Positions 1-64,000 of a DNA stretch of 64,000 nucleotides are shown here, piece by piece. The number at the start of each line of letters is the position of its first letter. Positions within the stretch are counted from its first letter, which is position 1. The position numbers and the translations under genes are program-made. The notes below the pieces were generated by a model, which worked only from the letters and a program-made list of their open reading frames with translations, was not told the origin of the DNA and did no database searches. Origin of the DNA: a virus (Duplodnaviria > Caudoviricetes); IMG/VR virus record IMGVR_UViG_3300037067_015039, positions 45,213-109,212 of that record. The stretch is one strand, 5' to 3'.

Positions 1-310
1 TCATGATAAACATAAACCTCATTGTTTTTCGTGAATTTTACAAAACAATCCCTACTCCCTTCATGATAGGCGATTGCAGACACAATGGACGATCCGTATA
101 CTGGCTGATAATCAGGCATAAAGACTCCTTAATTAACTCGATTATGGATCCATATTTCCATACAGGTTTCATCGTTTTCCACTCGTTCATCTAACTGAGG
201 GCTACACCAGCATTTTGGATTTTGAGTATGTTCGGGTTCTCGCTCGGATTCAGGGAAAACATGGTATCGAATCAGTTTCTTATCAATCGGTTCGCTCATG
301 GTTCCCCTTC

Positions 311-601
311 TTATTGCATTCGACCTCTATTCCAGAGGCTCTTATAAGGACTCGTGGCTTCTGATTCCAGTTCCTCTTTGAATACAATATCCTTCGTCTT
401 TTGTTTGATCATTGTAATAAAAACACTCATTAAGAGAAGAATAAAAAGAGTCCCGATCGCTCCGATCGCCCATGCCGGACAGTGATATTTATCCATGTAA
501 AGCCACGTCACAGCAACAAATAATATAAAACGACCCGGGCTATTAGGGATTCTTTTCCACGGCAATACCCAATGATCATCATTTTCTTTTTTTGGCGACA
601 T
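311..601 (-). CDS. small membrane protein (2 predicted TM segments)
   Basis: Two hydrophobic stretches; lies in the tightly packed minus-strand gene run. Confidence 0.6.
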   Translation of the reverse strand: MSPKKENDDHWVLPWKRIPNSPGRFILFVAVTWLYMDKYHCPAWAIGAIGTLFILLLMSVFITMIKQKTKDIVFKEELESEATSPYKSLWNRGRMQ

Positions 602-621
602 CCCAAACCTGCCTTTCTCGG

Positions 622-879
622 TTAAGAGGCGAGAATAATCTCCTTTTTTCTGTTCATATGTTCCAAGGTGATTGAAGAACCATAATGAGCCATTTGTTTA
701 AGTTCTTCTTCCGGGAAGAGCTTCCATTGTCCGTTATTCTGGAAAACCAGAAAACGCTGACAATCCTTGCAAAAAGCAATATCATTTTCGTTCGGTATGC
801 CCTTCCCGGTTATACGATGAGCGCCCGGAATATCATTTTTGCAATTTGGACATACTCCAAGTGACTTCTGTTCCATCAC
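622..879 (-). CDS. small Zn-ribbon hypothetical protein
   Basis: CPNC...CKDC; AGGAG RBS upstream. Confidence 0.6.
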   Translation of the reverse strand: MMEQKSLGVCPNCKNDIPGAHRITGKGIPNENDIAFCKDCQRFLVFQNNGQWKLFPEEELKQMAHYGSSITLEHMNRKKEIILAS

Positions 880-885
880 CGCTCC

Positions 886-1368
886 TTACTGCACAGCCGC
901 TGGTTGCGGTGCTGATTTCAGATCTTCAAAATCGAACTTCTCCTGCATAGCCCGGCGAAGTTCTGGAAGAGGATTATGCCAACAACCATGACGCTCGATA
1001 ATGGAAATAAACTCCTCAAAATCATGGTCCTTGAGATAGAACCCTTTTTCATCAACAGCCAGATGGCAGAGTTCGTGATCAACAAGAGCTACCTGCTGCT
1101 CAAGGGTGAGAACGTCCCAATATACCTCGTCGACCTCGATTATGAAGTCGAAACCTGTGAGAGCGTGGTAAACCGGGTTTACTAATTTTGCCTTTGCCAT
1201 TGCCGGATGTTTGCCCATTCGCGCCGGTGGTGGTGGGCCGTCGCTGTCCTCCGGAGCCAGTTTCATCATGTACGCAATCTTTGCGTGAGCTATATCCTGA
1301 TGGTGCAGTAGGATTAGAGGCTCCGCCACTTCTTCTACCCTTTCTGAAGTTTCGTATTCTGCTGCCAT
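886..1368 (-). CDS. phage putative metallopeptidase
   Basis: ALVDHELCH (HExxH) then HDFEEF; start moved to MAAEYE, which follows an AGGAGAG RBS. Confidence 0.75.
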   Translation of the reverse strand: MAAEYETSERVEEVAEPLILLHHQDIAHAKIAYMMKLAPEDSDGPPPPARMGKHPAMAKAKLVNPVYHALTGFDFIIEVDEVYWDVLTLEQQVALVDHELCHLAVDEKGFYLKDHDFEEFISIIERHGCWHNPLPELRRAMQEKFDFEDLKSAPQPAAVQ

Positions 1369-1568
1369 TATTGCTCTCCTTTGATTTTTGTTCGAATTTT
1401 TCCGGCCGGCAATTACGATTCTTGCACATGCTGGAATGAAGCAACATTGAAGCCGGTCCCACTTCAAATGTAGCCGCTTTGCTCATAAAAACCAGACCAC
1501 CACATTTAAAGTGAACTAGCCATGGTCCAACATAATCCTTTTTTGTGGGTTTGTCTCTCCCTTTTCTA

Positions 1569-1793
1569 TTATGATCCTTGTTCAGGTGGTTTTTTGGTTT
1601 TGGTCTGATCTTCATTATTAAACCCCCTTAATATTGCCGCTCGACCGATTAAAGATACCCCAACCCTATCAGCTTCATCAGGAGTCATTATTAAAGAATC
1701 TCCTATCTGATGATCAAAAACCATCTTTATGCAGCCTGCCTTTCGATCAATCCCAATTACTGATTCCAGTTTGACGTATTCTGATTCCGCCAT
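1569..1793 (-). CDS. hypothetical protein
   Basis: Starts just after the stop of the PurA-like gene. Confidence 0.55.
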   Translation of the reverse strand: MAESEYVKLESVIGIDRKAGCIKMVFDHQIGDSLIMTPDEADRVGVSLIGRAAILRGFNNEDQTKTKKPPEQGS

Positions 1794-1795
1794 AA

Positions 1796-3064
1796 TTATT
1801 CCTTATTGATGACTTTATTAAGATGCGTATTCCCAAACGAAAGATACCTCACCGGAATCCCGGGCGCAATTTCCGACAAACCATTTACCACAGAATTTGC
1901 CTGACGAAGCCCATAGGAATAATCCTTATGGTTTACCATAATTTCTTTGCTGATTTCGCGCAATTGTTCGAATGGCCGGCTTCGATAACAATCAGCATAA
2001 ATCCAGCGTTTTTGTTCTTTGAGAATATCCATATGGGTTATGGCCAATTCGTCCACTTTGCCAACAACACTGAGAGCGTATTTGAACGCTGGCACATCGA
2101 AATACCCTCTTCTCAAATCCCCCTGCCACTGATTATTTATGTTATGTTCCGGCTGCACATCAAATCCGTGGACATTCAGATCTTCGCTTTCTGTGACAAA
2201 TGGGCCTGCGCCATGCCTGGTGAAATAGGTTCGAACCACCCCAATGGTTGTTATGTCTAATTTATCGGTCGCCCCATAGTGATTGATAATCTCAAAGGCG
2301 TTATTGAACGTACAATCCGTCCAGGTGACGTGATTCCCAAACCCGTGGGTCTCGTCCAGCAGGACTCCCTGAGCGCCTTCAAAGACAATTGCATTCGGCA
2401 AACTATTCCTGATGTCATAAAACGTGCCAACTTTAATTTGTTGGAGCCAATCTTTGTAGAAATTTCTAACGTCTACCGGAGTTTCATTCTGCATTAGATC
2501 GTAAAGATTTTGGGTTTCTTTGCTATTGATAAATTTCTTGCATTGCCGAAGTTTTGTTTCTTTTATCCATTCCAGTCTTTCAATCGAATGAGGACATGGA
2601 ATATCCGAGACCTCGAGAGATAGCCCATCTAACTGATCTGCCCGGGTTTCCCCAACTCCCATTCCGCAGGATCCGTGTCTATCTTTTCCTCGAGACATTT
2701 CTTTGAGTCTGTTTGCTCTCCAATGCCAGGGAGTGACAATAACACTCTTGGGGTTTATTAGTAGGCGCTCAAGCCCATCATAAACTCCACTATGTTTCAG
2801 TACCACATTCTCAATGAGCATTGAGTAGGGTTCAATAAGCATATATTCCGATAAATAGGTCCGGCACCCGGGGATGAAGGTGCCGGACCCAAATTGAGCA
2901 AAGGTGTGATGGAGTCCGTCAGGCAACACGACGTTATGCCCTGCCTGCGGACCTCCATTATATCGGACTACCCAATTGGCCTTGTGTTCCCGGCAAAGAA
3001 AATCAACCATCGTTCCTTTGCCCTCATCCCCGAAGGCCAAACCTGCGATAATGAATATTTGCAT
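1796..3064 (-). CDS. divergent adenylosuccinate synthetase-family protein (PurA-like, not PurZ)
   Basis: FGDEGKG, RYNGGPQAGH, GSCGMGVG, FEGAQGVLLD and TRHGAGPF motifs; aspartate-binding loop is non-canonical. Confidence 0.9.
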   Translation of the reverse strand: MQIFIIAGLAFGDEGKGTMVDFLCREHKANWVVRYNGGPQAGHNVVLPDGLHHTFAQFGSGTFIPGCRTYLSEYMLIEPYSMLIENVVLKHSGVYDGLERLLINPKSVIVTPWHWRANRLKEMSRGKDRHGSCGMGVGETRADQLDGLSLEVSDIPCPHSIERLEWIKETKLRQCKKFINSKETQNLYDLMQNETPVDVRNFYKDWLQQIKVGTFYDIRNSLPNAIVFEGAQGVLLDETHGFGNHVTWTDCTFNNAFEIINHYGATDKLDITTIGVVRTYFTRHGAGPFVTESEDLNVHGFDVQPEHNINNQWQGDLRRGYFDVPAFKYALSVVGKVDELAITHMDILKEQKRWIYADCYRSRPFEQLREISKEIMVNHKDYSYGLRQANSVVNGLSEIAPGIPVRYLSFGNTHLNKVINKE

Positions 3065-3080
3065 GGTTTCTCTCTAAGAT

Positions 3081-4118
3081 TTACAGTCTATCCACGCCAC
3101 CGGCAGAGCCGGCGACAGATGGAAGATTTTCGGCTGAGTACCGGCTGATCTCTCCGGTAGCCTTCGATAAAGGAACAAGCGCCGAAGAAATACCGGCGTC
3201 GGCAACCCCATCGGCAACCAGATCATCAATCCCCACGTATTCCTCACAGATCGCTACCGCGGATACGATCGTTTCACAAATCTTGTTCGGATCTTGCAGT
3301 TTGATGACGTTCTGCTGGCCAAGGAGATTTACCCAGTACTTTTCCAGGCTCTTGTCGGCATAATGGGAAGTCATATTGGGAATGATGAAGAACACGTGAT
3401 ATTTCTCTTCGAGTTCCTTCAGGATATCTGAGAATTTCAGATCATCTTGAACAGTATCGCCGATAATATCACTTATTTTCTTTTTGGAGAGGACGTCATA
3501 GGCATGCTCGTCACCTATGAAAAATATATAACCCTTTCGGCCCCTCTTTTCGAAATGATCATGAGCGGTGTGCCGGGCCATGAAGTAGGCCGCCAATTCA
3601 TATTCCTCTTCATAAGTTCCACCACCAAGGCCTGTAAGCCAGAGGTTTGTAAGGTTATCGTCTATTTCGATACCGGATTCAAACTGGCCAATCTGGAAGG
3701 TTCCAGCATGCCCGTTGGAACGCATAGCATCGTAATCATCAACGGCGCCGATCATGATAGCCGGATATCCATCTCCCAGGTATTTCTTCCCTGACGCCTT
3801 ATCGTCCAGGAAATGCCCCATTAATTTACTGAGGGCCTTCTGGATCATCTTTGGAACTTCCTGCATTGACCCAGTGGTATCGGTGATGACAGCGATCGGG
3901 ACCGAAATCGGGTGCGCATCAGAGTCTCTTGCCTCTCTGATCTTAACGCCTTTGGGTTCAAGTGAAGGATGAACGGCTGCCGCGACGGTGCCGGTATCAA
4001 TATCGTGACTATATTTAAATGTGGCCTTTTCTTCAGTGATTCCCATGGAATGCGCCAGGTTAATTCTTGCCGTAGTCCGTGACTTATAATCCTCTGATGA
4101 ATAACTACTTCCACCCAT
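3081..4118 (-). CDS. vWA-domain protein
   Basis: MIDAS-like DTTGSM, GGG..E and FFIGDE motifs. Confidence 0.8.
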   Translation of the reverse strand: MGGSSYSSEDYKSRTTARINLAHSMGITEEKATFKYSHDIDTGTVAAAVHPSLEPKGVKIREARDSDAHPISVPIAVITDTTGSMQEVPKMIQKALSKLMGHFLDDKASGKKYLGDGYPAIMIGAVDDYDAMRSNGHAGTFQIGQFESGIEIDDNLTNLWLTGLGGGTYEEEYELAAYFMARHTAHDHFEKRGRKGYIFFIGDEHAYDVLSKKKISDIIGDTVQDDLKFSDILKELEEKYHVFFIIPNMTSHYADKSLEKYWVNLLGQQNVIKLQDPNKICETIVSAVAICEEYVGIDDLVADGVADAGISSALVPLSKATGEISRYSAENLPSVAGSAGGVDRL

Positions 4119-4131
4119 AAATGAACTCCTT

Positions 4132-5136
4132 TCAGTTCTTAGGCAAATTTAAAGCGAGAAATTTCGGGGAGCCATATTCCTCTTTAGCGAGATTGACCCA
4201 CCGTTCTTGAATGCTCCAGGCATCGTCCGGCCGCGAAGCCGGAGATTCTGTCACACACCATTGAATAAGATCTCGGAAACGCTTTGGCACGTTCCCTGCG
4301 ATAATATTTATGGATTTCATCAACATATAAATATCCGTCCAGGGGCCGGCAGGTCTCTTTTTCATAACCTCTGGAGGGTAGTGCATTGAATAATCCCGCA
4401 CAATCGCGGGGATCGATTGACCGGCAGTACAGGAATAACACCAGTCAACAAGCTTTAATCCGTGATCTTTCGGATCATAAAGAAGATGGCAGGGAAGAAC
4501 GGCGCCATGAACAACGCCGGAATGATGCGCAAACCCTAAAACGCTGAGCGCCCGGTTCACCATCCAGACTATATGCCGGAAATCCAGGTTTTCCGCATGC
4601 AGGTCGACAATATCCTTGAGAGCGATAAAGGGCTGCTCATGGTGGAGAATATTCACGCGGCGCCCGGAAGCCTTTACTCCCTGAATAAATACAGGAAGAT
4701 ACTTTCTGAAATTCTCAGGTTTAGCTTTCCACAGATGATCCAGGGCGATTTTCTCCCGATCCATCAAATCGTTGTCTTTGGGACCGCGAACGATCTTTAA
4801 AATAACATTCGGATCCTTCTCCGATTCAGCACAGTAAAGGTCGCAGATATCTCCCTTTGTAAGCGATTCCGTAACTACGCAGCCGGCTATGACAACTTGT
4901 GGAGCTTTCGGTTTAGATGTAAACCCGGTGTACAACTCGTTGAGCTTTTTAAAAGCTTCTTCGGATCGTTTCCTATAATCCGGTGGAGCAACATCAGGGT
5001 GGCAGATTCGGGCATACCGGCGAAACCACTTGTCAGGATCCGCACCAGGGTCCAGGAGATCTTTATAGGTTTTGGCGGCTTCAATCGCTGTTAAATAAGT
5101 TTCTAAAGGTTCATGCTTGGCTTTGACGGCAGTCAT
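4132..5136 (-). CDS. J-domain-like + Ser/Thr kinase-fold (pseudokinase) protein
   Basis: YARICHPD (J-domain HPD); ILKI, HGAVLPCH and LVDWCY kinase-fold motifs; start moved to MTAVK. Confidence 0.8.
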   Translation of the reverse strand: MTAVKAKHEPLETYLTAIEAAKTYKDLLDPGADPDKWFRRYARICHPDVAPPDYRKRSEEAFKKLNELYTGFTSKPKAPQVVIAGCVVTESLTKGDICDLYCAESEKDPNVILKIVRGPKDNDLMDREKIALDHLWKAKPENFRKYLPVFIQGVKASGRRVNILHHEQPFIALKDIVDLHAENLDFRHIVWMVNRALSVLGFAHHSGVVHGAVLPCHLLYDPKDHGLKLVDWCYSCTAGQSIPAIVRDYSMHYPPEVMKKRPAGPWTDIYMLMKSINIIAGNVPKRFRDLIQWCVTESPASRPDDAWSIQERWVNLAKEEYGSPKFLALNLPKN

Positions 5137-5593
5137 TAGTCCCCTTTCTTTGTTGTTTTTTCTCAAGATCGGCCTTCCTATCGAGTTCAATTTGATCCAC
5201 TGTTGTTAATTCTATTTTTTGAATAAAGCTCAAATCGTGGGAAATGAACCAAGAATACATCGGAGCCATTAGCTTATAAACGTCTTTTTCCCAGATGGAC
5301 ATGGCTTCCACTTTTTTTCCAAGATCTACAACTTTATTCCGAAGGTTATTTATTGCGTCTTCATTTCTCAGGCACAGGGCTTTTAAATTAATATTTTCAA
5401 TCATAAGTTCTTCCATTAAAGGGTTGGGAGAACTACGTGAAGGAAGTCTGTCAATATACCAAGGCCGATTGCATTCTTGTTCCCATCGCATACGGTCATA
5501 TCTCAATTTTTGCAATTCTTGATCATATCTCAATTTTTGCAATTCTTGATCATTCCTCTCCAATATCCCTAATGGACCCAATGGACCTGTCAT
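5111..5593 (-). CDS. coiled-coil hypothetical protein
   Basis: AAGGAG RBS; contains an internal 27-bp duplication. Confidence 0.55.
   Translation of the reverse strand: MTGPLGPLGILERNDQELQKLRYDQELQKLRYDRMRWEQECNRPWYIDRLPSRSSPNPLMEELMIENINLKALCLRNEDAINNLRNKVVDLGKKVEAMSIWEKDVYKLMAPMYSWFISHDLSFIQKIELTTVDQIELDRKADLEKKQQRKGTNDCRQSQA
5496..5553. repeat. 27-bp perfect tandem duplication (in-frame, 9 aa)
   Basis: tcatatctcaatttttgcaattcttga twice; encodes DQELQKLRY x2. Confidence 0.9.
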
Positions 5594-5605
5594 AATGCAT
5601 TCTCC

Positions 5606-5893
5606 TTATTGGCCTGAAGTAGCCGCATCAATTTTCCTCAACCTTCTCGCAATTTTCTCTGTCATTGGAACAGTCTTGCGCGGTTTACGATTTTTCTTTA
5701 TAGCGGATACTTTCGAAATATCCCTCGAAAGCCCTATCATAGCCTCAGACCAACCAAATGGCACTTCCCATTGACCTCCATCTTTTGTTTCCCAATGGAC
5801 AACAGTCTCCCTGGTTACTCTAAGAGCGTCGGCAACTTCTGATTGTCTAAGCCCGGACCTTTTCCTCAAATCCCGAAATTCACAGCCCTTCAT
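5606..5893 (-). CDS. XRE-family HTH regulator
   Basis: LRKRSGLRQSEVADALRVTRETVVHWE. Confidence 0.8.
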   Translation of the reverse strand: MKGCEFRDLRKRSGLRQSEVADALRVTRETVVHWETKDGGQWEVPFGWSEAMIGLSRDISKVSAIKKNRKPRKTVPMTEKIARRLRKIDAATSGQ

Positions 5894-5972
5894 ACAACAT
5901 CCTTCCCGATCGGGGCTTATTTCCTTTTTTTGGAAAACGGAGTTCTCTTTTGCTTGGTCTGTTAAAGATAAT

Positions 5973-6296
5973 TTATCCTTTCGAAACTATGGCTTTATCC
6001 AGAACAGCCTCAGCCTGGGTGCCAAGAATTTTAAGAAGTTCGGCCGCCGCTTCCTTCTTCATATTCCTACCAAAACTAAGAATTATCTGATGAGCTCCAA
6101 TATTAGAGTATTCACCCTGGATCTCTGCCATATCCACTAAAATGATACAGGCCATCTTGAAACCCATTTTGGATATAAATTTGTCAAAATCCTCACACAT
6201 GTCTCCACCAAGTTTTTGACGTTCTCCAGGCGGTACAGAATGAAGATGCCCACCAATTGTGTCATTAAGTTCTTCCCCGCAAATGGGACAGTTCAT
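5973..6296 (-). CDS. hypothetical protein (N-terminal CxxC)
   Basis: Coupled to upstream ORF; GAGGAG RBS. Confidence 0.55.
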   Translation of the reverse strand: MNCPICGEELNDTIGGHLHSVPPGERQKLGGDMCEDFDKFISKMGFKMACIILVDMAEIQGEYSNIGAHQIILSFGRNMKKEAAAELLKILGTQAEAVLDKAIVSKG

Positions 6297-6476
6297 TGGA
6301 TTCTCCTCTTAAAAAATGAAGAATGGGGGCAGCAGCTTCGAAATCGAAGACAATGATCAAATTCGATCATATAACCTTCTTCGATACTGAATGACGCAGC
6401 AGTTATAGACATTCCGACAAGGGAATTTATAAACTCCTGTTCCTGTTCTTCTGTCCGGGTTTCCTCTGTTTCTTGG

Positions 6477-6809
6477 TTATTCTCTTCTGAATTTATCATT
6501 TCTTAACTCCATCCCGGGCGATAATTCGCGTTTTCTCCAACATCCTGATACTGGATCCCGCTCCATAAGGGCGAGTTCCTTACGTGTAATCGGTACAGCT
6601 CCCCACCTGATAGCCAGGGCTCGTTTAGAAGCACAGATATCAAAATGCTCTTTTTTAGATTGCCCTGGATATTGCAGCCATTTCACGCGAACACCTATCT
6701 TCCTGGCCATCATGAGAAGTTCATCCGTTGTGTCGGCAATCATGTGGGACATACACATATTGCGATATTTTCCCATTGGGTATTTATACATGTCGTCGAC
6801 ATAAACCAT
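6477..6809 (-). CDS. DUF4031-like protein
   Basis: MVYVDD...MSHMIADTTDEL...IGV...EHFDICASKRALAI. Confidence 0.7.
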   Translation of the reverse strand: MVYVDDMYKYPMGKYRNMCMSHMIADTTDELLMMARKIGVRVKWLQYPGQSKKEHFDICASKRALAIRWGAVPITRKELALMERDPVSGCWRKRELSPGMELRNDKFRRE

Positions 6810-6810
6810 T

Positions 6811-7209
6811 TCAGTTGCACCCTTCGAGATAATTGGCCAATTTCCTAAGGATTGAAGAATTATCTTTGCAATGTCCAAGAATGAGGTTACATCTATTGCA
6901 AATCCATCCTCTGAATTTCCCGGATGCATGGCAATGATCAAAGCATATCTTCCCTCCATTACCACAGACGGAGCACTCCAACGGTTTTTTGCTGCCAGTA
7001 ATTGCCAGATGTTTTCGCACCATCCTTGTCTGATAACATCTACGAGCGGAAGAGTTTGCTTTATTTTTAAACTCTTCGGTATGCATAACCTTTCGAAACC
7101 ATCGGTTGCGGCTTTCCCTTCTTTTTAGTGGATCTGCTTTCAATCGGCTTTCCCTAACGCGATCCGGATATCGTTGTCTGTATCTGCGAACCGCTTCAAG
7201 ATTGCTCAT
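6811..7209 (-). CDS. endonuclease VII-like (His-Me finger) nuclease, possible homing endonuclease
   Basis: CSVC...FDHCHASGKFRGWICNRCNLILG. Confidence 0.85.
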   Translation of the reverse strand: MSNLEAVRRYRQRYPDRVRESRLKADPLKRRESRNRWFRKVMHTEEFKNKANSSARRCYQTRMVRKHLAITGSKKPLECSVCGNGGKICFDHCHASGKFRGWICNRCNLILGHCKDNSSILRKLANYLEGCN

Positions 7210-7407
7210 CTCTGAACTCCATCGCAGTGAGTGTGGTTCTTGCAATAATCCTTGTCTGGGCCATCCTTAATACTACACCGCGGACAGATCGGAAGATCGC
7301 ATGTCTTCCCGTTCGGAAGAAGCCAGTCACAAAGCAGGTTCGCCGGCTGTCCGCAGTGTGCGCAGTATTTCTGATTGCCTCTCCTAACACAAACTATCGC
7401 ATTGCCC

Positions 7408-8373
7408 TTACGGAAGCATGGCATTTTGCGCCTCCGGAAATTGAAGCCATTCCCGTCCATCCAGGAGGCGGCCGGCGGCTTTTTTGCCACAACGGTACAT
7501 CCACACATCTCCACCATCTGAAGAGTTAGCAAGATCGCTGCCATTATTACCTTTAATTGTTAGGCGATAAGTTTGCTGTTTTTCTTTTACAGTTTCTTCA
7601 CTTGCCCACCAGGCCCACTCCCCCCATTGTTTGAAATGGAACTTCACCCCCGCCGCCACGCACTGATCCCGCAGCGACCGTACCCAATCCGGATGCATGG
7701 GCCGTGCACCAGGTCCGGATTCGCCGCCGACGATGAGCCAATCGATGCCGCGCTTAACTCCCACGAGGGGATGATTCCCTTTTATCCCGCCATCTTGATA
7801 CCAAGCCGATAATCTAGGGCGCAAATATAATGCGTCAAATCGGATTGGCCCCAGCAACGGCTCCGCACTCACGAACCGCACCGCCGCCGGGATTCTAAGT
7901 AATATCGGTATCCGCTCGTTCGCAGCGGCCTGATTTTCGGCCGTCACTCCAACCCATACATTACGTGGCCATGAATTTTCCCACCTGGAAGGAATACTAT
8001 TAACAGCATCCCAGGGTCTCTTTGTAAGCAACATCCAGATCAAATTAGGTGTCTGTTCGATCGTCCTCCAGAGACGTTCTTTCTCAAAATATGAATCATT
8101 ACGATCCTGGAAGATGTCACACATGGATCCACAAAAAACTCTGTACCGGGTATTGTGCTCTTCCGCCATACGGTCCCATTTAATCGGCTCAGCCCAATGT
8201 TTTTGGCCAAATAATCGCGCCGGCTTGCCGGGTCCGAAACAATCAAAGCCGGTCCTTTTTGCCAACGCTTTCGCATAGCAATTATCACAGCCCGGAGAGA
8301 TATGGTCACAACCCCAGTAGGGATTGAATGTCATATCAGCCCAACTAATTCCGTTTTCGTGCTGTTTTGCCAC
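7408..8373 (-). CDS. phage gp37/gp68 (DUF5131) radical-SAM-like protein
   Basis: ISWADMTFNPYWGCDHISPGCDNCYA, LLTKRP, SAEPLLGP, IVGGESGP, FKQWG; GTG start inferred. Confidence 0.9.
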   Translation of the reverse strand: MAKQHENGISWADMTFNPYWGCDHISPGCDNCYAKALAKRTGFDCFGPGKPARLFGQKHWAEPIKWDRMAEEHNTRYRVFCGSMCDIFQDRNDSYFEKERLWRTIEQTPNLIWMLLTKRPWDAVNSIPSRWENSWPRNVWVGVTAENQAAANERIPILLRIPAAVRFVSAEPLLGPIRFDALYLRPRLSAWYQDGGIKGNHPLVGVKRGIDWLIVGGESGPGARPMHPDWVRSLRDQCVAAGVKFHFKQWGEWAWWASEETVKEKQQTYRLTIKGNNGSDLANSSDGGDVWMYRCGKKAAGRLLDGREWLQFPEAQNAMLP

Positions 8374-8593
8374 GTTTCCCCCACCGCTGCGCGACGTTTT
8401 CTTGTCCCATGGCCCGAAGTCTATTTGCGCTCTTCGAGAGACCAAGCAGGTGTGCCTTGAATATGATTGATGATTCTTTGCGGCCGATTAATTTTGAGAT
8501 CTCGGCGTTGCTGTGATTACGATATAAGTTTTTAAGACCAACTACTTCTTCCTTCGTCCAACGAGGACGAACCAGCTTTTTGATCTTTTTCAT
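8345..8593 (-). CDS. small Myb/HTH-like DNA-binding protein
   Basis: RWTKEE..LKNLY...AEISKLIGR....I..KAHLLGL. Confidence 0.55.
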   Translation of the reverse strand: MKKIKKLVRPRWTKEEVVGLKNLYRNHSNAEISKLIGRKESSIIFKAHLLGLSKSANRLRAMGQENVAQRWGKRGKTARKRN

Positions 8594-9300
8594 AGTTTCT
8601 CTCCTTTTATTTGTTTAAATTCTACTACCCACACCCATGGGTTAGATTCCCAAGACCCACGTTTCCCATTTATTTTGTCCCATCCGGCTTTAAAACACAT
8701 AATAGGAGTTGCCTGACCATATGGAGATTCATCCCCATATACGCCCTCCGCCAGGGCATCTTCTTCGCTGATTTCCTGCAACCTCTGGACTCGGATCCCG
8801 AGAACTTCAAGTTGAATTCTGGAAGCCCACCGGGGCATGAAGATGGAGGGTCTCCATTTTCCCCCATATTTCTGGATTCCAAAGGTAGGAGCATATTTAA
8901 GATTTTTGACTACTTCTTGATAAGAAGGGGCTTGGAGAAGATATCCATGAGCCAACCATATCTTACCTCCTTCACCATCGCTTATCCATGCTCCGCATTG
9001 TGAATCGGCAGCATAACCAACGATAGGTCTCTCCGGGCTGCACCAGGTTTCTCTCACCCAAAGCTGATCTCCGATAATTCCATAAGGGCATGAAAAATAC
9101 TTTGTAGCTTGCTCATAATTGGCCCATCGGCATTTTCTTATATTCCGGCGATCCTTAGAACATGTCGTGTCAGCTAGAAGCGCGAGAGTATAACTAACGT
9201 CTGGAGGCTGGACCTGCATAATTCTTCGGGTTTGGCTCTTGCGACCTTCCTGAATTGCTCGGACCATTGGCCCACTGAACAGGATCGGGTGTTCTTTCAT
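8590..9300 (-). CDS. ASCH/PUA-like phage protein
   Basis: PILFSGPMVRAIQEGRKSQTRR, LWVRETW, WRPSIFMPRWASRI, NPWVWVVEF. Confidence 0.85.
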   Translation of the reverse strand: MKEHPILFSGPMVRAIQEGRKSQTRRIMQVQPPDVSYTLALLADTTCSKDRRNIRKCRWANYEQATKYFSCPYGIIGDQLWVRETWCSPERPIVGYAADSQCGAWISDGEGGKIWLAHGYLLQAPSYQEVVKNLKYAPTFGIQKYGGKWRPSIFMPRWASRIQLEVLGIRVQRLQEISEEDALAEGVYGDESPYGQATPIMCFKAGWDKINGKRGSWESNPWVWVVEFKQIKGEKL

Positions 9301-9301
9301 T

Positions 9302-9745
9302 TTAACTCTCCAGTGGTTTTATAGTAATATCGCATCCACAGTTGGCATTCTCAACGGCGTCATAATATTTGTAAAGATGCTCTATCACAATCTGAGCATC
9401 ATCATTCCAACAAAATCCTGTGAGCGCATCTTCAGCCGCCCTGGACAACTTCAATACATCCGGCTTTACTATTGGATATTTCGGAGACGATTTTTTTATT
9501 ACACCATGTTTACCGAAATGGCCTTTTGGACGTGGAAGATAAAACATAAAGGTGACTTCCAATGGACCTTCCAGAAGTGGTAAACCAGTCATTGCAATTT
9601 TAGCTTGCCATTGAACAGTTTTCCTCCAGCCGGGGCCTTTCTCGTTGTCGTCTTTGACAATGATTTTTTTGGTGTATCTATGCCTAAACGCCTTTTTAGA
9701 ACCGGCAGTCTGCGGAATTCCAGCAACAAAGAACTTAATCTGCAT
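9302..9745 (-). CDS. rusA: RusA-family Holliday junction resolvase
   Basis: KPDVLKL.RAAEDALTGFCWNDDAQIV. Confidence 0.85.
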   Translation of the reverse strand: MQIKFFVAGIPQTAGSKKAFRHRYTKKIIVKDDNEKGPGWRKTVQWQAKIAMTGLPLLEGPLEVTFMFYLPRPKGHFGKHGVIKKSSPKYPIVKPDVLKLSRAAEDALTGFCWNDDAQIVIEHLYKYYDAVENANCGCDITIKPLES

Positions 9746-10003
9746 CGTCTTCCTCCTTCAAATCAGGAATTTCATTTTTCTTTTTCCTGGACTTTTTCAG
9801 GATGACTTTTTTGAGTTCATAAATACCGCATTCAGTTCCTTCAATAACATCCTCCGTATTATCTACAACAAGTAGGATTTCCGGTTCGTCCTCATCTTGA
9901 ACGACAGTCACTTGTTTTGGAAAAGGCATTCATCCTCCATATCTGCCGCAGGCGGCCACACTAAAAAGGGGTTAGCGTGACCGTTCCCTGTCCCGCGGCA
10001 TTG

Positions 10004-10309
10004 TCAAAGTCTTTTACGAGAATTCGAGTCACCAACATTAACTCGGAAAAAGGCGGCATCTTCTCCGAGTTTCTGAGCTTCTTGTTTCATTTCCTGAATC
10101 ACATGTTCGGCTTCCCTGCATCGTGAGCACCTTTCGGCGCCAAAACGAGGGTTCACCTTTAGATTTTCTAAGAAGACTCCGCACATGTTCTGCATCTGCC
10201 CATAATGGTCGCAGTTGCGGCAGTATTGGTTGCCGGTCCCGATCATAACAATTATTTTGTGTCTAGGGTTTCGGGCATACTTCTTTGCTGCTGACTCGGT
10301 TTTTGGCAT
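10004..10309 (-). CDS. Cys-rich hypothetical protein
   Basis: CxxC pairs; in the gene run. Confidence 0.45.
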   Translation of the reverse strand: MPKTESAAKKYARNPRHKIIVMIGTGNQYCRNCDHYGQMQNMCGVFLENLKVNPRFGAERCSRCREAEHVIQEMKQEAQKLGEDAAFFRVNVGDSNSRKRL

Positions 10310-10475
10310 TAGTCTCTCTCCATCCATTAATTATGTTCGCATAATGATCGGGTATGCGCTTTTTTCCCATGATCCATTTATAGACTGTCTCGGGCCGAAC
10401 ATTGAGCTTTTCAGCGGCGGCGATATAATATATATCCAGATCGGATAAAAGTGTTCTTAATCCGTGAGCTTCCAT
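10263..10475 (-). CDS. small HTH protein
   Basis: AAAEKLNVRPETVYKWIMG. Confidence 0.65.
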   Translation of the reverse strand: MEAHGLRTLLSDLDIYYIAAAEKLNVRPETVYKWIMGKKRIPDHYANIINGWRETNAKNRVSSKEVCPKP

Positions 10476-10483
10476 ATTATCCT

Positions 10484-10774
10484 TTATTTCAATGCCGCAT
10501 AGTCACCACAAACAACCCATGTGATCTTTTCTCCGGTCAGATAGGCATGGTCGCTTCCGTCATCTGACGTGCATTGTTCGAGCCTGCTATTACAACGACC
10601 CTTTGCCACAAAGAATATTCGCCAGATTCCCTCAAGATATTGGACCTTAAAAAGGGTTCCATCCGAAAAGGCCAAATAGCAAGGCTTGTCGTCTGTAGAA
10701 TAATGGTTGAATTCTTCTCCGATATCTCCTTCGACCTCGATCAGATCGTCACTTGCTCCGTATACTTCAATCAT
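10484..10774 (-). CDS. conserved phage hypothetical protein
   Basis: IEVYGASDDLIEVEG motif recalled from phage hypotheticals; AAGGAG RBS. Confidence 0.6.
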   Translation of the reverse strand: MIEVYGASDDLIEVEGDIGEEFNHYSTDDKPCYLAFSDGTLFKVQYLEGIWRIFFVAKGRCNSRLEQCTSDDGSDHAYLTGEKITWVVCGDYAALK

Positions 10775-11836
10775 AAGCTCTCCTTAACATCATTGCATCC
10801 ATTTCTTTGGCGTTTTAAGCCGACGAAGAAGAAACCGTTTCCACCAGTTCGGGCGCCGGCAAGGGTATTTCACCATCGGGATATTGATATCAGTGCAATC
10901 GCCCGGGTAAGTGTTTGAAGTCCATAGAACATAATCTCCCCCGGGGTAGCACATTTGGTCTCCGCGCTGGATCTCATCGGTTATTTCCACTCTTTCGAGC
11001 ATAATACCCCAGTTGTGATAAACAGGAGACCTGCACAATAACCATACCCTTGTTTTATAGAACTCTATTTCATCAACAGTTCCGTATATCTTACCCAATA
11101 TATAACCCCCTTTTCATAAAAGCAAATATCTTATTGCTATTTATAACCATTTATAAGCTTTTGTTCATCAATAACATTGTAATCTTCCGGTTTGATATCT
11201 ATGATCGGCCCGGAGCCTGTATCGACATTTGGAGTTTTGGGCTGATTCCCAGGGATAAAGTTACTAATTGCACAAGATTCTAAAATTTCCTCGCCTATCT
11301 TGGCAACTATACTTAATAATGTTTCATCCAATTTGATTGCCGGATCAACGCGAACCTCCCATTTAGGACATTGTATATCCGTAAAGACAATCGGTCCTGT
11401 AAATCTGCGCCCCATGTCAAAATAGGTTTTCGTCATTTTATATATCCCAGGATTTTTTCCACTCATAACCACATAGATCACAGCGAAAATAAACATTATC
11501 GTCTCTAACCCTAGAGTCGATGAGGATGCAACCGGAACGATGGCATAACGGACAAGGGTTTATACTCGTATTATGAATGTCCATACAAGCATCCACCCCA
11601 CTCTGTCCATATATTCTCCTGACTAATTCAATTTCCGCTTTTGAGATTATTCGAGGATTTATCCGCCGCCATTGCCTATTCGTACCACTTTTCCCCACAA
11701 ACCTTACAATGGCATTCCGCAATCCACGAACAACACGCCCGGCGCCCAACCAACCTGATTTCAACATCGCCATTCTCCCCGCAAATAGGACATACACGAA
11801 TTTCGAGCTCTAGCCTCCATGGCCGGCGATTGGATG

Positions 11837-12391
11837 TTATTTCTTTTTTGACTGTTTGAGTTTGCACGATGCCTCCTTTTTAACGGCATCCTCGGCTTGT
11901 TGAACAACTTCTTTCGCTCTTTCCCGAAGCTTCGAATATCCATATTTCATAACGCTCAGGAGATCCTTCACTTCAGCAAGATATATTTTGGCGAATTCCG
12001 GATCCCGCTCAGCGATCGACGAAGTGTTGGAAATAATATCTGCATACTTTATCGTCTGAGCTTCTCCTGATACCAATGCAAGCCGGTCTCTCTCAATCCT
12101 TTTACGAATATTGCGCTTAGCGTCCTCTGGTTTGGTTATATGAGTCACTTCCGCTACCAGGCTGGCTACGTGAGTATCCAATTGCCTCAAATCATCTAAA
12201 AGCAATGCAGTATCTTCAATTGTGTCGTGCAACCATCCAGCCGCAATCTGTTCCTTGCTGGCGTGATATTCTTTGAGAATTTCGGCGACTTCCTTACAAT
12301 GATTGATGTAAGGCTCTCCGGTATATTTCCGTACTTGTCCCATGTGCCAAATCGATGCCAGCAATTTAGCTTTTTCGATGATTGAGTTCAT
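11837..12391 (-). CDS. HD-domain (p)ppGpp-hydrolase-like protein (Mesh1/SAH type)
   Basis: HMGQVRKYTGEPYINH, LHDTIEDT, VAEVT, IKYADIISN. Confidence 0.85.
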   Translation of the reverse strand: MNSIIEKAKLLASIWHMGQVRKYTGEPYINHCKEVAEILKEYHASKEQIAAGWLHDTIEDTALLLDDLRQLDTHVASLVAEVTHITKPEDAKRNIRKRIERDRLALVSGEAQTIKYADIISNTSSIAERDPEFAKIYLAEVKDLLSVMKYGYSKLRERAKEVVQQAEDAVKKEASCKLKQSKKK

Positions 12392-12663
12392 TTTTCCTTT
12401 AACCATAGCTTTCGGCTTAGGTCCGTCATTTTGTCACATGCATCAATATATTTCTTTGAAACCGCTATAATTTCAGCATTGCACGTCTGGAGATTTTCCA
12501 TAACTGCGTTTGCTCTTTTGGATAAAGCCCCTGACTTTTCGATTTCCACTAATATAAACTTTTCAAAATCAACAATAGATTTAGCCAATTCATAAATCGA
12601 AAGAGATGACTTTACAAACATTTCCGCCCATTCCAATTCTAATGTTTCGTTATTCATAGCCAT
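12388..12663 (-). CDS. hypothetical protein
   Basis: GGAGG RBS; coupled to the HD gene. Confidence 0.55.
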   Translation of the reverse strand: MAMNNETLELEWAEMFVKSSLSIYELAKSIVDFEKFILVEIEKSGALSKRANAVMENLQTCNAEIIAVSKKYIDACDKMTDLSRKLWLKEK

Positions 12664-13639
12664 TCCTCCAATTTACTGCTTTCCGACCCAGGACGCCGTT
12701 GGCCCCCCGCGCTCGTGATTTATGCGTATTTTCTTTCTTTTTCTCATTTTTGCCAGATTTTGCCTTAATTTTCTGACTTTTCGATGAAAATTCCGCATTT
12801 TTGAAGCGGTCCCGTGAGCGCACGAAATATGGATCCCAACTACCCTGTTTTGAAAAGTCGAAATCAAGAAGCTCTGCAACTGCATGATGCAAATTTTGCG
12901 CTTTTTGCTGAATTTCCAGCCATTTTTTCTCTTTATAGGGGTCCGTGATCCCATAATAGAGCTTTAGGCGATATTTCACGACATCATCGCGCTTCAAACT
13001 GCATACTACTTCCGCAGAGGCTTTGGTAATAAACGCATTCCCGGTCGGACGCCAGGCGCCGCGGCTGAATTTCTCAATTACCCACACTCTTGGAGTCTTC
13101 ATCGTTTTCCTTTTTCGGTGGAGCAACCTCTCTCACGCCGACTAATTTGCAAATTCCCCACATCCGTAGGTCCAAGCCGGCCTTTTTATAGCACTGATGC
13201 CAGATTGCCTCTTTTAGGATGCTTCCTGGAGACGGTACATTCAAAAGAGTTGGAGGTTCAGGGATTTCAATTGGCCCAACATCTTCATTCTCTCCGCACA
13301 ATGGACACGAATAAATCAGGAATGCTTGCATTATTCCCCATCAAAAGCGAAAAAGCGTTTAATCGATAGCCATATGCGCCAATACATTGGAGTCCTGGAA
13401 ACCTGATAATTTAAAACAACGCCGAAAAGTTCATTTTCGTCGGCCATGACGGTGATTTTTACTTTATAAAAATTATCATCCACTTTTACGGGATCACATC
13501 TTTTGTTCCAAATTATCTTACCGGCAGCGGATTCTCTCTCAACCAAACTTATTAATGCTGGTGGAAGCTTAATAAAGGCCGATTCGCCTGGATTGAGAAT
13601 TGTATTGCGCCCTTGATCGATAATTTTCAATTGCCACTC

Positions 13640-14053
13640 CTACTGGATTGTAGTTTTTCCCATCCCATGTTGCTTCTTGCCCAACTCAGCTTGCTTAGCC
13701 ATTTGGGACCAGAAATCGGCCAGAATATGATAAGTGGACGCCTGGGCTTCCAGGGACATGATCTGAAGAAATAAAGGATCAATAAGAGTCATAAAACTTA
13801 CCTCTCCCGATTTCTTCAATTCCTTTATAGTGGTCATGGCAAAGTAATCACCCAGTTTTGGAGACATATGTTCATGCCATTTCTGTTTGAACTCATTCAT
13901 GAATTGGTTTCTTCCCGGGTCTTTGTCTTTGCCGGGTTGCATTCCAGCGCATTCTTCCCAAAACCGCTTATTATTCTCGATCTGCGGCATTTTGAGACTC
14001 TCTTTCTTTCTGGTATGAAACTTATCCTTCATGAATTTGACCAATTTAAACAT
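13640..14053 (-). CDS. hypothetical protein
   Basis: In the gene run with coupled start/stop. Confidence 0.55.
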   Translation of the reverse strand: MFKLVKFMKDKFHTRKKESLKMPQIENNKRFWEECAGMQPGKDKDPGRNQFMNEFKQKWHEHMSPKLGDYFAMTTIKELKKSGEVSFMTLIDPLFLQIMSLEAQASTYHILADFWSQMAKQAELGKKQHGMGKTTIQ

Positions 14054-14588
14054 TCAGTTTCTCCCTTTGCCCTTCGGCAATCAATTTGGCAATGAACTTG
14101 CCGGCGTCTTCATAACTCCAGGCGTGAATGAAATTTTTTCCAACCGTGCTCGTTGCATCCGGGAAGATCGTTTTCCCTTCGCCTTTTACGATTGTTTCCG
14201 ACCAGTCGATATTGATCACGTGGCTTCGCCACCCGATGATGAATCGGCCAATAGAAGTCGTCACTTTGAACCATGGCTTGTCCTGGCAACACCAATCGGA
14301 ACAATAACCATTCGGAATCTCCTCAACGTAGATTGGTTTCGGAAAGAGATTGATAATTTCCGATCGTTCAATTTTTCTAGTTTCTGCACGTTGCGGATCC
14401 CGGCTGACAGTCTCCTTGGCGATAATTTTCTTGAGTTCATCACACTTATTGCTAATTTCCCTGGTCTCATAGGGAGTGAGTTCTCGTCCGGTTCTAACAA
14501 ATACCTTGAAGCCTATAACACCAAAAGATGAAACAGACTCCTGATAATGAACCAGTTTATAATCTACTAGAGAATTTCTATCATCCAT
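14046..14588 (-). CDS. conserved phage hypothetical protein
   Basis: EEIPNGYC...PWFKVTTSIG...GWR..VINIDW. Confidence 0.6.
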   Translation of the reverse strand: MDDRNSLVDYKLVHYQESVSSFGVIGFKVFVRTGRELTPYETREISNKCDELKKIIAKETVSRDPQRAETRKIERSEIINLFPKPIYVEEIPNGYCSDWCCQDKPWFKVTTSIGRFIIGWRSHVINIDWSETIVKGEGKTIFPDATSTVGKNFIHAWSYEDAGKFIAKLIAEGQREKLNV

Positions 14589-14590
14589 GC

Positions 14591-15214
14591 TTAGTTCTCC
14601 CTAATATTTGGGGCGTCGGTGATTTTCTGTTCAACCCGATCAATTTTCTCTGCCGCAGCCCCGCCGATCTCTGTTCTGATTGTGTAAAGCTCCTGGAAGA
14701 GGTAGATTGCCATTTCAACAACAGTGACCGGCTTCTTCCCGGCCTGATTCACATGTTGATCTAATTCGCCGAAATGGTTCCCATGCTCGAAAGTATAACC
14801 GTTCGGGGTTTCAACAAACTCCGTTTTTTCTACCTCGAAGACGTCCGGGAAGAGTTCACGAATAGAGTTTTCAATCTCTAAAAATTGGTTATACATGACA
14901 TAGTTAGCGTCTTCTAAATTGCTCAATTCCTGCTGCAATTCAGAATTTCTGTTCTCAACCTTCATTTTTTCGACAGTTAATTTACTGATTTCAGCGTCTT
15001 TTTGAGCGGCTAATTCCCGCCATTTGCCGAAATATCGCATAGCGCCATCCATTTTGATGACTATAGCTCTAAACTTTTCCGGATCTGATTTCTCAAAAGC
15101 CTTTCCAACTTCTTCTGAAATTTTGTATCTCAAATTAACCTCCAGAACTTCCGAACCCATCAGCCCCGCGGTTAGTGGGTTCGAGTTTATTGACTTCTTC
15201 CAGGACTGCTTCAT
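14591..15214 (-). CDS. coiled-coil hypothetical protein (start uncertain)
   Basis: Long ORF with heptad-rich segment. Confidence 0.55.
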   Translation of the reverse strand: MKQSWKKSINSNPLTAGLMGSEVLEVNLRYKISEEVGKAFEKSDPEKFRAIVIKMDGAMRYFGKWRELAAQKDAEISKLTVEKMKVENRNSELQQELSNLEDANYVMYNQFLEIENSIRELFPDVFEVEKTEFVETPNGYTFEHGNHFGELDQHVNQAGKKPVTVVEMAIYLFQELYTIRTEIGGAAAEKIDRVEQKITDAPNIREN

Positions 15215-15578
15215 AAATCGGTTGAATCAGCATTTGTGCAATGCGATCGCCTTTATGGATTATGAGCGGGACGGCAGTATCGTTATTTTGAAGGGTGACA
15301 AAGACCTCTCCGATGTAGTTGGAGTCGACGACGCCGCCCAACACATCAATCCCTTTACTTGTCGCCAGTCCGGAACGGCTCCAAATGAGTCCGACATATC
15401 CGGCAGGAATCTTCAAGGCGATTCCAGTTCTGACTTTCAGGCGCAGGCCGGCCGGGACGATTCCTTCCTCGAGAGCATACAGGTCCATTCCGGCGTCACC
15501 GTGTCTCCCGTAAGTCGGGAGAATGGCTTCGTTCATAAGCTTCATAATCTGAACAAGAAGTCTGTAAGGTTTATCCAT
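15135..15578 (-). CDS. dut: dUTPase (trimeric)
   Basis: GDAGMDL, RSGLA, GVVDSNYIGE, GDRIAQM and RGADGFGSSG motifs. Confidence 0.95.
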   Translation of the reverse strand: MDKPYRLLVQIMKLMNEAILPTYGRHGDAGMDLYALEEGIVPAGLRLKVRTGIALKIPAGYVGLIWSRSGLATSKGIDVLGGVVDSNYIGEVFVTLQNNDTAVPLIIHKGDRIAQMLIQPIYEAVLEEVNKLEPTNRGADGFGSSGG

Positions 15579-17163
15579 GGAAGACCTCCTTTTGTTTGTA
15601 TTCGTCAATAAGCCGATGTTGATTTTCGATCACCATTGCCACAAAAGCCACATCCTGTCCGAGTTCCGGGTCCGGGAAGATCTGGAGGCCCATTCCCAAT
15701 TTATTGATGATCTTCCGTAATCCGACATGATTTCTGTCGTAACATTCTGTCCGTGTTTTTTTAATCAGAACGCACATCCCCAAGCCACAGAGATAACAAA
15801 ATAAGCCCCAAAGTCCGAATAAAACCTCGCCTGTGATCTCACCCATTTTTATTCTCCAATTATCATTTTGACAATCACCCAGAAAAAGATGATCCCAATT
15901 GCCATACAGGCCAGCATTTCAATGGCGCCGAAAGCCAGAATCAGAAACCACGTGATTCCCCATCCGTTATCGTCCGAATTTGATTTTTTCGTCGATTTGC
16001 ATGGTTTCGTACCGGGTTCGGTATTTGTACCTTGGCTTATATCCAACTTGCCGCGCTTTCTGAAATTCCGTCTCATATTTGCTCAACCTTTCCTGATCAG
16101 CGCAAAGAGGACACTTTCCGGAGTCGAAATGCACTTTGAGTTCAGAACCATGTTTTTCACAGATCGTCATTTGCTCGATCTCCAGCCTTCGAGCAAAATA
16201 TCGAGTAAGATCATGGCAATTACCGCAACCAGGATCACAGCGCCAAGATGATTCTCGATTGAAGTTAAGAATTGTTCCATTGCACATCCTCAAAAGGAGT
16301 TATGGCAATTTGCCGGTAAGAAAACCATCTCTTTTTCTCATGGAAGGCCCGAAGTTCGAATATATCTCCATCAACAGTCAAGAATTGAGGAAGCATATTT
16401 GTGGAAGATGGAATATATAGGCTTCTCAAAAGACATCCATCAAACCTGAAAAATTTAACTAACCGATCGCCCTCGGGTGCCAATCCCACGCTTTTATGCC
16501 AATCCGGATCCTCTTCATCATCCCATAGTATTGGCGTCCAGTTCATCGTTCCCACTGTTATGTCAGGGCCAAGTCGGGTTCCAACCCTGCCGGATCTATC
16601 CCACCCTTCCTTAATCATCATCTTCATCATGGATTCCTCACACTTTCATCGGCCATATAGCCCCTCGCATATTTTCGACTTCCCGTTGCACCGGAGGTTC
16701 CTTATAAAACCCATTCCGCGGATCGTCCAACCGTTGCACCCGGTTGTTGTGCTGAGGGGCTATAAAGCCGATCAAGTTCACTTTTTGACCACAAGAGCGT
16801 TCACTTTTTGAAGTCTCCAGCCGGGGATTTGAGGCATTTCTTTCACTTTTTGCCCTGACCCCCACTACATATTGTGGTCATGAATCCTTTTTAATGTCCT
16901 TCTGATCCTTCAACCGTTCTTTCATGAGCAGTGAGATCACTTCCGTATGCCCTTTTATCTCCAATTCCATTCCTCTGATATATGAACCAAGGCGTTCAAT
17001 ATCCTCCTGCTTTAATGTCCGCTCGGCTTTCACCTTCTTTATTTCGGCTTCAAGTTCTCTAACCCTGCTGTAAAGTGTGTTTCCCGCCTGGGTTGCCGTC
17101 ACAGAATCCATATCACTCCTTTGTGCCACGTGAAACTACGTTGTCCATGGACATCTATCCTTA

Positions 17164-17634
17164 TTAAGGCTTTTTGAAATATTCATGCGCTTTACAATAA
17201 AGGCACCATTCTTCAGGATCATCGATCCCCAGAGTGCAGGACTCATTCACGGAAGAATTCATGCAATGAGAGTGGGTAACAATAAACTTCAGCACTTTTT
17301 CAGCATCCTGGAGGCGATTAGTTTTCTCGGCCGCCGACATTGCGATGTTGTAACCTATTTCGTTTCCAAGGCCATATTGATAATTCAAGCCGGCGATTAC
17401 GTAGGGTGAGTCTACCTTCACATCGACCAATTTTCTCTCATGATACCCTTTTCTCCATCCGGCATTGTATGCTTCCATGGATTCAATTTTCATTTTAAGC
17501 AGATTGATTTTGGCCTGTTGCCACACGGACCACTTGCAATCGCAAAATAAGCAGATTCGGTATTGCGGGTCCACATGGAAAGCCGCATTCTCACCAGGCT
17601 CGGGATTAATGGCACCGCACTTCGGACAGTTCAT
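17164..17634 (-). CDS. hypothetical Zn-binding protein
   Basis: CxxC pairs; GGAGG RBS. Confidence 0.55.
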   Translation of the reverse strand: MNCPKCGAINPEPGENAAFHVDPQYRICLFCDCKWSVWQQAKINLLKMKIESMEAYNAGWRKGYHERKLVDVKVDSPYVIAGLNYQYGLGNEIGYNIAMSAAEKTNRLQDAEKVLKFIVTHSHCMNSSVNESCTLGIDDPEEWCLYCKAHEYFKKP

Positions 17635-17863
17635 TTATTCCTCCACATCAAGCCGTATCCCCAACCTTTTACAAATATAATTACAATTGTTCCTGGAATA
17701 CCGAGGACTGCAAATAGAGCGGAAAATCTACGATCTATTGATCTATTTTCATCGGCTATTGTCGGAAAGCTTTTTTGGAAAAAGGCGTATGTCCACCCAT
17801 AATTCAAAACACCGCAGATTATCCAAACCGCCAAAATAATATAAATGAACATCTTACCCTCAC

Positions 17864-18406
17864 TTATGGAAGAGTCGCTCCCACTACTTCCAGCATTGCG
17901 CGGACAGCCCGGACAGTATCAGGATTGGTGATGGAAAGACCCCGGAAACGCTCAGCAAAGTTATTTATTTCACTGATTTCCCATTTTTTCAGGTTCGCCG
18001 AACAGTCGTTCTCTATGATCGGCGCCACTGGAAGTCTTCCTTGATTCCATTGTTTGTAAGTTTGCAGCCAGGCATTCGCCTGCGCAGTGTCACAGTCTTC
18101 GATCTTTCTTTTGCAATGCTCGGCGCACGATTTTGGAAAACCAGGACAGTTTAAAATCGTCATTTGCATTATTCGTTCGGCTTCCTGAACCATCATGATC
18201 AGGGCCGCCTCCGTCGTCTTATCAGATTGTGCAGCCTTTCGATTCACCTCAAATTCCAACTCCGCAACACGTTTCTCACATTCGAGGATCTGCGCATCCG
18301 CGGCAGCTATATTATCCTGACTGTGTTTACGCGCAACCTGGGTCTCCTCGAGTACACGCTTCAACCGCTCGATTTCCGTCAACAGAACTCCTTGAGCTAA
18401 TGACAT
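17864..18406 (-). CDS. coiled-coil hypothetical protein
   Basis: Long ORF with G-rich RBS. Confidence 0.55.
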   Translation of the reverse strand: MSLAQGVLLTEIERLKRVLEETQVARKHSQDNIAAADAQILECEKRVAELEFEVNRKAAQSDKTTEAALIMMVQEAERIMQMTILNCPGFPKSCAEHCKRKIEDCDTAQANAWLQTYKQWNQGRLPVAPIIENDCSANLKKWEISEINNFAERFRGLSITNPDTVRAVRAMLEVVGATLP

Positions 18407-18443
18407 AATCCCCCCCCCGTAATAATTTAAGAAAGCGGCGCCG

Positions 18444-18707
18444 TCACTTGTCCAGGACTTCCACTTCTCCGTGATGAAGCAGTTGCGGCTGGATCGGGCT
18501 TCCGAACGTCATCAAATCCAAATACACCCTTCCCGTGAACAACACCCGAAGCCGGTCGCGCAACCCAAACGCCCAACAACTCCGCACCGTCCCGGACTCA
18601 TCACCCATCCTTAGCGCCGGCAGCGGCAAGTATTCCGGCTGCTGAGATCCATATATGATCAGATTAGCCCCTTTTGGCCATGGCTTCGGTGGCTGAATTA
18701 TCTTCAT
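18444..18707 (-). CDS. conserved phage hypothetical protein
   Basis: QPEYLPLPAL...SCW...RLRVLFTGRVYL; AAGGAG RBS. Confidence 0.65.
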   Translation of the reverse strand: MKIIQPPKPWPKGANLIIYGSQQPEYLPLPALRMGDESGTVRSCWAFGLRDRLRVLFTGRVYLDLMTFGSPIQPQLLHHGEVEVLDK

Positions 18708-18741
18708 ATCTCGGCTCCTTTTATGAAATCCTCAAAGAAAC

Positions 18742-19026
18742 TCATATTGTCTTCAATTCCTTGCCGTCTGGTTTGCCCAACAGTCCATCGAGAATATTCC
18801 TCTCTTCTTCTTCATAGAGAGATTTCGGCCACTCACCCCTTACGAGATTGAAATATGCCTCAATTATATCCTTGCGAATATCTCCACCATCTGAAGAGTA
18901 CCAACCCACCTTCCCAGTTACTTTTCTAAATGCCTCATCAAGTTCGTTTCGAAGCACTCCAATCCGCTGGTTCACTCGCTTTTTTGCCTCTTCCTGAACC
19001 TTTTTAATAAATTCTTGCTGATTCAT
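18742..19026 (-). CDS. hypothetical protein
   Basis: AAGGAG RBS; first gene after the leftward promoter. Confidence 0.65.
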   Translation of the reverse strand: MNQQEFIKKVQEEAKKRVNQRIGVLRNELDEAFRKVTGKVGWYSSDGGDIRKDIIEAYFNLVRGEWPKSLYEEEERNILDGLLGKPDGKELKTI

Positions 19027-19063
19027 ATCTCGGCTCCTTTGTGAAAATGTGAACGTATATGTG

Positions 19064-19091
19064 AATATAAGTCACATTCTCAGTTTGTCAA
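19064..19091 (-). promoter_or_regulatory. sigma70-like leftward promoter
   Basis: TTGACA-16-TATATT on the minus strand in an AT-rich gap. Confidence 0.55.
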
Positions 19092-19119
19092 CTATTTTTT
19101 ATGTGAAAATTATTAACTT

Positions 19120-19698
19120 CTACCGAATTTTCATCCCAAATCGATGTTTGGCGAACTTTCCGATCATTTTATACCCCAATTTCTCCATTTCCGCCTTCGT
19201 TCTGGTATGCGGCCCGGCCTTGCGCGAAATCATTCGTCCATGGACATCTATCCAAGTAGCCTCCGGATTCGTCTTCCCCAAATAATCCCAATTCGTCGCC
19301 CGGTATATCGCCCCGCTATGCCCCTGCCGCTCATCCGCATACGTCAAAAGATACTCCCACCGCCGATCCTGCCGGATCAACCGCACCGATTGCATGATCA
19401 AATACGACGCCGCATTCTTCGGAACCCCCGGATCTATCACCAACCTCGACAATACCAGCACCCCCCTCCAATTCTCCGGGTAATTCGCCTGCGCCGCCGC
19501 CTTCGTGGGAGGTATCCACCACGCTATCCCGATACACTCCTCCATGGACTTCACACAATATAGCCCATGCCGGAACACCGCCGTATTGCTCCCGCCCCCC
19601 GCATAATGATATAGCCTCACCTTCTCTTGACACACCGCCAGCGCCACTTCCCGAACCTCGTACTCCCCCCGCCGCAGCACTTCTCCAGCCGGCTTCAT
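19120..19698 (-). CDS. Mom-family (GNAT-fold) DNA modification protein
   Basis: YHY, LSRLVI..VPKNAASYLI..S, TYADERQGHSGAIYRATNWDYLG. Confidence 0.8.
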   Translation of the reverse strand: MKPAGEVLRRGEYEVREVALAVCQEKVRLYHYAGGGSNTAVFRHGLYCVKSMEECIGIAWWIPPTKAAAQANYPENWRGVLVLSRLVIDPGVPKNAASYLIMQSVRLIRQDRRWEYLLTYADERQGHSGAIYRATNWDYLGKTNPEATWIDVHGRMISRKAGPHTRTKAEMEKLGYKMIGKFAKHRFGMKIR

Positions 19699-19955
19699 CG
19701 AAACTCAACACTCCCGCCCAAAAAACTGTCCCCACGAGCCTTCACCCGCCGCCCCCGCCGCCCCTCCCTCAATACCTTCACCCGCTCAACATCCTGGATA
19801 AGCCTCAAAAACCCCTCTTCCACCACTTTGCTGATCCCACTTACCCCCCGCTCCCACCGGCTCACAGTCTCCGCACTCACCCCAAGCTCACCCGCAACCT
19901 CTTTCCCCAAAAGCCCAACCCCAACCCGCAACGATTTCATCCAAAGACCTTCCAT
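19695..19955 (-). CDS. XRE-family HTH regulator
   Basis: LRVGVGLLGKEVAGELGVSAETVSRWERG. Confidence 0.8.
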   Translation of the reverse strand: MEGLWMKSLRVGVGLLGKEVAGELGVSAETVSRWERGVSGISKVVEEGFLRLIQDVERVKVLREGRRGRRVKARGDSFLGGSVEFR

Positions 19956-20009
19956 CCCTCACCCCCACACCTTCACAAAATAATCATATGTCAGCTATAT
20001 TACGAGCGG

Positions 20010-20173
20010 AGACAACATTATGTCAAGAATTCAACAACCATAGTGAAGTCAAAGAAAGAACTCTCAGCCCATTATCTAGAAATATGCCCCGGAGTTCTTT
20101 TAATAAACCGCAAAGGCAAAGGAAAGGCAAAAATGCTCCAAAACACGGGGTCTAGACAACATATTGTCAAGAA
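20010..20173. repeat. 20-bp imperfect direct repeat, each copy containing a minus-strand TTGACA
   Basis: agacaacattatgtcaagaa (20010-20029) and agacaacatattgtcaagaa (20154-20173). Confidence 0.7.
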
Positions 20174-20375
20174 AAGTAGGGGATGAAAAAAATTGAGCAC
20201 GTACATATCGACACTAGATACTATACTCTCGGGGTGCCCGGCCGCGGGTCCGACACCTACCCGGCACCCCTCGTCGATCGTGCCGCGGCCGTTTTCCCTC
20301 GCCGTTGTTTTCCCTGCCTCGTTTGTTGTGGCTGTATCTCATTGTGACCATTACACTTCCTGTCTTTTGCGCGAT

Positions 20376-20408
20376 CCAAGTTTACAAAAGGGCATTTTGT
20401 AAACTTGG
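20376..20408. repeat. perfect 14-bp inverted repeat
   Basis: ccaagtttacaaaa-gggca-ttttgtaaacttgg. Confidence 0.85.
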
Positions 20409-20807
20409 CAGGAGTGGCGCTTTCTAGGGCAGAAAATGAGCTCTTAATTCATATCACAAACATGTCTTTCTCCACTTTTGGGTTTAGTGCCGAGTGGTAC
20501 AAAATGTATCACTTTAAGTCCCTGGACAAATCGACACCTTACCGAATTGCGCTTTCAGGATTGTTGGGCGACTGATACATTTTGTACCAGTTTGGGTGCA
20601 TCCGGTTGTGTGTTATGTGCGGTTTTGCATCATCGGTTTGGGCGTAGCCAGGACGAAATTGCTCTATAAGTGAAGTTCTTTCACGTGCTTTTGATTTTCG
20701 GGGTATTAGGGTAAGGACATTCTACAATTCGTTGCTCCTGGTGGATTATACGAGGGTTTTCTCTGTGTGATTTCGGTGTTAATCATGGTTTACAGCCCTT
20801 CTGTCGA

Positions 20808-21782
20808 TTAAGCGGAATAATCCTTTAAAGTATCGTATGCCTTAACATTGTAGGATATTTTCCTTTTAAGTTGTTCCACTCTTTCCAGTACCTCATCAGG
20901 AGTGTTATAGGTCTTTAGCCTGGTAGGATCTTCTAGGGTTTTGTCATTAGGGTTTGGTCCGCAGTACTTCTCATAAATATCATTTGCAATTGCGTCTGCC
21001 TGGGCGGTTGCTTCCTCCTGGTCTTGAGGTTTTGGTTCTTTGGTTTCTTCTGGGAGAAGCTGATAGGCGTCTTGGATTTCTGGATCGGGTATGATAGCGA
21101 TAGCCTGTCTCGGTTCCTTTGGTTCCCATGGCAGGTTAGCCATGACCTTTTGCGAGTCTATGATTACGGGATGTGTTTCGATTTCCCTTTCGGCACCAGG
21201 CGGCTGTTTCCCTTCGAGCTCCGCTATTTCATCTAATACCGATTGCCTTAGAGAGTTTCGGTTAATGGCTAATTTCCCCTGCCAATGAGGATTCTCGTTT
21301 GGGTTTCGTGCCATGTATGCATCCCTCGCCGGTCTGTATTCCTCTGCATACTTTTTCCTGATCGGAGCATTGGCTGCTTTGAGAGCCCGATATGTGGATC
21401 GGCCCGGATTGAATAGCGCCTGTAATATCGCTGGCCTTTGCGGGATTCCATTTCTCTCTCTCCAGGCGCTGGCTCTTCCCTTTCGGCTGTACTTTACTGT
21501 CCATCGTCCGAATCCTGCAATTGTCGCTACTGCTTGTGTCTCTTCTGGGATATCTCTTATCATTGATTCCAGCCAGGTGGATAATGCCAGGCATACAGCA
21601 TTGATTGCATTTTGCGCTTCCCGGCTGCTCATCCCTGTAATCTCCTGCATCCTGATTGCCATTTGCTCCTTGTTTAGCCTTGCGATTGTCGGTAGTGTTT
21701 TTGCCCTTACCATGCCTTGCGCTCCTTTGTAAACCCGGTTTACTCGATCCTCGATGCTCTCATTTATATATGCGTTATCCAT
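20808..21782 (-). CDS. HU/IHF-like DNA-binding domain with long C-terminal extension
   Basis: LNKEQMA..MQEITGMSSREAQNAINAV...TIAGFGRWTVK...FNPG. Confidence 0.65.
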   Translation of the reverse strand: MDNAYINESIEDRVNRVYKGAQGMVRAKTLPTIARLNKEQMAIRMQEITGMSSREAQNAINAVCLALSTWLESMIRDIPEETQAVATIAGFGRWTVKYSRKGRASAWRERNGIPQRPAILQALFNPGRSTYRALKAANAPIRKKYAEEYRPARDAYMARNPNENPHWQGKLAINRNSLRQSVLDEIAELEGKQPPGAEREIETHPVIIDSQKVMANLPWEPKEPRQAIAIIPDPEIQDAYQLLPEETKEPKPQDQEEATAQADAIANDIYEKYCGPNPNDKTLEDPTRLKTYNTPDEVLERVEQLKRKISYNVKAYDTLKDYSA

Positions 21783-21831
21783 GGATATTCAATATATTTT
21801 ATTTTTCTTGTGAAATATATTCACTTTTTTC

Positions 21832-21861
21832 TTGACAGTATTTCTCAATTCGTGTTATAAA
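21832..21861 (+). promoter_or_regulatory. sigma70 promoter with extended -10 driving the rightward early-type operon
   Basis: TTGACA-18-TATAAA with TG at the extended position; ATG 7 nt downstream. Confidence 0.65.
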
Positions 21862-21867
21862 AAAGTT

Positions 21868-22116
21868 ATGAGTTCCACCAAATCATCCCGGCTGCAAGGA
21901 ACAATCGAAAGATTAGGATTCAATTGCTACAAGTCTATGGCATGGGAACAGCCCTTTGCTGTCATTGCCCTAGCTAATGGTACGAAGGCTTATTGGTGGT
22001 TTACCGATGAAGAATTATTTAACTCTCTTCGCATCGGTCAGGAAATTACCGCCTTTGTTTATCCCTCTGATTATTATGGACAAACTTGCAGACGTGTTAA
22101 AAGGATAATCCCATGA
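21868..22116 (+). CDS. hypothetical protein (probably leaderless mRNA)
   Basis: ATG sits at the predicted +1; no SD sequence. Confidence 0.55.
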   Translation: MSSTKSSRLQGTIERLGFNCYKSMAWEQPFAVIALANGTKAYWWFTDEELFNSLRIGQEITAFVYPSDYYGQTCRRVKRIIP

Positions 22117-22337
22117 AATACGGAATCTTCGTAATGGTAAGAGTTTTACCACTTGCATCAACTGAATTTGATTATCTCTCGGAACAAGTTTCCATCCGTA
22201 CCAATAAGCGGGAAGCTCTCTCCTGGGTTCGTGAGCTTTCCGCTTCTCATCCCGATTATAGATATTATGTGAAAACTGGTGGCAATATTATTGCCTCTGC
22301 TAAATCCGGCCGTGTTTCCCATTTTACCCAATATTGA
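22113..22337 (+). CDS. hypothetical protein
   Basis: ATGA coupling. Confidence 0.55.
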   Translation: MKYGIFVMVRVLPLASTEFDYLSEQVSIRTNKREALSWVRELSASHPDYRYYVKTGGNIIASAKSGRVSHFTQY

Positions 22338-22347
22338 GAGGATCAAT

Positions 22348-22734
22348 ATGTATACCTGGATTGTCTTACAACAAGATTTTTTGGTCCGATCTTGCGGTTT
22401 TTGTGGCTTTAAATATTTTGCTTCCTGTCCTTCTATGAGAGAACACCTCGGCTACCTTATGGGAATGTGTGAGGATTTTTACAAGGATGCTGATCCTATT
22501 CCTCAGCTTAGCCTTTATGACAATTTGAAAATACATGGGATCAATACCGATCATCACGAAAGCGATCTGTATTTTCCTCTTACCGTCCAAACTACTGCAA
22601 TTCTGGAGCAATATCCTGTCCATAGCCACAATGCGACAATTTTTACTCATGTAGAATATGGGTTTCCCTGGTACGACGTTCCCTTTGCTTTCACTCCCTG
22701 GTGGGAAAATAAACAACGGAGATTAATCCTATGA
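22348..22734 (+). CDS. hypothetical protein
   Basis: GAGG RBS before MYTWIV; coupled to the next gene. Confidence 0.5.
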   Translation: MYTWIVLQQDFLVRSCGFCGFKYFASCPSMREHLGYLMGMCEDFYKDADPIPQLSLYDNLKIHGINTDHHESDLYFPLTVQTTAILEQYPVHSHNATIFTHVEYGFPWYDVPFAFTPWWENKQRRLIL

Positions 22735-22993
22735 CTACATATCTGAAGGACAATCCGATGAAAACAGCAAAATCAATTCGCCCGAAAACCTTCAATATTA
22801 CAAACCGTTTTGGGATTACTACAAATGATTTTTTTGTTCTTAATCCCGATGATAATGTTCCTCAAGTTTATTATAACGTAGGCTCACGTCAAAAGTTTTT
22901 TATGAGCTTATACCAGTTTTCGGAACTGCTAGATGCTCAGGACATCCACATTACTTGTGAAAATTCCATACTCGCAGAAAACCGGAGATAAAT

Positions 22994-23389
22994 ATGCCCA
23001 CATATCTGCAAGAAGCTTTCAATCAAATCTGTAAAGAATCGGTTAAACCTCAAGGTTTTTATGTTTCCCTTATGGAAAATGTTCCGTTCTATGGTGGCCC
23101 AGAAGAAGGTGGTTGGTGGGGTCATGATACACGGATTGTGGCTTATCAGCGTTTCCCAAGCCTGGAGCAAGCTGAAATTGCAAAGGTACAAGTGGAAGCC
23201 TACGCCGTCGAAATTAACAGCCAGGCTCTCAAAGAATATGGCAATCAATGCATCAGGGAAACGGAATGGTTAGAAGCTCGTGGTCTTGATGATTCATTCT
23301 TTCCCGAGCCAGACGGAGAATCACATTTTTATGTAGTCGTTTCCGAAGGATTGCCAGAAGAAACCACAGGCGATCGACATTACGAATAA
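22994..23389 (+). CDS. conserved hypothetical protein
   Basis: YGGPEEGGWW motif; GGAG RBS. Confidence 0.65.
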   Translation: MPTYLQEAFNQICKESVKPQGFYVSLMENVPFYGGPEEGGWWGHDTRIVAYQRFPSLEQAEIAKVQVEAYAVEINSQALKEYGNQCIRETEWLEARGLDDSFFPEPDGESHFYVVVSEGLPEETTGDRHYE

Positions 23390-23920
23390 GGAGATAATTC
23401 CATGCGTTTTCAAGTTAAATGGTTTGATGTCATAACTCATAAACTTACACAAGCCGAAAACTATGGCAATACTCGCTACATTGAGGCAATTGTAGCGGCA
23501 AAGACAAAATATCCCGAATGCTTCGCCATTCTTTATGATTCTAAGCTTGGCGTCTATCGCGCAATCAATGGCCAGGATGGTATGGCTGTGCATCTTGAAA
23601 GGAGATCTTAACCATGGCAATCGAAGTTAAAGAACTTAGACAATGGAGGATTCTCTAATGCCTCAATATAAATATCCCAATGGCCGAACAATGCACGAAG
23701 CAATCGAAGCTCAAGATTCTTATGCCGTAGATGTCGCCGGCTTCGCTTCTCCTTTCTGGGCTCCTGGTACGTCAGGAACTACTGAAGCAATTCGAGCGTT
23801 TAAATCCATTTTTCCTAATGAACATGGAGATTTTCAACTGCTCCGTGTTTTGAAAGGTTCATCTATCGGCTGTATGTGTTACGAGGAAACCATAACCATT
23901 AAATTTTAAAAGGGGAAACT

Positions 23921-24439
23921 ATGAAGGTTTTAGTCGCCACAAAAAAATGTCAGGGAATGCGATTAAATGATTTTTCCTACACTACCGATGGAGAATTAGT
24001 CCGATATGGTTTTGATTGTGACGGAGAAACAATTGACGGTAGTTGCGGGTGTTTGCGCTCATTGATCGGGTTTGATTCCCTGAAAGGCACTACGACATTT
24101 CGAATTGCCGAACAAGATTTAAGTATGCAGAAGATTACCGGATTGATTCGACAATCGCTTATTAAATCGGGGTACATTTCGAAAACTTTAACCAAAGACG
24201 ATAAAGACATTTTATCGATTACTGTCAAAGAAACCTTAAACTTATGGAAATTATTCGATCCTTACCCAATTGGCGCTGTCCTAGAACGTCGTGGAGATTC
24301 CTTTTCTTCTCGTATACCTGAAACTGGCTTGTGTCCCATTTGCGGAGAGAAAATTAAGCTCATAGGGAAAACAGTGGATGGAAGGCCCATTGGATCATGC
24401 CAGGATGCTTTCACCTTTAAGCAATGGCTTGCTGACTGA
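23921..24439 (+). CDS. conserved Cys-containing hypothetical protein
   Basis: MKVLVAT..QG.R.NDF...GELV...DGSCGC.RS..G..S.KGTTT. Confidence 0.7.
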   Translation: MKVLVATKKCQGMRLNDFSYTTDGELVRYGFDCDGETIDGSCGCLRSLIGFDSLKGTTTFRIAEQDLSMQKITGLIRQSLIKSGYISKTLTKDDKDILSITVKETLNLWKLFDPYPIGAVLERRGDSFSSRIPETGLCPICGEKIKLIGKTVDGRPIGSCQDAFTFKQWLAD

Positions 24440-24512
24440 TTCCGGATTTAATCGAGTAAACCGGGTTTACTCGATTATACCTTGAATCACAAGGGGAAAG
24501 AGAGAACCAACA
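24437..24512 (+). repeat. structured intergenic element copy 1
   Basis: tgattc-cggattt-[hairpin]-atac-cttg-aatca-caag-gggaaagagag. Confidence 0.85.
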
Positions 24513-24971
24513 ATGGAAGCGATTACCATTGGAACAGCAATTAAGGAAGTTCAGATAAAATACATTACACGGCAGAAAATAGGAGAAACGCGAAGAATCT
24601 CCAATAGTAGGGAAGTTTTCGAAATATTTTACCCGATCCTCAATGCTGAACGAGTGGAGGTTTTTATTTGCGTTATGCTCACTACAAAAAATCGGGTATT
24701 AGCCTATGAGGTTGTAAGCCGAGGGAGCCTTAATGAATCTGTTGTCCATCCTCGGGAAGTATTTTCGTCTCCGGTAAGATTACAGGCTGCCGCTGTTCTT
24801 TTCCTGCATAATCATCCATCAGGAGATCCGACGCCAAGCCAAGCAGATCAAGATTGTACGCAGAAGTTAATGGCAAGCGCCAAAACCTTGCAGTTTAGAG
24901 TATTAGACCACATTATTATCGGCGAATCTGATTATTACAGTTTTGCCGATGCTGGCAAGATGCCTTCTTAA
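24513..24971 (+). CDS. RadC-like JAB-domain protein
   Basis: E.F, GSLNESVVHPREVF, HNHPSGDPTPSQAD, LDHIIIG. Confidence 0.92.
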   Translation: MEAITIGTAIKEVQIKYITRQKIGETRRISNSREVFEIFYPILNAERVEVFICVMLTTKNRVLAYEVVSRGSLNESVVHPREVFSSPVRLQAAAVLFLHNHPSGDPTPSQADQDCTQKLMASAKTLQFRVLDHIIIGESDYYSFADAGKMPS

Positions 24972-25043
24972 TTCTGGATTTCGTCTGCTAATAATCCCAT
25001 TGGCGGACGATACCTTGAATTAATCAAGGGGAAAGAGAAAACC
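24969..25043 (+). repeat. structured intergenic element copy 2
   Basis: taattc-tggattt-[cgtctgctaat/attggcggacg]-atac-cttga-attaa-tcaag-gggaaagag. Confidence 0.85.
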
Positions 25044-25481
25044 ATGAAAATACTCAAATCTGCTCTCGTGAAGAACATTGAAGCTTTTCGGGCTGACAAG
25101 CTGAAAGAATTAGGAAAAGCGGAGAAGGAAAAAGACCATTACTTAAAGCTTTTAGCCCGGTGGGAAACAGACCGGCGGGATTGTGCTCTTAATCTCATTG
25201 CCAAGAACTCCGAAAAACTATACGTCGATTTCGGGCACGTCTGGCAGGAAAAAGGCATGACAGAAATTACCGTCAAGCTGAAAATTACAACGGCAACAAT
25301 ACCGCTACCATTGCGGAATGAGCTTCGACATCCTACCGATGTAGACAAGCTTTTAGACCAGATTAAATCAGCAGAGGAGCAACTGGCTCTCCTGAAAATG
25401 TGTCCCGAAGAAATGATTGTAATCAATTCAAAGCTTGATCGGGATGCAATACAGCCCTACATCAATTATCAGGCCCATTAA
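25044..25481 (+). CDS. hypothetical protein
   Basis: Bounded exactly by elements 2 and 3. Confidence 0.7.
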   Translation: MKILKSALVKNIEAFRADKLKELGKAEKEKDHYLKLLARWETDRRDCALNLIAKNSEKLYVDFGHVWQEKGMTEITVKLKITTATIPLPLRNELRHPTDVDKLLDQIKSAEEQLALLKMCPEEMIVINSKLDRDAIQPYINYQAH

Positions 25482-25557
25482 TCGGCGATTTCGCAGGCCA
25501 GGCTTTTGCTTGGCCTCCGATACCGCTAATTATGCGGGGAAAGAGAGAACTAACATT
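25479..25557 (+). repeat. structured intergenic element copy 3
   Basis: taatcggcgattt-[hairpin]-atac-cgc-taattat-gcg-gggaaagagag. Confidence 0.85.
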
Positions 25558-26013
25558 ATGGCATTAGTAAATTTAAGGACCAGCGCACGATCAAAAGACC
25601 GGCTTTTCTATTATCGAAATCCTATAGGCCAAACCATCAAGATCGAGGTTTATTATACCAAGGGCGGCACAAGCATATTTACCTCAAGGCAAATATCACG
25701 TGGCGTCTTTGTGTCAATCACTCCGGTAAAAGTGGAGTTATCTGAATCGGGGTTTTCCTCAGAATCATTCCTTGTGTTTTCCGGCGGGAAAGCACTATTG
25801 TGCGAACTCAAACGCTTTAGCCTGAATACCCTTCTGGAAGTGGGCGCTAAAATTGATGCAATCCTACCAAAGGTTGCAGCAAACCTTAGCCATGAAGCGA
25901 CAAATAATGATTTTGCCGCTTCTGCAAAATACATTCGCGATTGCTTCCAAAATCCGGCGCTCATAGAAACCGAACCACCAAAGCCAGAAATAAAGGAGGT
26001 TTTAAATGGATAA
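25558..26013 (+). CDS. hypothetical protein
   Basis: Start moved to MALVNL, directly after element 3. Confidence 0.65.
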   Translation: MALVNLRTSARSKDRLFYYRNPIGQTIKIEVYYTKGGTSIFTSRQISRGVFVSITPVKVELSESGFSSESFLVFSGGKALLCELKRFSLNTLLEVGAKIDAILPKVAANLSHEATNNDFAASAKYIRDCFQNPALIETEPPKPEIKEVLNG

Positions 26014-26569
26014 GGTTAAAAAGGTAAAGCCTCAATTATATTTGAGTTTTATCCTAAGACAGGACAACGATCTTCCACTTCCTGGGCATGGGGATCAGGC
26101 AATAATCATTGTATCGGTGATTTACAATGATTTCGAACATGGCGGAACTCTTTCTGCTCCTAAATGGAAAAATTATTCCTCCCTGGGCGGCAATCGGCAA
26201 TATGAAAACCTCGAATTGAGAGGGTATCTGTCTCAAGATATTGTTGATGCTTATGGTCATACATTGGCTTATTGGGATTTACACGAGGTTATGTCTAAAC
26301 GTGCCGAGATTATGGCCAAAACCCTCAAAATGATCGAAAAGAAATTCAAATCTTATGACAATTTTGAAGGCTATTATGGCAATTTTGGCGCCATGACAAA
26401 CCGCTTATGCCGAGCAATCGGAGCAGAAGGCATGATCGAATGGCAAGCGCCTTTTTGTAATTATGACGATTGCCCTAATATGAAATGGGAAATCGGGCAA
26501 ATCCCTAATATTGTCAATGGTCGGATTGAAGCTTGGCACACTGCACACCCGTTAAAAGAAAACGCATAG
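26006..26569 (+). CDS. hypothetical protein
   Basis: AAGGAGG RBS; stop codon begins element 4. Confidence 0.7.
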   Translation: MDKVKKVKPQLYLSFILRQDNDLPLPGHGDQAIIIVSVIYNDFEHGGTLSAPKWKNYSSLGGNRQYENLELRGYLSQDIVDAYGHTLAYWDLHEVMSKRAEIMAKTLKMIEKKFKSYDNFEGYYGNFGAMTNRLCRAIGAEGMIEWQAPFCNYDDCPNMKWEIGQIPNIVNGRIEAWHTAHPLKENA

Positions 26570-26642
26570 CTTGGATTTCAAGGCATAAGTTTCTGCTTAT
26601 GCCTTGATACCTTAGCTAATGTAAGGGGAAAGAGAGAAATCA
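26567..26642 (+). repeat. structured intergenic element copy 4
   Basis: tagct-tggattt-[caaggcataag/cttatgccttg]-atac-ctta-gctaatg-taag-gggaaagagag. Confidence 0.85.
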
Positions 26643-26840
26643 ATGCCTAGAGTCTTTGACCTCAGCGAAACGGATATTGTACCGCAGCATCATAAACGCA
26701 ATCGGGCGCCAGGAGGCAAAAGTTTCTGCAATGCTGGCAGGCGGCGCTATCCCTGTCCTACGTGCCATAAACCAAACCAACTAACAGAGCTGGATTCCCT
26801 TGAGGGTTTTCAATGCTCTCATTGTTCGAGGAAACAATAA
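26643..26840 (+). CDS. small Zn-ribbon protein
   Basis: YPCPTC..PNQLT..D...GFQC..C. Confidence 0.65.
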   Translation: MPRVFDLSETDIVPQHHKRNRAPGGKSFCNAGRRRYPCPTCHKPNQLTELDSLEGFQCSHCSRKQ

Positions 26841-26842
26841 CC

Positions 26843-27205
26843 ATGAATCTTGACTGGAATAGAGAACCACAAATGGACGCTGGAAAAAAACCGTCAATCG
26901 AAACCAAAGGCTACACAACAAAGGCTCCACACCTTATGACAAAAGAAGAGAGAAATACTCTTTTCGAATGCCTGGAAACGGAATTGCAATTGCAAAAGCT
27001 TCCGACATCCTATGGATTGCCCCGTATTGCCCATGCTGACGAATTTATGATAATGCACACCACAGAAGAGGGAATCATAGGATTCAAGCACATTTGCACC
27101 CGCAACTATGTTTTCCTGATCCCTTCGGAAAGCCAGAACCGGGAATATGACCTTTACGTTCCTGTATCAAAAGAATATTTCATGAGGGGTCAATTCGACG
27201 AATAA
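26843..27205 (+). CDS. hypothetical protein
   Basis: ATG after GAGG; stop codon begins element 5. Confidence 0.6.
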   Translation: MNLDWNREPQMDAGKKPSIETKGYTTKAPHLMTKEERNTLFECLETELQLQKLPTSYGLPRIAHADEFMIMHTTEEGIIGFKHICTRNYVFLIPSESQNREYDLYVPVSKEYFMRGQFDE

Positions 27206-27280
27206 TCGGCGATTTCGCAGGCCAGGCTTTTGCTTGGCCTGCGATACCGCTAATTATGCGGGGAAAGAGAGCAAACCTTT
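27203..27280 (+). repeat. structured intergenic element copy 5 (68/69 nt identical to copy 3)
   Basis: Direct comparison with 25479-25547. Confidence 0.9.
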
Positions 27281-27475
27281 ATGTTAGAAAATATAATCAC
27301 GAAAATTGACGAACAGAATAATCGGCTCATTATCAGCTTGGCCTTGCAGGCTCCGATTGCTTCGGCAAGTGGAAAAACCCTCGTAGTGGCTTCCACTCGC
27401 GGCAACGTGAAAAGCGGAGTTATGATCAATGGCAAAGAAGTAACAATCGGCTGCAATGCCTACATAAAGCCCTAA
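27281..27475 (+). CDS. small conserved hypothetical protein
   Basis: SASGKTLVVASTRGN...IGCNAY. Confidence 0.7.
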   Translation: MLENIITKIDEQNNRLIISLALQAPIASASGKTLVVASTRGNVKSGVMINGKEVTIGCNAYIKP

Positions 27476-27483
27476 TGAACTCC

Positions 27484-27556
27484 TGAAAGGCGATTTCACG
27501 GGCTGCATCCCTTTGTGGCCCGTGATACCGCTTCTTAGCGGGGAAAGAGAGAAACT
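27484..27556 (+). repeat. structured intergenic element copy 6
   Basis: gaaaggcgattt-[cacgggctgca/tgtggcccgtg]-atac-cgct-tctt-agcg-gggaaagagag. Confidence 0.85.
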
Positions 27557-27814
27557 ATGAGCAAACCAAAAAACGATAAACCAGCATTCGATAATCCAGT
27601 AATCCGGCAGGCATTCAAGAATCTCGTAAATCAAGCAGTGCATCATCAATGCAAAGTTTGGAATACGATCGGAGAAATTGAGGGATTGTTTGGTAAAGAC
27701 ATCAACAATCTCGATGAACTGGTCGTTGACCTTGCAGCAGCTATCGATGACGGTTTGACTGATGACAGCCAGACGCAACTATTTTTTAATCGCCTGAAAT
27801 TCACGGAGGACTAA
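27557..27814 (+). CDS. hypothetical protein
   Basis: Follows element 6. Confidence 0.65.
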   Translation: MSKPKNDKPAFDNPVIRQAFKNLVNQAVHHQCKVWNTIGEIEGLFGKDINNLDELVVDLAAAIDDGLTDDSQTQLFFNRLKFTED

Positions 27815-27818
27815 CCCA

Positions 27819-28724
27819 ATGATGCAAACCTTAACTGACTGGCAGCCGGAAAGAATACCAATAAGCCACCAATTGCCTTCCATGCCGCACGAAGGATGCT
27901 GTCAAATACCGCAAGAATGTGAATCGGGATGGGAACAATTGCCCCGTGCGGAGGAACCTGAGACTGTAGAAAAACTGAAAATCGACAAATCCGAATGTCT
28001 CATTAAAAAAAAGGGCATACTGGCTTATTTCAAAGGGAACGATAAAACCGGCTATATCTGCTATCCGCCATGGATGAAATTATTCGAACCCTATGATCCA
28101 CCGAAATGCCCGGCGCCGCCGATCGATAAGAAGGTGGAAACTACCATCGAGAGGCTAACCAAAAATATTCAGAAGGCTTACGCCAAGTTACTCCCGGAAA
28201 GCCATAATCACAGGCAATGCGATAATTTTATTGGCTCCAGAACGAAAGATTACGAATATGAATGTGTCGCAACTGACACGCATAGAGCTTTACTTGTGCG
28301 GCAAAAGAAGGTCAAGAAAACCGTCAATGGGGTTTGCGTCTGGAGTCTATGGAACGTCAATGAAGTTCCAAATCTTGACGCCCCATCGCTAACCCTGGAG
28401 GATCCTGGCATTTTCCTTGCAATTAAACGCCTTTCAACAATTCTGGAAGATGATAAGTATTTCTTTATTGCTTTGACCTGGAACCATAAGTCAGGCCAAT
28501 TAATTATTTCTGCCGAAAACTCATTTAAGGAAGAAGGGATTGAATCATTTGCCTGTAAAGCTACTTATTCCGGCAGGATTGCGTTAGATCCTCGGTATGT
28601 TCTTCCTGCACTCGGAACCTGGCCATTAGTCATGTATCAGGAAGGGAAAGATAGACCGGCTGTCTTTATGCCGGACACAAAGAAACGTGAATTTATGTAC
28701 GTGCTCATGCCAATGAAACAATAA
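27819..28724 (+). CDS. protein with partial DNA sliding-clamp (DnaN beta)-like C-terminal region
   Basis: VATDTHRA, IALDPRYVLPAL and terminal YVLMPMK resemble beta-clamp motifs. Confidence 0.55.
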   Translation: MMQTLTDWQPERIPISHQLPSMPHEGCCQIPQECESGWEQLPRAEEPETVEKLKIDKSECLIKKKGILAYFKGNDKTGYICYPPWMKLFEPYDPPKCPAPPIDKKVETTIERLTKNIQKAYAKLLPESHNHRQCDNFIGSRTKDYEYECVATDTHRALLVRQKKVKKTVNGVCVWSLWNVNEVPNLDAPSLTLEDPGIFLAIKRLSTILEDDKYFFIALTWNHKSGQLIISAENSFKEEGIESFACKATYSGRIALDPRYVLPALGTWPLVMYQEGKDRPAVFMPDTKKREFMYVLMPMKQ

Positions 28725-28801
28725 GAATCGAGGTCTTGCCGTGTAAACCCGGTTTACATGGCTGGACTCCGCTTCTTAGCGGAGAAAGCAGGCAAACGCT
28801 T
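28722..28801 (+). repeat. structured intergenic element copy 7 (divergent)
   Basis: taagaa...[gccgtgtaaacc/ggtttacatggc]...ccgct-tctt-agcgg-agaaag. Confidence 0.7.
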
Positions 28802-29125
28802 ATGAATATTAAAGGGCTCAAAAAGGAAGCAGTATTGGCAGCTTTATACAATGCCTCAAAACTTCAAGGTATGGGATTTTTACATTACAATCCTAAACCT
28901 ATGACGGAAGCGGAGGCCGCCGAGCTTTTAAAAAGATATGAGGCAAATCCTTATTTCGATTATCTGTATGGTCGCGTCATGAAAATTGAAATCTCGGGCG
29001 ATGAATTGGATACCGGCCTTTATAACCGGGACAATGGCATAGATGCGGCGGAAAAGGTTGATCGATCATATTTGGGACGAAGAGCACAAAGAGAACCAAA
29101 AAGAACTTTTGTCATAAGACTATAA
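28802..29125 (+). CDS. conserved phage hypothetical protein
   Basis: GL.K..VLAALYNAS..QGMGFL...YFDYLYGRVMK...LYNRDNG; start moved to MNIKG. Confidence 0.7.
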   Translation: MNIKGLKKEAVLAALYNASKLQGMGFLHYNPKPMTEAEAAELLKRYEANPYFDYLYGRVMKIEISGDELDTGLYNRDNGIDAAEKVDRSYLGRRAQREPKRTFVIRL

Positions 29126-29330
29126 CCAGTGCTATAACTATATGGGAGAATTATAGACCATGGGCATGAAAGAAAACCTGTTCGAAGAAGACCAGAAACC
29201 AACCAAACGGAAAAGGCCAAATTTTGGGAAAAGATATATACCCAAAAAGAAGACCCCTTTACCCATAAAAGATTATATTGATGCGTTCGGCCAGCGGAAG
29301 GATCGACATGAAGACCAAAAATAAAGGAAT

Positions 29331-30011
29331 CTATTCGTCAGGATCGGGAATGACATCTTCATCTTCTTCTTCGGGGATGTCATCAACAGAGGCAGTCTCT
29401 TCTTCCACCGGGGTTGCCTCAGCGTCAATAATCGTTTCATTATTTTGGGGGATTTGAGCTTGAGTATTCGCAGCATTCATTTTATCCATTACGGCTCGAA
29501 GAAGATCTTCAGAACTCCTGATCCCGGACTGCTGGCGGGATTCGCCTCCACCAATATTCAAACTCTGCTGGTTGACGCTGACGTTAATGGCTCCCGGCTT
29601 CTCCGTCATTCCAACCGCCTCGCGGTATTCTTTCAATGGACTCGTGGGTGTCAGCCCGGCCGCCAGGAATTGTTCGGCTTTAATGTCCAAGGCTTCGCCC
29701 AAGAGGCGCCGATATTTCTGACCCTCGGCGCGTTGGATCAGAAGACGGTTTCGATCATTTTCATGAGCAATAAGAGTTCTGGTGGGGTGAAGGCTCTTGA
29801 CATGCTGGAGGTCACACTCAATGTCCGTAAGGTTGCATTCTTCACCATTCCGATTAAGAAATGCGACGATTTCCTCTTCCGTGAATCCGGAAATGTAATG
29901 GTTGTAGACCGTGACCGCCCGATCGTGCGAAGGGTAGTCGCTTTTAGCGCCTCGCTTTATATGCGGCGGGACATCGCTTTTGGTGATGGCCCATTCGAAA
30001 CCCTGTTTCAT
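29331..30011 (-). CDS. hypothetical protein, possibly terminase small subunit-like
   Basis: N-terminal HTH-like segment, helical middle, NVSVNQQ strand and acidic IIDAE tail; architecture only. Confidence 0.35.
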   Translation of the reverse strand: MKQGFEWAITKSDVPPHIKRGAKSDYPSHDRAVTVYNHYISGFTEEEIVAFLNRNGEECNLTDIECDLQHVKSLHPTRTLIAHENDRNRLLIQRAEGQKYRRLLGEALDIKAEQFLAAGLTPTSPLKEYREAVGMTEKPGAINVSVNQQSLNIGGGESRQQSGIRSSEDLLRAVMDKMNAANTQAQIPQNNETIIDAEATPVEEETASVDDIPEEEDEDVIPDPDE

Positions 30012-30125
30012 AATAGCCTCATTCTATAACAAAAGGGTCGTTATGCAAAAAGAAACCTTAGAAATGATCGTTCAGTATAAAAAAGCCATTGCCCTGGTTG
30101 AGGGCTGGTTGAAAGCCCAAAAACG

Positions 30126-30713
30126 ATGAGCCACCTATTTCTCGATGAAGCAAAAATCCATATCCTCCTGGAGTCTGCTAAAGAGAATCTTCGGGACTAT
30201 GCGCTGCTCCACATGGCGGCAAGCACAGCTTTGCGAGGATCCGACCTTCTCAGAATCACTCTCGAAGACATGGTGGATAGAAACGGCGAAATCATCCGGT
30301 TGCTCCGGTTAAAAATGAAGAAGACCGCCCAATGGATCGAACGGCCGCTTCGGGATGACTGCCGGCAAGCTGTTTATACCTGGATCAATAGCCGAAGAGA
30401 CAAAAACCCTTATCTCTTCATTTGCCTTGGGAATGAAGGGAAGAAAAGAAGAACACCATTATCCAGGATGGGGTACGATAAAATTATTAAAAAATATCTG
30501 TCAATGCAGTATCACGAATCCGTCTTGCAGGGATGTTCCACTCATACCCTGCGGAGATCCGTGGCGAAGCTGGTCTATAAGAAGACCGGCGAAATTGCGG
30601 CGGCTCAATCGCTCCTTGGACACAGTTCTCCTATCAATACCATCAAATATATCGATCCAAGTGAGATTAGAGAAAAAGCGAATAAAGTGGTTTTGGAAGA
30701 TCTGAAATGGTGA
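30126..30713 (+). CDS. tyrosine recombinase, catalytic domain only
   Basis: ALRGSDLL (R), KKT (K), HTLRR (HxxR), LLGH and TIKY (Y). Confidence 0.92.
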   Translation: MSHLFLDEAKIHILLESAKENLRDYALLHMAASTALRGSDLLRITLEDMVDRNGEIIRLLRLKMKKTAQWIERPLRDDCRQAVYTWINSRRDKNPYLFICLGNEGKKRRTPLSRMGYDKIIKKYLSMQYHESVLQGCSTHTLRRSVAKLVYKKTGEIAAAQSLLGHSSPINTIKYIDPSEIREKANKVVLEDLKW

Positions 30714-30718
30714 AATCC

Positions 30719-30747
30719 TTGCAATTTCAAAAGACAGGTTTTATATT
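30719..30747 (+). promoter_or_regulatory. sigma70-like promoter for the tRNA-like gene
   Basis: TTGCAA-17-TATATT; predicted +1 near 30754. Confidence 0.6.
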
Positions 30748-30753
30748 ATCGTT

Positions 30754-30821
30754 TGCGGGTGATCTGAGATCAATTGAGACTCATAATCTCGAAAAGCAGG
30801 GTTTGATTCCCTGACCCGCCA
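30754..30821 (+). tRNA. tRNA(CAT) (Met/Ile2/fMet-like) with reduced D arm
   Basis: Acceptor gcgggt/acccgc; anticodon arm tgaga-ctCATaa-tctcg; T arm caggg-tttgatt-ccctg; D arm gatc-tga-gatc. Confidence 0.7.
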
Positions 30822-30916
30822 TTGAGACTCTTGACACATTAATCAATATCCGGTTAGAATCATTTTGCTTGGTTTCTCTCGGGGGGTTCGCTTGATCGGG
30901 GCAGCCCCCCATTCCT

Positions 30917-31126
30917 TTATCTGCCAGTCAATTCAAAAAATATCCCAATAAAACCTCGAGACATAGCCCAGGATTGAGCAGCCGAGAATCCATTGTTTTT
31001 AAGTATTCGTCTGATTTTATGACGAGGATAGGTGTTTGCGTAGTAACGGGCAATTTGGGTTTTTCTTCGTCCAAGATGACGAACCTTTGCCGCGCCTTTT
31101 TTGGGTTTTTTCGAGAGATCTCCCAT
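30917..31126 (-). CDS. small basic hypothetical protein
   Basis: AAGGAG RBS. Confidence 0.55.
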   Translation of the reverse strand: MGDLSKKPKKGAAKVRHLGRRKTQIARYYANTYPRHKIRRILKNNGFSAAQSWAMSRGFIGIFFELTGR

Positions 31127-31459
31127 GATTTAAGCTCCTTTGAAAATCTAAAGTGCTGTAGTCATGGAAGACCTCCCTTGTGCCTGAGTGATGTCGAATG
31201 ATCACCATAAATAACTAAGAGACGCTTCCATAATAATATTTTTATTCCTGGTGTCAACCGAATTTTGTTATACTCCCGGAAATGGCCAAGCGTTGCGATC
31301 ACAACGAAAACTATGTATGTCAAGCTTGCGGCGAGTGCTATCCATGCCAGCATACTCAGGAAGAGTTTAATGGTTATATTTGGTGGAAGTGTCGATTTGA
31401 GAACCGAGTTCATAGAACCAATTGTATGGGTAAAATAATCGAATGGGTGGGAAACAACA

Positions 31460-32572
31460 ATGGACGGATTAAATAAAATCTATTACCTCATTGGCACGAC
31501 AGCCACCGGGAAAACAACAACAGCTAAAAAACTTGCTAAACTTCTAAATGCGGTGCTTATCGAATCCGACCTGGTTTATAGAGAGCTGGACATCAGATTT
31601 GATAAGCTAATCGGTCCTCAGCGACCGGCAACAGTGGATCCGGACAGCTTCGCAAAGCTTTCGCCTCAAGCTCAATTATTCTACCACCAAGCTCAAAAAG
31701 ACATTTATCGTGAACTCTTCGACCTTGGGCTGAAAGAAAATCCTGGCGCTACCTGTATTCTTGTCGAAGGCGCTTGTTGCAGCCTTTTATCCGATCGAGC
31801 TGCACTGCTTTCAATTACAGGGTGGCTCACACGCGAAGTATTCCTTCTTCTGGATCTACCATTCAATCAGTGGCTGGAATTCCTTGCCCAAAAGACCGGA
31901 GAAAATATAAGGGTACTCTTAGAAAACCAAACTTTATGGATGGGACAATATGAGCGATTCAGAGCCAAAATTGTTATTCCTCCTGAAACATTACGGTTCT
32001 GTCACCCTGATTTGACCCTTCTTCCAGAGCCAAGTATTTATCAGAGGGCCGGGCTAACAGACGAAAAATGGAAGCTTTTTGATATGCCGGCCAGCATCGA
32101 AGGATGCACAGTAGCAGACTTGGGATGTAATGAAGGAATGATCGGTAAGTTTTGCTTGGATAGGGGCGCAAAACAGGTTTTAGGAATCGATGTGAATTGG
32201 AGGTTATTAGACAAAGCCCGGGATAAAGGAATCAAGGTTATGCTTTATGACCTTAATAATCCTTTTTCGCACCTTGGGCAATTCGATTATATCTTTTCTC
32301 TCTCAATGATCCATTACATTCGTGATATGGAATTATTCATCAGAACCATTTCATACTTAACCCGTAAAGAATTTATCCTCGAGGCGCCGATCGCGCAGAA
32401 CGGGCAGGATTACGAAGAAAAACCAGGATCATTCTGCGGGAGAGCGGCGTCCAAGGATTTAATAGAGAAATGGCTTCATGCTTATTTTGCTGACGTCAAA
32501 TATATTGGAGAGTCAATATCTCCTGATGCTTATACAAAAAGAGCGATCTGGAAGGCGACCCCATGTCTATAA
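31460..32572 (+). CDS. P-loop kinase + class I SAM methyltransferase fusion
   Basis: GTTATGKTT Walker A; VADLGCNEG...VLGID...FDYIF.LSMIHY. Confidence 0.85.
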   Translation: MDGLNKIYYLIGTTATGKTTTAKKLAKLLNAVLIESDLVYRELDIRFDKLIGPQRPATVDPDSFAKLSPQAQLFYHQAQKDIYRELFDLGLKENPGATCILVEGACCSLLSDRAALLSITGWLTREVFLLLDLPFNQWLEFLAQKTGENIRVLLENQTLWMGQYERFRAKIVIPPETLRFCHPDLTLLPEPSIYQRAGLTDEKWKLFDMPASIEGCTVADLGCNEGMIGKFCLDRGAKQVLGIDVNWRLLDKARDKGIKVMLYDLNNPFSHLGQFDYIFSLSMIHYIRDMELFIRTISYLTRKEFILEAPIAQNGQDYEEKPGSFCGRAASKDLIEKWLHAYFADVKYIGESISPDAYTKRAIWKATPCL

Positions 32573-33189
32573 GAGAATCCTGGATTAAAGAACTTCCATC
32601 TGAGATTAAATTTTGGGAAGATTGGCTTGGAAAACGAAAAAGCCTGGCTGTTGCTAAATATTATCATGAGCTGATTAACGTCGATCTGATTAAAAAAATC
32701 ATAACTGACATTGAAGAACCTGTGAAGATTTTAGATGTGGGACCAGGCGTAAGTTCTTTCCTTTCCTACATCGATTTTGGGAAAAAGATCGAACTCTATT
32801 CGATTGACGCATTAGCCGACGAATATACAAAACTCTGCCAGAATATTGACCGTATCGACATCCCAATCCAATGCGAAGCTGAGTATATGGATATCCTTTG
32901 GCCGGATGGATTTTTTGATTTCATCCATATCAGAAATTCTCTGGATCACTGCTTTGACCCAATAATGATTTTGCAGAAAGCTTTACTTTTGCTCAAAAAA
33001 ACCGGCACACTCTATCTCGGGCATGTTCCAAATGTGAAACGATGCTCCGGATATACGGGTCTCCATTTTTGGGATATTGACGCCATTGATGGACAACTCA
33101 CAATAGATGGTCAGCCAGTCGGTCTTGATTGCGAGATAAAACTCCTGCCGCGGCGGAATATTTTGGTTGAATTTCTTTTAAATAAATGA
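32563..33189 (+). CDS. class I SAM-dependent methyltransferase
   Basis: ILDVGPG...FDFIHIRNSLDHC. Confidence 0.8.
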   Translation: MSIRESWIKELPSEIKFWEDWLGKRKSLAVAKYYHELINVDLIKKIITDIEEPVKILDVGPGVSSFLSYIDFGKKIELYSIDALADEYTKLCQNIDRIDIPIQCEAEYMDILWPDGFFDFIHIRNSLDHCFDPIMILQKALLLLKKTGTLYLGHVPNVKRCSGYTGLHFWDIDAIDGQLTIDGQPVGLDCEIKLLPRRNILVEFLLNK

Positions 33190-33195
33190 GGTTTT

Positions 33196-33723
33196 ATGTA
33201 TCCGGAAGTGCAACCGTCTTACGACTTGAGACTTAAGCTGGTTCCTGAATATCTTACCGTTCTTAATGTTGGCATTGGCAAAATCATTCCGAGCCTCTTG
33301 GCTAGGCAGTTGCCCTTGCTGCCTTTTAAAAGGCTTGATCATTTGGAATGCTATGAACCATATATTGACCTCGCTAAAACCTTTGAATGGGCCTGCAAAG
33401 ATGTAAGATACATTTTAGGCAATGCTGAAGAATTCACTGGGTACGCTGATTATGACCTAGTTCTACTGTTTGATGTCCTCGAGCATATGAAAAAAGAGGA
33501 AGGAATACGAATCCTTGAGCGATGTCCTCATGCCCTTGTCTTCGGACCTGTCGATACTATGATATCCGAAGCTCATGAAGAAAACCCTGAAGGCGATCCC
33601 CATGCCAGGCATATCAGTTTATGGGAGCCTGCTGATTTTGGAATCGGTTGGGAGGTTGAAGTCCTCAAGGATTTTCACGACTTTGGATGGAGGAAAATGG
33701 ATGCCTTATGGGCAATGAAATGA
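33196..33723 (+). CDS. class I SAM-dependent methyltransferase
   Basis: VLNVGIG...YDLVLLFDVLEHM...HISLW. Confidence 0.75.
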   Translation: MYPEVQPSYDLRLKLVPEYLTVLNVGIGKIIPSLLARQLPLLPFKRLDHLECYEPYIDLAKTFEWACKDVRYILGNAEEFTGYADYDLVLLFDVLEHMKKEEGIRILERCPHALVFGPVDTMISEAHEENPEGDPHARHISLWEPADFGIGWEVEVLKDFHDFGWRKMDALWAMK

Positions 33724-35510
33724 TTAGCGTTGTCATCCCGATCTTTGATCGGACTTGGATGCTTCGAGAATCAATTGAATCAATTCTTTCTCAAACTCAC
33801 CAGAACTTTGAACTCATTCTCGTAACAGACGGTTCTCCAGCAGATACCCTCGAAGTAGTAAAACAATACGAAAAGCACCCAAAAATCAGGGCATTCTACT
33901 ACCCAACTAATAGTGGGTCCCCTTGTCGCGGTCGCAATAAAGGAATCCTGGAGGCTAGAGGGGAATATATCGCCTTCCAAGACAGTGACGATATTGCGAC
34001 TCCACGGCGCCTGGAAATCTCACTTAGGGAAGCAAAGGCTCACCAGGCTGACGTTGTATATGGAAACTGGCGATCTAAAGTAGACCATCCAGGACATCAG
34101 TCAGGGATAGCTGATGGAACAGAAGTTCATTGTCCTCCGTTGCGCCCTGGGTTGCTGAAGGAAATGAATGTACTTTGTCAGGGAACCGTCATGGTTCGCA
34201 GAAAAATACTTATTCAAGCTGGCGGGGTAAACTCCAAGTTTGGTTATCTCGAAGACTGGGAACTCTGGTTAAGACTTGAATATTGCGGCGCCCGATTTAT
34301 AGCGGTTCCAGAAGTACTTACAAACCTAAGATTGCACGATTCTAATAGCGAATCCATAAAATGCAAAGAGATCGAGAAGTGGAAAACCTTAATGTTTCAG
34401 GAATATGACAAACTACCGAGGTTCCCAATGAAAATTGCCTACTTGCTACCAGGAACAGGTATTAGCGGAGGAGTCGGCGTTATCCTCCAGCATACAAACA
34501 GGCTCATGGAAAGAGGCCATGAGGTCATACTTATATTAACGTCAGGTCAGGACTCTTGGGATCTTTCCTGGTTTCCCAATAATAAAGTTCCAGTGCTTTC
34601 TTACCACACCCCTTATCAATATCGTTTCCATAACATTGATCATCTGGTCGCCACCGGCTGGCAAACCGTAGAGTATTTATGCAGGATTGATGCAAAGAAT
34701 AAGTATTATTTTGTCCAATCCGATGAAAGAAGATTCAGCGAAGATCTTGAATTTAAATCTGTCGTCGACAAAACTTACCGATCCCCAGTCAATTACATAA
34801 CCGAAGCAATTTGGATCCAGAAATGGTTGGCAAGTGAATACGGTCATTATGCCACATGGGTCCCAAATGGTCTGGATATAAATATATTTCACCCTGTACA
34901 AGTGCAGCCACATCGCCCTAGAGTCCTCATTGAAGGTCCAATATCTATTCCCTTTAAAGGTGTGGCTGATTGCATTAAAGCTATTGCCGGCATCGGCTGC
35001 GAAGTATGGATGGTTAGTAATGCAGGAACCCCTGACCCTTCCTGGAAAATTGATAAGTTTTTCTCTAAAGTCCCTATGGATAAAATGAGAGAAATTTATT
35101 CAGATTGCGATGTTCTGCTAAAAATGAGCCAAGTTGAGGGGTTTTTTGGGCCTCCAATGGAAGCTATGGCCTGCGGTTGTGCTGTAGTTTGCTCGAAAGT
35201 CACAGGCTATTCTGAATATATCGATCATGAAAAGAATGCTTTAGTTGTCGAATCAGGAGATATTGCAGGGGCTCGGGCGGCCGTTGTGAAAATACTTGCT
35301 GATCCTTTTTTAAAAAACAGTCTGGTGCTTAATGGCTATAATACTGTAAAACAATGGCCTTGGGCGCCTTCTATTGACCGACTTGAATACCTCTTTGGAT
35401 CAACTCAATGTACGGAATTGTCATTCCAAACCGATATAGCGAAATTATCAAACCTCTCATTACCAGTATTGATGAGCTTATTCCAAGACCTTTGCCAGTC
35501 ACTTTCTTAA
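33720..35510 (+). CDS. GT2 + GT4 glycosyltransferase fusion
   Basis: ISVVIP...DGS...RNKGI..ARGEYIAFQDSDD...EDWELWLR; then ISGGV...EGFFGPPMEAMACG. Confidence 0.9.
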   Translation: MISVVIPIFDRTWMLRESIESILSQTHQNFELILVTDGSPADTLEVVKQYEKHPKIRAFYYPTNSGSPCRGRNKGILEARGEYIAFQDSDDIATPRRLEISLREAKAHQADVVYGNWRSKVDHPGHQSGIADGTEVHCPPLRPGLLKEMNVLCQGTVMVRRKILIQAGGVNSKFGYLEDWELWLRLEYCGARFIAVPEVLTNLRLHDSNSESIKCKEIEKWKTLMFQEYDKLPRFPMKIAYLLPGTGISGGVGVILQHTNRLMERGHEVILILTSGQDSWDLSWFPNNKVPVLSYHTPYQYRFHNIDHLVATGWQTVEYLCRIDAKNKYYFVQSDERRFSEDLEFKSVVDKTYRSPVNYITEAIWIQKWLASEYGHYATWVPNGLDINIFHPVQVQPHRPRVLIEGPISIPFKGVADCIKAIAGIGCEVWMVSNAGTPDPSWKIDKFFSKVPMDKMREIYSDCDVLLKMSQVEGFFGPPMEAMACGCAVVCSKVTGYSEYIDHEKNALVVESGDIAGARAAVVKILADPFLKNSLVLNGYNTVKQWPWAPSIDRLEYLFGSTQCTELSFQTDIAKLSNLSLPVLMSLFQDLCQSLS

Positions 35511-36085
35511 TTGCCGATGGGCACGATCGCCAATATAGCGGAATAACCACCTTGCTTTACAAGGACCCTTTGTTCGTCTTTGCTAAAGCAGTGAATATGG
35601 GGATTAAAGCTCTTCTCACTAAAGATGTCATTCTTGTCAACGATGACTGCCAGGTAATTCAGCCGGATTTCTTCCGAAAACTTGCCACTTATGCGGCTTT
35701 CCACCCGGATATTGGCATACTCAGCTCTTTAATTAGAGGGAAAGTCGGTAACGATCTTCAAAGATGGACCCCAAAAACACGTGAATGCCTCTTTGAATAT
35801 GAGAATGCCATTGGGATCTGCTTCCCATGCGTCTTCCTTCGTCGCAAAATGATTAACCAGATTGGCCTTTTAAACGAGGGGTTTGTCGATTATGGCGGTG
35901 AAGATACTGAATACTGCACTCGCGCCCGGGCGGCCGGCTGGAGAACTGCGGTTGTGACAAATCTTGTCATCCAACACGGAGACGACGCATCCCCTCTATC
36001 GCCATCTTTCAATAAGCGCTGGTGGCGCCGAGGAAAACCAACCGATCAGGAGATCGAACTCTATTTCATGCGTAATAAGTTGTAA
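35408..36085 (+). CDS. GT2-family glycosyltransferase
   Basis: FAKAVNMGI...LVNDD...IGLLNEGF..YGGEDTEYC.RA. Confidence 0.85.
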   Translation: MYGIVIPNRYSEIIKPLITSIDELIPRPLPVTFLIADGHDRQYSGITTLLYKDPLFVFAKAVNMGIKALLTKDVILVNDDCQVIQPDFFRKLATYAAFHPDIGILSSLIRGKVGNDLQRWTPKTRECLFEYENAIGICFPCVFLRRKMINQIGLLNEGFVDYGGEDTEYCTRARAAGWRTAVVTNLVIQHGDDASPLSPSFNKRWWRRGKPTDQEIELYFMRNKL

Positions 36086-36252
36086 ACCGGGTTTACTTTT
36101 TACAACTTATTACATCCAACTTTCACTTTTTTTACTCTCGTGTAATGCCCCAGGATCAACGAACTCCCCTTATGAGCTATCTCGGTATCCATTAAAACAA
36201 GATAATTAGGCAGATCTGGCATCCGCAAGCGCCATTGGATGTTTTAATTATG

Positions 36253-36642
36253 TCAGGATCCCTTAATTTCAGAAAAAAGAGAAGCCTGGCTTTTTATCTT
36301 CTCTTTTTTCTGAATAAGCTTGTCGCTTATAATGCGGTTTTGTTCTCTTAGGCGGTTTCTTGATGCTGCCATTCTTTGAAATTCCAGGCGTTCCTGGGCG
36401 GCATCATAAAGCCATTTACTAAATAAGCCCGGGATTCTTTCAATTGCCTTTTCCATATCTCGCCGCCTGCCGATTCTGGTTTTAACATTCCCATTACAAA
36501 AGCAACCGGGATCATACCCTAGAGAGCCATCACGGAAGAAAAAGAATCCCCGCACCCAATTACATCTAGGGCATTTATGCACCTCAAGCTTATAGCCAGT
36601 AGAATAGGCTCTTTTCAGTTTTTCATAATCTTCATCTGTCAT
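36253..36642 (-). CDS. hypothetical protein
   Basis: Start MTDEDY overlaps the DnaB stop; GGAG RBS. Confidence 0.5.
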   Translation of the reverse strand: MTDEDYEKLKRAYSTGYKLEVHKCPRCNWVRGFFFFRDGSLGYDPGCFCNGNVKTRIGRRRDMEKAIERIPGLFSKWLYDAAQERLEFQRMAASRNRLREQNRIISDKLIQKKEKIKSQASLFSEIKGS

Positions 36643-37981
36643 ACCATTTCTCCGGACTTTCAGGGGAGTCCTGATATAGATCATCGAAAGATGTATATTC
36701 TCCGATGTAAGCCATTTGGAAGCTTCCAGTTGCGCCACTTCGTTGTTTGCCGATGATTACTTCTGCTGATCCTTGGGTTTCCTCCTGATTTTCTGCGGGT
36801 CGATGGAGAAGAACAACTAAGTCAGCATCTTGTTCGATCTGACCGGATTGCCGGAGATCTGAAATTTTTGGACTGGAGTCCTTGCGATTTTCAGTACCAC
36901 GATTAAGCTGAGCGGCTGCCACGACAGCAATATCCATGGATTTGGCCATACCTTTCAGACTCATGGAAATGTTGCTGATTTTCTCAACATCATTGCGGCT
37001 TTGTAGATGTTTTGGTGGAGCAATAAGCTGTAAATAATCAATCAAAATAATTGGGATAGTGCTTCGCAGGCGCCGAACCCGGGAGCGCATATCGGCAACC
37101 GTCAAAGAAGAACTATCATCAATCCAGATCGGCATTTGGGCTAGAGCACCGGCTGCTCTAGCAATTTTATTCCAATCCTCTTTGTTCAGATAACCAGTAT
37201 TTAACCTGACAAGAGAAACTCTTCCTAATTCTGCAATCATCCGCATAATTAACTGCGGCGCCGCCATTTCCAGGGAAAAGACAGCCTGGTGGATTCCTTT
37301 AGCTCCCATACGACGGCACATCCCCATAAGTAGCGAAGTTTTGCCGGAACCAGGTCTACCGGCAATAATATTTAATTCTTTTTTCTGGAAACCGCGGTGA
37401 ACAATACGATCAAAATCAGCATAACCTGTATGGAATCCTCCAGATTCCTTCCGATCGCTGATTTCCTCGATCGTTTTATAGGTTTGACTGACAATTTCTG
37501 AAATATGGACTAATCCAGATTTGCGATTTATTCTCCCCAATTCCTCGTCAATTCCAGAAAAGGTGTCCGATATGATCTCTGTGAATTTTTCCTGAGCGTC
37601 ATAACATCTGCCCATCAAATCACTGCCGATTCTAATGCCTTGCCGCAGAGCTCTATATTCTCGGAGTATGTCTATATACTGCTGTGACAGAGCTTCATGA
37701 TAATTTGGAAACCAATCGGTAAGGCTGGCCAGGTAAGCGGCTCCCCCACAAGCATTCAACTCGTTATTTTGAACCAATTTATCTTTTACTGTTATGAGAT
37801 CAGGTCCGGTCCCCTCATCAACTAGATCCTTAATGGCTTTCCAAATTCTTCGGTTTGACTCCAAATAAAAGTCATCAGCTTCGAGATCAGCCTCCAGCCG
37901 ACCGTTCGCAAGGGTATATCCCAAAACAAATCGTTCAACTTCCAAGTTAGTTGGAATTGTCTTTTCAAGAGATATATCCAT
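36632..37981 (-). CDS. dnaB: replicative DNA helicase DnaB
   Basis: IIAGRPGSGKT, FSLEM, IDYLQL, AQLNR, SDLRQSGQIEQDAD, KQRSG. Confidence 0.97.
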   Translation of the reverse strand: MDISLEKTIPTNLEVERFVLGYTLANGRLEADLEADDFYLESNRRIWKAIKDLVDEGTGPDLITVKDKLVQNNELNACGGAAYLASLTDWFPNYHEALSQQYIDILREYRALRQGIRIGSDLMGRCYDAQEKFTEIISDTFSGIDEELGRINRKSGLVHISEIVSQTYKTIEEISDRKESGGFHTGYADFDRIVHRGFQKKELNIIAGRPGSGKTSLLMGMCRRMGAKGIHQAVFSLEMAAPQLIMRMIAELGRVSLVRLNTGYLNKEDWNKIARAAGALAQMPIWIDDSSSLTVADMRSRVRRLRSTIPIILIDYLQLIAPPKHLQSRNDVEKISNISMSLKGMAKSMDIAVVAAAQLNRGTENRKDSSPKISDLRQSGQIEQDADLVVLLHRPAENQEETQGSAEVIIGKQRSGATGSFQMAYIGEYTSFDDLYQDSPESPEKWYDR

Positions 37982-38748
37982 TAGCGTTCTCCTACAACGT
38001 CGCAGATTTCTTCCAGTCGTCGCGTAAGAGCTTCGCCATAAGATTCTCGGAATAATTCCAAATTATAATTTGTCGCTAAGCTGAGACGAACAATATCCGG
38101 ATTCATATAGCAGAAATCTATGACTTCGAAAAATTTAGAGAAAGAATACTCTGTATCGCCTAACTTGCCACATTCATCAATAAACAAATGCGCCGGGCTT
38201 TGGCTGTTATTTTTTTCAAAATCAGAGACGCTGAAGCCTTCAAGGCAGTTTGGATTGAATTCATCCAATTTCATTTTACGGATCATTTCCGAGCACGTCA
38301 TATAAAGCGCATTCCGGCCGGCATAAACAGCTTCCTTGTAAAGCGCCCACATAAGATAGGTTTTACCAGTGGAAGTTGCTCCACAGAAAAAATAACCTCC
38401 AAGAGGATTTTTATTTAAGGCTTTAATAATTTCCGTCTGAAGCTTTACATCCAGCGTAACAAACTTGCTTGGTTTTATATCTTTAAGCCTTGGCTCTATT
38501 CGATATCTTCCAGGAACAAATTTTTCAATCACTTTTTCCACTCTCTGGAATTCCCGGCACCAGCAAGCCCGGCACCTGGTCCTTTCCGGGTTCCAAATCA
38601 CTCCCTCGTCCTGACACTTTTCGCATTTTGGCGGGGGTGATGGCAAAAGAAGTTCCGGATGTTCCGCCCAATTCTTTTCCATCCTTTCCCGGATACTCGC
38701 CAGAACCTCCTCGATTTTTCCGTTTACGGGCTTCAGTTCGTTCGTCAT
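37981..38748 (-). CDS. DnaC/IstB-like AAA+ helicase loader
   Basis: CEKC...CRAC.C Zn site, GATSTGKT, LFIDECG, ATN...RRLEE; start moved to MTNELK (GGAG RBS). Confidence 0.8.
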   Translation of the reverse strand: MTNELKPVNGKIEEVLASIRERMEKNWAEHPELLLPSPPPKCEKCQDEGVIWNPERTRCRACWCREFQRVEKVIEKFVPGRYRIEPRLKDIKPSKFVTLDVKLQTEIIKALNKNPLGGYFFCGATSTGKTYLMWALYKEAVYAGRNALYMTCSEMIRKMKLDEFNPNCLEGFSVSDFEKNNSQSPAHLFIDECGKLGDTEYSFSKFFEVIDFCYMNPDIVRLSLATNYNLELFRESYGEALTRRLEEICDVVGER

Positions 38749-39943
38749 GTTGGCTTCTCCCAAAGTCGTGTTGATAAGTTCCCGCCAGCACGGAGTTAAT
38801 TCGGCCAAGATCTTTAGCCAGCCATACCGGCGACATATAATGCCTGTTTGTATAATGCGTTGTTGATCCAAGAGTGCGAACGAATTCAGCCCATTTCTCT
38901 TCCGGGCCTATTCCGTTCTCTCTTCCCATTTCATTAAACACTTCGACCAATTCTGTTACTTTTGAATATTCTTTTACAACCGCTGTCGGAAGTGGTCCTC
39001 TATTTTCTTCCCAAATTTCAAAGAGTCTGATTTTTGTAAGGGGGGTAGGGGGGATCCTTCCTTCTTCTGTTTTTCTTTCTTTTGTTTCCCCTTCTTTAAT
39101 ACCTTCTTCTGTCTGTGCTACATTGACCGCTACATTGACCGCTACACTCCCCGCTACACTCCCCGCTACAAGTTCACTTTTTTGTGCTTGATAATCATCG
39201 TATTTACATATAGTTACAATCGACCCTGCCGCTACAAGCCCCGCTACATTGACCGCTACATTGACCGCTACACTCCCCGCTACATAAATTCCGTTCTTGA
39301 AATAGATTGTCTTAATGTCCACCATCCCTTCATTTTCAAGCTTTTGCAGCCAATAATGCATCATTCTTGGTGATTGATCGTATTCAATTGCGAGGTCACG
39401 TTCTGAAATAATATATTGACCTCTTTGAAGCATTATTTTGGTTTTTTTCCATTCAACTTCATGCTCTTTCCAGGCAGCGTCGAGGCATAATTGAATGAAT
39501 AAAAGTTTTACCCAGGCTGGCTTTTTTTTAAACCAAGGGTGATGACGGATGGATCTGTAGAGGAAAATAAAATTGTTTTTTCCGTTAGTGGCGAAGGGAG
39601 TCTCAGATTGAGGCTCCCCCGGTTTTTCGCCTTCTTCTTCGCGTAATGGAGTCTTTGCAGACGAGTCAGTTCCTTTTTTATCACTTCCCGATGAAGGTTT
39701 CAAGCAGGAATAAAGAAACTCGTAGCCAGCACGTTTTTTAAACGTGGCCTCAAGCGCCTCTATAATTACATCAGGATCTCTGCCAGCTTTTTCCCATGCC
39801 TCGTCTGCTATTGCATGCAGATCAGGATCATCATTTTTATGCTTGAATAATCTTGATTTGAGAGCTTTTTTTAGTAAATCGCTGACATCCCGAGACCCTT
39901 TAGGGATTAAACTCCCCACAAGGCTATTCCAAGTTTCTCCCAT
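38525..39943 (-). CDS. phage replication initiator (lambda O/DnaD-like)
   Basis: FIFLYRSI..HPW...LQRGQ...SERDLA...VTICKYDDYQ; internal iterons; lies upstream of the loader and DnaB. Confidence 0.8.
   Translation of the reverse strand: MGETWNSLVGSLIPKGSRDVSDLLKKALKSRLFKHKNDDPDLHAIADEAWEKAGRDPDVIIEALEATFKKRAGYEFLYSCLKPSSGSDKKGTDSSAKTPLREEEGEKPGEPQSETPFATNGKNNFIFLYRSIRHHPWFKKKPAWVKLLFIQLCLDAAWKEHEVEWKKTKIMLQRGQYIISERDLAIEYDQSPRMMHYWLQKLENEGMVDIKTIYFKNGIYVAGSVAVNVAVNVAGLVAAGSIVTICKYDDYQAQKSELVAGSVAGSVAVNVAVNVAQTEEGIKEGETKERKTEEGRIPPTPLTKIRLFEIWEENRGPLPTAVVKEYSKVTELVEVFNEMGRENGIGPEEKWAEFVRTLGSTTHYTNRHYMSPVWLAKDLGRINSVLAGTYQHDFGRSQHDERTEARKRKNRGGSGEYPGKDGKELGGTSGTSFAITPAKMRKVSGRGSDLEPGKDQVPGLLVPGIPESGKSD
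39117..39284. repeat. 12-bp iterons, putative replication origin
   Basis: Two blocks of five gctaca-based units (gctacattgacc/gctacactcccc) next to a pyrimidine-rich tract. Confidence 0.8.
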
Positions 39944-39949
39944 AAAACC

Positions 39950-40195
39950 CTACTTGTGAATACGATCGGTATATTCGTCTTTGCGCCGATGACAATCCGC
40001 ACAAAGACCTTGAGCGTTTGGGCGCTCATCCCCTCCTAATTGAGACCTTTTCCGTTTATGGTCCCGGGTCAGAGGCATTATTCGACCACAGTCGAGGCAA
40101 TGACCATCCTGAGAATCAAAAATATCCTCACGTTGAGCAGTATAATCACGCTTCGATAGTTTGACCCGCTTGACCTTCCAATTTGGTTCCGGCAT
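39950..40195 (-). CDS. small HNH endonuclease
   Basis: CLDCG...RDH..KRSQLGGD...N.QGLCADCHRRK. Confidence 0.8.
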   Translation of the reverse strand: MPEPNWKVKRVKLSKRDYTAQREDIFDSQDGHCLDCGRIMPLTRDHKRKRSQLGGDERPNAQGLCADCHRRKDEYTDRIHK

Positions 40196-40958
40196 TCCTC
40201 CCTGCCTCCACCCACGTTGCCAGTTGAGATATTAGCCGATCATAAATGTGGGCCTGGTTTCTGTCTATCTGTTCATAGCACCTTTGGATTACACCCATTA
40301 AAAAGGAGTTTCTGTTCTGTAATCGGCCGGCGCCATCATCCCTATATCCGGAAAGAAATTCCCGAAAGATCATGCATATTGCTTCGGTTTTCTTTTCAAT
40401 GCCGGTTTCCATCTGGACCACTCTCAGAGCTTCGGTGAAGTCAAAATATTGGCTGCCGACAAAAGAAAGCATTTCGACAATGACTTCTTCTTGAGGATCT
40501 CTTTGCGCAGTAACGCCTTCCGTGATTGCAGATTTCACCCGCCGATGGAAAGTATCCCTGTCTTCTTCCAGAGCATGCGCAAAATAATTATTTGGGATTA
40601 CGCCGAAATGATTGTGGATTTTAACCAGGTCCCGGCATTTTGTAGGACCAATTTCACTTAAAACCTTATGATCGCAGTATCCAAGAGTCTGACCAATTCG
40701 AATCAGATCGTAATAATATTGCCTTGAGTGCGAGAATGTAGCCTCAACATATTGGCTTTCATCTTCGAACCCACGAATCTTCCAATATCGATTCCGATGA
40801 GCTTCAAGCAGATTTAAGCAGAGAAGCATCATATTTTTCTCTACCGTCTGTTCTGCCTTGGCTTTCCATTCGAGAAGGCGATCAATTTCTTGAAGAACCT
40901 GATTGGCTCTGACTGGATCTATTACTTCTACCAGGGATTGTTCTTGGGCTTCTTCCAT
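40146..40958 (-). CDS. hypothetical protein
   Basis: Long ORF in the replication operon. Confidence 0.65.
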   Translation of the reverse strand: MEEAQEQSLVEVIDPVRANQVLQEIDRLLEWKAKAEQTVEKNMMLLCLNLLEAHRNRYWKIRGFEDESQYVEATFSHSRQYYYDLIRIGQTLGYCDHKVLSEIGPTKCRDLVKIHNHFGVIPNNYFAHALEEDRDTFHRRVKSAITEGVTAQRDPQEEVIVEMLSFVGSQYFDFTEALRVVQMETGIEKKTEAICMIFREFLSGYRDDGAGRLQNRNSFLMGVIQRCYEQIDRNQAHIYDRLISQLATWVEAGRNAGTKLEGQAGQTIEA

Positions 40959-41290
40959 CGGGCGGTATCCCTTCCAGTAATTGTTCTAAACTTGGCAATG
41001 ATAGCTTCTTTTGAAGCACATATTTTTCATAAGCCTTGGCTTCACTCAGAAATCCGAAAACCGGATCTCCTACTTTCCCCCGGCTGCGCCAACTGATTAT
41101 GTGGAGCCGGGCAATTTCGCAATTTATTCCCACCATATCGCACAATACTTTAAACCATTGCTCTCCAAAAAGAACCCTTTTGGCATCCATGCGAAGCTTG
41201 GCAGGGGTTTCTTTACAGAGATAATCTTTCTCTGCCCTTCTTACTATGTCGATCAGAATCCGGACCCTATGCGGAGTATCCAGATCAAGA

Positions 41291-41818
41291 TCAAAAGGGA
41301 ATGTCGTCGTCTGTGATAATTGGTCTTCCTGCTTTATCGAAGAGTTCGTCTGGTGTCCGAGTATCGGGTTTGATAGGAGAAGACTCTTTCGGGTATCTGT
41401 AGCCACCGGGATCGGCTGGCTGTGAATCGTATTGGCTTGGCGCTCCACCTTCATTTGCTGGTTGGGCATCTTGTGACGGCCTTGCTCCGCCAGGGGCGGT
41501 GATTTCTCTTACGACAATCTCCGTGGCTGTTTTTTCGGATCCATCCCTTCCGGTATATTTCCGTACTTGGATTTCCCCTTGCACCACAATAAACTGACCT
41601 TTTTTAAGATACTGATAACAGAATTCCGCCACTCTGTCAAAGCAAACGCAATTGATCCATGTCGTACTCTCTTTTGTTTCTCCTTCAGCATTTGCATAAT
41701 TCCTGTTCACCGCAATGCTGAATGTTGCTCGGGATTTCTTCCCGGGCGCCGCCGCGCTCCCTTCCGGATCCCGGCCAAGGTGTCCTGTACCAAACCATCT
41801 ATTCTGATCGTTTGCCAT
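41291..41818 (-). CDS. ssb: single-stranded DNA-binding protein
   Basis: GHLGRDPE, FSIAVNR, YLKKGQ.I.VQGEI, C-terminal DDDIPF. Confidence 0.95.
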   Translation of the reverse strand: MANDQNRWFGTGHLGRDPEGSAAAPGKKSRATFSIAVNRNYANAEGETKESTTWINCVCFDRVAEFCYQYLKKGQFIVVQGEIQVRKYTGRDGSEKTATEIVVREITAPGGARPSQDAQPANEGGAPSQYDSQPADPGGYRYPKESSPIKPDTRTPDELFDKAGRPIITDDDIPF

Positions 41819-41827
41819 TTTTATCTC

Positions 41828-44008
41828 CTATAGAATTTCCACAGTTCCATTTACAATATTAATCCTGCTATCGGCAAGATCCTTTAGCCTATCCTGGTGT
41901 GCAATAAAATACACTTTCAGGAAATGACCAATCTCTCGGGCGCGGCGAAGCATTTGGACATACCGCGGTGCGTTTTCATCATCTAAGGGGCCGGTAGTTT
42001 CATCCCGGAAAAGAGTCTGCCAAGCAATCCCCGATTTCATTTTATTGAAAATAGCAATTGCAAGGCTTACAGATTCAGCAATGACGACTTGTTCGCCTCC
42101 TGAATATCCATCAATGCTTCCTTCCCGGCCTTTCTCGGAATCGATAACGATAATATCAAACTCGTCTTTATAGCTCACCCCATCATCTTTAAGCATTTGC
42201 GTAACAAATTTGATACTAAATCTTGGGCCAAAACAGGAGAACAAAAGATCATTGGCAATCCCGCTTACCGTGGGGCCAGCAGCGTCTATCTCGAGTGATT
42301 GAATCCCATTTGGACCAAAGGCTTCAATAAGGAGATTCCAATCCTTTTGATCTGCCTCAAGATCGGCAATTGCTACTTTAACCGGGATTAATTTTTTCTG
42401 ATTATCTTCGATAGTTTTTTTGAGAGATTCCGCTTGGGTTATTTCTCTATTAATTCGGCTGATGTCGGATTCCAGTTTGCTTTTAGAGGACTTGGCAGTA
42501 TCAAGATCCAATTGAACTTTAGTGAGTTCTCTCTGCGCCGTCGTCACCATTGCCCCTTCAGCCCTAGCGGCCGTTATAGCTGTTTCCGCCTGGCGCAAAC
42601 CTTCTTCTGCTGCGATTATCTGTTCTTTTATTTCTTCCAGTTTGGCTTTTGCCTGTTCAATTTGTCCGGCATCCGCAGTTATATTTTCGAGGGCTTTAAT
42701 CCTTTCATCAATAATGGATATGTTACCTTCCAATTCCCTGATTGGGGCATCGTAATTAGTCAGAGCTTCGATGTTTGGTTTAGGAATAAGCTTTTGGTCA
42801 TCCTGAATCTTAAGCATGGCTTGTCTTATATTAAGAGAATCCACATTCAATTTATCAAGATTTTCTTTCGCTTCGATGGCGCGAATAAGGAACTGGCAGT
42901 TTGCGAAATCGCCTTCCGCTTTGCATGGAACCTCATCGATAGTGGAGGCAGCTATTTGGGAATCGGCAATTGATTTATCGCAAAGCTTTTTATTGCCTTG
43001 ATGCTTTAACCATTGCTCCCGAAGAGTATTTACTTGCTTATCGTATTCCTCTTTCTGTAATTGCAATTCACGGCGCTGGACTGTGGCTTGAGTTAAAATT
43101 TTTCTAACCTGCTGTTGCTCTGCGCGTTTATCCTCAAATTCCTTTGCAGCCGTCGCTACTTTGTCTTGATTTTCGAGGAGTATATTATTTGCTTTCAACC
43201 TTGATTTCAGGACCGCAAGTTTATCTGTAAACCCGGTTGACTTTGCAGTTTCTTGTAAAATCCGATCTTGAATAGGTTTTTGATTAGCTACTTTAGTTTT
43301 AAGTATTCCAAGCAGCTCCAAAAGTCTGGTCATTTCTTTATCGAAATTGAGGTACGAAGCTTCATAAGCAGTCAAACATTCCTTTAATTGATTAATATCG
43401 GGAATGTCCCTTTTCATTTGATCTTCGATCGCGCTGGCCTCAGCCCTCTTGGTTGCGAGTTCATTGCTGCATTTCTTATATTCCTTGCGGAATTCCTCTG
43501 TAACAACTTGGAGGAGAGCCAGGTTGAGCATTTCAATGAATAGGGATTTACGATCGATCTTGGCTAATTTAATAAAACTGCCTCGCTTATTTTGAGACGC
43601 AAAAGAACTTGCTAAGATCATGCTGGCATTGCCAAAAAGCTTTTCTGCCACGGCATCAAAATCTTTTGTCTTTCCTGTAATTCCTGGAAGTGGATTGTGT
43701 TGGCCATCATAAAGGAAGGCTTCCATCTTCGAATAAACCGAGTCAATATTCACTACCGCTTCATAAGGCTGATTGTGCCAATCGAATTTAAAATCGACCA
43801 TAGCATCCCGGCCGACGCAGAATTCGTAAACGGCCGGCCTCGATGGGAACATCCGGTAAAGGGAGAGGTATATTGATTCCATAAGGGACGTTTTCCCCTG
43901 CCCATTCTTCCCGGTAATGGCAATTAGATTCCCAGGTATTGCCTTGAAATCCACACAAACATCTTTGAGGACAGTGACGCCCCGGACTTTTAATTCAACT
44001 GGTATCAT
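41828..44008 (-). CDS. SbcC/Rad50-like SMC ATPase
   Basis: GKNGQGKT, Q-loop, coiled coil with central Cys residues, YSGGE, LFRDE, IAH. Confidence 0.9.
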   Translation of the reverse strand: MIPVELKVRGVTVLKDVCVDFKAIPGNLIAITGKNGQGKTSLMESIYLSLYRMFPSRPAVYEFCVGRDAMVDFKFDWHNQPYEAVVNIDSVYSKMEAFLYDGQHNPLPGITGKTKDFDAVAEKLFGNASMILASSFASQNKRGSFIKLAKIDRKSLFIEMLNLALLQVVTEEFRKEYKKCSNELATKRAEASAIEDQMKRDIPDINQLKECLTAYEASYLNFDKEMTRLLELLGILKTKVANQKPIQDRILQETAKSTGFTDKLAVLKSRLKANNILLENQDKVATAAKEFEDKRAEQQQVRKILTQATVQRRELQLQKEEYDKQVNTLREQWLKHQGNKKLCDKSIADSQIAASTIDEVPCKAEGDFANCQFLIRAIEAKENLDKLNVDSLNIRQAMLKIQDDQKLIPKPNIEALTNYDAPIRELEGNISIIDERIKALENITADAGQIEQAKAKLEEIKEQIIAAEEGLRQAETAITAARAEGAMVTTAQRELTKVQLDLDTAKSSKSKLESDISRINREITQAESLKKTIEDNQKKLIPVKVAIADLEADQKDWNLLIEAFGPNGIQSLEIDAAGPTVSGIANDLLFSCFGPRFSIKFVTQMLKDDGVSYKDEFDIIVIDSEKGREGSIDGYSGGEQVVIAESVSLAIAIFNKMKSGIAWQTLFRDETTGPLDDENAPRYVQMLRRAREIGHFLKVYFIAHQDRLKDLADSRINIVNGTVEIL

Positions 44009-44286
44009 AGTTCTCTCCTTGTAACCTTCCCATTATCTTCCGGATACCAGAAGACAAAATCCGGGCCTATTGATTCTTGGATTCGTTCTATATCTTTCAT
44101 GAAAAAGCCATTCCTTAATCCGATCAGTCTGGCATATCCCCATACAACAACTTTGTCTCCGTCTTCTTCGTAATATCCCCCCGACCTCCCACAATCACAG
44201 AACCGTCGATCCGGTTTACCATCACGAAAACTACGGAGCTTTATAACGTCATGGCATTTTTGGCAGAATATGAGTTTCATCGGCAC
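44005..44286 (-). CDS. Zn-binding hypothetical protein
   Basis: MKLIFCQKCHDVIKL...CDCG.SGG.Y. Confidence 0.65.
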   Translation of the reverse strand: MPMKLIFCQKCHDVIKLRSFRDGKPDRRFCDCGRSGGYYEEDGDKVVVWGYARLIGLRNGFFMKDIERIQESIGPDFVFWYPEDNGKVTRREL

Positions 44287-45425
44287 CTTTGCTCAATAAT
44301 TGACAATTTGTTTTTCATTCTAATAACTGTGGCTTCATCAGGAAGCTTATTTGTGGCCTTCCAGAAGACATCAAGCTTCTCCTCGAGGGATTCAGCTTTA
44401 GAGATCTCAACAGAACGGACCAATTCTTTGGGCCTCACCTGTGGATCGATTTTTACTTCAAGGGCGCCAGCCTCTAGGAGAATCTTTTCAAGTTCTTCCT
44501 TGGCATGAGCGAGGTTGGCTCCCTCTTCAATTTGCAAAAGAGCACGGACCCGGGCACCTTTGGCCCTGGTTTTCATTTCCCCGTATTGCTCTGGAGTCAT
44601 TGATAGTTGGAGTGGCCAAATGCATTCGATGCTGAACCTGTCCACAGTCTGAAGTTTATACCATTCCGTGCAGCCGGTCATAGTATCGAGAATAGCGCAG
44701 AATTTATCTGGATTTTCCCCATAATCCATGGCGGCCGGAGATCCAGGATAGAAGAACCTGTTTGTCGCATCGAGGTTTTGACCAAGATGAATATGTCCGA
44801 AAATGCCGGCATAAAGTCCAGATTCAGTGAGATCGTATTGCCCGAAGCTTATTCCTTCTCCTATGAGAGGCTGATGATTCTGAGCCAAAGCTCCCTCAAC
44901 CAGGAGATGACTTATCAGGATATTTTTGACGTTCGGATTTTTGGCCTTTTCAAGAATCACATTGTTTTTCACATACTGCAAAGCCATTTGGGAAACAGTT
45001 TTGTCTCCCTCTTCTTTAGACGCCCCAATGTGATGAGACTGCCACGTGGCTTTCGTAAACCAGGGCAAAAGGTGGAATGTTATTTGTTCGAATTGCGGAT
45101 CTTGTGGAGGCCAATGGATATAAGGCTTATCCACTAATATTATCCCGTTTTTAAGATCAAGATGGCCAAAGATATTGAGATCGCCAGGCTGATCATGATT
45201 TCCTGTGCAGGCGACCACCGGAGCGACGGTACACATCTCCTGTATAAGCATTCGCAAGAGATTGCGACCGTCTGCCGCGCTTTTATGGTCAAAGAAATCC
45301 CCCGGGAGGGCGATATAATCAACTTTCTGCTCCCGGAAAATTTTCACAATTTGTAGAACTGAGGCTTCGATATCGGCGTCCATACCGTCACCAATATGCC
45401 AGTCTGCTGTTGAACCAATCCTCAT
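44277..45425 (-). CDS. SbcD/Mre11-like metallophosphoesterase nuclease
   Basis: ADWHIG, GDFFD, GNHD, GHIH, YPGS. Confidence 0.92.
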   Translation of the reverse strand: MRIGSTADWHIGDGMDADIEASVLQIVKIFREQKVDYIALPGDFFDHKSAADGRNLLRMLIQEMCTVAPVVACTGNHDQPGDLNIFGHLDLKNGIILVDKPYIHWPPQDPQFEQITFHLLPWFTKATWQSHHIGASKEEGDKTVSQMALQYVKNNVILEKAKNPNVKNILISHLLVEGALAQNHQPLIGEGISFGQYDLTESGLYAGIFGHIHLGQNLDATNRFFYPGSPAAMDYGENPDKFCAILDTMTGCTEWYKLQTVDRFSIECIWPLQLSMTPEQYGEMKTRAKGARVRALLQIEEGANLAHAKEELEKILLEAGALEVKIDPQVRPKELVRSVEISKAESLEEKLDVFWKATNKLPDEATVIRMKNKLSIIEQRCR

Positions 45426-45796
45426 AATTTTCTTGCCTCTGCGAATTGTTCATCGGTGAGAAATTGCCTAAATGTCAATGATGGATAAGCATCGGCAATT
45501 TCAAGAAAAGTCGTATACCTGCGTTGTGATTTTGTTCTTGCGGGGCGTCTAGGTCTATTGATAATTGCCCACTCCCTACCAGTTTTAGTAACGGAAAACA
45601 AACGGTCTTTACTATCGAAACATTTGGGAGTTGGAAATTCCTCCATCATCCCCATAGCTACTAACTCTAATATTTCAGGCATATCAGAATGGCCGTCACC
45701 TGCAACGAAGTGATTTCTGTAAGGCTCAACAATATCATCCCTATCCAGTCCAAGAGCATGTAAAACTATGTGTAATTTGTTATCCGAACTGCCCAT
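45422..45796 (-). CDS. conserved phage hypothetical protein
   Basis: HALGL...YRNHFVAG...RY..FL; coupled start/stop. Confidence 0.6.
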   Translation of the reverse strand: MGSSDNKLHIVLHALGLDRDDIVEPYRNHFVAGDGHSDMPEILELVAMGMMEEFPTPKCFDSKDRLFSVTKTGREWAIINRPRRPARTKSQRRYTTFLEIADAYPSLTFRQFLTDEQFAEARKL

Positions 45797-46114
45797 TATT
45801 CCCCTCTTTATATACTAACTTCCTAATTGTTCTTCTTTTTTGCGGCGCATTTGCTCTCAACTATGCCCACTCTTTCCAATAATAATAATGCGAAGTTACG
45901 CGCTTGAGCCGGTGAAAAAATGATATGTCCAACTCCGTTTTCATCTGGATGAAGATCAGGATGGTTGATGACAATCTCACCATTTTCGTTATGTCCGACT
46001 TCCAAAACTCCTTCAAGTTTATCAACCATTTTATCCTCCAGGTTAGTTTCTTTTTTCCCATTGGCGCACAACTGTCCTTACTTTATCGGACGCCATATAA
46101 GACTCTAAAAAATA

Positions 46115-47155
46115 TTACTGAATATCAGGAAGATTGGAGAAAGCATCTTCGATGGCTTGCAATTCACCATCATTAAGCTCTGAGAGTCCAGGGCGCCCAG
46201 GAGACAATTCCTCTCGGGGTTTGCCTTTTTTAGAAAGGTAGAGCTTGGCGATTCTCTCAACTTGAGCATCACGCTGTTTCCAATATTCTCTCTCTGCTAT
46301 TTCATCGGGTTCCAATTCATCAAGTGGGACCGTGTTTGCAGGTGGAAGCGCAACTGGAGGCATCGGCTCCGGCAGTTGAGGATTTTGCGCGGCTTCAATG
46401 GCGCTGGCAGTATCGGCCTCCAGCTTCATGACTTTAAACAATTCGTTCTCAATGCCCATCTGCTTTGCAGCCATGATGGTAAGCAATTTGTTTTTAATGG
46501 CGGGATCGATCGCATCAATATTGAACGCCATGCGTAAAACTACGAAAGGCTTATCCAGTTCCTCTGGATAATAGCTGGTTTGGACTCCGAGAAGTCCTCG
46601 AAGAACACGCAGTTTAGCCTTCGTCATTGTCTGCTGTTCGATATTTTGGCGTAGTTTTGCTAATTGATCCGGATGGCTTATCATTCCCAAAACCTGGGGG
46701 GAATCTTCGCGGAGATCATAACCAAATCCATCACTCTGAGACCGGATTTGACCATCGATGTCACGAATATAACCCGTTGCCTGATACCGGCATACGTGGG
46801 AATCTTTCCCATCATCCACTCGATGAATTGTTGAGGATCCAGTTTTAGGATCTTCCCAGGAAACGCCGGCAAGTTGTTCCAGGCGCCATAATCCAATCTT
46901 TGTCAGACCAACTTTCCTGGTTCCTTTGATCGGATAAAGTTCCTGGTCTACATATTCTCCCTTGTCGTTTTGTTTTCTACTGATCGTGTAGGAATGAATA
47001 AAAACATTCCATCCCTGCGGAAGATAAGGAACAGCAGATCGACAAAAAGGAGTTAAGATGTGGGCTCTATCCCGGGCTGCCATGAGTTCTTGTTGAACTG
47101 TTTCTAGATCGTGGGTGACAATACTGCGGAGTGCTAAAGACTGATTTACTGCCAT
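46115..47155 (-). CDS. hypothetical protein, candidate single-strand annealing recombinase
   Basis: First gene of the SbcD-SbcC-SSB operon; function inferred from context only. Confidence 0.5.
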   Translation of the reverse strand: MAVNQSLALRSIVTHDLETVQQELMAARDRAHILTPFCRSAVPYLPQGWNVFIHSYTISRKQNDKGEYVDQELYPIKGTRKVGLTKIGLWRLEQLAGVSWEDPKTGSSTIHRVDDGKDSHVCRYQATGYIRDIDGQIRSQSDGFGYDLREDSPQVLGMISHPDQLAKLRQNIEQQTMTKAKLRVLRGLLGVQTSYYPEELDKPFVVLRMAFNIDAIDPAIKNKLLTIMAAKQMGIENELFKVMKLEADTASAIEAAQNPQLPEPMPPVALPPANTVPLDELEPDEIAEREYWKQRDAQVERIAKLYLSKKGKPREELSPGRPGLSELNDGELQAIEDAFSNLPDIQ

Positions 47156-47226
47156 AATACCCTCCAATTGAATGCTTCTATTATTCTCCAGGGACTTCCA
47201 TAATCTCCAGAGGGCTTTGATGAGTC

Positions 47227-47256
47227 ACTATAGATTTTTAGTTATGATAATGTCAA
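47227..47256 (-). promoter_or_regulatory. sigma70-like promoter for the recombination/replication operon
   Basis: TTGACA-18-TATAGT on the minus strand. Confidence 0.6.
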
Positions 47257-47259
47257 TGC

Positions 47260-47304
47260 AAAAAAATGCCGCTCTCCGGATTCGGGCGAGGACCAGAGAG
47301 CGGC
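47260..47304 (-). terminator. intrinsic terminator
   Basis: gccgctctc/gagagcggc stem followed by a U run on the minus strand. Confidence 0.55.
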
Positions 47305-47366
47305 TCTACGGGTTCAATGAAACACAAAGAAATAATTATAACCCAATCATAACTTATGGCACAAAT

Positions 47367-47410
47367 AAAAAAGCCCGTTCAATCACATTCTGGTAAGATT
47401 GAACGGGCTT
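47367..47410 (-). terminator. intrinsic terminator ending the late/lysis transcript
   Basis: aagcccgttcaatc/gattgaacgggctt stem plus U run on the minus strand. Confidence 0.75.
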
Positions 47411-47431
47411 CCCCGAAACGAACCACTATTA

Positions 47432-47758
47432 TTACAGTGGTTCGACTGGTTCGGTCTGAACTGGATTATCGACATCTGAAATCTGAGAGGCTACTTGCGC
47501 CAACGATGCCACTCGAACTTTCAGAGCGTTCATCGCCTCAAGTACTTCCGCTGGAGTCTCAGTGCTCTGAGCTTTAATTCTTTCGATATCGGCCTGAATT
47601 TCGGTCAGCTCCGTTCCGATGGTGTCCAAACCGGCGTTTACTGTGGTTTTAAATTCATTAAAATCTTCCGTTAATCCCATAAGGCGCTCCTTAATTTCGT
47701 TAATTTCAGAAGATATTTTACCAGAAAATATCTCAATAAGATTCTTAAAAAATTTCAT
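47432..47758 (-). CDS. coiled-coil hypothetical protein
   Basis: Last gene of the lysis block. Confidence 0.6.
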   Translation of the reverse strand: MKFFKNLIEIFSGKISSEINEIKERLMGLTEDFNEFKTTVNAGLDTIGTELTEIQADIERIKAQSTETPAEVLEAMNALKVRVASLAQVASQISDVDNPVQTEPVEPL

Positions 47759-47798
47759 ATTTCAATCCACGCTCCCAGATAGGGAGGCGATATAAAAT

Positions 47799-48401
47799 CT
47801 ACTTCGTATTAAATGAACGGAGGGTACTTTCGATGGTTTTATCTCCGCACCCGCTTTGAGCTTTATAAAAATAATGTGTCCTGGGAGCCAATCCGGAAAT
47901 TACGGCCAAGTGATCTGTCGTTCCAAGATTATTCGCCTTCACCGCGAACAATCGAGCCGGCTCGGTCCCATAAAGTACCGTGCCACTGCAATCAACCGTT
48001 GTCACCCAAACGATTGTGGCTGTCGTTGCGGTCACAGAAGAAACTGACAGTTGGGTAATGTCTGGTCCGGAATTTATGACTAAATTAACCGATTGGGTGC
48101 CGGATTGAATCGTTGCGGCCACTTCATTTGAGAAGTCGCTCTCCTCGCCAGCGTCATTTGTTGCGGTAACAGCGAAATAATAGGCTCCGGGAGCCAGCCC
48201 GGTTACTGTGTAAGTGGTTTGATTGGGGATCGTGATTGGTCCGCTATAAGTGCGAGGGGCCTGACCTACATAAACTTTGTAGCCAGAAACGTCGGGGGAT
48301 GCACTGGGGTCCCAGGCCAGTGAAACCTCGGCGCAGAAAGCCATGGGAAGTAAGCAGGACAACAAAATAAGGGCGATCAAACTTCTCATGGCTTTATGCA
48401 T
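47799..48401 (-). CDS. secreted fibronectin type III domain protein
   Basis: Signal peptide; VSLAWDP...GYKVY.G...YTVTGLAPG.YYFAVTA...ES.FSNEV; second Fn3-like domain. Confidence 0.8.
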   Translation of the reverse strand: MHKAMRSLIALILLSCLLPMAFCAEVSLAWDPSASPDVSGYKVYVGQAPRTYSGPITIPNQTTYTVTGLAPGAYYFAVTATNDAGEESDFSNEVAATIQSGTQSVNLVINSGPDITQLSVSSVTATTATIVWVTTVDCSGTVLYGTEPARLFAVKANNLGTTDHLAVISGLAPRTHYFYKAQSGCGDKTIESTLRSFNTK

Positions 48402-48619
48402 ATTACGCTCCCGGATGATCTTTATGCCATTGTTCAATCTCTGCGAGATTTTCGGCAAAGGCATCGCCAGCTTGCATCTGGAAATCTCCGATTGTCATAT
48501 TCGGATCGGCATCTTTGAGCATGTTAATTATTTTCAAGATGCCCGGTAATGCTGTGCTGGCAAAATTGAGGACATCCAGCGTCATTTGCATCGAGTCTTT
48601 CGGTTGTCCGATTGTCATA

Positions 48620-49072
48620 TCAGCCTCCTGATACCTGAGAGATTACCACAATTGAAGATATTGTAGTCCTCAGCAGAATGAATCCGCCCTCAATTTTCTG
48701 TTTTAGCGCCGGATCTTTTATGGCCAGTACGAATTCAATTTTTGTCGGATCCAGAGAATCGCTTACAGGTATCAATAGGGCCATGATTTTCTTCCGGCTT
48801 TCAGGGTCAAGCTTCTGGATGGCACCCAGGACCGAATTAACTTGCTGGCCTGCCACGTTGGCCCGAGCGCATATGTCCAGCGCCTTGCCGGCGTTTTCCT
48901 CCGAAATGAATTTCGCCTTTTCGGCTGCTATAATATTTTTCTGCACTTCAGTCAATGTGGTCGCATAGATCGCCATCGACTTAGACACTTTCAACAGGTC
49001 GTTGTCGCTGCATGCTGACATGCACAGGACAAGACTCATGATCAAAACAGCCATTGTTGCGTTACGTCTCAT
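48620..49072 (-). CDS. putative lipoprotein
   Basis: Basic N-terminus, hydrophobic core, MSAC lipobox. Confidence 0.65.
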   Translation of the reverse strand: MRRNATMAVLIMSLVLCMSACSDNDLLKVSKSMAIYATTLTEVQKNIIAAEKAKFISEENAGKALDICARANVAGQQVNSVLGAIQKLDPESRKKIMALLIPVSDSLDPTKIEFVLAIKDPALKQKIEGGFILLRTTISSIVVISQVSGG

Positions 49073-49083
49073 ACCTATTCTCC

Positions 49084-49365
49084 TTATTCTTGATTAATAC
49101 TTGGTTTGACTGATTCTACCACAGGAGGCTTCGGATTTTGAGTATTAGGATCGGATTCATTTGTGACTCCAGTCCCAAATATCCCAATATTTTTGATCAT
49201 ATTCGCAAACACATTGTTTGCGAGTCCTAAGAATAATCCACCGATCGCGGCCGGAGTTAAGGCAACGCCCCAATTACCAAGAGTCATGCACCATGCTCCT
49301 ATAGAGAGGCACAGAGACATGATAAAGAGGAGTTTCCTTCGATCGGACAGGAGTTGAGCTTTCAT
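49084..49365 (-). CDS. putative holin
   Basis: Small 2-TM protein near the DUF5675-like gene; GGAGG RBS before MKAQL. Confidence 0.5.
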   Translation of the reverse strand: MKAQLLSDRRKLLFIMSLCLSIGAWCMTLGNWGVALTPAAIGGLFLGLANNVFANMIKNIGIFGTGVTNESDPNTQNPKPPVVESVKPSINQE

Positions 49366-49751
49366 AATTTCCTCCAGACAAACCGGATAGTCCAATACGA
49401 ATCGACATAATCCCGTCGAACCCCAAGGGCAAACAGTTTCTTGCCCTTGGTTAAGAGCGCGAAATGGATTGGCCAGCTAAGGCACCATGTACCGGGTACA
49501 GGAACGTCTTGATGATGATCTTTAGGATTAGATCCCATCAATTGTGCCGGCTCTCGGCCGCCGACAAAAGCGGTAAGCCTCCTTGAAATCCATCGCAGAA
49601 ACGGCCACCAGTCGGCATGGGTTTGCCGCAGAATGAGTGGAAGGTTACTTTTTGGAACCAGCACTGCCCATTTGAGTCCCCAGGTGATCAGGGAGAGCGC
49701 AAACAGCAGAACGAGGAACCCAATAATCAAAAGCGTTATTCCGATAAACAT
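49362..49751 (-). CDS. membrane-anchored hypothetical protein
   Basis: N-terminal TM helix. Confidence 0.55.
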   Translation of the reverse strand: MFIGITLLIIGFLVLLFALSLITWGLKWAVLVPKSNLPLILRQTHADWWPFLRWISRRLTAFVGGREPAQLMGSNPKDHHQDVPVPGTWCLSWPIHFALLTKGKKLFALGVRRDYVDSYWTIRFVWRKL

Positions 49752-49758
49752 AAAGATC

Positions 49759-50163
49759 CTATTCTTCGATGATCAGATAGAACTGATCTAGGTTGCCGTA
49801 CTTCTTCATAAACTCATCAAACCCGCCGCCATTTCCGCAGTGTAGGATCGCCGGCGCACCATCCATCACTCCGAATTCCTCTCCAACCGCGATACATCCA
49901 TCCAGTTGCATTTCCTTGTTGGCCTTGTGGAATAATATCCGGTCGTGGCCTTCGACCTGGATCTCAAATGTTGGATAGCCACCTTTATTGTAAAAGTCTT
50001 TTTTACAAAGAACCCGAACTCCTACAGGAATCTTTGTGATCTGCTTCCCATCCACTAAATATGTCCGCTCCAATGTGAGGGCAAAGGGAATGCGATCTTC
50101 CCCCATCATGACGCCGAAGGCACCCGGATCCACTACGGACACATGCTTTATAAAAAGGTCCAT
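49759..50163 (-). CDS. DUF5675-like putative endolysin/peptidase
   Basis: LTLER...IPVG...RILFHKAN....DGCIAVG (H...C catalytic-like pair). Confidence 0.7.
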   Translation of the reverse strand: MDLFIKHVSVVDPGAFGVMMGEDRIPFALTLERTYLVDGKQITKIPVGVRVLCKKDFYNKGGYPTFEIQVEGHDRILFHKANKEMQLDGCIAVGEEFGVMDGAPAILHCGNGGGFDEFMKKYGNLDQFYLIIEE

Positions 50164-50171
50164 GATATCCC

Positions 50172-50645
50172 CTATTTAGTAATTTTATCTGCGTTCAAAA
50201 GGATGAGATTGCCTATAGCACTCAACACCAGGCCCACTGCCACCCATATCAACGGCCGTATTATACCCCACCACTTTTCCGAATCCTTTTTCGCTGCTAC
50301 CTGGGTGGTGATTTCCAGTTTAATTTTTTCCAATTCTTGCCTGACTGTTATTGGCACAGGGAAATTACCAGCCGCTAAGGCATTCGCAAATTCCTGTACT
50401 TTATCCTTAACAGGGCATTCTATCTTATGATTCCTGATTTCATCCTTATTTTGTTCAGTTCTTAGATATAGTTCTTTGACCGATCCATTTAACTTTGCCA
50501 AATGATCAATCACATGTTTTTGACCGACATCGAGAGTATTTGTTGAGAGCTTGATTTCTACCTGTCCTTTATCTAAAGAAATTATAGAGGTTCTCAATTC
50601 ATTAAGTTCGTTACACACATGGACTTGAAATTCATCAGGAGTCAT
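50172..50645 (-). CDS. coiled-coil protein with C-terminal TM helix
   Basis: HLAKLNGSV segment plus C-terminal hydrophobic helix. Confidence 0.55.
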   Translation of the reverse strand: MTPDEFQVHVCNELNELRTSIISLDKGQVEIKLSTNTLDVGQKHVIDHLAKLNGSVKELYLRTEQNKDEIRNHKIECPVKDKVQEFANALAAGNFPVPITVRQELEKIKLEITTQVAAKKDSEKWWGIIRPLIWVAVGLVLSAIGNLILLNADKITK

Positions 50646-50732
50646 ACGTAGAGATCCTATAAAAAAAGCATATTGCATGGGAAGAGCTCCAAAAACATGT
50701 TGTCCGATACTTCAACATCTTTTAAGCTCCAC

Positions 50733-53700
50733 TTAGTCTTCTGGAGGTTCCGGAAGACTTCCGCTTGTATCATCAGGTGGAGACTGCAATCCAATAGATT
50801 CCTCTTTATACTTTCTAATGCCTAACTTTTTGAGGGACTTTTGAGCTGTTGCAAGCATTCTCATATAAGCATTGTCAATCCTCCTTCTTTTTTCATCAGC
50901 GCTATATTTCGGGTCTTGAATTACCCTATGGATTTCACGGTTGATGCTTTTAAATCTTTCCGTGGCATACCTTAATTCATCATACATCTTACGTTCTTGT
51001 GGGGTAAATGGAGGAAGATCAAATCGGTTTCCCTCCTTCCTGGATTGCTTCCTACTTCTATATTTGAGATTGATATCTGTCCACAAGTCATAAACCTTAG
51101 ATATGCTTCGCAGACTGGCATGAGGGAAACGAACTGCGATTGAACGGATCAAAGGCACATCTGCCAACTGAGTCGTTGGCAAGGTCTTACCCTTTGGAGG
51201 CGAAATAAGGTTAGTCGCCGGATCAAGGATTACTTTTGTAGCCAACCTGGCGGAGCCGCCAAAAGTTGAAAACATGGCATGCTCAATCTTTACAGGGCTG
51301 ACATGAATGCCCATTTTGGCCATTAACAACGCCGTTTGATTAGCGAATTCGCTCGTATACCAGTTTGATCGATACTCCGGCAGATAATTTTTCTGCATCC
51401 AATCACTTTCAATTTCCCGATTGGTAAAGAAATTTTTGTTATACATTAATTCAAACGGAGTTTTAGCGATCGTTGGTACGATCCCCGGCGTAATGTTTGA
51501 AATCAAATTCTTAATGAAATTATCAAAAGCAGTCGGATCCTTGGTATCTATATATTCCGCCAGCCGCTCTGCCGGGGTTGCATAAAACATTCCCCAACTG
51601 AATGGTTTTGGAACTGGTATCCATGGAGTAGCCTGACTCAATCCCGGGATCCCCTTTGTCGGAAATAACCAGAAAAGATCTCTAAGCCACCAAGGAGCTT
51701 CGCGGTATCTTTCGTCATCCTTATTTAGATAATAAACTAAAATTGATATTGCTTGGAAAATAGCGCCTTTAAGCAACGCTCCTTTAGGGTTGAACTTGTG
51801 GACTCGCACAAATTTGTCCACATCTTGAATAGATGCATTAAAAAATGGGATTGTGAGATTGAATCCTCTAGCCCAGGCACCGATCCTTTGAAAATCCAGT
51901 GTCCCTTCACGAGATGCGAGGCCAGCTTCACGGATGGAGCCGCCACGTTTTCTTGTTTGGGTATAAATAGAGACTCGAGTCATAGCCTCAGATATTTCGC
52001 TCAAGATTCTCAATGCGTCTATTGGATGCCGAAGCGCATATTCCATCTTCCCGGACATAAGATCGCGCAATGCCATACTCATTTCTTTGCGATCCATAGA
52101 AGCCATAGCAGAATGAGGGCCACCAGACCTCATCCATTCCTGGTAATCTTTGTCCTTCATTATCACATGCCCAAGCCCTTGCAGCGTGTGATAGCCAGGG
52201 ATATATCCAATATTGGTTTGAGCCCATGCGGTGAGCATATCTCGGGCAATATTTCGGGAAGCAAATTCCGGGTTGATTCCAGTAGCGCCCATTCTGAGGA
52301 CTGATGCGGGGATAGCAGCAATTTTCATAAGGATCCCGATGGAATCTTTATCCAGTCCCTTTATAGCATTATAAAGATTTGGTTCAAGCTGGTATAAAAT
52401 CGGTTTCCCTTTGAAATACACCGTTATGATATTCTCTTTAGGGGAAGGAATAGCATTAGGGACAAATATCGTTGCAAGCTGGTCCAGATTAAGATTTGGG
52501 TCCGAAAGATCAACTCCCGCAGCAGAAAGCGCATTTTTGATTCTATCCAAGGCGAATGTCTCAGGAATAACTTTTGCCGCCAATGGTCCGGAAACCCATC
52601 TCCCGGAGCCATCCTCCTTAGTCAAATTCGCTAATGCCTGTCCTACCAAATTACGTTCGGCCACATTGATAAGCGTGTAGGTGTTTTTAATGATCGATTC
52701 CAACGGATCTATAATTGGCCGCCAGGACCCCTTCATTTTCTTTACCGGCTGCCATAAATCCACCATGCTTGATCCGGCCTTAGCTCTGCTTTCTGTGGTT
52801 TTCTCCCCGGCACCAGCCTCATACATCCTATGGAATGGTACAAAAAACTGGTTAAGGAGTTTGATGCTGATATATTGATCCACCGAGAGCATTCCGCAAT
52901 CCCGGAAATAAATCAAAAGCTGGTCCTGATATTTATAAAGTTGCAGCAGTGTGTCTTTGGTTATCTGTGCCTCTGGAGTTGCCGCCTTTAACGAATTAAC
53001 ATCAAAGGCCGGCACGGATGGATGGCCGAGCATAGTTGGAGTTGAACCCACAGTGAGCGTACTCAGATCGAATCCTTGCTCTTGTAAGGATTCCTTGGCC
53101 TCCTGAACTGTTATTCCAACCTCAATGCCTTGCAGTCCCTTCTTTTCTAAGGTTCTCAGGGCAATAGCAGTAATACGCAGATCATCTAACCTATCCTTCA
53201 TTGGTTCAAGAATCTGTTTTAGTCCTGGGCCAAGAAGGGTATCAAGATTTTTACCGAAAGTCCCCACCTGGAGGAAATGCTCTGCCCTGGCAGCCCAACC
53301 GCTTAAAGCTTGGGCAAGTTTGCCAGGATCGTCTTCCATTGGGATCTTCCGGCCCTTGGTTATAATCTTCACAGCTTCATTGATTGGATTAAGATGATTG
53401 ACCATCCCCGTATAAATTTTTTCGAACCATCCCATTTGATCATATACTGGCTCTTCTACCGAAATATGGGACAGAATTTTCGCTGAACTCGTTTGATCCA
53501 GCCAGCGTTTATAATCTCGTTGAGCTTCCTTTAGGATTCCCGCGAGATCGGGATTTCGAGCCAATTCACCTTCAAACATCAAATTCACGCCGGGGCATAG
53601 TTGCGCCGCTTGCGCGGGATCCGTAATCCAATACCGGATATATTCGGCAAAGCCTTCCGGGAGTTTAGATTGTCCAGCGTAAGCCTTAGTGGCAATTGCC

Positions 53701-56700
53701 TCAAGTTCCACTCTATGAGGGGCCAACGGCCGCCAATTTAGTTGTTTCCCGTGTATTCCCCACAGGATCTTATTAATAGCATGGCCAACTTCATGGGCTG
53801 CAACAGCAACATCCTGAGCTTTTTTAATTCGAATTGCTGTTGCATTTATTTTAAAAATTCCCAAAGCTCTTTGTCGGAATCTTCCATATCTGATTGGGAC
53901 TTTGAGCTTTTTAGCCAAATTGATAAGAATGTCATTTCTCCTCACTAAATCCTTTTTATTTATAACAGGAGGAGGAGCGTAATTTGGTGCGCCGGATGTT
54001 TGAGGAGGAGCCGGCAGGACTGGAGCGCCCGGAGAACTCGCCATTGCCGACGTAGGTTCTTCTTCTGGTTGGGGAATTTCTTCGCCCTCTTGACTACGCT
54101 TTAAATCATCCATCATCTCTTCGACATAAGGGAAATAATGGATTGCTTCCGCCTGGGCCTGGGTATTATCAAAATCGACTTCGCTACTTACGTGATCAGA
54201 CACTTCTTGCCCAACCTTGTCGACATAAATTCTTTCATTCAACCAGTCGGTATTGTCTTGAGTTTTGATCCAATTGAGCAAATGTTTTGCTATGACAGGA
54301 TTTTGATGAACAATCATTTGATCGTCCAAAGTTCCTTGACCATTCAGAATTCTATCAATAGACTCTTGAGCTTGCTTGAGCCAGAATTCTGCCGCTTGTC
54401 TCGCCTGTTCTATAGACTGAGGAACGTCACCGCGGCCGACTTCCATAGATCTGGACCCATCTGCTTCGACATTGAGACCTATTGACATAGCGCTTGTCGG
54501 GCCTCCACCACCTGGCGCAGAAGGAGTCCCGGTTGGGATAACTCTTACAGGTTTATTCCGTTCGAAGATTTTATCGAGAAGTTTAGGGCCTTCCACATCA
54601 TCTAATGGGACGAAGACTCTAGGGCGTCTTGATTCTCCTCCTACAATGATTTCTGTAATTGCGCCCTGATCTTTCAACGTCTTAACCGCGGCTTCGCGGT
54701 ATGCACGTGAAAGATTGATTTCCATCCGGCGTTCACCATGGATAGGGGGCGTCATTTGGATACGCCAATTATTATCCAGTTCGATAGTTGCGCCATCCCT
54801 AACCATCGTGAATATTGAAAGCCCTGACTCTTTAGTAAAATCGTTGCCCATACCAAGCCGGGATTTAAGAGGTCCAATCTCGTTTGTCTTTACCTGGATG
54901 CCAATTACCGGAGAACCATCAGCCAAAACCGCTCGAACAATTTTTAGATTATGGAGTTGTCCGTCCCCTATAATTTTGTCATGAATTGGGAAGACTGCTC
55001 CAGTAACCATATAAACCGGGCGCCGGGTGGTCTCCGGGATTTCTGCAAATTCCTTTTCCCATAAATCCTTTGCCTGCTCTAAGGCTGTTATGGGAGGTCC
55101 GGGAAGTCTTTCAGGCGTCGCAGCCTTATCTGAAGGCGTACCTTTGACAATTTTATAATTCTCATTGAATTCTTTAACTTCAATTCTATTTTTTGTGAAT
55201 CGAACAGTCCGGAGGTCGATTTTTCGATTTCCAGTCAGAGGATCAACATAATTATATGCGGCCGATATTTTCCCGCTCCTCTTATTGGTTACAAAACCAA
55301 TAAGATCTGCACTTCGAGGGATATTATCCCATTTAAGCTTTTCGGTTTTAAAATCCCCTTCCATCTCAAGGAATTTTGTTTCCATATGAGTGTTGGGATC
55401 TTTGTAAATAACCTCTTCTTTTGTGATGACAATATTGCTTCCACGAATTTTTGAAATTCCGGTATCAAAAGTACCTTGCTCCTTCGCAACTGCGAGATAA
55501 GCCTGATAACGACCATAGAAGTTATTAAACACATCGTTTTGGACGTCGACAGGAAGAACCATTATGCGATTCAGAAATCCTTCAACATTGGTGTCGACGT
55601 TGGGCTTCAATGATTTGTTAGGAGTCAGCCAGCCCATGGCATCTAAAACATCCACACCACTGCCATAATCGCCTTTTACTTCATAATTGTTATGCGCCAG
55701 ATCATGGACGAGTGACATCAGTGCGGTACGCCCATAACCATCTGTGAGATCCTCAATATCGAACAGACTTCCACCAAGCGATTCCCGGTTGCCCTGCGTC
55801 ACAGCGCCTAAACTGGCCAGCCGGCGCGAAACTGCATTAATCAATCTCTGCTGACCAGCCACGTTGGTTTTAACCAACATGATTATTGGAGGAGTAACCT
55901 GGTTCGATCTGTGAGCGCGACCAAAGAACTGCATTTGCTGATCGGCCGACCAGGATAATTGAGCGCAATACATAATTCGGCGTTTATTTGCAGTCGGTAT
56001 CCCTTTTTCAGCTTGAGCCGATATACCAGCACTGCCGGCTCCTGTGATGATCAAGACATCAGCTTCTCCGTTTTGGAACCGGCGCAGTTCTGCATTATTG
56101 ATGGTTTCCCCGGGTTTCTTCCCGGCTGGTTTGCGGCGTACCAGTTTATTGCCTTCAATTCGTTCAGTTCGCCCAGAAACTTCCGCAACTTTTCCCCATC
56201 CGCCAAGATGGTTCGCAATCATATCCATAGGATTATCCGGAAGATTCAGATATTCGAGTTCATTCAAAAGCTCTTCCTGCATCCGGAGATTTTCTTGGTT
56301 TATTTCTCCGGTAGCAATCTGAATTGTGGATTGTGGGTTGTCCGGATCCGGGACATCTTCCATCTCCTCGAGGGGAAACCAGTTTTCGATATAAGATTTA
56401 ATCATCTGCCTTGGGCCAATATCGATATCTTCTATACTCTTACCGGCCGCCTCAGCTTTTGCGACTTCCTTCTTCATCAGAGTTTCATTCGTGCTGAGGA
56501 TATTGATGATCGGCGCCATGCCGTTTTTAAGAGATTCATCCAAATGAGTCAAAACAGACTGCATCTGGTAGGTCGTCATCAGCATAAGGAAAAATCTTTG
56601 TTGGGTGCTATAGAACTGGGAATAGCGCGTTCCCCCGCGCTTTTGGTTCGCATTGCCCTCGGCTATTTCCATCTGCTTTATCAATTTAGACCACATGCTG

Positions 56701-59700
56701 GCAGATTTATTGTATTGCTCAAGCTGATATTCATTGAGGTCATGATTTACATAATCGTAATTCACGCCTCGATAACTGATCTGCCGGCTTATGAATGCTC
56801 CAAGTGATTTAAGATCTCGAGAGAGCATTTCCATAGCTCCCAATCCACCAGTGTTCATGGCATTCATAAAAGCGTCAAAATCTGCGAAAGCTGTTCCTTC
56901 CCCCCATAATCCAAGCCGATTCATATATCCCATGTTATGGGCGAGAGTAGCTCCGGTAGCGCTCACATAAAGTATCTTGGCCTTTGGAAATTGTCTGGCA
57001 AGCAGCAGCCCCATCTCACCGCGGTCGGTGCCAGTGGCACTTGTCGAAGCTCCGCCCTGATTAGTTCCCACGGCGTTTTTCATTGCGTGGCAATTGGATA
57101 CTAATATTCCATCGGCAAAGTAGTTGTGATTGTCTGCAACTTCGAGGTCATAAACGATTCGATCTTGTGCGCTACGAGACTGCAATCGGTCAATATCTCC
57201 TGATTCCAAAATCTCAATACTGACCACCCTAGATATTCCAAAATCTCCGTTTTCCTGTGATCGAGATACTTCCATCTGCAAAATCTTGCTCGTTGCCTTT
57301 GCTTCAATCCTTTCACATTGCGTTGAAACTGGATCCCGCACCAAACGCAAATCCGCAGAGGATTCATCTGTGCATAATAATTCCTTCGACAATTCATGCT
57401 GCAAAAACGAAGGCGGCTGATTCTCTTGCCGCGCTTTTTTATTTTCGGGTTGCCACAATAAAAACATACCGGGGCTAAGTTCTCCGGCAAGGACATATTT
57501 TCTATCTTTTTGATTCCAGATTTTATGATTTGGGGTGCAAGTGAAACTTCCATATTCATGAGTAATTTTAACGAGAGAACTATTGATAGTCCGTGGCAAC
57601 CATCGTAATACTGGCTTCCATTCATACCGATTGCATTCTTTATTATATGACAAAACCTTAACTGCTAGTTGTTTTTCTACAATTTCTCCTATTGGTATTT
57701 CACCACGATCGGTTTTAATCAGTGTTTCATATGTGAAACATTCATCAAAAACTATAACTCCATCAAATTCTTTAGCTTCGGCAGGCTGCAACCAATCAAT
57801 AATCTGATTAAATCGTTCCCGTTTGCTCTTCCAGTTACTTGCGGCTGTGCCATATTGGGTGAAGAGAATTCCTTCTGTGCTATCGATTGGAGCGCCCTTA
57901 GCAAATTTGGATTCATTCTGGTGGATAACGGATAGAGGGACGCCTACACCACCAATGTCTCTCTTGGCATCCTCATATAATTGCTGAGTAGCCGAAATCC
58001 AGACAGCTTTCTTCTGTCCGGTTTCCCGGAGATAGTGATAAATAATTCCAGCTATTTCTCTTCCTTTCCCGACTCCGGTTCCATCACCAATCCAGAAACC
58101 AGCCGTGTCTCCATTTGGCAAAGTGGTCCCAAGTCGCTGAACGGCATATGTAATAGTTTCTAATTGGGCATCACTTAATCTTCCGTCTGAGATCACTTCC
58201 GGAGGCAAGTTTATTTTTACCTTAATATCTGGCGATTCCACGCTTCCGAGAGTTGCGCTTTCAATAAGTTCTGCCGGGTGAGGCTTAGATCCTTTGTATA
58301 CAGCTTTCTTGGGTTTGTACTTTACATAAGCGTCTGTTTCTTCTTCTCCGAGTGCTTTGTCTTGTGCATCTAAAGCTACCTCGATGGGAGCCATGTCCCC
58401 CGGGCCTCCAGAAGTAGGAGCACCAGGTCTTCCGCCCAATCCGGGAGTAGTTTCAGGTTCTCCGGCATCGGTAGGTTTTCTTTCAATATCAATTGGTGGA
58501 GGTCCCGGGAGACTCCCACCGGGTCCTCGCTCCCCGCTTTCAGGAACGTGTCCCAATTCACCGGGTCTAGACTCATCCCCTGATGGTACGCCAGGCCGCC
58601 CTCCGGTAACGCCAGGGCTTCCACTACCAGTTCCAGTAGTGGGTTCTGCCGGTCCAATGACTGGCCCCTCAATCGGTGGAGGAGCTTTAATGCTTTCGAT
58701 TGGGCTTGGTCTAGTGATTCTTCCATAGATATCCTCGCCTGCGATAACACTCAACTTTTCTAAAGCTTCCGCTGGAGAAAGCTGATGAGCTATCAAAACT
58801 TTTGAGCTTCTTTCTGCCCCTGTGTCTCCAGGAGTAGGACCAGTCTTGTCTATGACTATCATGCGATTGTCATAGGTGGTTCCCATCTTCTGATAGTATT
58901 GACCCTTCAATCCAAGATCCGCCCGGACGTTGTAATGAGCTTGTACCTGATTCCACCATCTGTTGAATTTTGATCTGTGATGCCCCATCCCTTCGCCAAC
59001 AATAGCCACAAGCCGGCCGCCTGGCGCAAGCTTTTGCAGGGCATTCATTACGTGCCGGGCGCCAAACTCCATGCCGTGTAGCTTCCCTGGGCCGGCAGAG
59101 AATGGAGGATTCATGAGAATTACATCAGGAGTGTAATCCGATAAGGATGTCCCTGTCGTCGTCAGATGCAATGCATCGACAGTGCTTGTTGGGAAACCCC
59201 GGAGCTTCAGAACAGTGACCCTTCTTTCGTCTATTTCGTTCGCTCTTACCTGGTATCCGCGAATTCGCATCATTGTGGCTAACATACCAGTGCCAGCACT
59301 CGGTTCTAGAGCCGTAAGAGGAGAACTTGGATTCCCCAAAGCATAAGCAGTCAAGAAAGCCTGCATAGGAGGAGTTGAGAATTGCTGAAGTTCAATCTGT
59401 TCGGTGGTGCGATCGGACTGAACCGCAAGGCGTCCCTGGAGTTCTTCCAACCGGGCCATAGTCGCAATTGGATCGTTAAAATCAACCATCCCGCTTTCTT
59501 CTATGTATTCTGATACGGCGCCCTCGAAGACGTCATACATATCTCGAAGCGTGTATTTCCCCTGTCCACGGGCGCCGCCGAAGGATTCATTCGCCATAGC
59601 CTGCAGCATCGGATTATTAAACTTCGCTCCATTAACCAAAGCGGCTTTAATTTTAGAAAGAAGATCTCTGAATTGTTGATCCCTGGTTATTTCTTCAGGC

Positions 59701-62700
59701 TGCGCAGGTTCTTTCTCTGCTGGTGGCTCAGGAATAATATCAAGAATGGTCGGTGGAATTGCCGGTGGCGTTGGTGGCACCACGAGTTCCTCTGTTATAG
59801 GAGGAGCCTTCTCGGACGGTGGGATAGTAATGGGTTCTGGAATTATTTCAGGTTCTAATGTTGGTGGCGGTCCAGGAACAGGCTCAATCACTTTTGGTGG
59901 CGCCGGTATTTCTGCTTCTTGCGGCTCAATAGTTTTGGGTGGAGGAGTAAGAGTTTCCCCTTTTCTTCCATCAATCGTCTCTTTAGCGATATCTTCAGCA
60001 GGACCAGTTAGAAATCGGAATTTTCCTTTTCCTTCCACCTGCTTTTTGAGAAGTTCCAATTGAACCCTTAAATGCTCAGGCTTAGAAACTACCGTCATGA
60101 ACTCTTCCCAGGCGTTCGTATCCGGGTTCCACTTTTCCGCTCGTAATCCAATTGAGGTCGCCGCGGATTTCGGATCCAGAATGCCCATAAGCTTATGTTC
60201 TTGGCCTTGTTCAACAGCCAGAAGAATATCGTCTTCTGTGAGCATATTGGGGTGATAGAAGAAGGTTCCCTTGCCTGGAATGTCGACATTATTTAATTGT
60301 GGGATTTCGGCAACCATTGAGAGGAAATCATTTATCAGATCGCGCCTTTGCCAATCTTGCAGCGTCGATTCTGGAACAAATACGACTTGGCGATTTCCAC
60401 TTCCAATCGTTTCTATTTGAGACAGAATAGTAGAAGGTCTTTCTGGAACAGTCTCTTCTGGCGTTTCAGGAGTAGGAGTAATCGTTTCAGGAGTAGGAGG
60501 AAGTGATTCAGGCTTTTCATACCGCGGCTCAAGTTTTCCTTCATCTTCGGCAGCAGCTTTTTCCCCTTTCATTTTCTTAAAAGCTGCTTCTGGGCTTTCC
60601 TCAATCCCATAGGCAAATCCAACCTTCATTTGATTGTCGCCAACGGTAAAGGGATTTTCTTCAAACCACTTTTGAGCCTTAGCCATCGCCGCATCAATTT
60701 CTTCCTTCGTGTCGGCTTTAGTAACGAAGTCGTCACCACCCAAGCGATATACAGGTATCCCGGATTGCATAAATCCCTGAGCGGCATGCTGTAGGTATCT
60801 ATCCCCCTCGTCCTGACCATAGACGTCGTTAATTTTCTTCATTTTGTCGAGGTCAAGTGATGCCACAAACTTTTTAAATGGAGCACGTTCCCATGCGGAG
60901 CGATTACGAAGTTGGGTGAGTTCATCCGTAAGGAGTTCCTTTTCAATTTCCTCTCGGGTCATCTGCGATACTTGTTTTCTGCGAATCAGGTTTTTTCTGC
61001 GATCCGGCTTGTCATCCCGAGACTTAGTTCTTCTCTCCTCGTCAGTTCTCCCTATAGGGAGTTCCTCTGATGGCCCCGTAGGAATTGCGGGTGCTGGTTC
61101 GGGCGCTGTAATAGGAACTGGCGGAGCTACTGGACCAACTGGGGGTGTCTCTGTGGTAGGTTCAACAGGGGGTGCCACCGGCGCGGCTTCAGCAGCAGGA
61201 GGAGGAGGAGGCGTTGGCAATGTTTCAGCAGGAGCCTTGGGTTTTTCTTCCGCAGTCTCAAGATCCTTTTCGGCTTTTTTTGCCTCAGCTACATTCCGAA
61301 TGGCAATTACTCCACCGGCTTCTGGAATGCTATCAATCTCTGCTTGTATCTTTTTTACTTCATCAGCAGCATAGGCAAAGCCTGTTTCGTCACCATTCGC
61401 TTGAGCGGTATCCCGGCGCTTAATCATCTCGAAGAGCTGTCTTCCAAGAGAATCCACACGCGGATCTCTTGTGCGCATAACCATAACCGCTTTAGATCCA
61501 GTCAGCTTTTCAAATTCCTCTACTTTGGCTTTAGCCTTTGATTCGGCTGCATCAATCTCATTTTCCAATTGCCGAATTACTTTGTTCTCCGCCTTTTCTG
61601 TGGCTTTAAGTAGATTGTTTATAACGTCAGGAGGAAGATTCGCTTCCTGTAAATTCTTAGCATAATTTAAACGCCGTTGCTGTACCGTACCTCTGATATA
61701 ACTTCTCGCCCTGGAAACTCCAATTGCAGAAGTAAAAGCAGAGAAAGCGGCGCCCGAAACACCACCAGCAATGCCTTGCCGGTTGTTTTCTTTCATATTC
61801 ATTGGTTCGCCCGTAAGACTACTGACGACCCAATCTTGCCCAATATTCTGCATCCACTCTTGCCCGAATTCTTCGAGGTATCCTTTTGCGGATCCAGATA
61901 ACATCCCCCGGGCCATTCTGTCTTTAATCCATCTTGTAGCCCATCCTCCACTGATTTTATCAAGTCTTGAAAGGCCACGTTCTATGGGCAATGCTTCCGT
62001 TGAACCCAACCCAACACCGGCAATAAAGGCGGCAAATAACTGTGTCGGATTAGCGCCAGCATTGTACGCCTCTTCATAGGTCGAACCTGCCTGGACAAGT
62101 GCGCCGGCTGCCATAGTAGTGGCTGCTGCTGGCAATCCCGCTTCTCCACCCATCATGCCCATAGCAATAAAGCCTATAGTAGATCCCAATCCTTGTGGAA
62201 TCATTGAAGCCCAGTATTCTTCTTGGAATTTTGGATTTACAGGGAGACTATCTTCAATCTTACGCTGAACCTCATTCGCCATTTTGAACAGAGTTGAATT
62301 TTCCAGCTTAGGCATTCCTTCTGGTTCAAGCCCTTGTTCCATTCGGCCTATATTTTCCATCTGCTGAGTAGATGCATCGATCAAATGAGGGATGGAGCCA
62401 ATAGTTTTCATAGCCATTGGGACTTGATCTGCAATGCCTTGGAAGAAAGAATTTACAGCATTTGACATGCGATCTTTAGGAATAGGAATTTTCCCTTCCT
62501 TCATCCTTTGCAAATTCAATTTGGCCATCTGTCCCGGTTTTACTTCTGGTGTAGTTTCCTTTACAGGCATTAATTTGCGATAAGGGGCTCCATTAATTAT
62601 TGTAATTTCGGGAATTGGCTGTCTTGCCTGTTGCAATGCCACTTCCTTAATCTCTTCTTCAGAAGTGATCTCAGTCGGCAAGGCTGGCGCAGTAGGCAAT

Positions 62701-63308
62701 TGCCCAGGAGTCGGCAACTCAACTTTAGCTTCCTCGATTTTCTGAGGTTTAAAAGCTGAAATTACTTTCTGTTCACGCTCTTTTATTATTTTGCTTCTTT
62801 GTTCCGGAGTCAGTTTCTTTAATTCCGGTGGCAATTGGAAAGTCTTTGCTTGTTCAATTGCTGCCGGAAGGTCGATTGCAACTTTTTCTAAAGGTGGTGG
62901 CGTTTGAAGTTCTTGCGCCGGGCTTGCTGGTGCGACTTCTTTTTTCTTTGGTTGAACAACCTTTTCGCCCATCCCCGAAGGAGGAGGAGGTAGACTTGGG
63001 GCGAATACTCCCTTGATAGTCCCAGTAATTTTCTCTAGAATCCCCGGCTCTTTGGGTTTAGCCGCCGCATCCTTGTCGGCATAATATTTCTGCCAGTATT
63101 TGTAATTTTGTTGGAGCGTTAAATCCTGAGATTCTTTATCAATCTTTTCAAAATCAGGATAAATAGTTTTAAGCAGATCCCGCCTTACCTCTAGATCTTC
63201 AATGCCATGGAAATTAGGATCAAGAACAAGGTCCCGTGGAGTTTTATATTTCTGTTTAAACTGATTTTGCCAGTTAAGATCAGTCTCAGGAGAGGGCACA
63301 TTAGGCAT
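50733..63308 (-). CDS. giant polyvalent (DarB-like) virion/ejection protein: GGDEF + amino-DNA methyltransferase + Strawberry-notch SF2 helicase (with intein) + zincin + LPD38-like C-terminus
   Basis: DELTQLRNR...DLDKMKKINDVYG..EGD...YRLGGDDF; QQFSTPP, LEPSAGTG, MNPPF; GDGTGVGKGR, DE|CH, QFFGRAHRSNQ; HEVGH...EGFAEY; IPFFNASIQ...IPVPKPF. Confidence 0.9.
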   Translation of the reverse strand: MPNVPSPETDLNWQNQFKQKYKTPRDLVLDPNFHGIEDLEVRRDLLKTIYPDFEKIDKESQDLTLQQNYKYWQKYYADKDAAAKPKEPGILEKITGTIKGVFAPSLPPPPSGMGEKVVQPKKKEVAPASPAQELQTPPPLEKVAIDLPAAIEQAKTFQLPPELKKLTPEQRSKIIKEREQKVISAFKPQKIEEAKVELPTPGQLPTAPALPTEITSEEEIKEVALQQARQPIPEITIINGAPYRKLMPVKETTPEVKPGQMAKLNLQRMKEGKIPIPKDRMSNAVNSFFQGIADQVPMAMKTIGSIPHLIDASTQQMENIGRMEQGLEPEGMPKLENSTLFKMANEVQRKIEDSLPVNPKFQEEYWASMIPQGLGSTIGFIAMGMMGGEAGLPAAATTMAAGALVQAGSTYEEAYNAGANPTQLFAAFIAGVGLGSTEALPIERGLSRLDKISGGWATRWIKDRMARGMLSGSAKGYLEEFGQEWMQNIGQDWVVSSLTGEPMNMKENNRQGIAGGVSGAAFSAFTSAIGVSRARSYIRGTVQQRRLNYAKNLQEANLPPDVINNLLKATEKAENKVIRQLENEIDAAESKAKAKVEEFEKLTGSKAVMVMRTRDPRVDSLGRQLFEMIKRRDTAQANGDETGFAYAADEVKKIQAEIDSIPEAGGVIAIRNVAEAKKAEKDLETAEEKPKAPAETLPTPPPPPAAEAAPVAPPVEPTTETPPVGPVAPPVPITAPEPAPAIPTGPSEELPIGRTDEERRTKSRDDKPDRRKNLIRRKQVSQMTREEIEKELLTDELTQLRNRSAWERAPFKKFVASLDLDKMKKINDVYGQDEGDRYLQHAAQGFMQSGIPVYRLGGDDFVTKADTKEEIDAAMAKAQKWFEENPFTVGDNQMKVGFAYGIEESPEAAFKKMKGEKAAAEDEGKLEPRYEKPESLPPTPETITPTPETPEETVPERPSTILSQIETIGSGNRQVVFVPESTLQDWQRRDLINDFLSMVAEIPQLNNVDIPGKGTFFYHPNMLTEDDILLAVEQGQEHKLMGILDPKSAATSIGLRAEKWNPDTNAWEEFMTVVSKPEHLRVQLELLKKQVEGKGKFRFLTGPAEDIAKETIDGRKGETLTPPPKTIEPQEAEIPAPPKVIEPVPGPPPTLEPEIIPEPITIPPSEKAPPITEELVVPPTPPAIPPTILDIIPEPPAEKEPAQPEEITRDQQFRDLLSKIKAALVNGAKFNNPMLQAMANESFGGARGQGKYTLRDMYDVFEGAVSEYIEESGMVDFNDPIATMARLEELQGRLAVQSDRTTEQIELQQFSTPPMQAFLTAYALGNPSSPLTALEPSAGTGMLATMMRIRGYQVRANEIDERRVTVLKLRGFPTSTVDALHLTTTGTSLSDYTPDVILMNPPFSAGPGKLHGMEFGARHVMNALQKLAPGGRLVAIVGEGMGHHRSKFNRWWNQVQAHYNVRADLGLKGQYYQKMGTTYDNRMIVIDKTGPTPGDTGAERSSKVLIAHQLSPAEALEKLSVIAGEDIYGRITRPSPIESIKAPPPIEGPVIGPAEPTTGTGSGSPGVTGGRPGVPSGDESRPGELGHVPESGERGPGGSLPGPPPIDIERKPTDAGEPETTPGLGGRPGAPTSGGPGDMAPIEVALDAQDKALGEEETDAYVKYKPKKAVYKGSKPHPAELIESATLGSVESPDIKVKINLPPEVISDGRLSDAQLETITYAVQRLGTTLPNGDTAGFWIGDGTGVGKGREIAGIIYHYLRETGQKKAVWISATQQLYEDAKRDIGGVGVPLSVIHQNESKFAKGAPIDSTEGILFTQYGTAASNWKSKRERFNQIIDWLQPAEAKEFDGVIVFDECFTYETLIKTDRGEIPIGEIVEKQLAVKVLSYNKECNRYEWKPVLRWLPRTINSSLVKITHEYGSFTCTPNHKIWNQKDRKYVLAGELSPGMFLLWQPENKKARQENQPPSFLQHELSKELLCTDESSADLRLVRDPVSTQCERIEAKATSKILQMEVSRSQENGDFGISRVVSIEILESGDIDRLQSRSAQDRIVYDLEVADNHNYFADGILVSNCHAMKNAVGTNQGGASTSATGTDRGEMGLLLARQFPKAKILYVSATGATLAHNMGYMNRLGLWGEGTAFADFDAFMNAMNTGGLGAMEMLSRDLKSLGAFISRQISYRGVNYDYVNHDLNEYQLEQYNKSASMWSKLIKQMEIAEGNANQKRGGTRYSQFYSTQQRFFLMLMTTYQMQSVLTHLDESLKNGMAPIINILSTNETLMKKEVAKAEAAGKSIEDIDIGPRQMIKSYIENWFPLEEMEDVPDPDNPQSTIQIATGEINQENLRMQEELLNELEYLNLPDNPMDMIANHLGGWGKVAEVSGRTERIEGNKLVRRKPAGKKPGETINNAELRRFQNGEADVLIITGAGSAGISAQAEKGIPTANKRRIMYCAQLSWSADQQMQFFGRAHRSNQVTPPIIMLVKTNVAGQQRLINAVSRRLASLGAVTQGNRESLGGSLFDIEDLTDGYGRTALMSLVHDLAHNNYEVKGDYGSGVDVLDAMGWLTPNKSLKPNVDTNVEGFLNRIMVLPVDVQNDVFNNFYGRYQAYLAVAKEQGTFDTGISKIRGSNIVITKEEVIYKDPNTHMETKFLEMEGDFKTEKLKWDNIPRSADLIGFVTNKRSGKISAAYNYVDPLTGNRKIDLRTVRFTKNRIEVKEFNENYKIVKGTPSDKAATPERLPGPPITALEQAKDLWEKEFAEIPETTRRPVYMVTGAVFPIHDKIIGDGQLHNLKIVRAVLADGSPVIGIQVKTNEIGPLKSRLGMGNDFTKESGLSIFTMVRDGATIELDNNWRIQMTPPIHGERRMEINLSRAYREAAVKTLKDQGAITEIIVGGESRRPRVFVPLDDVEGPKLLDKIFERNKPVRVIPTGTPSAPGGGGPTSAMSIGLNVEADGSRSMEVGRGDVPQSIEQARQAAEFWLKQAQESIDRILNGQGTLDDQMIVHQNPVIAKHLLNWIKTQDNTDWLNERIYVDKVGQEVSDHVSSEVDFDNTQAQAEAIHYFPYVEEMMDDLKRSQEGEEIPQPEEEPTSAMASSPGAPVLPAPPQTSGAPNYAPPPVINKKDLVRRNDILINLAKKLKVPIRYGRFRQRALGIFKINATAIRIKKAQDVAVAAHEVGHAINKILWGIHGKQLNWRPLAPHRVELEAIATKAYAGQSKLPEGFAEYIRYWITDPAQAAQLCPGVNLMFEGELARNPDLAGILKEAQRDYKRWLDQTSSAKILSHISVEEPVYDQMGWFEKIYTGMVNHLNPINEAVKIITKGRKIPMEDDPGKLAQALSGWAARAEHFLQVGTFGKNLDTLLGPGLKQILEPMKDRLDDLRITAIALRTLEKKGLQGIEVGITVQEAKESLQEQGFDLSTLTVGSTPTMLGHPSVPAFDVNSLKAATPEAQITKDTLLQLYKYQDQLLIYFRDCGMLSVDQYISIKLLNQFFVPFHRMYEAGAGEKTTESRAKAGSSMVDLWQPVKKMKGSWRPIIDPLESIIKNTYTLINVAERNLVGQALANLTKEDGSGRWVSGPLAAKVIPETFALDRIKNALSAAGVDLSDPNLNLDQLATIFVPNAIPSPKENIITVYFKGKPILYQLEPNLYNAIKGLDKDSIGILMKIAAIPASVLRMGATGINPEFASRNIARDMLTAWAQTNIGYIPGYHTLQGLGHVIMKDKDYQEWMRSGGPHSAMASMDRKEMSMALRDLMSGKMEYALRHPIDALRILSEISEAMTRVSIYTQTRKRGGSIREAGLASREGTLDFQRIGAWARGFNLTIPFFNASIQDVDKFVRVHKFNPKGALLKGAIFQAISILVYYLNKDDERYREAPWWLRDLFWLFPTKGIPGLSQATPWIPVPKPFSWGMFYATPAERLAEYIDTKDPTAFDNFIKNLISNITPGIVPTIAKTPFELMYNKNFFTNREIESDWMQKNYLPEYRSNWYTSEFANQTALLMAKMGIHVSPVKIEHAMFSTFGGSARLATKVILDPATNLISPPKGKTLPTTQLADVPLIRSIAVRFPHASLRSISKVYDLWTDINLKYRSRKQSRKEGNRFDLPPFTPQERKMYDELRYATERFKSINREIHRVIQDPKYSADEKRRRIDNAYMRMLATAQKSLKKLGIRKYKEESIGLQSPPDDTSGSLPEPPED
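57093..57740 (-). mobile_element. intein (216 aa) inserted in the helicase DExH motif
   Basis: N-terminal CFTYETLI; block B CTPNHKIW; C-terminal VYDLEVADNHNYFADGILVSN followed by Cys; splicing restores DECH. Confidence 0.92.
57101..57496 (-). pseudogene. out-of-frame nested ORF within the intein: Zn-finger repeats + truncated DUF559/Vsr-like endonuclease tail
   Basis: CFYCG...RFCSMNCRR...CVWCG..F...RFC, then DHRKTEILEYLGWSVLRFWNQEI; catalytic core not visible. Confidence 0.7.
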
Positions 63309-63318
63309 GGATTGTCCT

Positions 63319-64000
63319 CTAAGGAAGTTTGGCTACAGACGGTTTAGTTTTTGTTTTGGGCGGATTAAGTAAACTCTGCGCCGCGGCCGCTGTTCTATCT
63401 TTAGGCGTTCCAGTTGGCGCTGGTTTCTTTTTAACAATCTCCCGCAATTCGTCTCGAGTTAAACCGATATTGTTTTTTAGCCAGAGATTAGACTGAGCCA
63501 ATAATGCTTCATGAGCTTCGTCGGCTGTATCCATACCTTCTAATCTCGTCCCCAAATCAACTCGTGCCATTGCATCCGCATGGTTCAAAACATTCAAAGC
63601 TTGCGCCGGAGTCATATCTTTGCCGGCTGCTTTTGCCGCCTGAGCGTCCTTGAGGAACTTTGTCCGATCGGTGCGGTATTCTGCAAGCGCCGCATCACTC
63701 ACAACCTTGAAATTAGAAGATTTCAATTTGTTATCAAGGATTTTTTGTTCGCCTTTTCTTACTTCCAATATTGCGGCATTCTCATCCGTAATCTCAGGAT
63801 GGGTTGCCATGTAGGTTTTGACCTTCTCATCCAATTTAGCGCTGATTGCGGCTATTGTCGTGGGAGGTCCAGTTTCAATTGGTTCTCCTGGGACATATTG
63901 CCCTGTGTCTTCGTCGTAATTATAGACATGCTTCCGCCATTTCCCATCAGGCCCCTTAAAGGGCTGCTGATCAATAATCGGCTTGATAGGAGTTCCAAGA
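63319..64000 (-). CDS. probable virion/ejection protein (5'-truncated by the window edge)
   Basis: Frame is open to the window edge; lies directly upstream of the giant gene. Confidence 0.6.
   Translation of the reverse strand, partial: LGTPIKPIIDQQPFKGPDGKWRKHVYNYDEDTGQYVPGEPIETGPPTTIAAISAKLDEKVKTYMATHPEITDENAAILEVRKGEQKILDNKLKSSNFKVVSDAALAEYRTDRTKFLKDAQAAKAAGKDMTPAQALNVLNHADAMARVDLGTRLEGMDTADEAHEALLAQSNLWLKNNIGLTRDELREIVKKKPAPTGTPKDRTAAAAQSLLNPPKTKTKPSVAKLP

Follow-up and report, generated by a model that had tools for sequence, protein, structure and literature searches.

The closest described systems are the RNase III processing signals of phage T7, whose early genes are transcribed by the host RNA polymerase. 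Four of these signals (R0.5, R1, R1.1 and R1.3) fold as hairpins, and R0.5 and R1 are two-tier structures with an upper stem, an internal interruption and a lower stem; the gaps that hold R0.5, R1 and R1.3 measure 62-80 nt, and at R0.5 the stop codon of gene 0.4 falls within the lower stem. For Escherichia coli RNase III the idealised substrate is a duplex of 22 bp. Where the target site contains loops or mismatches, cleavage of a single strand is favoured, leaving a stabilising 3' hairpin (review PMC3867540). The fate of the downstream message depends on its new end: an unstructured 5'-monophosphate end generated by RNase III sets off RNase E decay (PMC3867540), whereas a hairpin at or near the 5' end shields the mRNA that follows (PMC3997798).

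A repeated element of comparable anatomy was found between early genes of an uncultured phage, within the window analysed here (a 64,000-nt stretch of the 109,212-bp genome); the rest of the genome carries no copies. An earlier note had described seven copies, the last one divergent, and all seven were located at the starts it gave, six of them canonical. Each spans the gap of 66-81 nt between a stop codon and the next AUG, and the order of parts is as previously described: one strand of a lower stem (strand a), GG or GGCG, AUU, a variable hairpin of 11-13 bp, UAC, a second hairpin, a purine box and the AUG. In six of the seven copies the stop codon of the upstream gene forms the first three nucleotides of strand a, while in copy 6 it lies 8 nt upstream. 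The copies, the parts of copy 1 and the borders of the surrounding block are as follows.

21832..21861, + strand: candidate sigma-70-type promoter (TTGACA, 18 nt, TATAAA) before the first gene of the + strand block (AUG 21868)
24437..24512, + strand: copy 1, type I, before a RadC-like gene (AUG 24513; Pfam RadC)
24437-24442 : 24484-24489, + strand: lower stem of copy 1, with the UGA stop at its start
24444-24445 : 24481-24482, + strand: GG pairing of copy 1
24446-24448 (AUU) versus 24478-24480 (UAC), + strand: 'loop' of copy 1
24449-24477, + strand: upper hairpin of copy 1, its tip the palindrome GTAAACCNGGTTTAC
24480..24494, + strand: alternative hairpin Y:Z of copy 1 (CCUUG / CAAGG, 5 bp)
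24969..25043, + strand: copy 2, type I; UAA stop 24969-24971 within the lower stem; alternative hairpin 25013-25029 (6 bp)
25479..25557, + strand: copy 3, type I; UAA stop opens the lower stem; alternative hairpin 25523-25537
26567..26642, + strand: copy 4, type I; UAG stop opens the lower stem; alternative hairpin 26610-26626
27203..27280, + strand: copy 5, type I; UAA stop opens the lower stem; alternative hairpin 27247-27261
27476..27556, + strand: copy 6, type I; UAA stop 27473-27475, 8 nt before the lower stem (from about 27483); alternative hairpin 27528-27541
28722..28801, + strand: copy 7, type II, divergent; UAA stop opens the stem; tip is the palindrome GTAAACCNGGTTTAC; alternative hairpin 28769-28782
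36082..36101, + strand: likely operon terminator, a palindromic hairpin followed by a T run at the end of the + strand block

The copies separate co-oriented genes and sit inside one apparent transcription unit, the early + strand block. The candidate promoter of this block also occurs in the related phage genome G001; it was read from the sequence and is absent from the list of a strict promoter scan, so we infer it. No promoter-like or terminator-like site was found inside the elements, and none of the 16 terminator-like sites falls in a copy. The element hairpins were also considered as intrinsic terminators and rejected, as they are followed by AUAC or CCGC and have no U tract. No element is present where the stop codon of one gene overlaps or abuts the start codon of the next, suggesting that the elements part translation units rather than couple them. 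The genes that are separated in this way form a string of unrelated accessory genes, probably with anti-defence roles (e.g., the RadC-like gene).

On the + strand, GGGGAAAGAGA occurs exactly six times, always inside the copies; at one mismatch or fewer there are seven matches against 2.3 expected, a count reached in none of 100 shuffles. The motif GATTT-N-GATACC is present in five copies, with TATACC instead in copy 1, and the full pattern occurs five times in the whole 109,212-bp genome, each time within the array. As the earlier note had suggested, a covariance model was built from the copies (R1; six canonical copies); it matched the array only, apart from two reverse-strand hits that mirror copies 3 and 5, which are palindromic. 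Copy 7 was missed by this model and was placed by eye and by folding. The element had not been recognised as a known RNA family, and in agreement with this the window and the rest of the genome had no Rfam match at the gathering score and only chance-level matches at E values up to 10. It had also been noted that the first hairpin differs between most copies, which is accurate since copies 3 and 5 are near-identical (about 69 nt the same but for one base, copy 3 having one C.C mismatch in its upper stem).

The long fold is one interrupted hairpin, about 24-27 nt per strand in most of 28 copies (median 24.5), whose base usually lies at the stop codon. Covariation at three levels had been claimed, and both folds of the element bore this out. 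In the long stem, 91.7% of cells were paired compared to 64% in shuffles and 28-42% when the partner strand was slid, and both sides had changed in 17 of 22 pairs. Differences between orthologous copies were compensatory or wobble-compatible: U:A became C:G between copy 2 and its G001 orthologue, A:U became G:C and G:C became A:U between copy 4 and its orthologue, and all three one-sided changes between copy 6 and its orthologue kept the pairing. The non-canonical pairs A.C and U.U are conserved, as a matter of structure only, at a fixed height: the apical loop lies about 13-17 nt above them and the base of the hairpin about 10 nt below. Measured from Y, the distances are about 14 nt up to the apical loop and about 10 nt down to the base. 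In type I copies, conserved nucleotides lie in and around this internal loop, and its 5' strand reads G-A-U-U-U. Copy 7 has a nearly continuous stem of 24 bp in which three 1x1 mismatches (U.C, A.C and U.U) replace the 3x3 loop.

The second fold is a hairpin of 4-6 bp (Y:Z) that draws again on the lower stem's 3' strand and reaches as far as the purine-rich ribosome site. For pairs 1-5 of Y:Z, 142 of 145 cells were paired across 29 distinct sequences (shuffles: mean 103, maximum 123), with at least seven different stem sequences; the complementarities previously listed between strand a and the loop of the second hairpin were all correct. In copy 1, Y:Z shares 24480-24489 with the long stem and its last two G open the purine box (24493-24503). 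The two folds are thus mutually exclusive, and both are kept by compensatory changes. In several copies the predicted minimum-energy fold already contains the small hairpin. The predicted energies of the two folds differ by only -7 to +5 kcal/mol, in line with the two-state switch that the earlier note had offered as one option. Its other option, a pseudoknot, did not hold up: for an H-type fold, the linker of 0-4 nt from a' (the 3' partner of strand a) to Z is too short to cross a helix of 4-7 bp, and pairs 5-6 of Y:Z use a' nucleotides, so that a pseudoknot appears sterically improbable from the geometry. The covarying second fold is the unusual part of the element.

The fold had been judged likely to form on the mRNA because of recurring G-U wobbles, and we found 45 G:U pairs among 395 when reading the + strand (19 copies, three genomes); predicted folds were more stable in + than in - strand RNA for 13 of the 19. 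A structured RNA of the + strand is therefore supported. The proposal that the second hairpin sequesters part of the ribosome site was not borne out. Pairing within the purine box is limited to its first two G, and the mean unpaired probability from -18 to +3 was 0.61 with an element, compared to 0.53 in neighbouring genes without one. The ribosome site is predicted to be open in both folds. The purine box itself is invariant (it reads GGAGAAAGCAGG in copy 7); as a ribosome site it is weaker than the AGGAG type that many genes of this genome have.

We consider it about an even bet (probability roughly 0.5), on structural analogy, that the elements are T7-type RNase III processing signals on the early message; among the four roles proposed earlier, this one is the best anatomical fit. 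Characteristic features of that class were found in structure and position, namely a two-turn duplex, central mismatches and a place between cistrons of one early transcript. Cleavage by RNase III, its position and a protective effect of the small hairpin on the new 5' end are our inferences. In the proposed mechanism, the element would act as an intercistronic processing-and-expression module of the early polycistronic mRNA. The nascent RNA would first adopt the long interrupted hairpin, with A.C and U.U placed above about 10 nt and below 13-17 nt per strand, and this roughly two-turn duplex would be a substrate of host RNase III, like the five early signals of T7. A cut of the 3' strand at or near the mismatches would leave the stable upper hairpin at the 3' end of the upstream message, as a block to 3' exonucleases, and would release the 3' strand of the lower stem to refold as the 4-6-bp Y:Z. 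The new monophosphorylated 5' end would then lie at the base of Y:Z, and would be buried there because the first C of Y is the C of the A.C mismatch, with the uniform purine-rich ribosome site and the AUG directly after it. The result would be separately stable messages of one or two genes with a standard 5' leader.

Several points weigh against cleavage by RNase III. With energies so nearly equal, the long duplex may not be the prevailing form in vivo; ribosomes that terminate at the stop codon would open the lower stem and could keep it from being cut; and the model has no need of the conserved purine box or of the constant placement of the stop codon. A doubtful variant is a bistable device in which translation decides on processing: ribosomes terminating at the stop codon at the stem base would hold the RNA in the small-hairpin, RNase III-resistant form, and the duplex would form and be cut once upstream translation is off. 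Translation of one gene would then set whether the next gene stays on the message or is released and separately stabilised; to our knowledge, no ribosome-gated RNase III switch repeated along an operon has been described.

A coupling switch that acts without cleavage is the main rival explanation, which we regard as unlikely, if worth weighing. Here a ribosome at the stop codon would unzip the lower stem, Y:Z would form, and two compact hairpins would bring the next ribosome site close for re-initiation. In its favour, the lower stem begins with the stop codon in six of the seven copies, as it does in most of those in the relatives; the two folds have nearly the same predicted energy; and the weaker purine box would suit reliance on an upstream ribosome. 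However, both folds leave the ribosome site unpaired and at least as accessible as in genes that lack the element, so there is nothing to unmask. This phage also couples other gene pairs simply by letting their stop and start codons overlap, so that coupling would not call for a device of 75 nt. Coupling also leaves unexplained the constant two-tier length of the upper hairpin, as well as copy 6 and its orthologues, in which the stop lies outside the stem.

It is improbable that the element is an uncleaved hairpin for stability or insulation, forming a barrier to 3' exonucleases and keeping the ribosome site free, or that RNase E or RNase Y cuts the AU-rich strand exposed in the alternative fold. 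An always open ribosome site would agree with insulation, as would the plain GC-rich hairpin that replaces the element at the copy-4 position of the relative G002. RNase E prefers a U two positions after the cut, and the G-A-U-U-U strand of type I copies, single-stranded in the alternative fold, resembles this preference, but the AUUU string is absent from type II. Moreover, a barrier hairpin requires neither about 25 bp nor a conserved mismatch pair at a fixed height, and a duplex of such length is expected to attract RNase III (PMC3867540).

Two of the roles proposed earlier, a self-cleaving RNA and a site for a specific phage or host protein (for antitermination or translational repression), are very improbable. 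Both would draw on the conserved nucleotides at the type I internal loop and on the invariant purine box. The supposedly conserved loop is, however, swapped for 1x1 mismatches or a bulge in many family members (type II; copies in G002 and G004) while the helix persists, and at the 11-mer level no sequence elsewhere in the genome is complementary to the variable hairpins. As for a ribozyme, the element is a single helix with no junction, and no ribozyme or other Rfam family matched the window or the rest of the genome.

About 26 further copies were found in three related phage genomes, giving about 33 in all four (107-110 kb each), always in the early small-gene array. Gene gains and losses among these relatives are bordered by elements: the 145-aa gene (25044-25481) before copy 3 has no match in the arrays of G001 and G002 and, like copy 3 itself, is present only in the phage described here (G000), two small genes and a type II element are unique to G001, and the last element is followed in G000 by a different gene from that in both relatives compared. 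The repeats thus mark the borders of gene gain and loss and may help the accessory region to shuffle. That the elements are DNA-level recombination sites, whose cassettes are exchanged by homologous recombination between the conserved blocks of the repeats (PeSL-like) or by a site-specific recombinase (attC-like), is nevertheless very unlikely. Besides these gains and losses and the 69 nt shared by copies 3 and 5, such sites would have a precedent in the PeSLs of T4-type phages (PMC2839356, PMC4122927), and a 195-aa tyrosine recombinase is encoded 1.3-2.5 kb downstream of the array in all four genomes (1.3 kb in the window). In keeping with an integration or resolution module, this recombinase is paired with a tRNA-Met gene in the three relatives; it does not adjoin the array. 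Since no GTTRRRY-type core was seen in the copies, and since a covarying Y:Z next to the ribosome site, a bias in G:U pairs and a stop codon within the stem are all mRNA features, shuffling is likely a side effect of the repeats and not their selected function.

If the RNase III reading is true, about 75 nt would do three jobs, supplying a protective 3' hairpin, a cut, and a 5' hairpin with a standard ribosome site. The element would be a clear case of an RNA that refolds after RNase III cleavage with both folds under selection; it would explain the uniform expression of unrelated accessory genes from a single promoter, and would offer ready-made insulator parts for synthetic operons. In a literature search, no RNase III site was found for which a covarying 5' hairpin that forms after cleavage has been described.

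Compared to T7, the likeness lies in intercistronic hairpins, several per early operon, in gaps of similar size and with a stop codon that can fall in the lower stem. A second covariance model (R2), built from the five T7 sites (R0.3, R0.5, R1, R1.1 and R1.3), recovered only the T7 sites at E values up to 10 and nothing in the window or the relatives; the elements and the T7 signals are thus not homologous in sequence and resemble each other in design only. T7 conserves the sequence of the upper stem; our elements instead conserve the interruption and the 3' flank, and their upper stem varies freely. The T7 folds also have no downstream hairpin that uses lower-stem nucleotides, and their cleavage is proven, while that of the phage elements is a prediction from structure. 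Like rncO and similar 5'-UTR targets of E. coli, where cleavage of a leader hairpin by RNase III leaves a 5' end whose structure decides the fate of the downstream mRNA (PMC3867540), the element would act through its new end; at rncO this end is unstructured and the message is destroyed, whereas here it is predicted to be base-paired, with the opposite outcome.

The PeSL cassettes of T4-type phages are likewise repeated composite regulatory motifs which flank small accessory genes and border gene gain and loss (PMC2839356, PMC4122927), but a PeSL consists of an early promoter and a terminator-like stem-loop, and our elements have neither and conserve structure at the RNA level. Integron attC sites resemble the elements as structured, sequence-variable hairpins with unpaired positions between promoterless, co-oriented small genes, with a tyrosine recombinase nearby. 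In the phage, by contrast, folding is favoured on the sense RNA strand and the structure is linked to a ribosome site, and the recombinase is small, downstream and accompanied by a tRNA gene in the relatives. An assignment as attC was rejected, as no R'/R'' core (RYYYAAC / GTTRRRY) was seen in the copies and the sole recombinase has 195 aa and lies 1.3 kb downstream. Engineered cistron insulators place a cleavage site and then a short hairpin before each cistron, standardising its 5' leader. These are synthetic and combine a ribozyme or a site for Csy4 (a Cas6-family nuclease) with a hairpin and a ribosome site, whereas the phage element is natural and its presumed nuclease is RNase III.

All seven copies of the intercistronic RNA element reported in the earlier note were found in place, starting at window positions 24437, 24969, 25479, 26567, 27203, 27484 and 28722, the last being divergent. 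The purine box GGGGAAAGAGA occurred exactly six times, each time within a copy, and allowing up to one mismatch gave seven matches, a number reached in 0 of 100 shuffles; a composite pattern had five occurrences in the whole genome, all in this array. A covariance model of the kind proposed in that note, built here from the six canonical copies (model R1), matched this array only in the genome, and the view that no known Rfam family is involved also held, since only tRNAs were matched in the region at gathering score and with E-values up to 10, as well as, at gathering score, in the remaining genome and in the relatives' arrays. On folding, each copy forms a single long interrupted hairpin with ~24–27 nt per strand, of which ~14 nt separate the apical loop from the Y strand and ~10 nt lie between Y and the base. 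Its lower stem (a:a') has 4–7 bp and contains the upstream stop codon as its first triplet in six of the seven copies; above it follow a 1x1 mismatch, 2–4 pairs (GG with CU, or GGCG with CGCU), a 3x3 loop (AUU/UAC) and a variable upper hairpin of 11–13 bp. Reading this loop as A.C, U:A, U.U gives the fixed U-U and A-C mismatches described previously. In the alternative fold, Y and the start of a' pair with the following Z strand in a Y:Z hairpin of 4–6 bp, whose last two G are the first bases of the purine box, and the AUG lies 5–10 nt downstream of this box. Some automatic helix measurements for copies F1, F2, F8 and d7 were mis-parsed and are to be disregarded. That the fold forms on the + strand mRNA was supported by the G:U pairs (45 of 395) and by the better folding of the sense strand in 13 of 19 copies.

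The viral record (109,212 bp, of which the window covers bases 45,213–109,212) is complete by CheckV. The array belongs to a + strand block of small genes, mostly of unknown function, at ~21.9–36.1 kb, with the following features at its borders:

21832–21861, + strand: candidate sigma-70-type promoter preceding the block, read by eye and identical in a relative
36082, + strand: palindrome hairpin followed by a T run, at the block end

There are 6 nt between the candidate -10 box and the AUG of the first operon gene (window 21856–21870), and the mRNA of this gene may therefore be leaderless or nearly so. Identifiable products of the block are a DUF7715 protein, a RadC-like JAB protein, methyltransferases and glycosyltransferases, and the prevailing ribosome sites genome-wide are of the AGGAG type. 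A site scan found no promoter or terminator within the elements. A phage-encoded RNase III or dsRNA-binding domain was looked for and not found, and neither was a T7-type RNA polymerase, in a search run without a positive control. The 4191-aa protein at window 50733–63308 (- strand) was rejected as a hairpin-promoter virion RNA polymerase, as it is a polyvalent protein with an intein-split Strawberry-notch-type helicase, a methyltransferase, a GGDEF domain and LPD38. An adenylosuccinate-synthetase-like gene is located at window 1796–3064 (- strand). No close cultured relative was identified: the DNA search gave no match, the best matches of the DnaB protein, in P1-like phages and Cronobacter phage JK004, were below 40% identity, and for the 301-aa neighbour protein there was no match.

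Scans of viral and metagenome contigs with the canonical motif found only two related genomes (G001 and G002), and protein searches with the 301-aa neighbour returned the same two plus fragments; a scan with a motif of type II, the type to which copy 7 belongs, then brought up the more distant G004. Copies were counted with model R1 and by eye:

G001, 109,283 bp: sister genome, six copies
G002, 106,946 bp with direct terminal repeats: sister genome, six copies and one plain hairpin
G004, 110,207 bp: more distant genome, at least 14 copies

All of these copies sit in similar small-gene arrays, and the family is so far limited to four uncultured phage genomes of ~107–110 kb. Many are, like copy 7, of type II, in which 1x1 mismatches around a conserved CG:CG step replace the 3x3 loop of copies 1–6 (type I) and the stem is almost continuous, and in G002 a single bulge can stand in for the loop. 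The loop sequence is thus not conserved, and the constant traits of the family are the helix, Y:Z and the purine box. This variation of the loop nucleotides, together with the lack of any Rfam match, makes a ribozyme or a specific protein site very unlikely. A trans-acting guide RNA or ribozyme was rejected as well: no 11-mer of the variable hairpins recurs in the structured-RNA array that lies upstream of the window, and no plausible transcript contains an anti-box sequence. One G004 element (locus L137, 9662–9861) has the long stem and Y:Z but lacks both the purine box and a following gene; behind it come a ~130-nt strongly structured spacer and then the next ribosome site.

The covariation at three levels described earlier was supported for both folds. 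In the structure-fitted alignment A2, which was fitted to model R1, leans towards its structure and includes two reverse-strand rows, 91.7% of the long-stem cells were paired compared to 64% after shuffling and 28–42% with slid partners, and both sides changed in 17 of 22 pairs; a MAFFT alignment of the copies placed the 3' block wrongly. Independently of A2, the differences between orthologous copies were compensatory or wobble-compatible: comparison with the G001 orthologue showed U:A to C:G and U:G to U:A changes in copy 2, and orthologue comparisons gave A:U to G:C and G:C to A:U changes in copy 4 and three one-sided changes in copy 6, all of which keep pairing. In copy 5, a:a' is UAAU:AUUA, and its G002 orthologue has UAAG:CUUA. 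For Y:Z, 29 distinct hairpins anchored at both ends had 142 of 145 cells paired over pairs 1–5 (shuffles: mean 103, maximum 123; 0 of 10,000 reached 142), with at least seven different stem sequences. Both the long stem and Y:Z are therefore under selection.

The earlier note had considered either a pseudoknot or a two-state switch. The latter is supported by the shared nucleotides and near-equal energies of the two states, which differ by -7 to +5 kcal/mol in constrained folding, while the former was rejected on geometric grounds, because only 0–4 nt would have to bridge a 4–7-bp helix. The idea that a hairpin sequesters part of the ribosome site was not supported: the site is open in both folds, the mean unpaired probability of positions -18 to +3 being 0.61 for the seven genes versus 0.53 for eleven neighbours without the element, so the switch does not act by masking it. 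A coupling switch driven by ribosomes would account for the stop codon inside the stem and for the bistability, but it would have no output with a ribosome site that is always open and would leave the two-turn helix unexplained, and we consider it unlikely. Two findings speak for a separator of units more than for a coupling device: the element is lacking from gene pairs with overlapping or abutting stop and start codons, and in G002 a plain hairpin is tolerated at one position.

We favour, with a probability of roughly 0.5, the reading that the element is a T7-type RNase III processing signal in which Y:Z would shield the new 5' end; we infer the cleavage itself, its position and this shielding. 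An idealised E. coli RNase III substrate has 22 bp, a single-strand cut that leaves a stabilising 3' hairpin is favoured where the target site carries mismatches or loops, and an unstructured monophosphate 5' end after RNase III cutting leads to RNase E decay (PMC3867540); hairpins at or near the 5' end shield downstream mRNA (PMC3997798). Since the first C of Y takes part in the conserved A.C mismatch, a cut at this mismatch would let the downstream RNA begin at the base of the Y:Z hairpin. The long hairpin would then be the RNase III substrate and the Y:Z fold its product, which would be the reason for the conservation of both, and Y:Z would give each downstream message a uniform leader. Hairpins that act uncut as barriers or insulators, or a cut made by a single-strand nuclease, are possible but unlikely.

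Several gains and losses of genes are bordered by elements, which is a real pattern:

Window 25044–25557: cassette-like gain or loss
Locus L056, 6961–7496: cassette-like gain or loss
Locus L057, 4396–4872: cassette-like gain or loss

A 145-aa gene with copy 3 is present only in this phage, two small genes with a type II element are confined to G001, and G002 alone has a 133-aa gene that lies between two elements. Copy 3 duplicates copy 5 almost exactly and carries one C.C mismatch. This pattern and the near-identity of copies 3 and 5 would agree with DNA-level cassette exchange as the selected function, but the RNA-level features argue for a by-product, and a nearby 195-aa tyrosine recombinase, at window 30126–30713 (+ strand) and conserved in all four genomes with 57–93% identity, pairs with a tRNA-Met gene in the three relatives and not with the array, so that we regard this explanation as very unlikely. 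The tRNA-Met(CAT) gene follows the recombinase in G001, G002 and G004; ARAGORN found no tRNA at window 30714–30830, where a minimal tRNA had been marked. The 15-bp palindrome GTAAACCNGGTTTAC has eight exact occurrences in the 109-kb genome (expected: far below one):

Window 1168, 21729, 24456, 28743 and 36082, and three more upstream of the window: exact
Window 4919 and 43227: one mismatch

In the first and last elements and in their G001 and G002 orthologues, the palindrome makes up the tip of the upper hairpin; it is also found ~100 bp ahead of the candidate early promoter and at the terminator of the operon. It is probably a site at which a phage DNA-binding protein docks, used again as a hairpin tip. 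A solitary type I-C CRISPR-repeat-like sequence (a hairpin, then GUGGAUUGAAAU) at window 47758–47790 (- strand) abuts the AUG of a small gene and is a possible RNA anti-CRISPR; host identification through it gave one uninformative match.

As a kind, RNase III hairpin arrays are not new, T7 being the precedent. When folded here, the T7 early intergenic regions formed hairpins, two-tiered at R0.5 and R1, with gaps of 62–80 nt at R0.5, R1 and R1.3 and with the gene 0.4 stop codon inside the lower stem at R0.5. The T7 cut positions used for comparison are those reportedly given by Dunn and Studier in 1983. The design is the same in both, although a model of the T7 sites found nothing here, which makes this an analogy and not homology. 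Three features are new to us: a second fold that covaries and lies precisely at the presumed cut, the uniform leader that this fold would create, and a family known from four uncultured phage genomes of ~107–110 kb.

Follow-up and report, generated by a model that had tools for sequence, protein, structure and literature searches.

We found that the element at 57093-57740 (minus strand) of the window, i.e., the whole 64,000-nt stretch of Caudoviricetes DNA that was analyzed (positions 45,213 to 109,212 of the IMG/VR record IMGVR_UViG_3300037067_015039), is best read as a class-1 intein in helicase motif II with a same-strand, +1 Vsr-like endonuclease gene that is nuclease-dead by internal deletion, the element being part-way to a mini-intein. 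The probability we give to this reading is roughly 85%. Phages other than this one, and bacteria, commonly carry the two-frame design intact; the window copy is therefore one decaying example within a large family of helicase motif-II inteins that has been little described.

The host gene (50733-63308, minus strand), identified from the ORF list and Pfam, encodes a 4191-aa phage polyvalent protein in which Pfam domains for GGDEF, a small methyltransferase, an Sbno-like AAA_34 P-loop/helicase, Helicase_C_4, and LPD38 were detected, and its 12.6-kb reading frame is unbroken over the 4191 codons. The insertion point is FDE/CH, in the Walker B/motif II of the Sbno-like helicase module: in the sequence, the N-extein codons F-D-E of the DExH motif occupy 57741-57749 (minus strand), immediately 5' of the intein, and the flanks read VFDE on the N side and CHAMKN on the C side. 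A preliminary description of this DNA had placed the intein in the DExH motif, and this was confirmed with the sister phage L049, whose extein is 91% identical to that of the window and lacks the intein. This allele shows an uninterrupted FDECHAMKN and reads ...IIFDECHAMKNAVG, locating the insertion exactly at DE/CH. No signal of a co-conversion tract was observed near the insertion site, and the identity between the window and L049 was flat, at about 75-90% on both sides. To judge by the sequence, the helicase module would be functional only once the intein has spliced out.

The intein (57093-57740, minus strand) is 216 aa long, reads CFTYETL...GILVSN from 57740 to 57093, and contains Cys1, a TPNH block B, and the C-terminal end ...HNYFADGILVSN, followed by a +1 Cys at 57092-57090. 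It matched TIGR01445 (2.9e-11), TIGR01443 (2.6e-7), and Pfam Intein_splicing (PF14890; 3.3e-9, 37.2 bits, with a cut-off of 35.8 bits), and the Foldseek search with the predicted model, a HINT fold, retrieved the DnaX, NrdJ-1, DnaB, and RecA mini-inteins with a probability of 1.0; these analyses agree on the 216-aa intein proposed originally. All the class-1 splicing residues are there (C1, T69-P-N-H72, N216, and the +1 Cys), and the full set of family-invariant intein residues is kept in this copy. In the AlphaFold model, residues 1-100 form the N-terminal splicing domain (57441-57740, minus strand; pLDDT 92-98), residues 101-165 are a linker predicted to be disordered (57246-57440, minus strand; pLDDT below 50, and above 90 on either flank), and residues 166-216 (RVVSIEILESGD...VYDLEVADNHNYFADGILVSN; 57093-57245, minus strand) form the C-terminal splicing domain, dual-coded with the nuclease tail according to the model and the sequence. 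The low pLDDT of the linker supports the earlier impression that the middle of the intein frame is filler, and the translations showed that the +1 frame encodes zinc fingers there. The penultimate residue is Ser and not His, as had been noted, and this is usual for the family, with VSN/C in most loci. The search of viral, genome, and metagenome collections gave no close relative of the window intein, the best matches having about 50% amino acid identity in the N part and about 60% in the C part.

Sequence and homology identified the nested +1 open frame (57101-57664, minus strand), of 187 codons from stop to stop plus a TAG at 57103-57101, as what remains of a zinc-finger EDxHD/Vsr-like homing endonuclease gene. 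The open run, from 57664 to 57104, is the longest in +1 within the 4191-codon gene (124 codons in the runner-up), and when the intein frame was resampled with synonymous codons, a 187-codon run arose in just 0.6% of cases. The nested ORF first reported at 57496-57101 does exist in this frame, but it is only the part that begins at one internal ATG; by homology with the start of full-length relatives (MNME...), the initiation codon is the ATG at 57557-57559 (minus strand), which opens MNMEVS... at 57559 and lies within the intein codons T-H-E. No Shine-Dalgarno sequence was found before this or the other candidate ATGs, and 16 of the 27 genes in the window have one. Reading on in +1, the order is CFYCG...RFCSMNC, CVWCG...RFC, and then RWKYLDHRKTEILEYLGWSVLRFWNQEI. 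The first stretch is zinc finger 1 (57389-57466, minus strand), with all four Cys kept, and the family profile matches FCS/MYM-type zinc fingers. The second is a truncated zinc finger 2 (57278-57349, minus strand), which comparison with the relatives showed to end at a deletion junction, 57278/57277, its fourth Cys being inside the deletion; hence, of the two repeats described previously, one is complete and the other is not. Beyond the junction is the DUF559/Vsr-like C-terminal tail (LDHRKTEILEYLGWSVLRFWNQEI...; 57152-57265, minus strand), recognized with PF04480, NCBIfam NF007294, and a genome search. The PF04480 match covers profile positions 70-107 of 109 with an E-value of 2e-7 and 31.3 bits, above the cut-off of 20.6, in line with the initial assignment. 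This tail is 56-64% identical to those of full-length homologues, and the full-length relatives P0003-P0006 have the N-terminus, the fingers, and the tail in common with the window ORF. MAFFT did not place the two fingers of the window unambiguously against those of the relatives, which number two or three, and the Cys pattern and the KWKYLD anchor were used instead. No further DUF559 gene or intein was found elsewhere in the 109-kb genome.

Homologous inteins with a full-length nested ORF were sought and found in viral, bacterial, metagenome, and cultured-phage sequences. A zinc-finger EDxHD/Vsr-like ORF of 225-355 aa was located wholly inside the host frame, always in +1, in 45 of 47 viral loci, and the same layout was present in 26 of the 30 metagenome loci inspected, in bacterial genomes (Longilinea arvoryzae, Anaerolineales, Desmonostoc, Blastocatellia, and Paceibacterota), and in two cultured phages, Pseudomonas phage MR14 (gp44) and Vibrio phage 1.088.O (NVP1088O_73), the nested ORF being unannotated in both. 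These full-length homologues have their own ATG and their own stop inside contiguous helicase inteins, supporting the proposal of a dual-coding element whose nuclease is a separate, out-of-frame ORF. The only locus that looks fractured, with a split host gene, is L017, and L006 contains a free-standing homologue of the same length. The endonuclease has FCS-type zinc fingers, two or three in number, joined by a helical linker to an EDxHD/Vsr-like nuclease domain, and both ends of its ORF overlap structured intein segments, with the start on block B and the last strand/helices on the C-terminal splicing strands. The part between these ends gives, in the intein frame, a disordered linker free of stops. 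The ATG is conserved in the nuclease ORFs of the relatives, and its usual context is AAAGGAT-ATG, where the Shine-Dalgarno-like bases are too near the ATG for a canonical ribosome-binding site.

Analysis of 36 relatives showed that the residues E, D, G, H, and D are invariant (IE.DG..H ... D), and the family profile matched 3HRL (5.5e-13) and 3R3P, i.e., I-Bth0305I (0.013). The AlphaFold model for the nuclease family (pLDDT 89.9) had 3R3P, 3HRL, and 1VSR as top Foldseek matches. The E-x-D-G-x-x-H block is missing from the window, and the catalytic core is indeed absent, as had been stated: E, D, and H of the EDxHD set belong to the deleted segment, and the last Asp, found in LDHRK, is the sole residue left.

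When compared with the relatives, the window lacks about 110-136 codons, from within finger 2 to just before KW(K/R)(F/Y)LD; the missing part corresponds to residues ~106-241 of L005, including E232, D234, and H238. Both frames are open across the gap, and the loss of the core by a frame-preserving deletion, as suggested at the outset, is upheld. Since no relative is above about 50-60% amino acid identity, the deletion end-points are known at the protein level only. Other internal deletions, differing from that of the window, were observed in L024, L046, L047/48, and L165, and the tail was kept in the deleted loci whose +1 frame was read (L046 and L047/48). The tail GWSVLRFWN is encoded by the same nucleotides as the intein strand RVVSIEILE, and because the tail nucleotides also encode the C-terminal splicing strands, it was probably kept through the intein-frame constraint and not through nuclease function; the preserved DUF559 tail is no evidence of residual nuclease function. 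About 65 'unconstrained' linker codons are still open in the +1 frame and only one of the eight finger cysteines is lost, which fits a recent deletion and also fits retained selection on a zinc-finger protein; we infer that the deletion is recent. On the basis of the residues lost, the endonuclease would be dead and the element unable to home; most probably the window contains an immobile relic with a dead nuclease, heading for a mini-intein. In the homing cycle, which Goddard and Burt are said to have set out in 1999, the endonuclease reportedly decays after fixation and the splicing domain stays. The window corresponds to an intermediate stage of this decay, and L046, L047/48, and L165 to later stages; unlike the general case, here only multiple-of-three internal deletions between the dual-coded ends preserve the host protein.

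For the analysis of selection, synonymous codons of the nuclease ORF were permuted 2000 times per locus, and the host-frame stops were counted. The permutation expectation was 9-23 host-frame stops, and none was observed in 35 out of 35 distinct loci; an open host frame was obtained in 0 of 2000 permutations per locus, with the exception of the L047 remnant (86 codons, 8.8% open). The expectation for the window was 5.95 stops. These counts show that codon choice in the relatives is selected to keep the host frame open. In the center of the element, the nuclease-frame identity was higher than that of the intein frame in 99% of 528 pairs (0.37 vs. 0.26), and the dual-coded GWxVLRFWN / RVxSIEILE stretch had a nucleotide identity of 0.84, against 0.60-0.69 elsewhere. 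The term 'overprinted', used in the preliminary description, is misleading for the element center, where the conserved reading is the nuclease gene and the intein-frame linker its by-product.

In the mechanism that we propose for the intact members, translation of the helicase precursor would run across the entire element, the intein then splicing in cis, and the endonuclease would be made separately, by internal initiation. This enzyme would cut intein-less motif-II alleles, and the element would be copied in by the subsequent repair. A programmed frameshift fusing the N-intein to the nuclease was judged unlikely in view of the conserved ATGs of the nuclease ORFs and the free-standing homologue in L006. 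In the window, a multiple-of-three internal deletion of about 110-136 codons took out the last part of finger 2 together with the linker and the catalytic residues Glu, Asp, and His, leaving the start region and the DUF559 tail held by the intein-frame constraint, and zinc fingers yet to decay.

The two-ended overlap could also be taken as a functional 'entanglement', where the nuclease start and the last strand/helices are co-encoded with essential intein segments, and therefore no clean gene loss but only internal deletions would be allowed, the truncated zinc-finger protein still being made and binding the helicase motif-II DNA site. We regard this as unlikely; if true, the product would be a nuclease-dead site binder, e.g., protecting or marking the allele, and not junk. 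Continued translation of the truncated ORF into a protein with a separate role, e.g., in sequence-specific binding to the homing-site DNA or in regulation, seems distinctly improbable. The length of the +1 opening, seldom reached upon resampling, is in its favor, along with the complete finger 1 and the three of four Cys kept in finger 2; however, the fourth Cys of this finger is deleted, the candidate ATGs have no Shine-Dalgarno sequence in a phage using it for most genes, the tail and the start are accounted for by the intein-frame constraint, and other loci have different, larger deletions, as neutral decay predicts.

We assign a very low likelihood to a splicing-incompetent intein, with an inactive Sbno-like helicase module and the element as a tolerated disruption. 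Although the penultimate Ser in place of His and the 65-residue disordered loop point in that direction, C1, T69/H72, N216, and the +1 Cys are in place, Ser is the family norm even where the endonuclease is intact, the predicted HINT fold has pLDDT >90, and the 12.6-kb reading frame is intact. It is hardly credible that the endonuclease was once an in-frame intein domain, displaced by compensating frameshifts or sequencing errors, even if intein endonucleases are usually in frame and the intein-frame middle resembles non-protein filler. The +1 layout, in which the ORF has an ATG and a stop of its own, was seen repeatedly, across dozens of independent assemblies, isolate genomes, and cultured phages; the codons are selected for an open host frame, and L006 has the free-standing homologue of the same length. 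In addition, the ORF ends overlap structured intein segments, which precludes a frame shared by the two. On this family-wide evidence, displacement is refuted for practical purposes, and the recurrence of the layout sustains the view, held from the beginning, that the frame is nested by design. The chances that the nested ORF is a fortuitous open frame with a spurious DUF559 match are close to nil: short partial HMM matches can be spurious, but the score exceeds the cut-off (31.3 vs. 20.6 bits), the tail is 56-64% identical to those of full-length homologues, and the N-terminus and the fingers are homologous too, by which this candidate is refuted.

Inteins are textbook elements with an in-frame endonuclease domain. 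Intein endonucleases encoded out of frame are the subject of 2025-26 preprints, including that of Gosselin, Arsenault and Gogarten (bioRxiv 10.1101/2025.01.02.630785), and no description of the same-strand Vsr-like variant was found in the literature searched. Gosselin et al. (10.1101/2025.01.02.630785) reported contiguous, presumably splicing actinobacteriophage inteins with the endonuclease outside the intein frame, one type being VSR-like/EDxHD with an HHpred match to 3R3P, and proposed that a free-standing endonuclease gene invades the intein, with subsequent decay towards mini-inteins. The contiguous intein, the endonuclease outside its frame, and the VSR-like/EDxHD type are shared with the window family; however, their VSR-like endonucleases are antisense, whereas the Vsr-like gene here is same-strand and +1, and among their out-of-frame cases the single one on the same strand, in 'frame 3', is EndoVII-like. 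The window family also differs in its N-terminal FCS-type zinc fingers and helicase motif II site, and its nuclease ORF overlaps structured intein segments at both ends, whereas their secondary ORFs are mostly outside the splicing domain. In fractured genes (Dassa et al. 2009, PMC2677866), split inteins and a free-standing Vsr-like endonuclease gene are found in phage DNA-metabolism genes. The nuclease superfamily and the strand are the same, and the 3' end of the endonuclease gene overlaps the C-intein coding sequence by 6-69 bp; nonetheless, the host gene is broken up there into two ORFs, 27-51 nt of non-coding sequence precede the endonuclease gene, and the protein is assembled by trans-splicing, unlike in the window, where the host frame is continuous through the endonuclease gene over 4191 codons. 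I-Bth0305I (2011, PMC3239194; PDB 3R3P) has the E, D, H, and D of the full-length relatives and is the best structural match of their nuclease domain, but it is encoded in a group I intron, and the window copy is without E, D, and H. The dnaX intein preprint describes a widely distributed contiguous intein with the endonuclease in an overlapping frame under purifying selection, read as a secondary invasion of a mini-intein; this arrangement is shared with the window family, the host gene (dnaX) is different, and the terms Vsr and DUF559 are absent from that paper. The endonuclease of the Synechocystis dnaX intein is an antisense LAGLIDADG, according to Gosselin et al. (10.1101/2025.01.02.630785).

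Collectively, the family represents an apparently common alternative in which a free-standing-type Vsr/EDxHD gene is embedded in a contiguous intein and read with a one-base offset, with the host frame kept open across about 800-900 nt by selected codon choice and two structured, conserved protein segments sharing nucleotides. It connects the 'fractured genes' (split inteins) with canonical inteins, and its site is the most conserved helicase motif, across the SNF2, ResIII/DEAD, RecQ-like, and Sbno-like families. Standard annotation misses the family, and the cultured phages list a single 'helicase' CDS. Practical leads may come from its mini-inteins, able to accommodate a long disordered loop, and from its helicase-site endonucleases, which could serve in studies of specificity. 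The window, with an intein-less sister allele and a core-deleted nuclease, is a snapshot of decay in the homing cycle, and it offers a concrete reason for a recognizable nuclease tail outlasting the dead enzyme.

The window covers the final 64 kb, at the 3' end, of an IMG/VR virus record of 109,212 bp rated complete by CheckV. A polyvalent protein of 4191 aa is encoded there by a single minus-strand ORF (50733..63308), in which Pfam recognized GGDEF, a small methyltransferase domain, AAA_34 (Strawberry-notch-type P-loop, 2.6e-95), Helicase_C_4, and LPD38. The GGDEF (diguanylate cyclase) domain (window 60591-60929, minus strand; residues 794-906; E 3.3e-10) precedes both the methyltransferase and the Sbno-like helicase, and is an unusual module for phage polyvalent proteins. 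The protein is interrupted by an intein of 216 aa (CFTYETL...HNYFADGILVSN; 57740..57093, minus strand), flanked by VFDE and CHAMKN, which matched the N-terminal (2.9e-11) and C-terminal (2.6e-7) intein models and Pfam Intein_splicing (37.2 bits, cut-off 35.8). Its splicing residues are intact, its G+C content is 39.8%, compared with 45.8% in the host gene, and no other intein was found in the 109,212-bp genome. The AlphaFold model, for which 32 members of the family were used, gave pLDDT values of 92-98 at residues 1-100 and ~166-216, and these ordered parts matched the mini-inteins DnaX, NrdJ-1, DnaB, and RecA with a probability of 1.0; residues 101-165, between them, scored below 50, in agreement with the preliminary description of the intein middle as filler. 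The intein boundaries are exact, because a related viral contig of 109,283 bp (L049, IMGVR_UViG_3300037067_017859), nearly equal in genome size to the window phage, is uninterrupted at the same site: it reads ...IIFDECHAMKNAVG, the insert is absent, and the intein-less allele FDECHAMKN is found at ~2990-3010 of the locus. This sister phage shares 91% identity in the C-extein protein and ~80-85% DNA identity across the gene, and its allele fixes the insertion site within the DExH motif, where it had been placed before. Together, both alleles show that the presence of the intein in helicase motif II is polymorphic. Beyond 2.1 kb upstream of the insertion site, the DNA identity between both phages drops to ~35-40%, a sign that one module of the polyvalent protein may have been swapped or have diverged.

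Translation of the +1 frame revealed a nested open frame of 187 codons (57664..57104, minus strand; stop at 57103-57101). No other +1 open run in the entire 4191-codon gene is as long, the runner-up having 124 codons, and when the intein frame was resampled synonymously, this length was attained in only 0.6% of cases. The encoded product contains, in this order, MNMEVSLAPQIIKSG..., CFYCG...RFCSMNC, CVWCG...RFC, and RWKYLDHRKTEILEYLGWSVLRFWNQEI...ITTTLPMEY, and matched positions 70-107 of the 109 in the Pfam DUF559 profile (31.3 bits, cut-off 20.6), a result with which NCBIfam agreed; no other DUF559 match was found in the genome. A Shine-Dalgarno motif was absent upstream of the four candidate ATGs (57625, 57559, 57553, and 57496), and was present at 16 of the 27 large genes in the window. 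A protein search retrieved four homologues of 188-284 aa, and the longest contains two CxxC...FCxxxC fingers, a linker, and then ...AIEIDGKTH...FLDHRKTE.L..LGW.VLRFWN. The window ORF also shares the N-terminus (MNMENLSALATTRSG) with this protein, and its C-terminal ITTTLP with two shorter homologues, P0003 and P0004. The profile match and the full-length homologues bear out the proposed zinc-finger repeats and DUF559/Vsr-like tail of the nested ORF, with the correction that the second finger is truncated.

When viral contigs were scanned with the homologue alignment, 47 loci were found, and in 45 of them an ORF of 225-355 aa, or a shorter remnant, was fully contained within a much longer open frame on the same strand, always in the +1 phase. 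The enclosing frame encodes a helicase whose motif II is interrupted by an intein, either at DE|C...(S/H/K)N|C(H/Q) or at DExH|C, three residues later, and over the nuclease gene the intein frame is a filler rich in K, R, E, N, and S. Among the hosts are SNF2, ResIII/DEAD, and RecQ-like helicases, and a helicase-methylase fusion, to which the window adds the Sbno-like AAA_34. One SNF2 host (L014:161-4189) has a LAGLIDADG_3 domain (residues 383-449) ahead of its motif-II intein, and two inteins of different types are probably present in this gene. The nested layout was also observed in bacterial assemblies (Longilinea arvoryzae KOME-1, Anaerolineales, Desmonostoc, Blastocatellia, and Paceibacterota), in 26 of the 30 loci inspected in metagenomes, and, with a full-length +1 nuclease, in the cultured Pseudomonas phage MR14 (gp44, L211) and Vibrio phage 1.088.O (NVP1088O_73, L212). 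Homologous motif-II inteins with a full-length nested ORF, which the preliminary description recommended looking for, thus do occur. Both phage genes are annotated as a single CDS, 'helicase' or 'P-loop' NTPase, with the nested nuclease unannotated, and both phages are ready experimental systems. The family nuclease belongs to the EDxHD/Vsr-like lineage: E232, D234, G235, H238, and D247 (numbering of the full-length relative L005) are invariant in 36 aligned sequences, where the finger cysteines are nearly so, and the family profile matched the DUF559 structure 3HRL (5.5e-13) and 3R3P, the I-Bth0305I catalytic domain (0.013). Moreover, the L005 protein model (pLDDT 89.9) had 3R3P, 3HRL, and E. 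coli Vsr as top Foldseek matches, and its N-terminal part matched an FCS zinc finger.

Some loci retrieved from separate collections correspond to one contig; the viral set used for the coding analysis comprises 35 distinct intein-bearing sequences. With the nuclease protein held fixed and synonymous codons shuffled (2000 permutations per locus), 9-23 host-frame stops were predicted (5.95 for the window), whereas none was observed in 35 of 35 loci, supporting in the relatives the dual-coding intein proposed earlier. No permutation out of 2000 per locus yielded an open host frame, save for the 86-codon remnant L047 (8.8%), and the third frame contained 9-47 stops (14-47 in full-length loci). 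In the central region, 99% of 528 pairs were more alike in the nuclease frame than in the intein frame (pairwise identity 0.37 and 0.26), indicating that the nuclease is the constrained reading there; the central intein 'linker' is a by-product, needing only the absence of stops. The identity of the intein N- and C-terminal parts climbed with that of the nuclease across pairs, as expected if they move as one unit. At its edges, the nuclease overlaps intein codons: its start lies near block B, at T-H-E (cATGAa) or G-Y-V (ggATATGtt), and its ITTTLP shares DNA with HNYFA of block G. LGWSVLRFWNxE, the nuclease motif with the strongest conservation, is co-encoded with the intein strand RVVS(I/V)E(I/V)LExGD, and this stretch is structured in both models (nuclease strand 260-265 followed by two helices; intein strand 168-178). 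It shows the top nucleotide identity in the element (0.84 vs 0.60-0.69 elsewhere), with an elevated nuclease wobble phase as well (0.70 vs 0.42-0.52), and blastn linked the window to other loci essentially at this stretch alone.

The window ORF retains the start region, finger 1 with its four cysteines, and finger 2 only to RFC, which joins RWKYLD directly. The equivalent of L005 residues ~106-241 is gone, and with it the fourth cysteine of finger 2, the helical linker, RGGNG, the first strands, and the E, D, and H, confirming that the catalytic core is absent. The deletion is a multiple of three, and therefore both frames run on, as had been suggested. The internal deletions of other loci differ from this one: L024 is left with a nested ORF of 225 aa, L047/48 with an 86-aa remnant within a 163-aa intein, and L165 with a 56-aa remnant. 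The decay path of L046 differs from that of the window: with a RecQ-like host and the insertion DEAH|C...NHN|CASRWGHDFRP, its 109-aa remnant (105 aa from the first ATG) lost the linker and part of the finger, and kept the catalytic block E-x-D-G-x-x-H...D. In L046 and L047/48, the remnants whose +1 frames were read, GW.VLRFWNQEI is kept despite the different deletions, as would be expected of a nuclease tail held by the intein frame; we read the well-preserved DUF559 tail of the window as a result of splicing-domain constraint, rather than leftover nuclease function. The zinc-finger codons of the window lie in a stretch without such constraint, and since their frame is still open and the cysteines intact, this argues that the deletion is recent. 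These same features could be explained if the remnant kept a DNA-binding role, a reading we consider improbable.

The first prediction of the EDxHD/Vsr-like lineage came from 'fractured genes' (Dassa 2009, PMC2677866), and I-Bth0305I is a characterized member (Taylor 2011, PMC3239194). Out-of-frame intein endonucleases are an already published idea, of which this family is a new variation: a cyanobacterial dnaX intein with an out-of-frame endonuclease has been described (Phillips et al., bioRxiv 2026), as have actinophage inteins whose endonucleases are LAGLIDADG or VSR-like on the antisense strand, or EndoVII-like in 'frame 3' of the same strand (Gosselin, Arsenault and Gogarten, bioRxiv 10.1101/2025.01.02.630785). 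According to the latter authors, the association of VSR-like enzymes with inteins was otherwise known only for split inteins. In a search covering literature outside subscription journals, we found no paper on helicase motif-II inteins that enclose a zinc-finger/EDxHD endonuclease in the +1 frame of the same strand. A link between the nested layout and the invasion model of the literature is provided by two loci. In L006:1060-4837, an SNF2 gene with intact motif II is followed, 133 nt downstream, by a free-standing nuclease homologue (315 aa, three fingers); L017 resembles a fractured gene, its host frame being split (stop 4015-4017, restart ATG 4024) with the nuclease ORF (L017:3839-4648) bridging the break, and no N-terminal intein half was seen directly upstream in the stretch inspected. 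At its P-loop, the L006 SNF2 gene also has a large, different insertion (DMG|CFSADTEY...) that resembles a second intein.

Collectively, these data confirm the initial observation and support its interpretation, the window containing a decayed family member. Its contribution is an intein-less sister allele, together with an explanation of the persistence of the nuclease tail. The helicase precursor would be translated across the whole element and the intein then spliced in cis, making motif II, and hence the activity of the Sbno-like module, dependent on splicing. In intact relatives, the nuclease would be produced from an internal start and cleave intein-less motif-II alleles; in the window phage, the nuclease would be dead and the element immobile, an intermediate toward a mini-intein.
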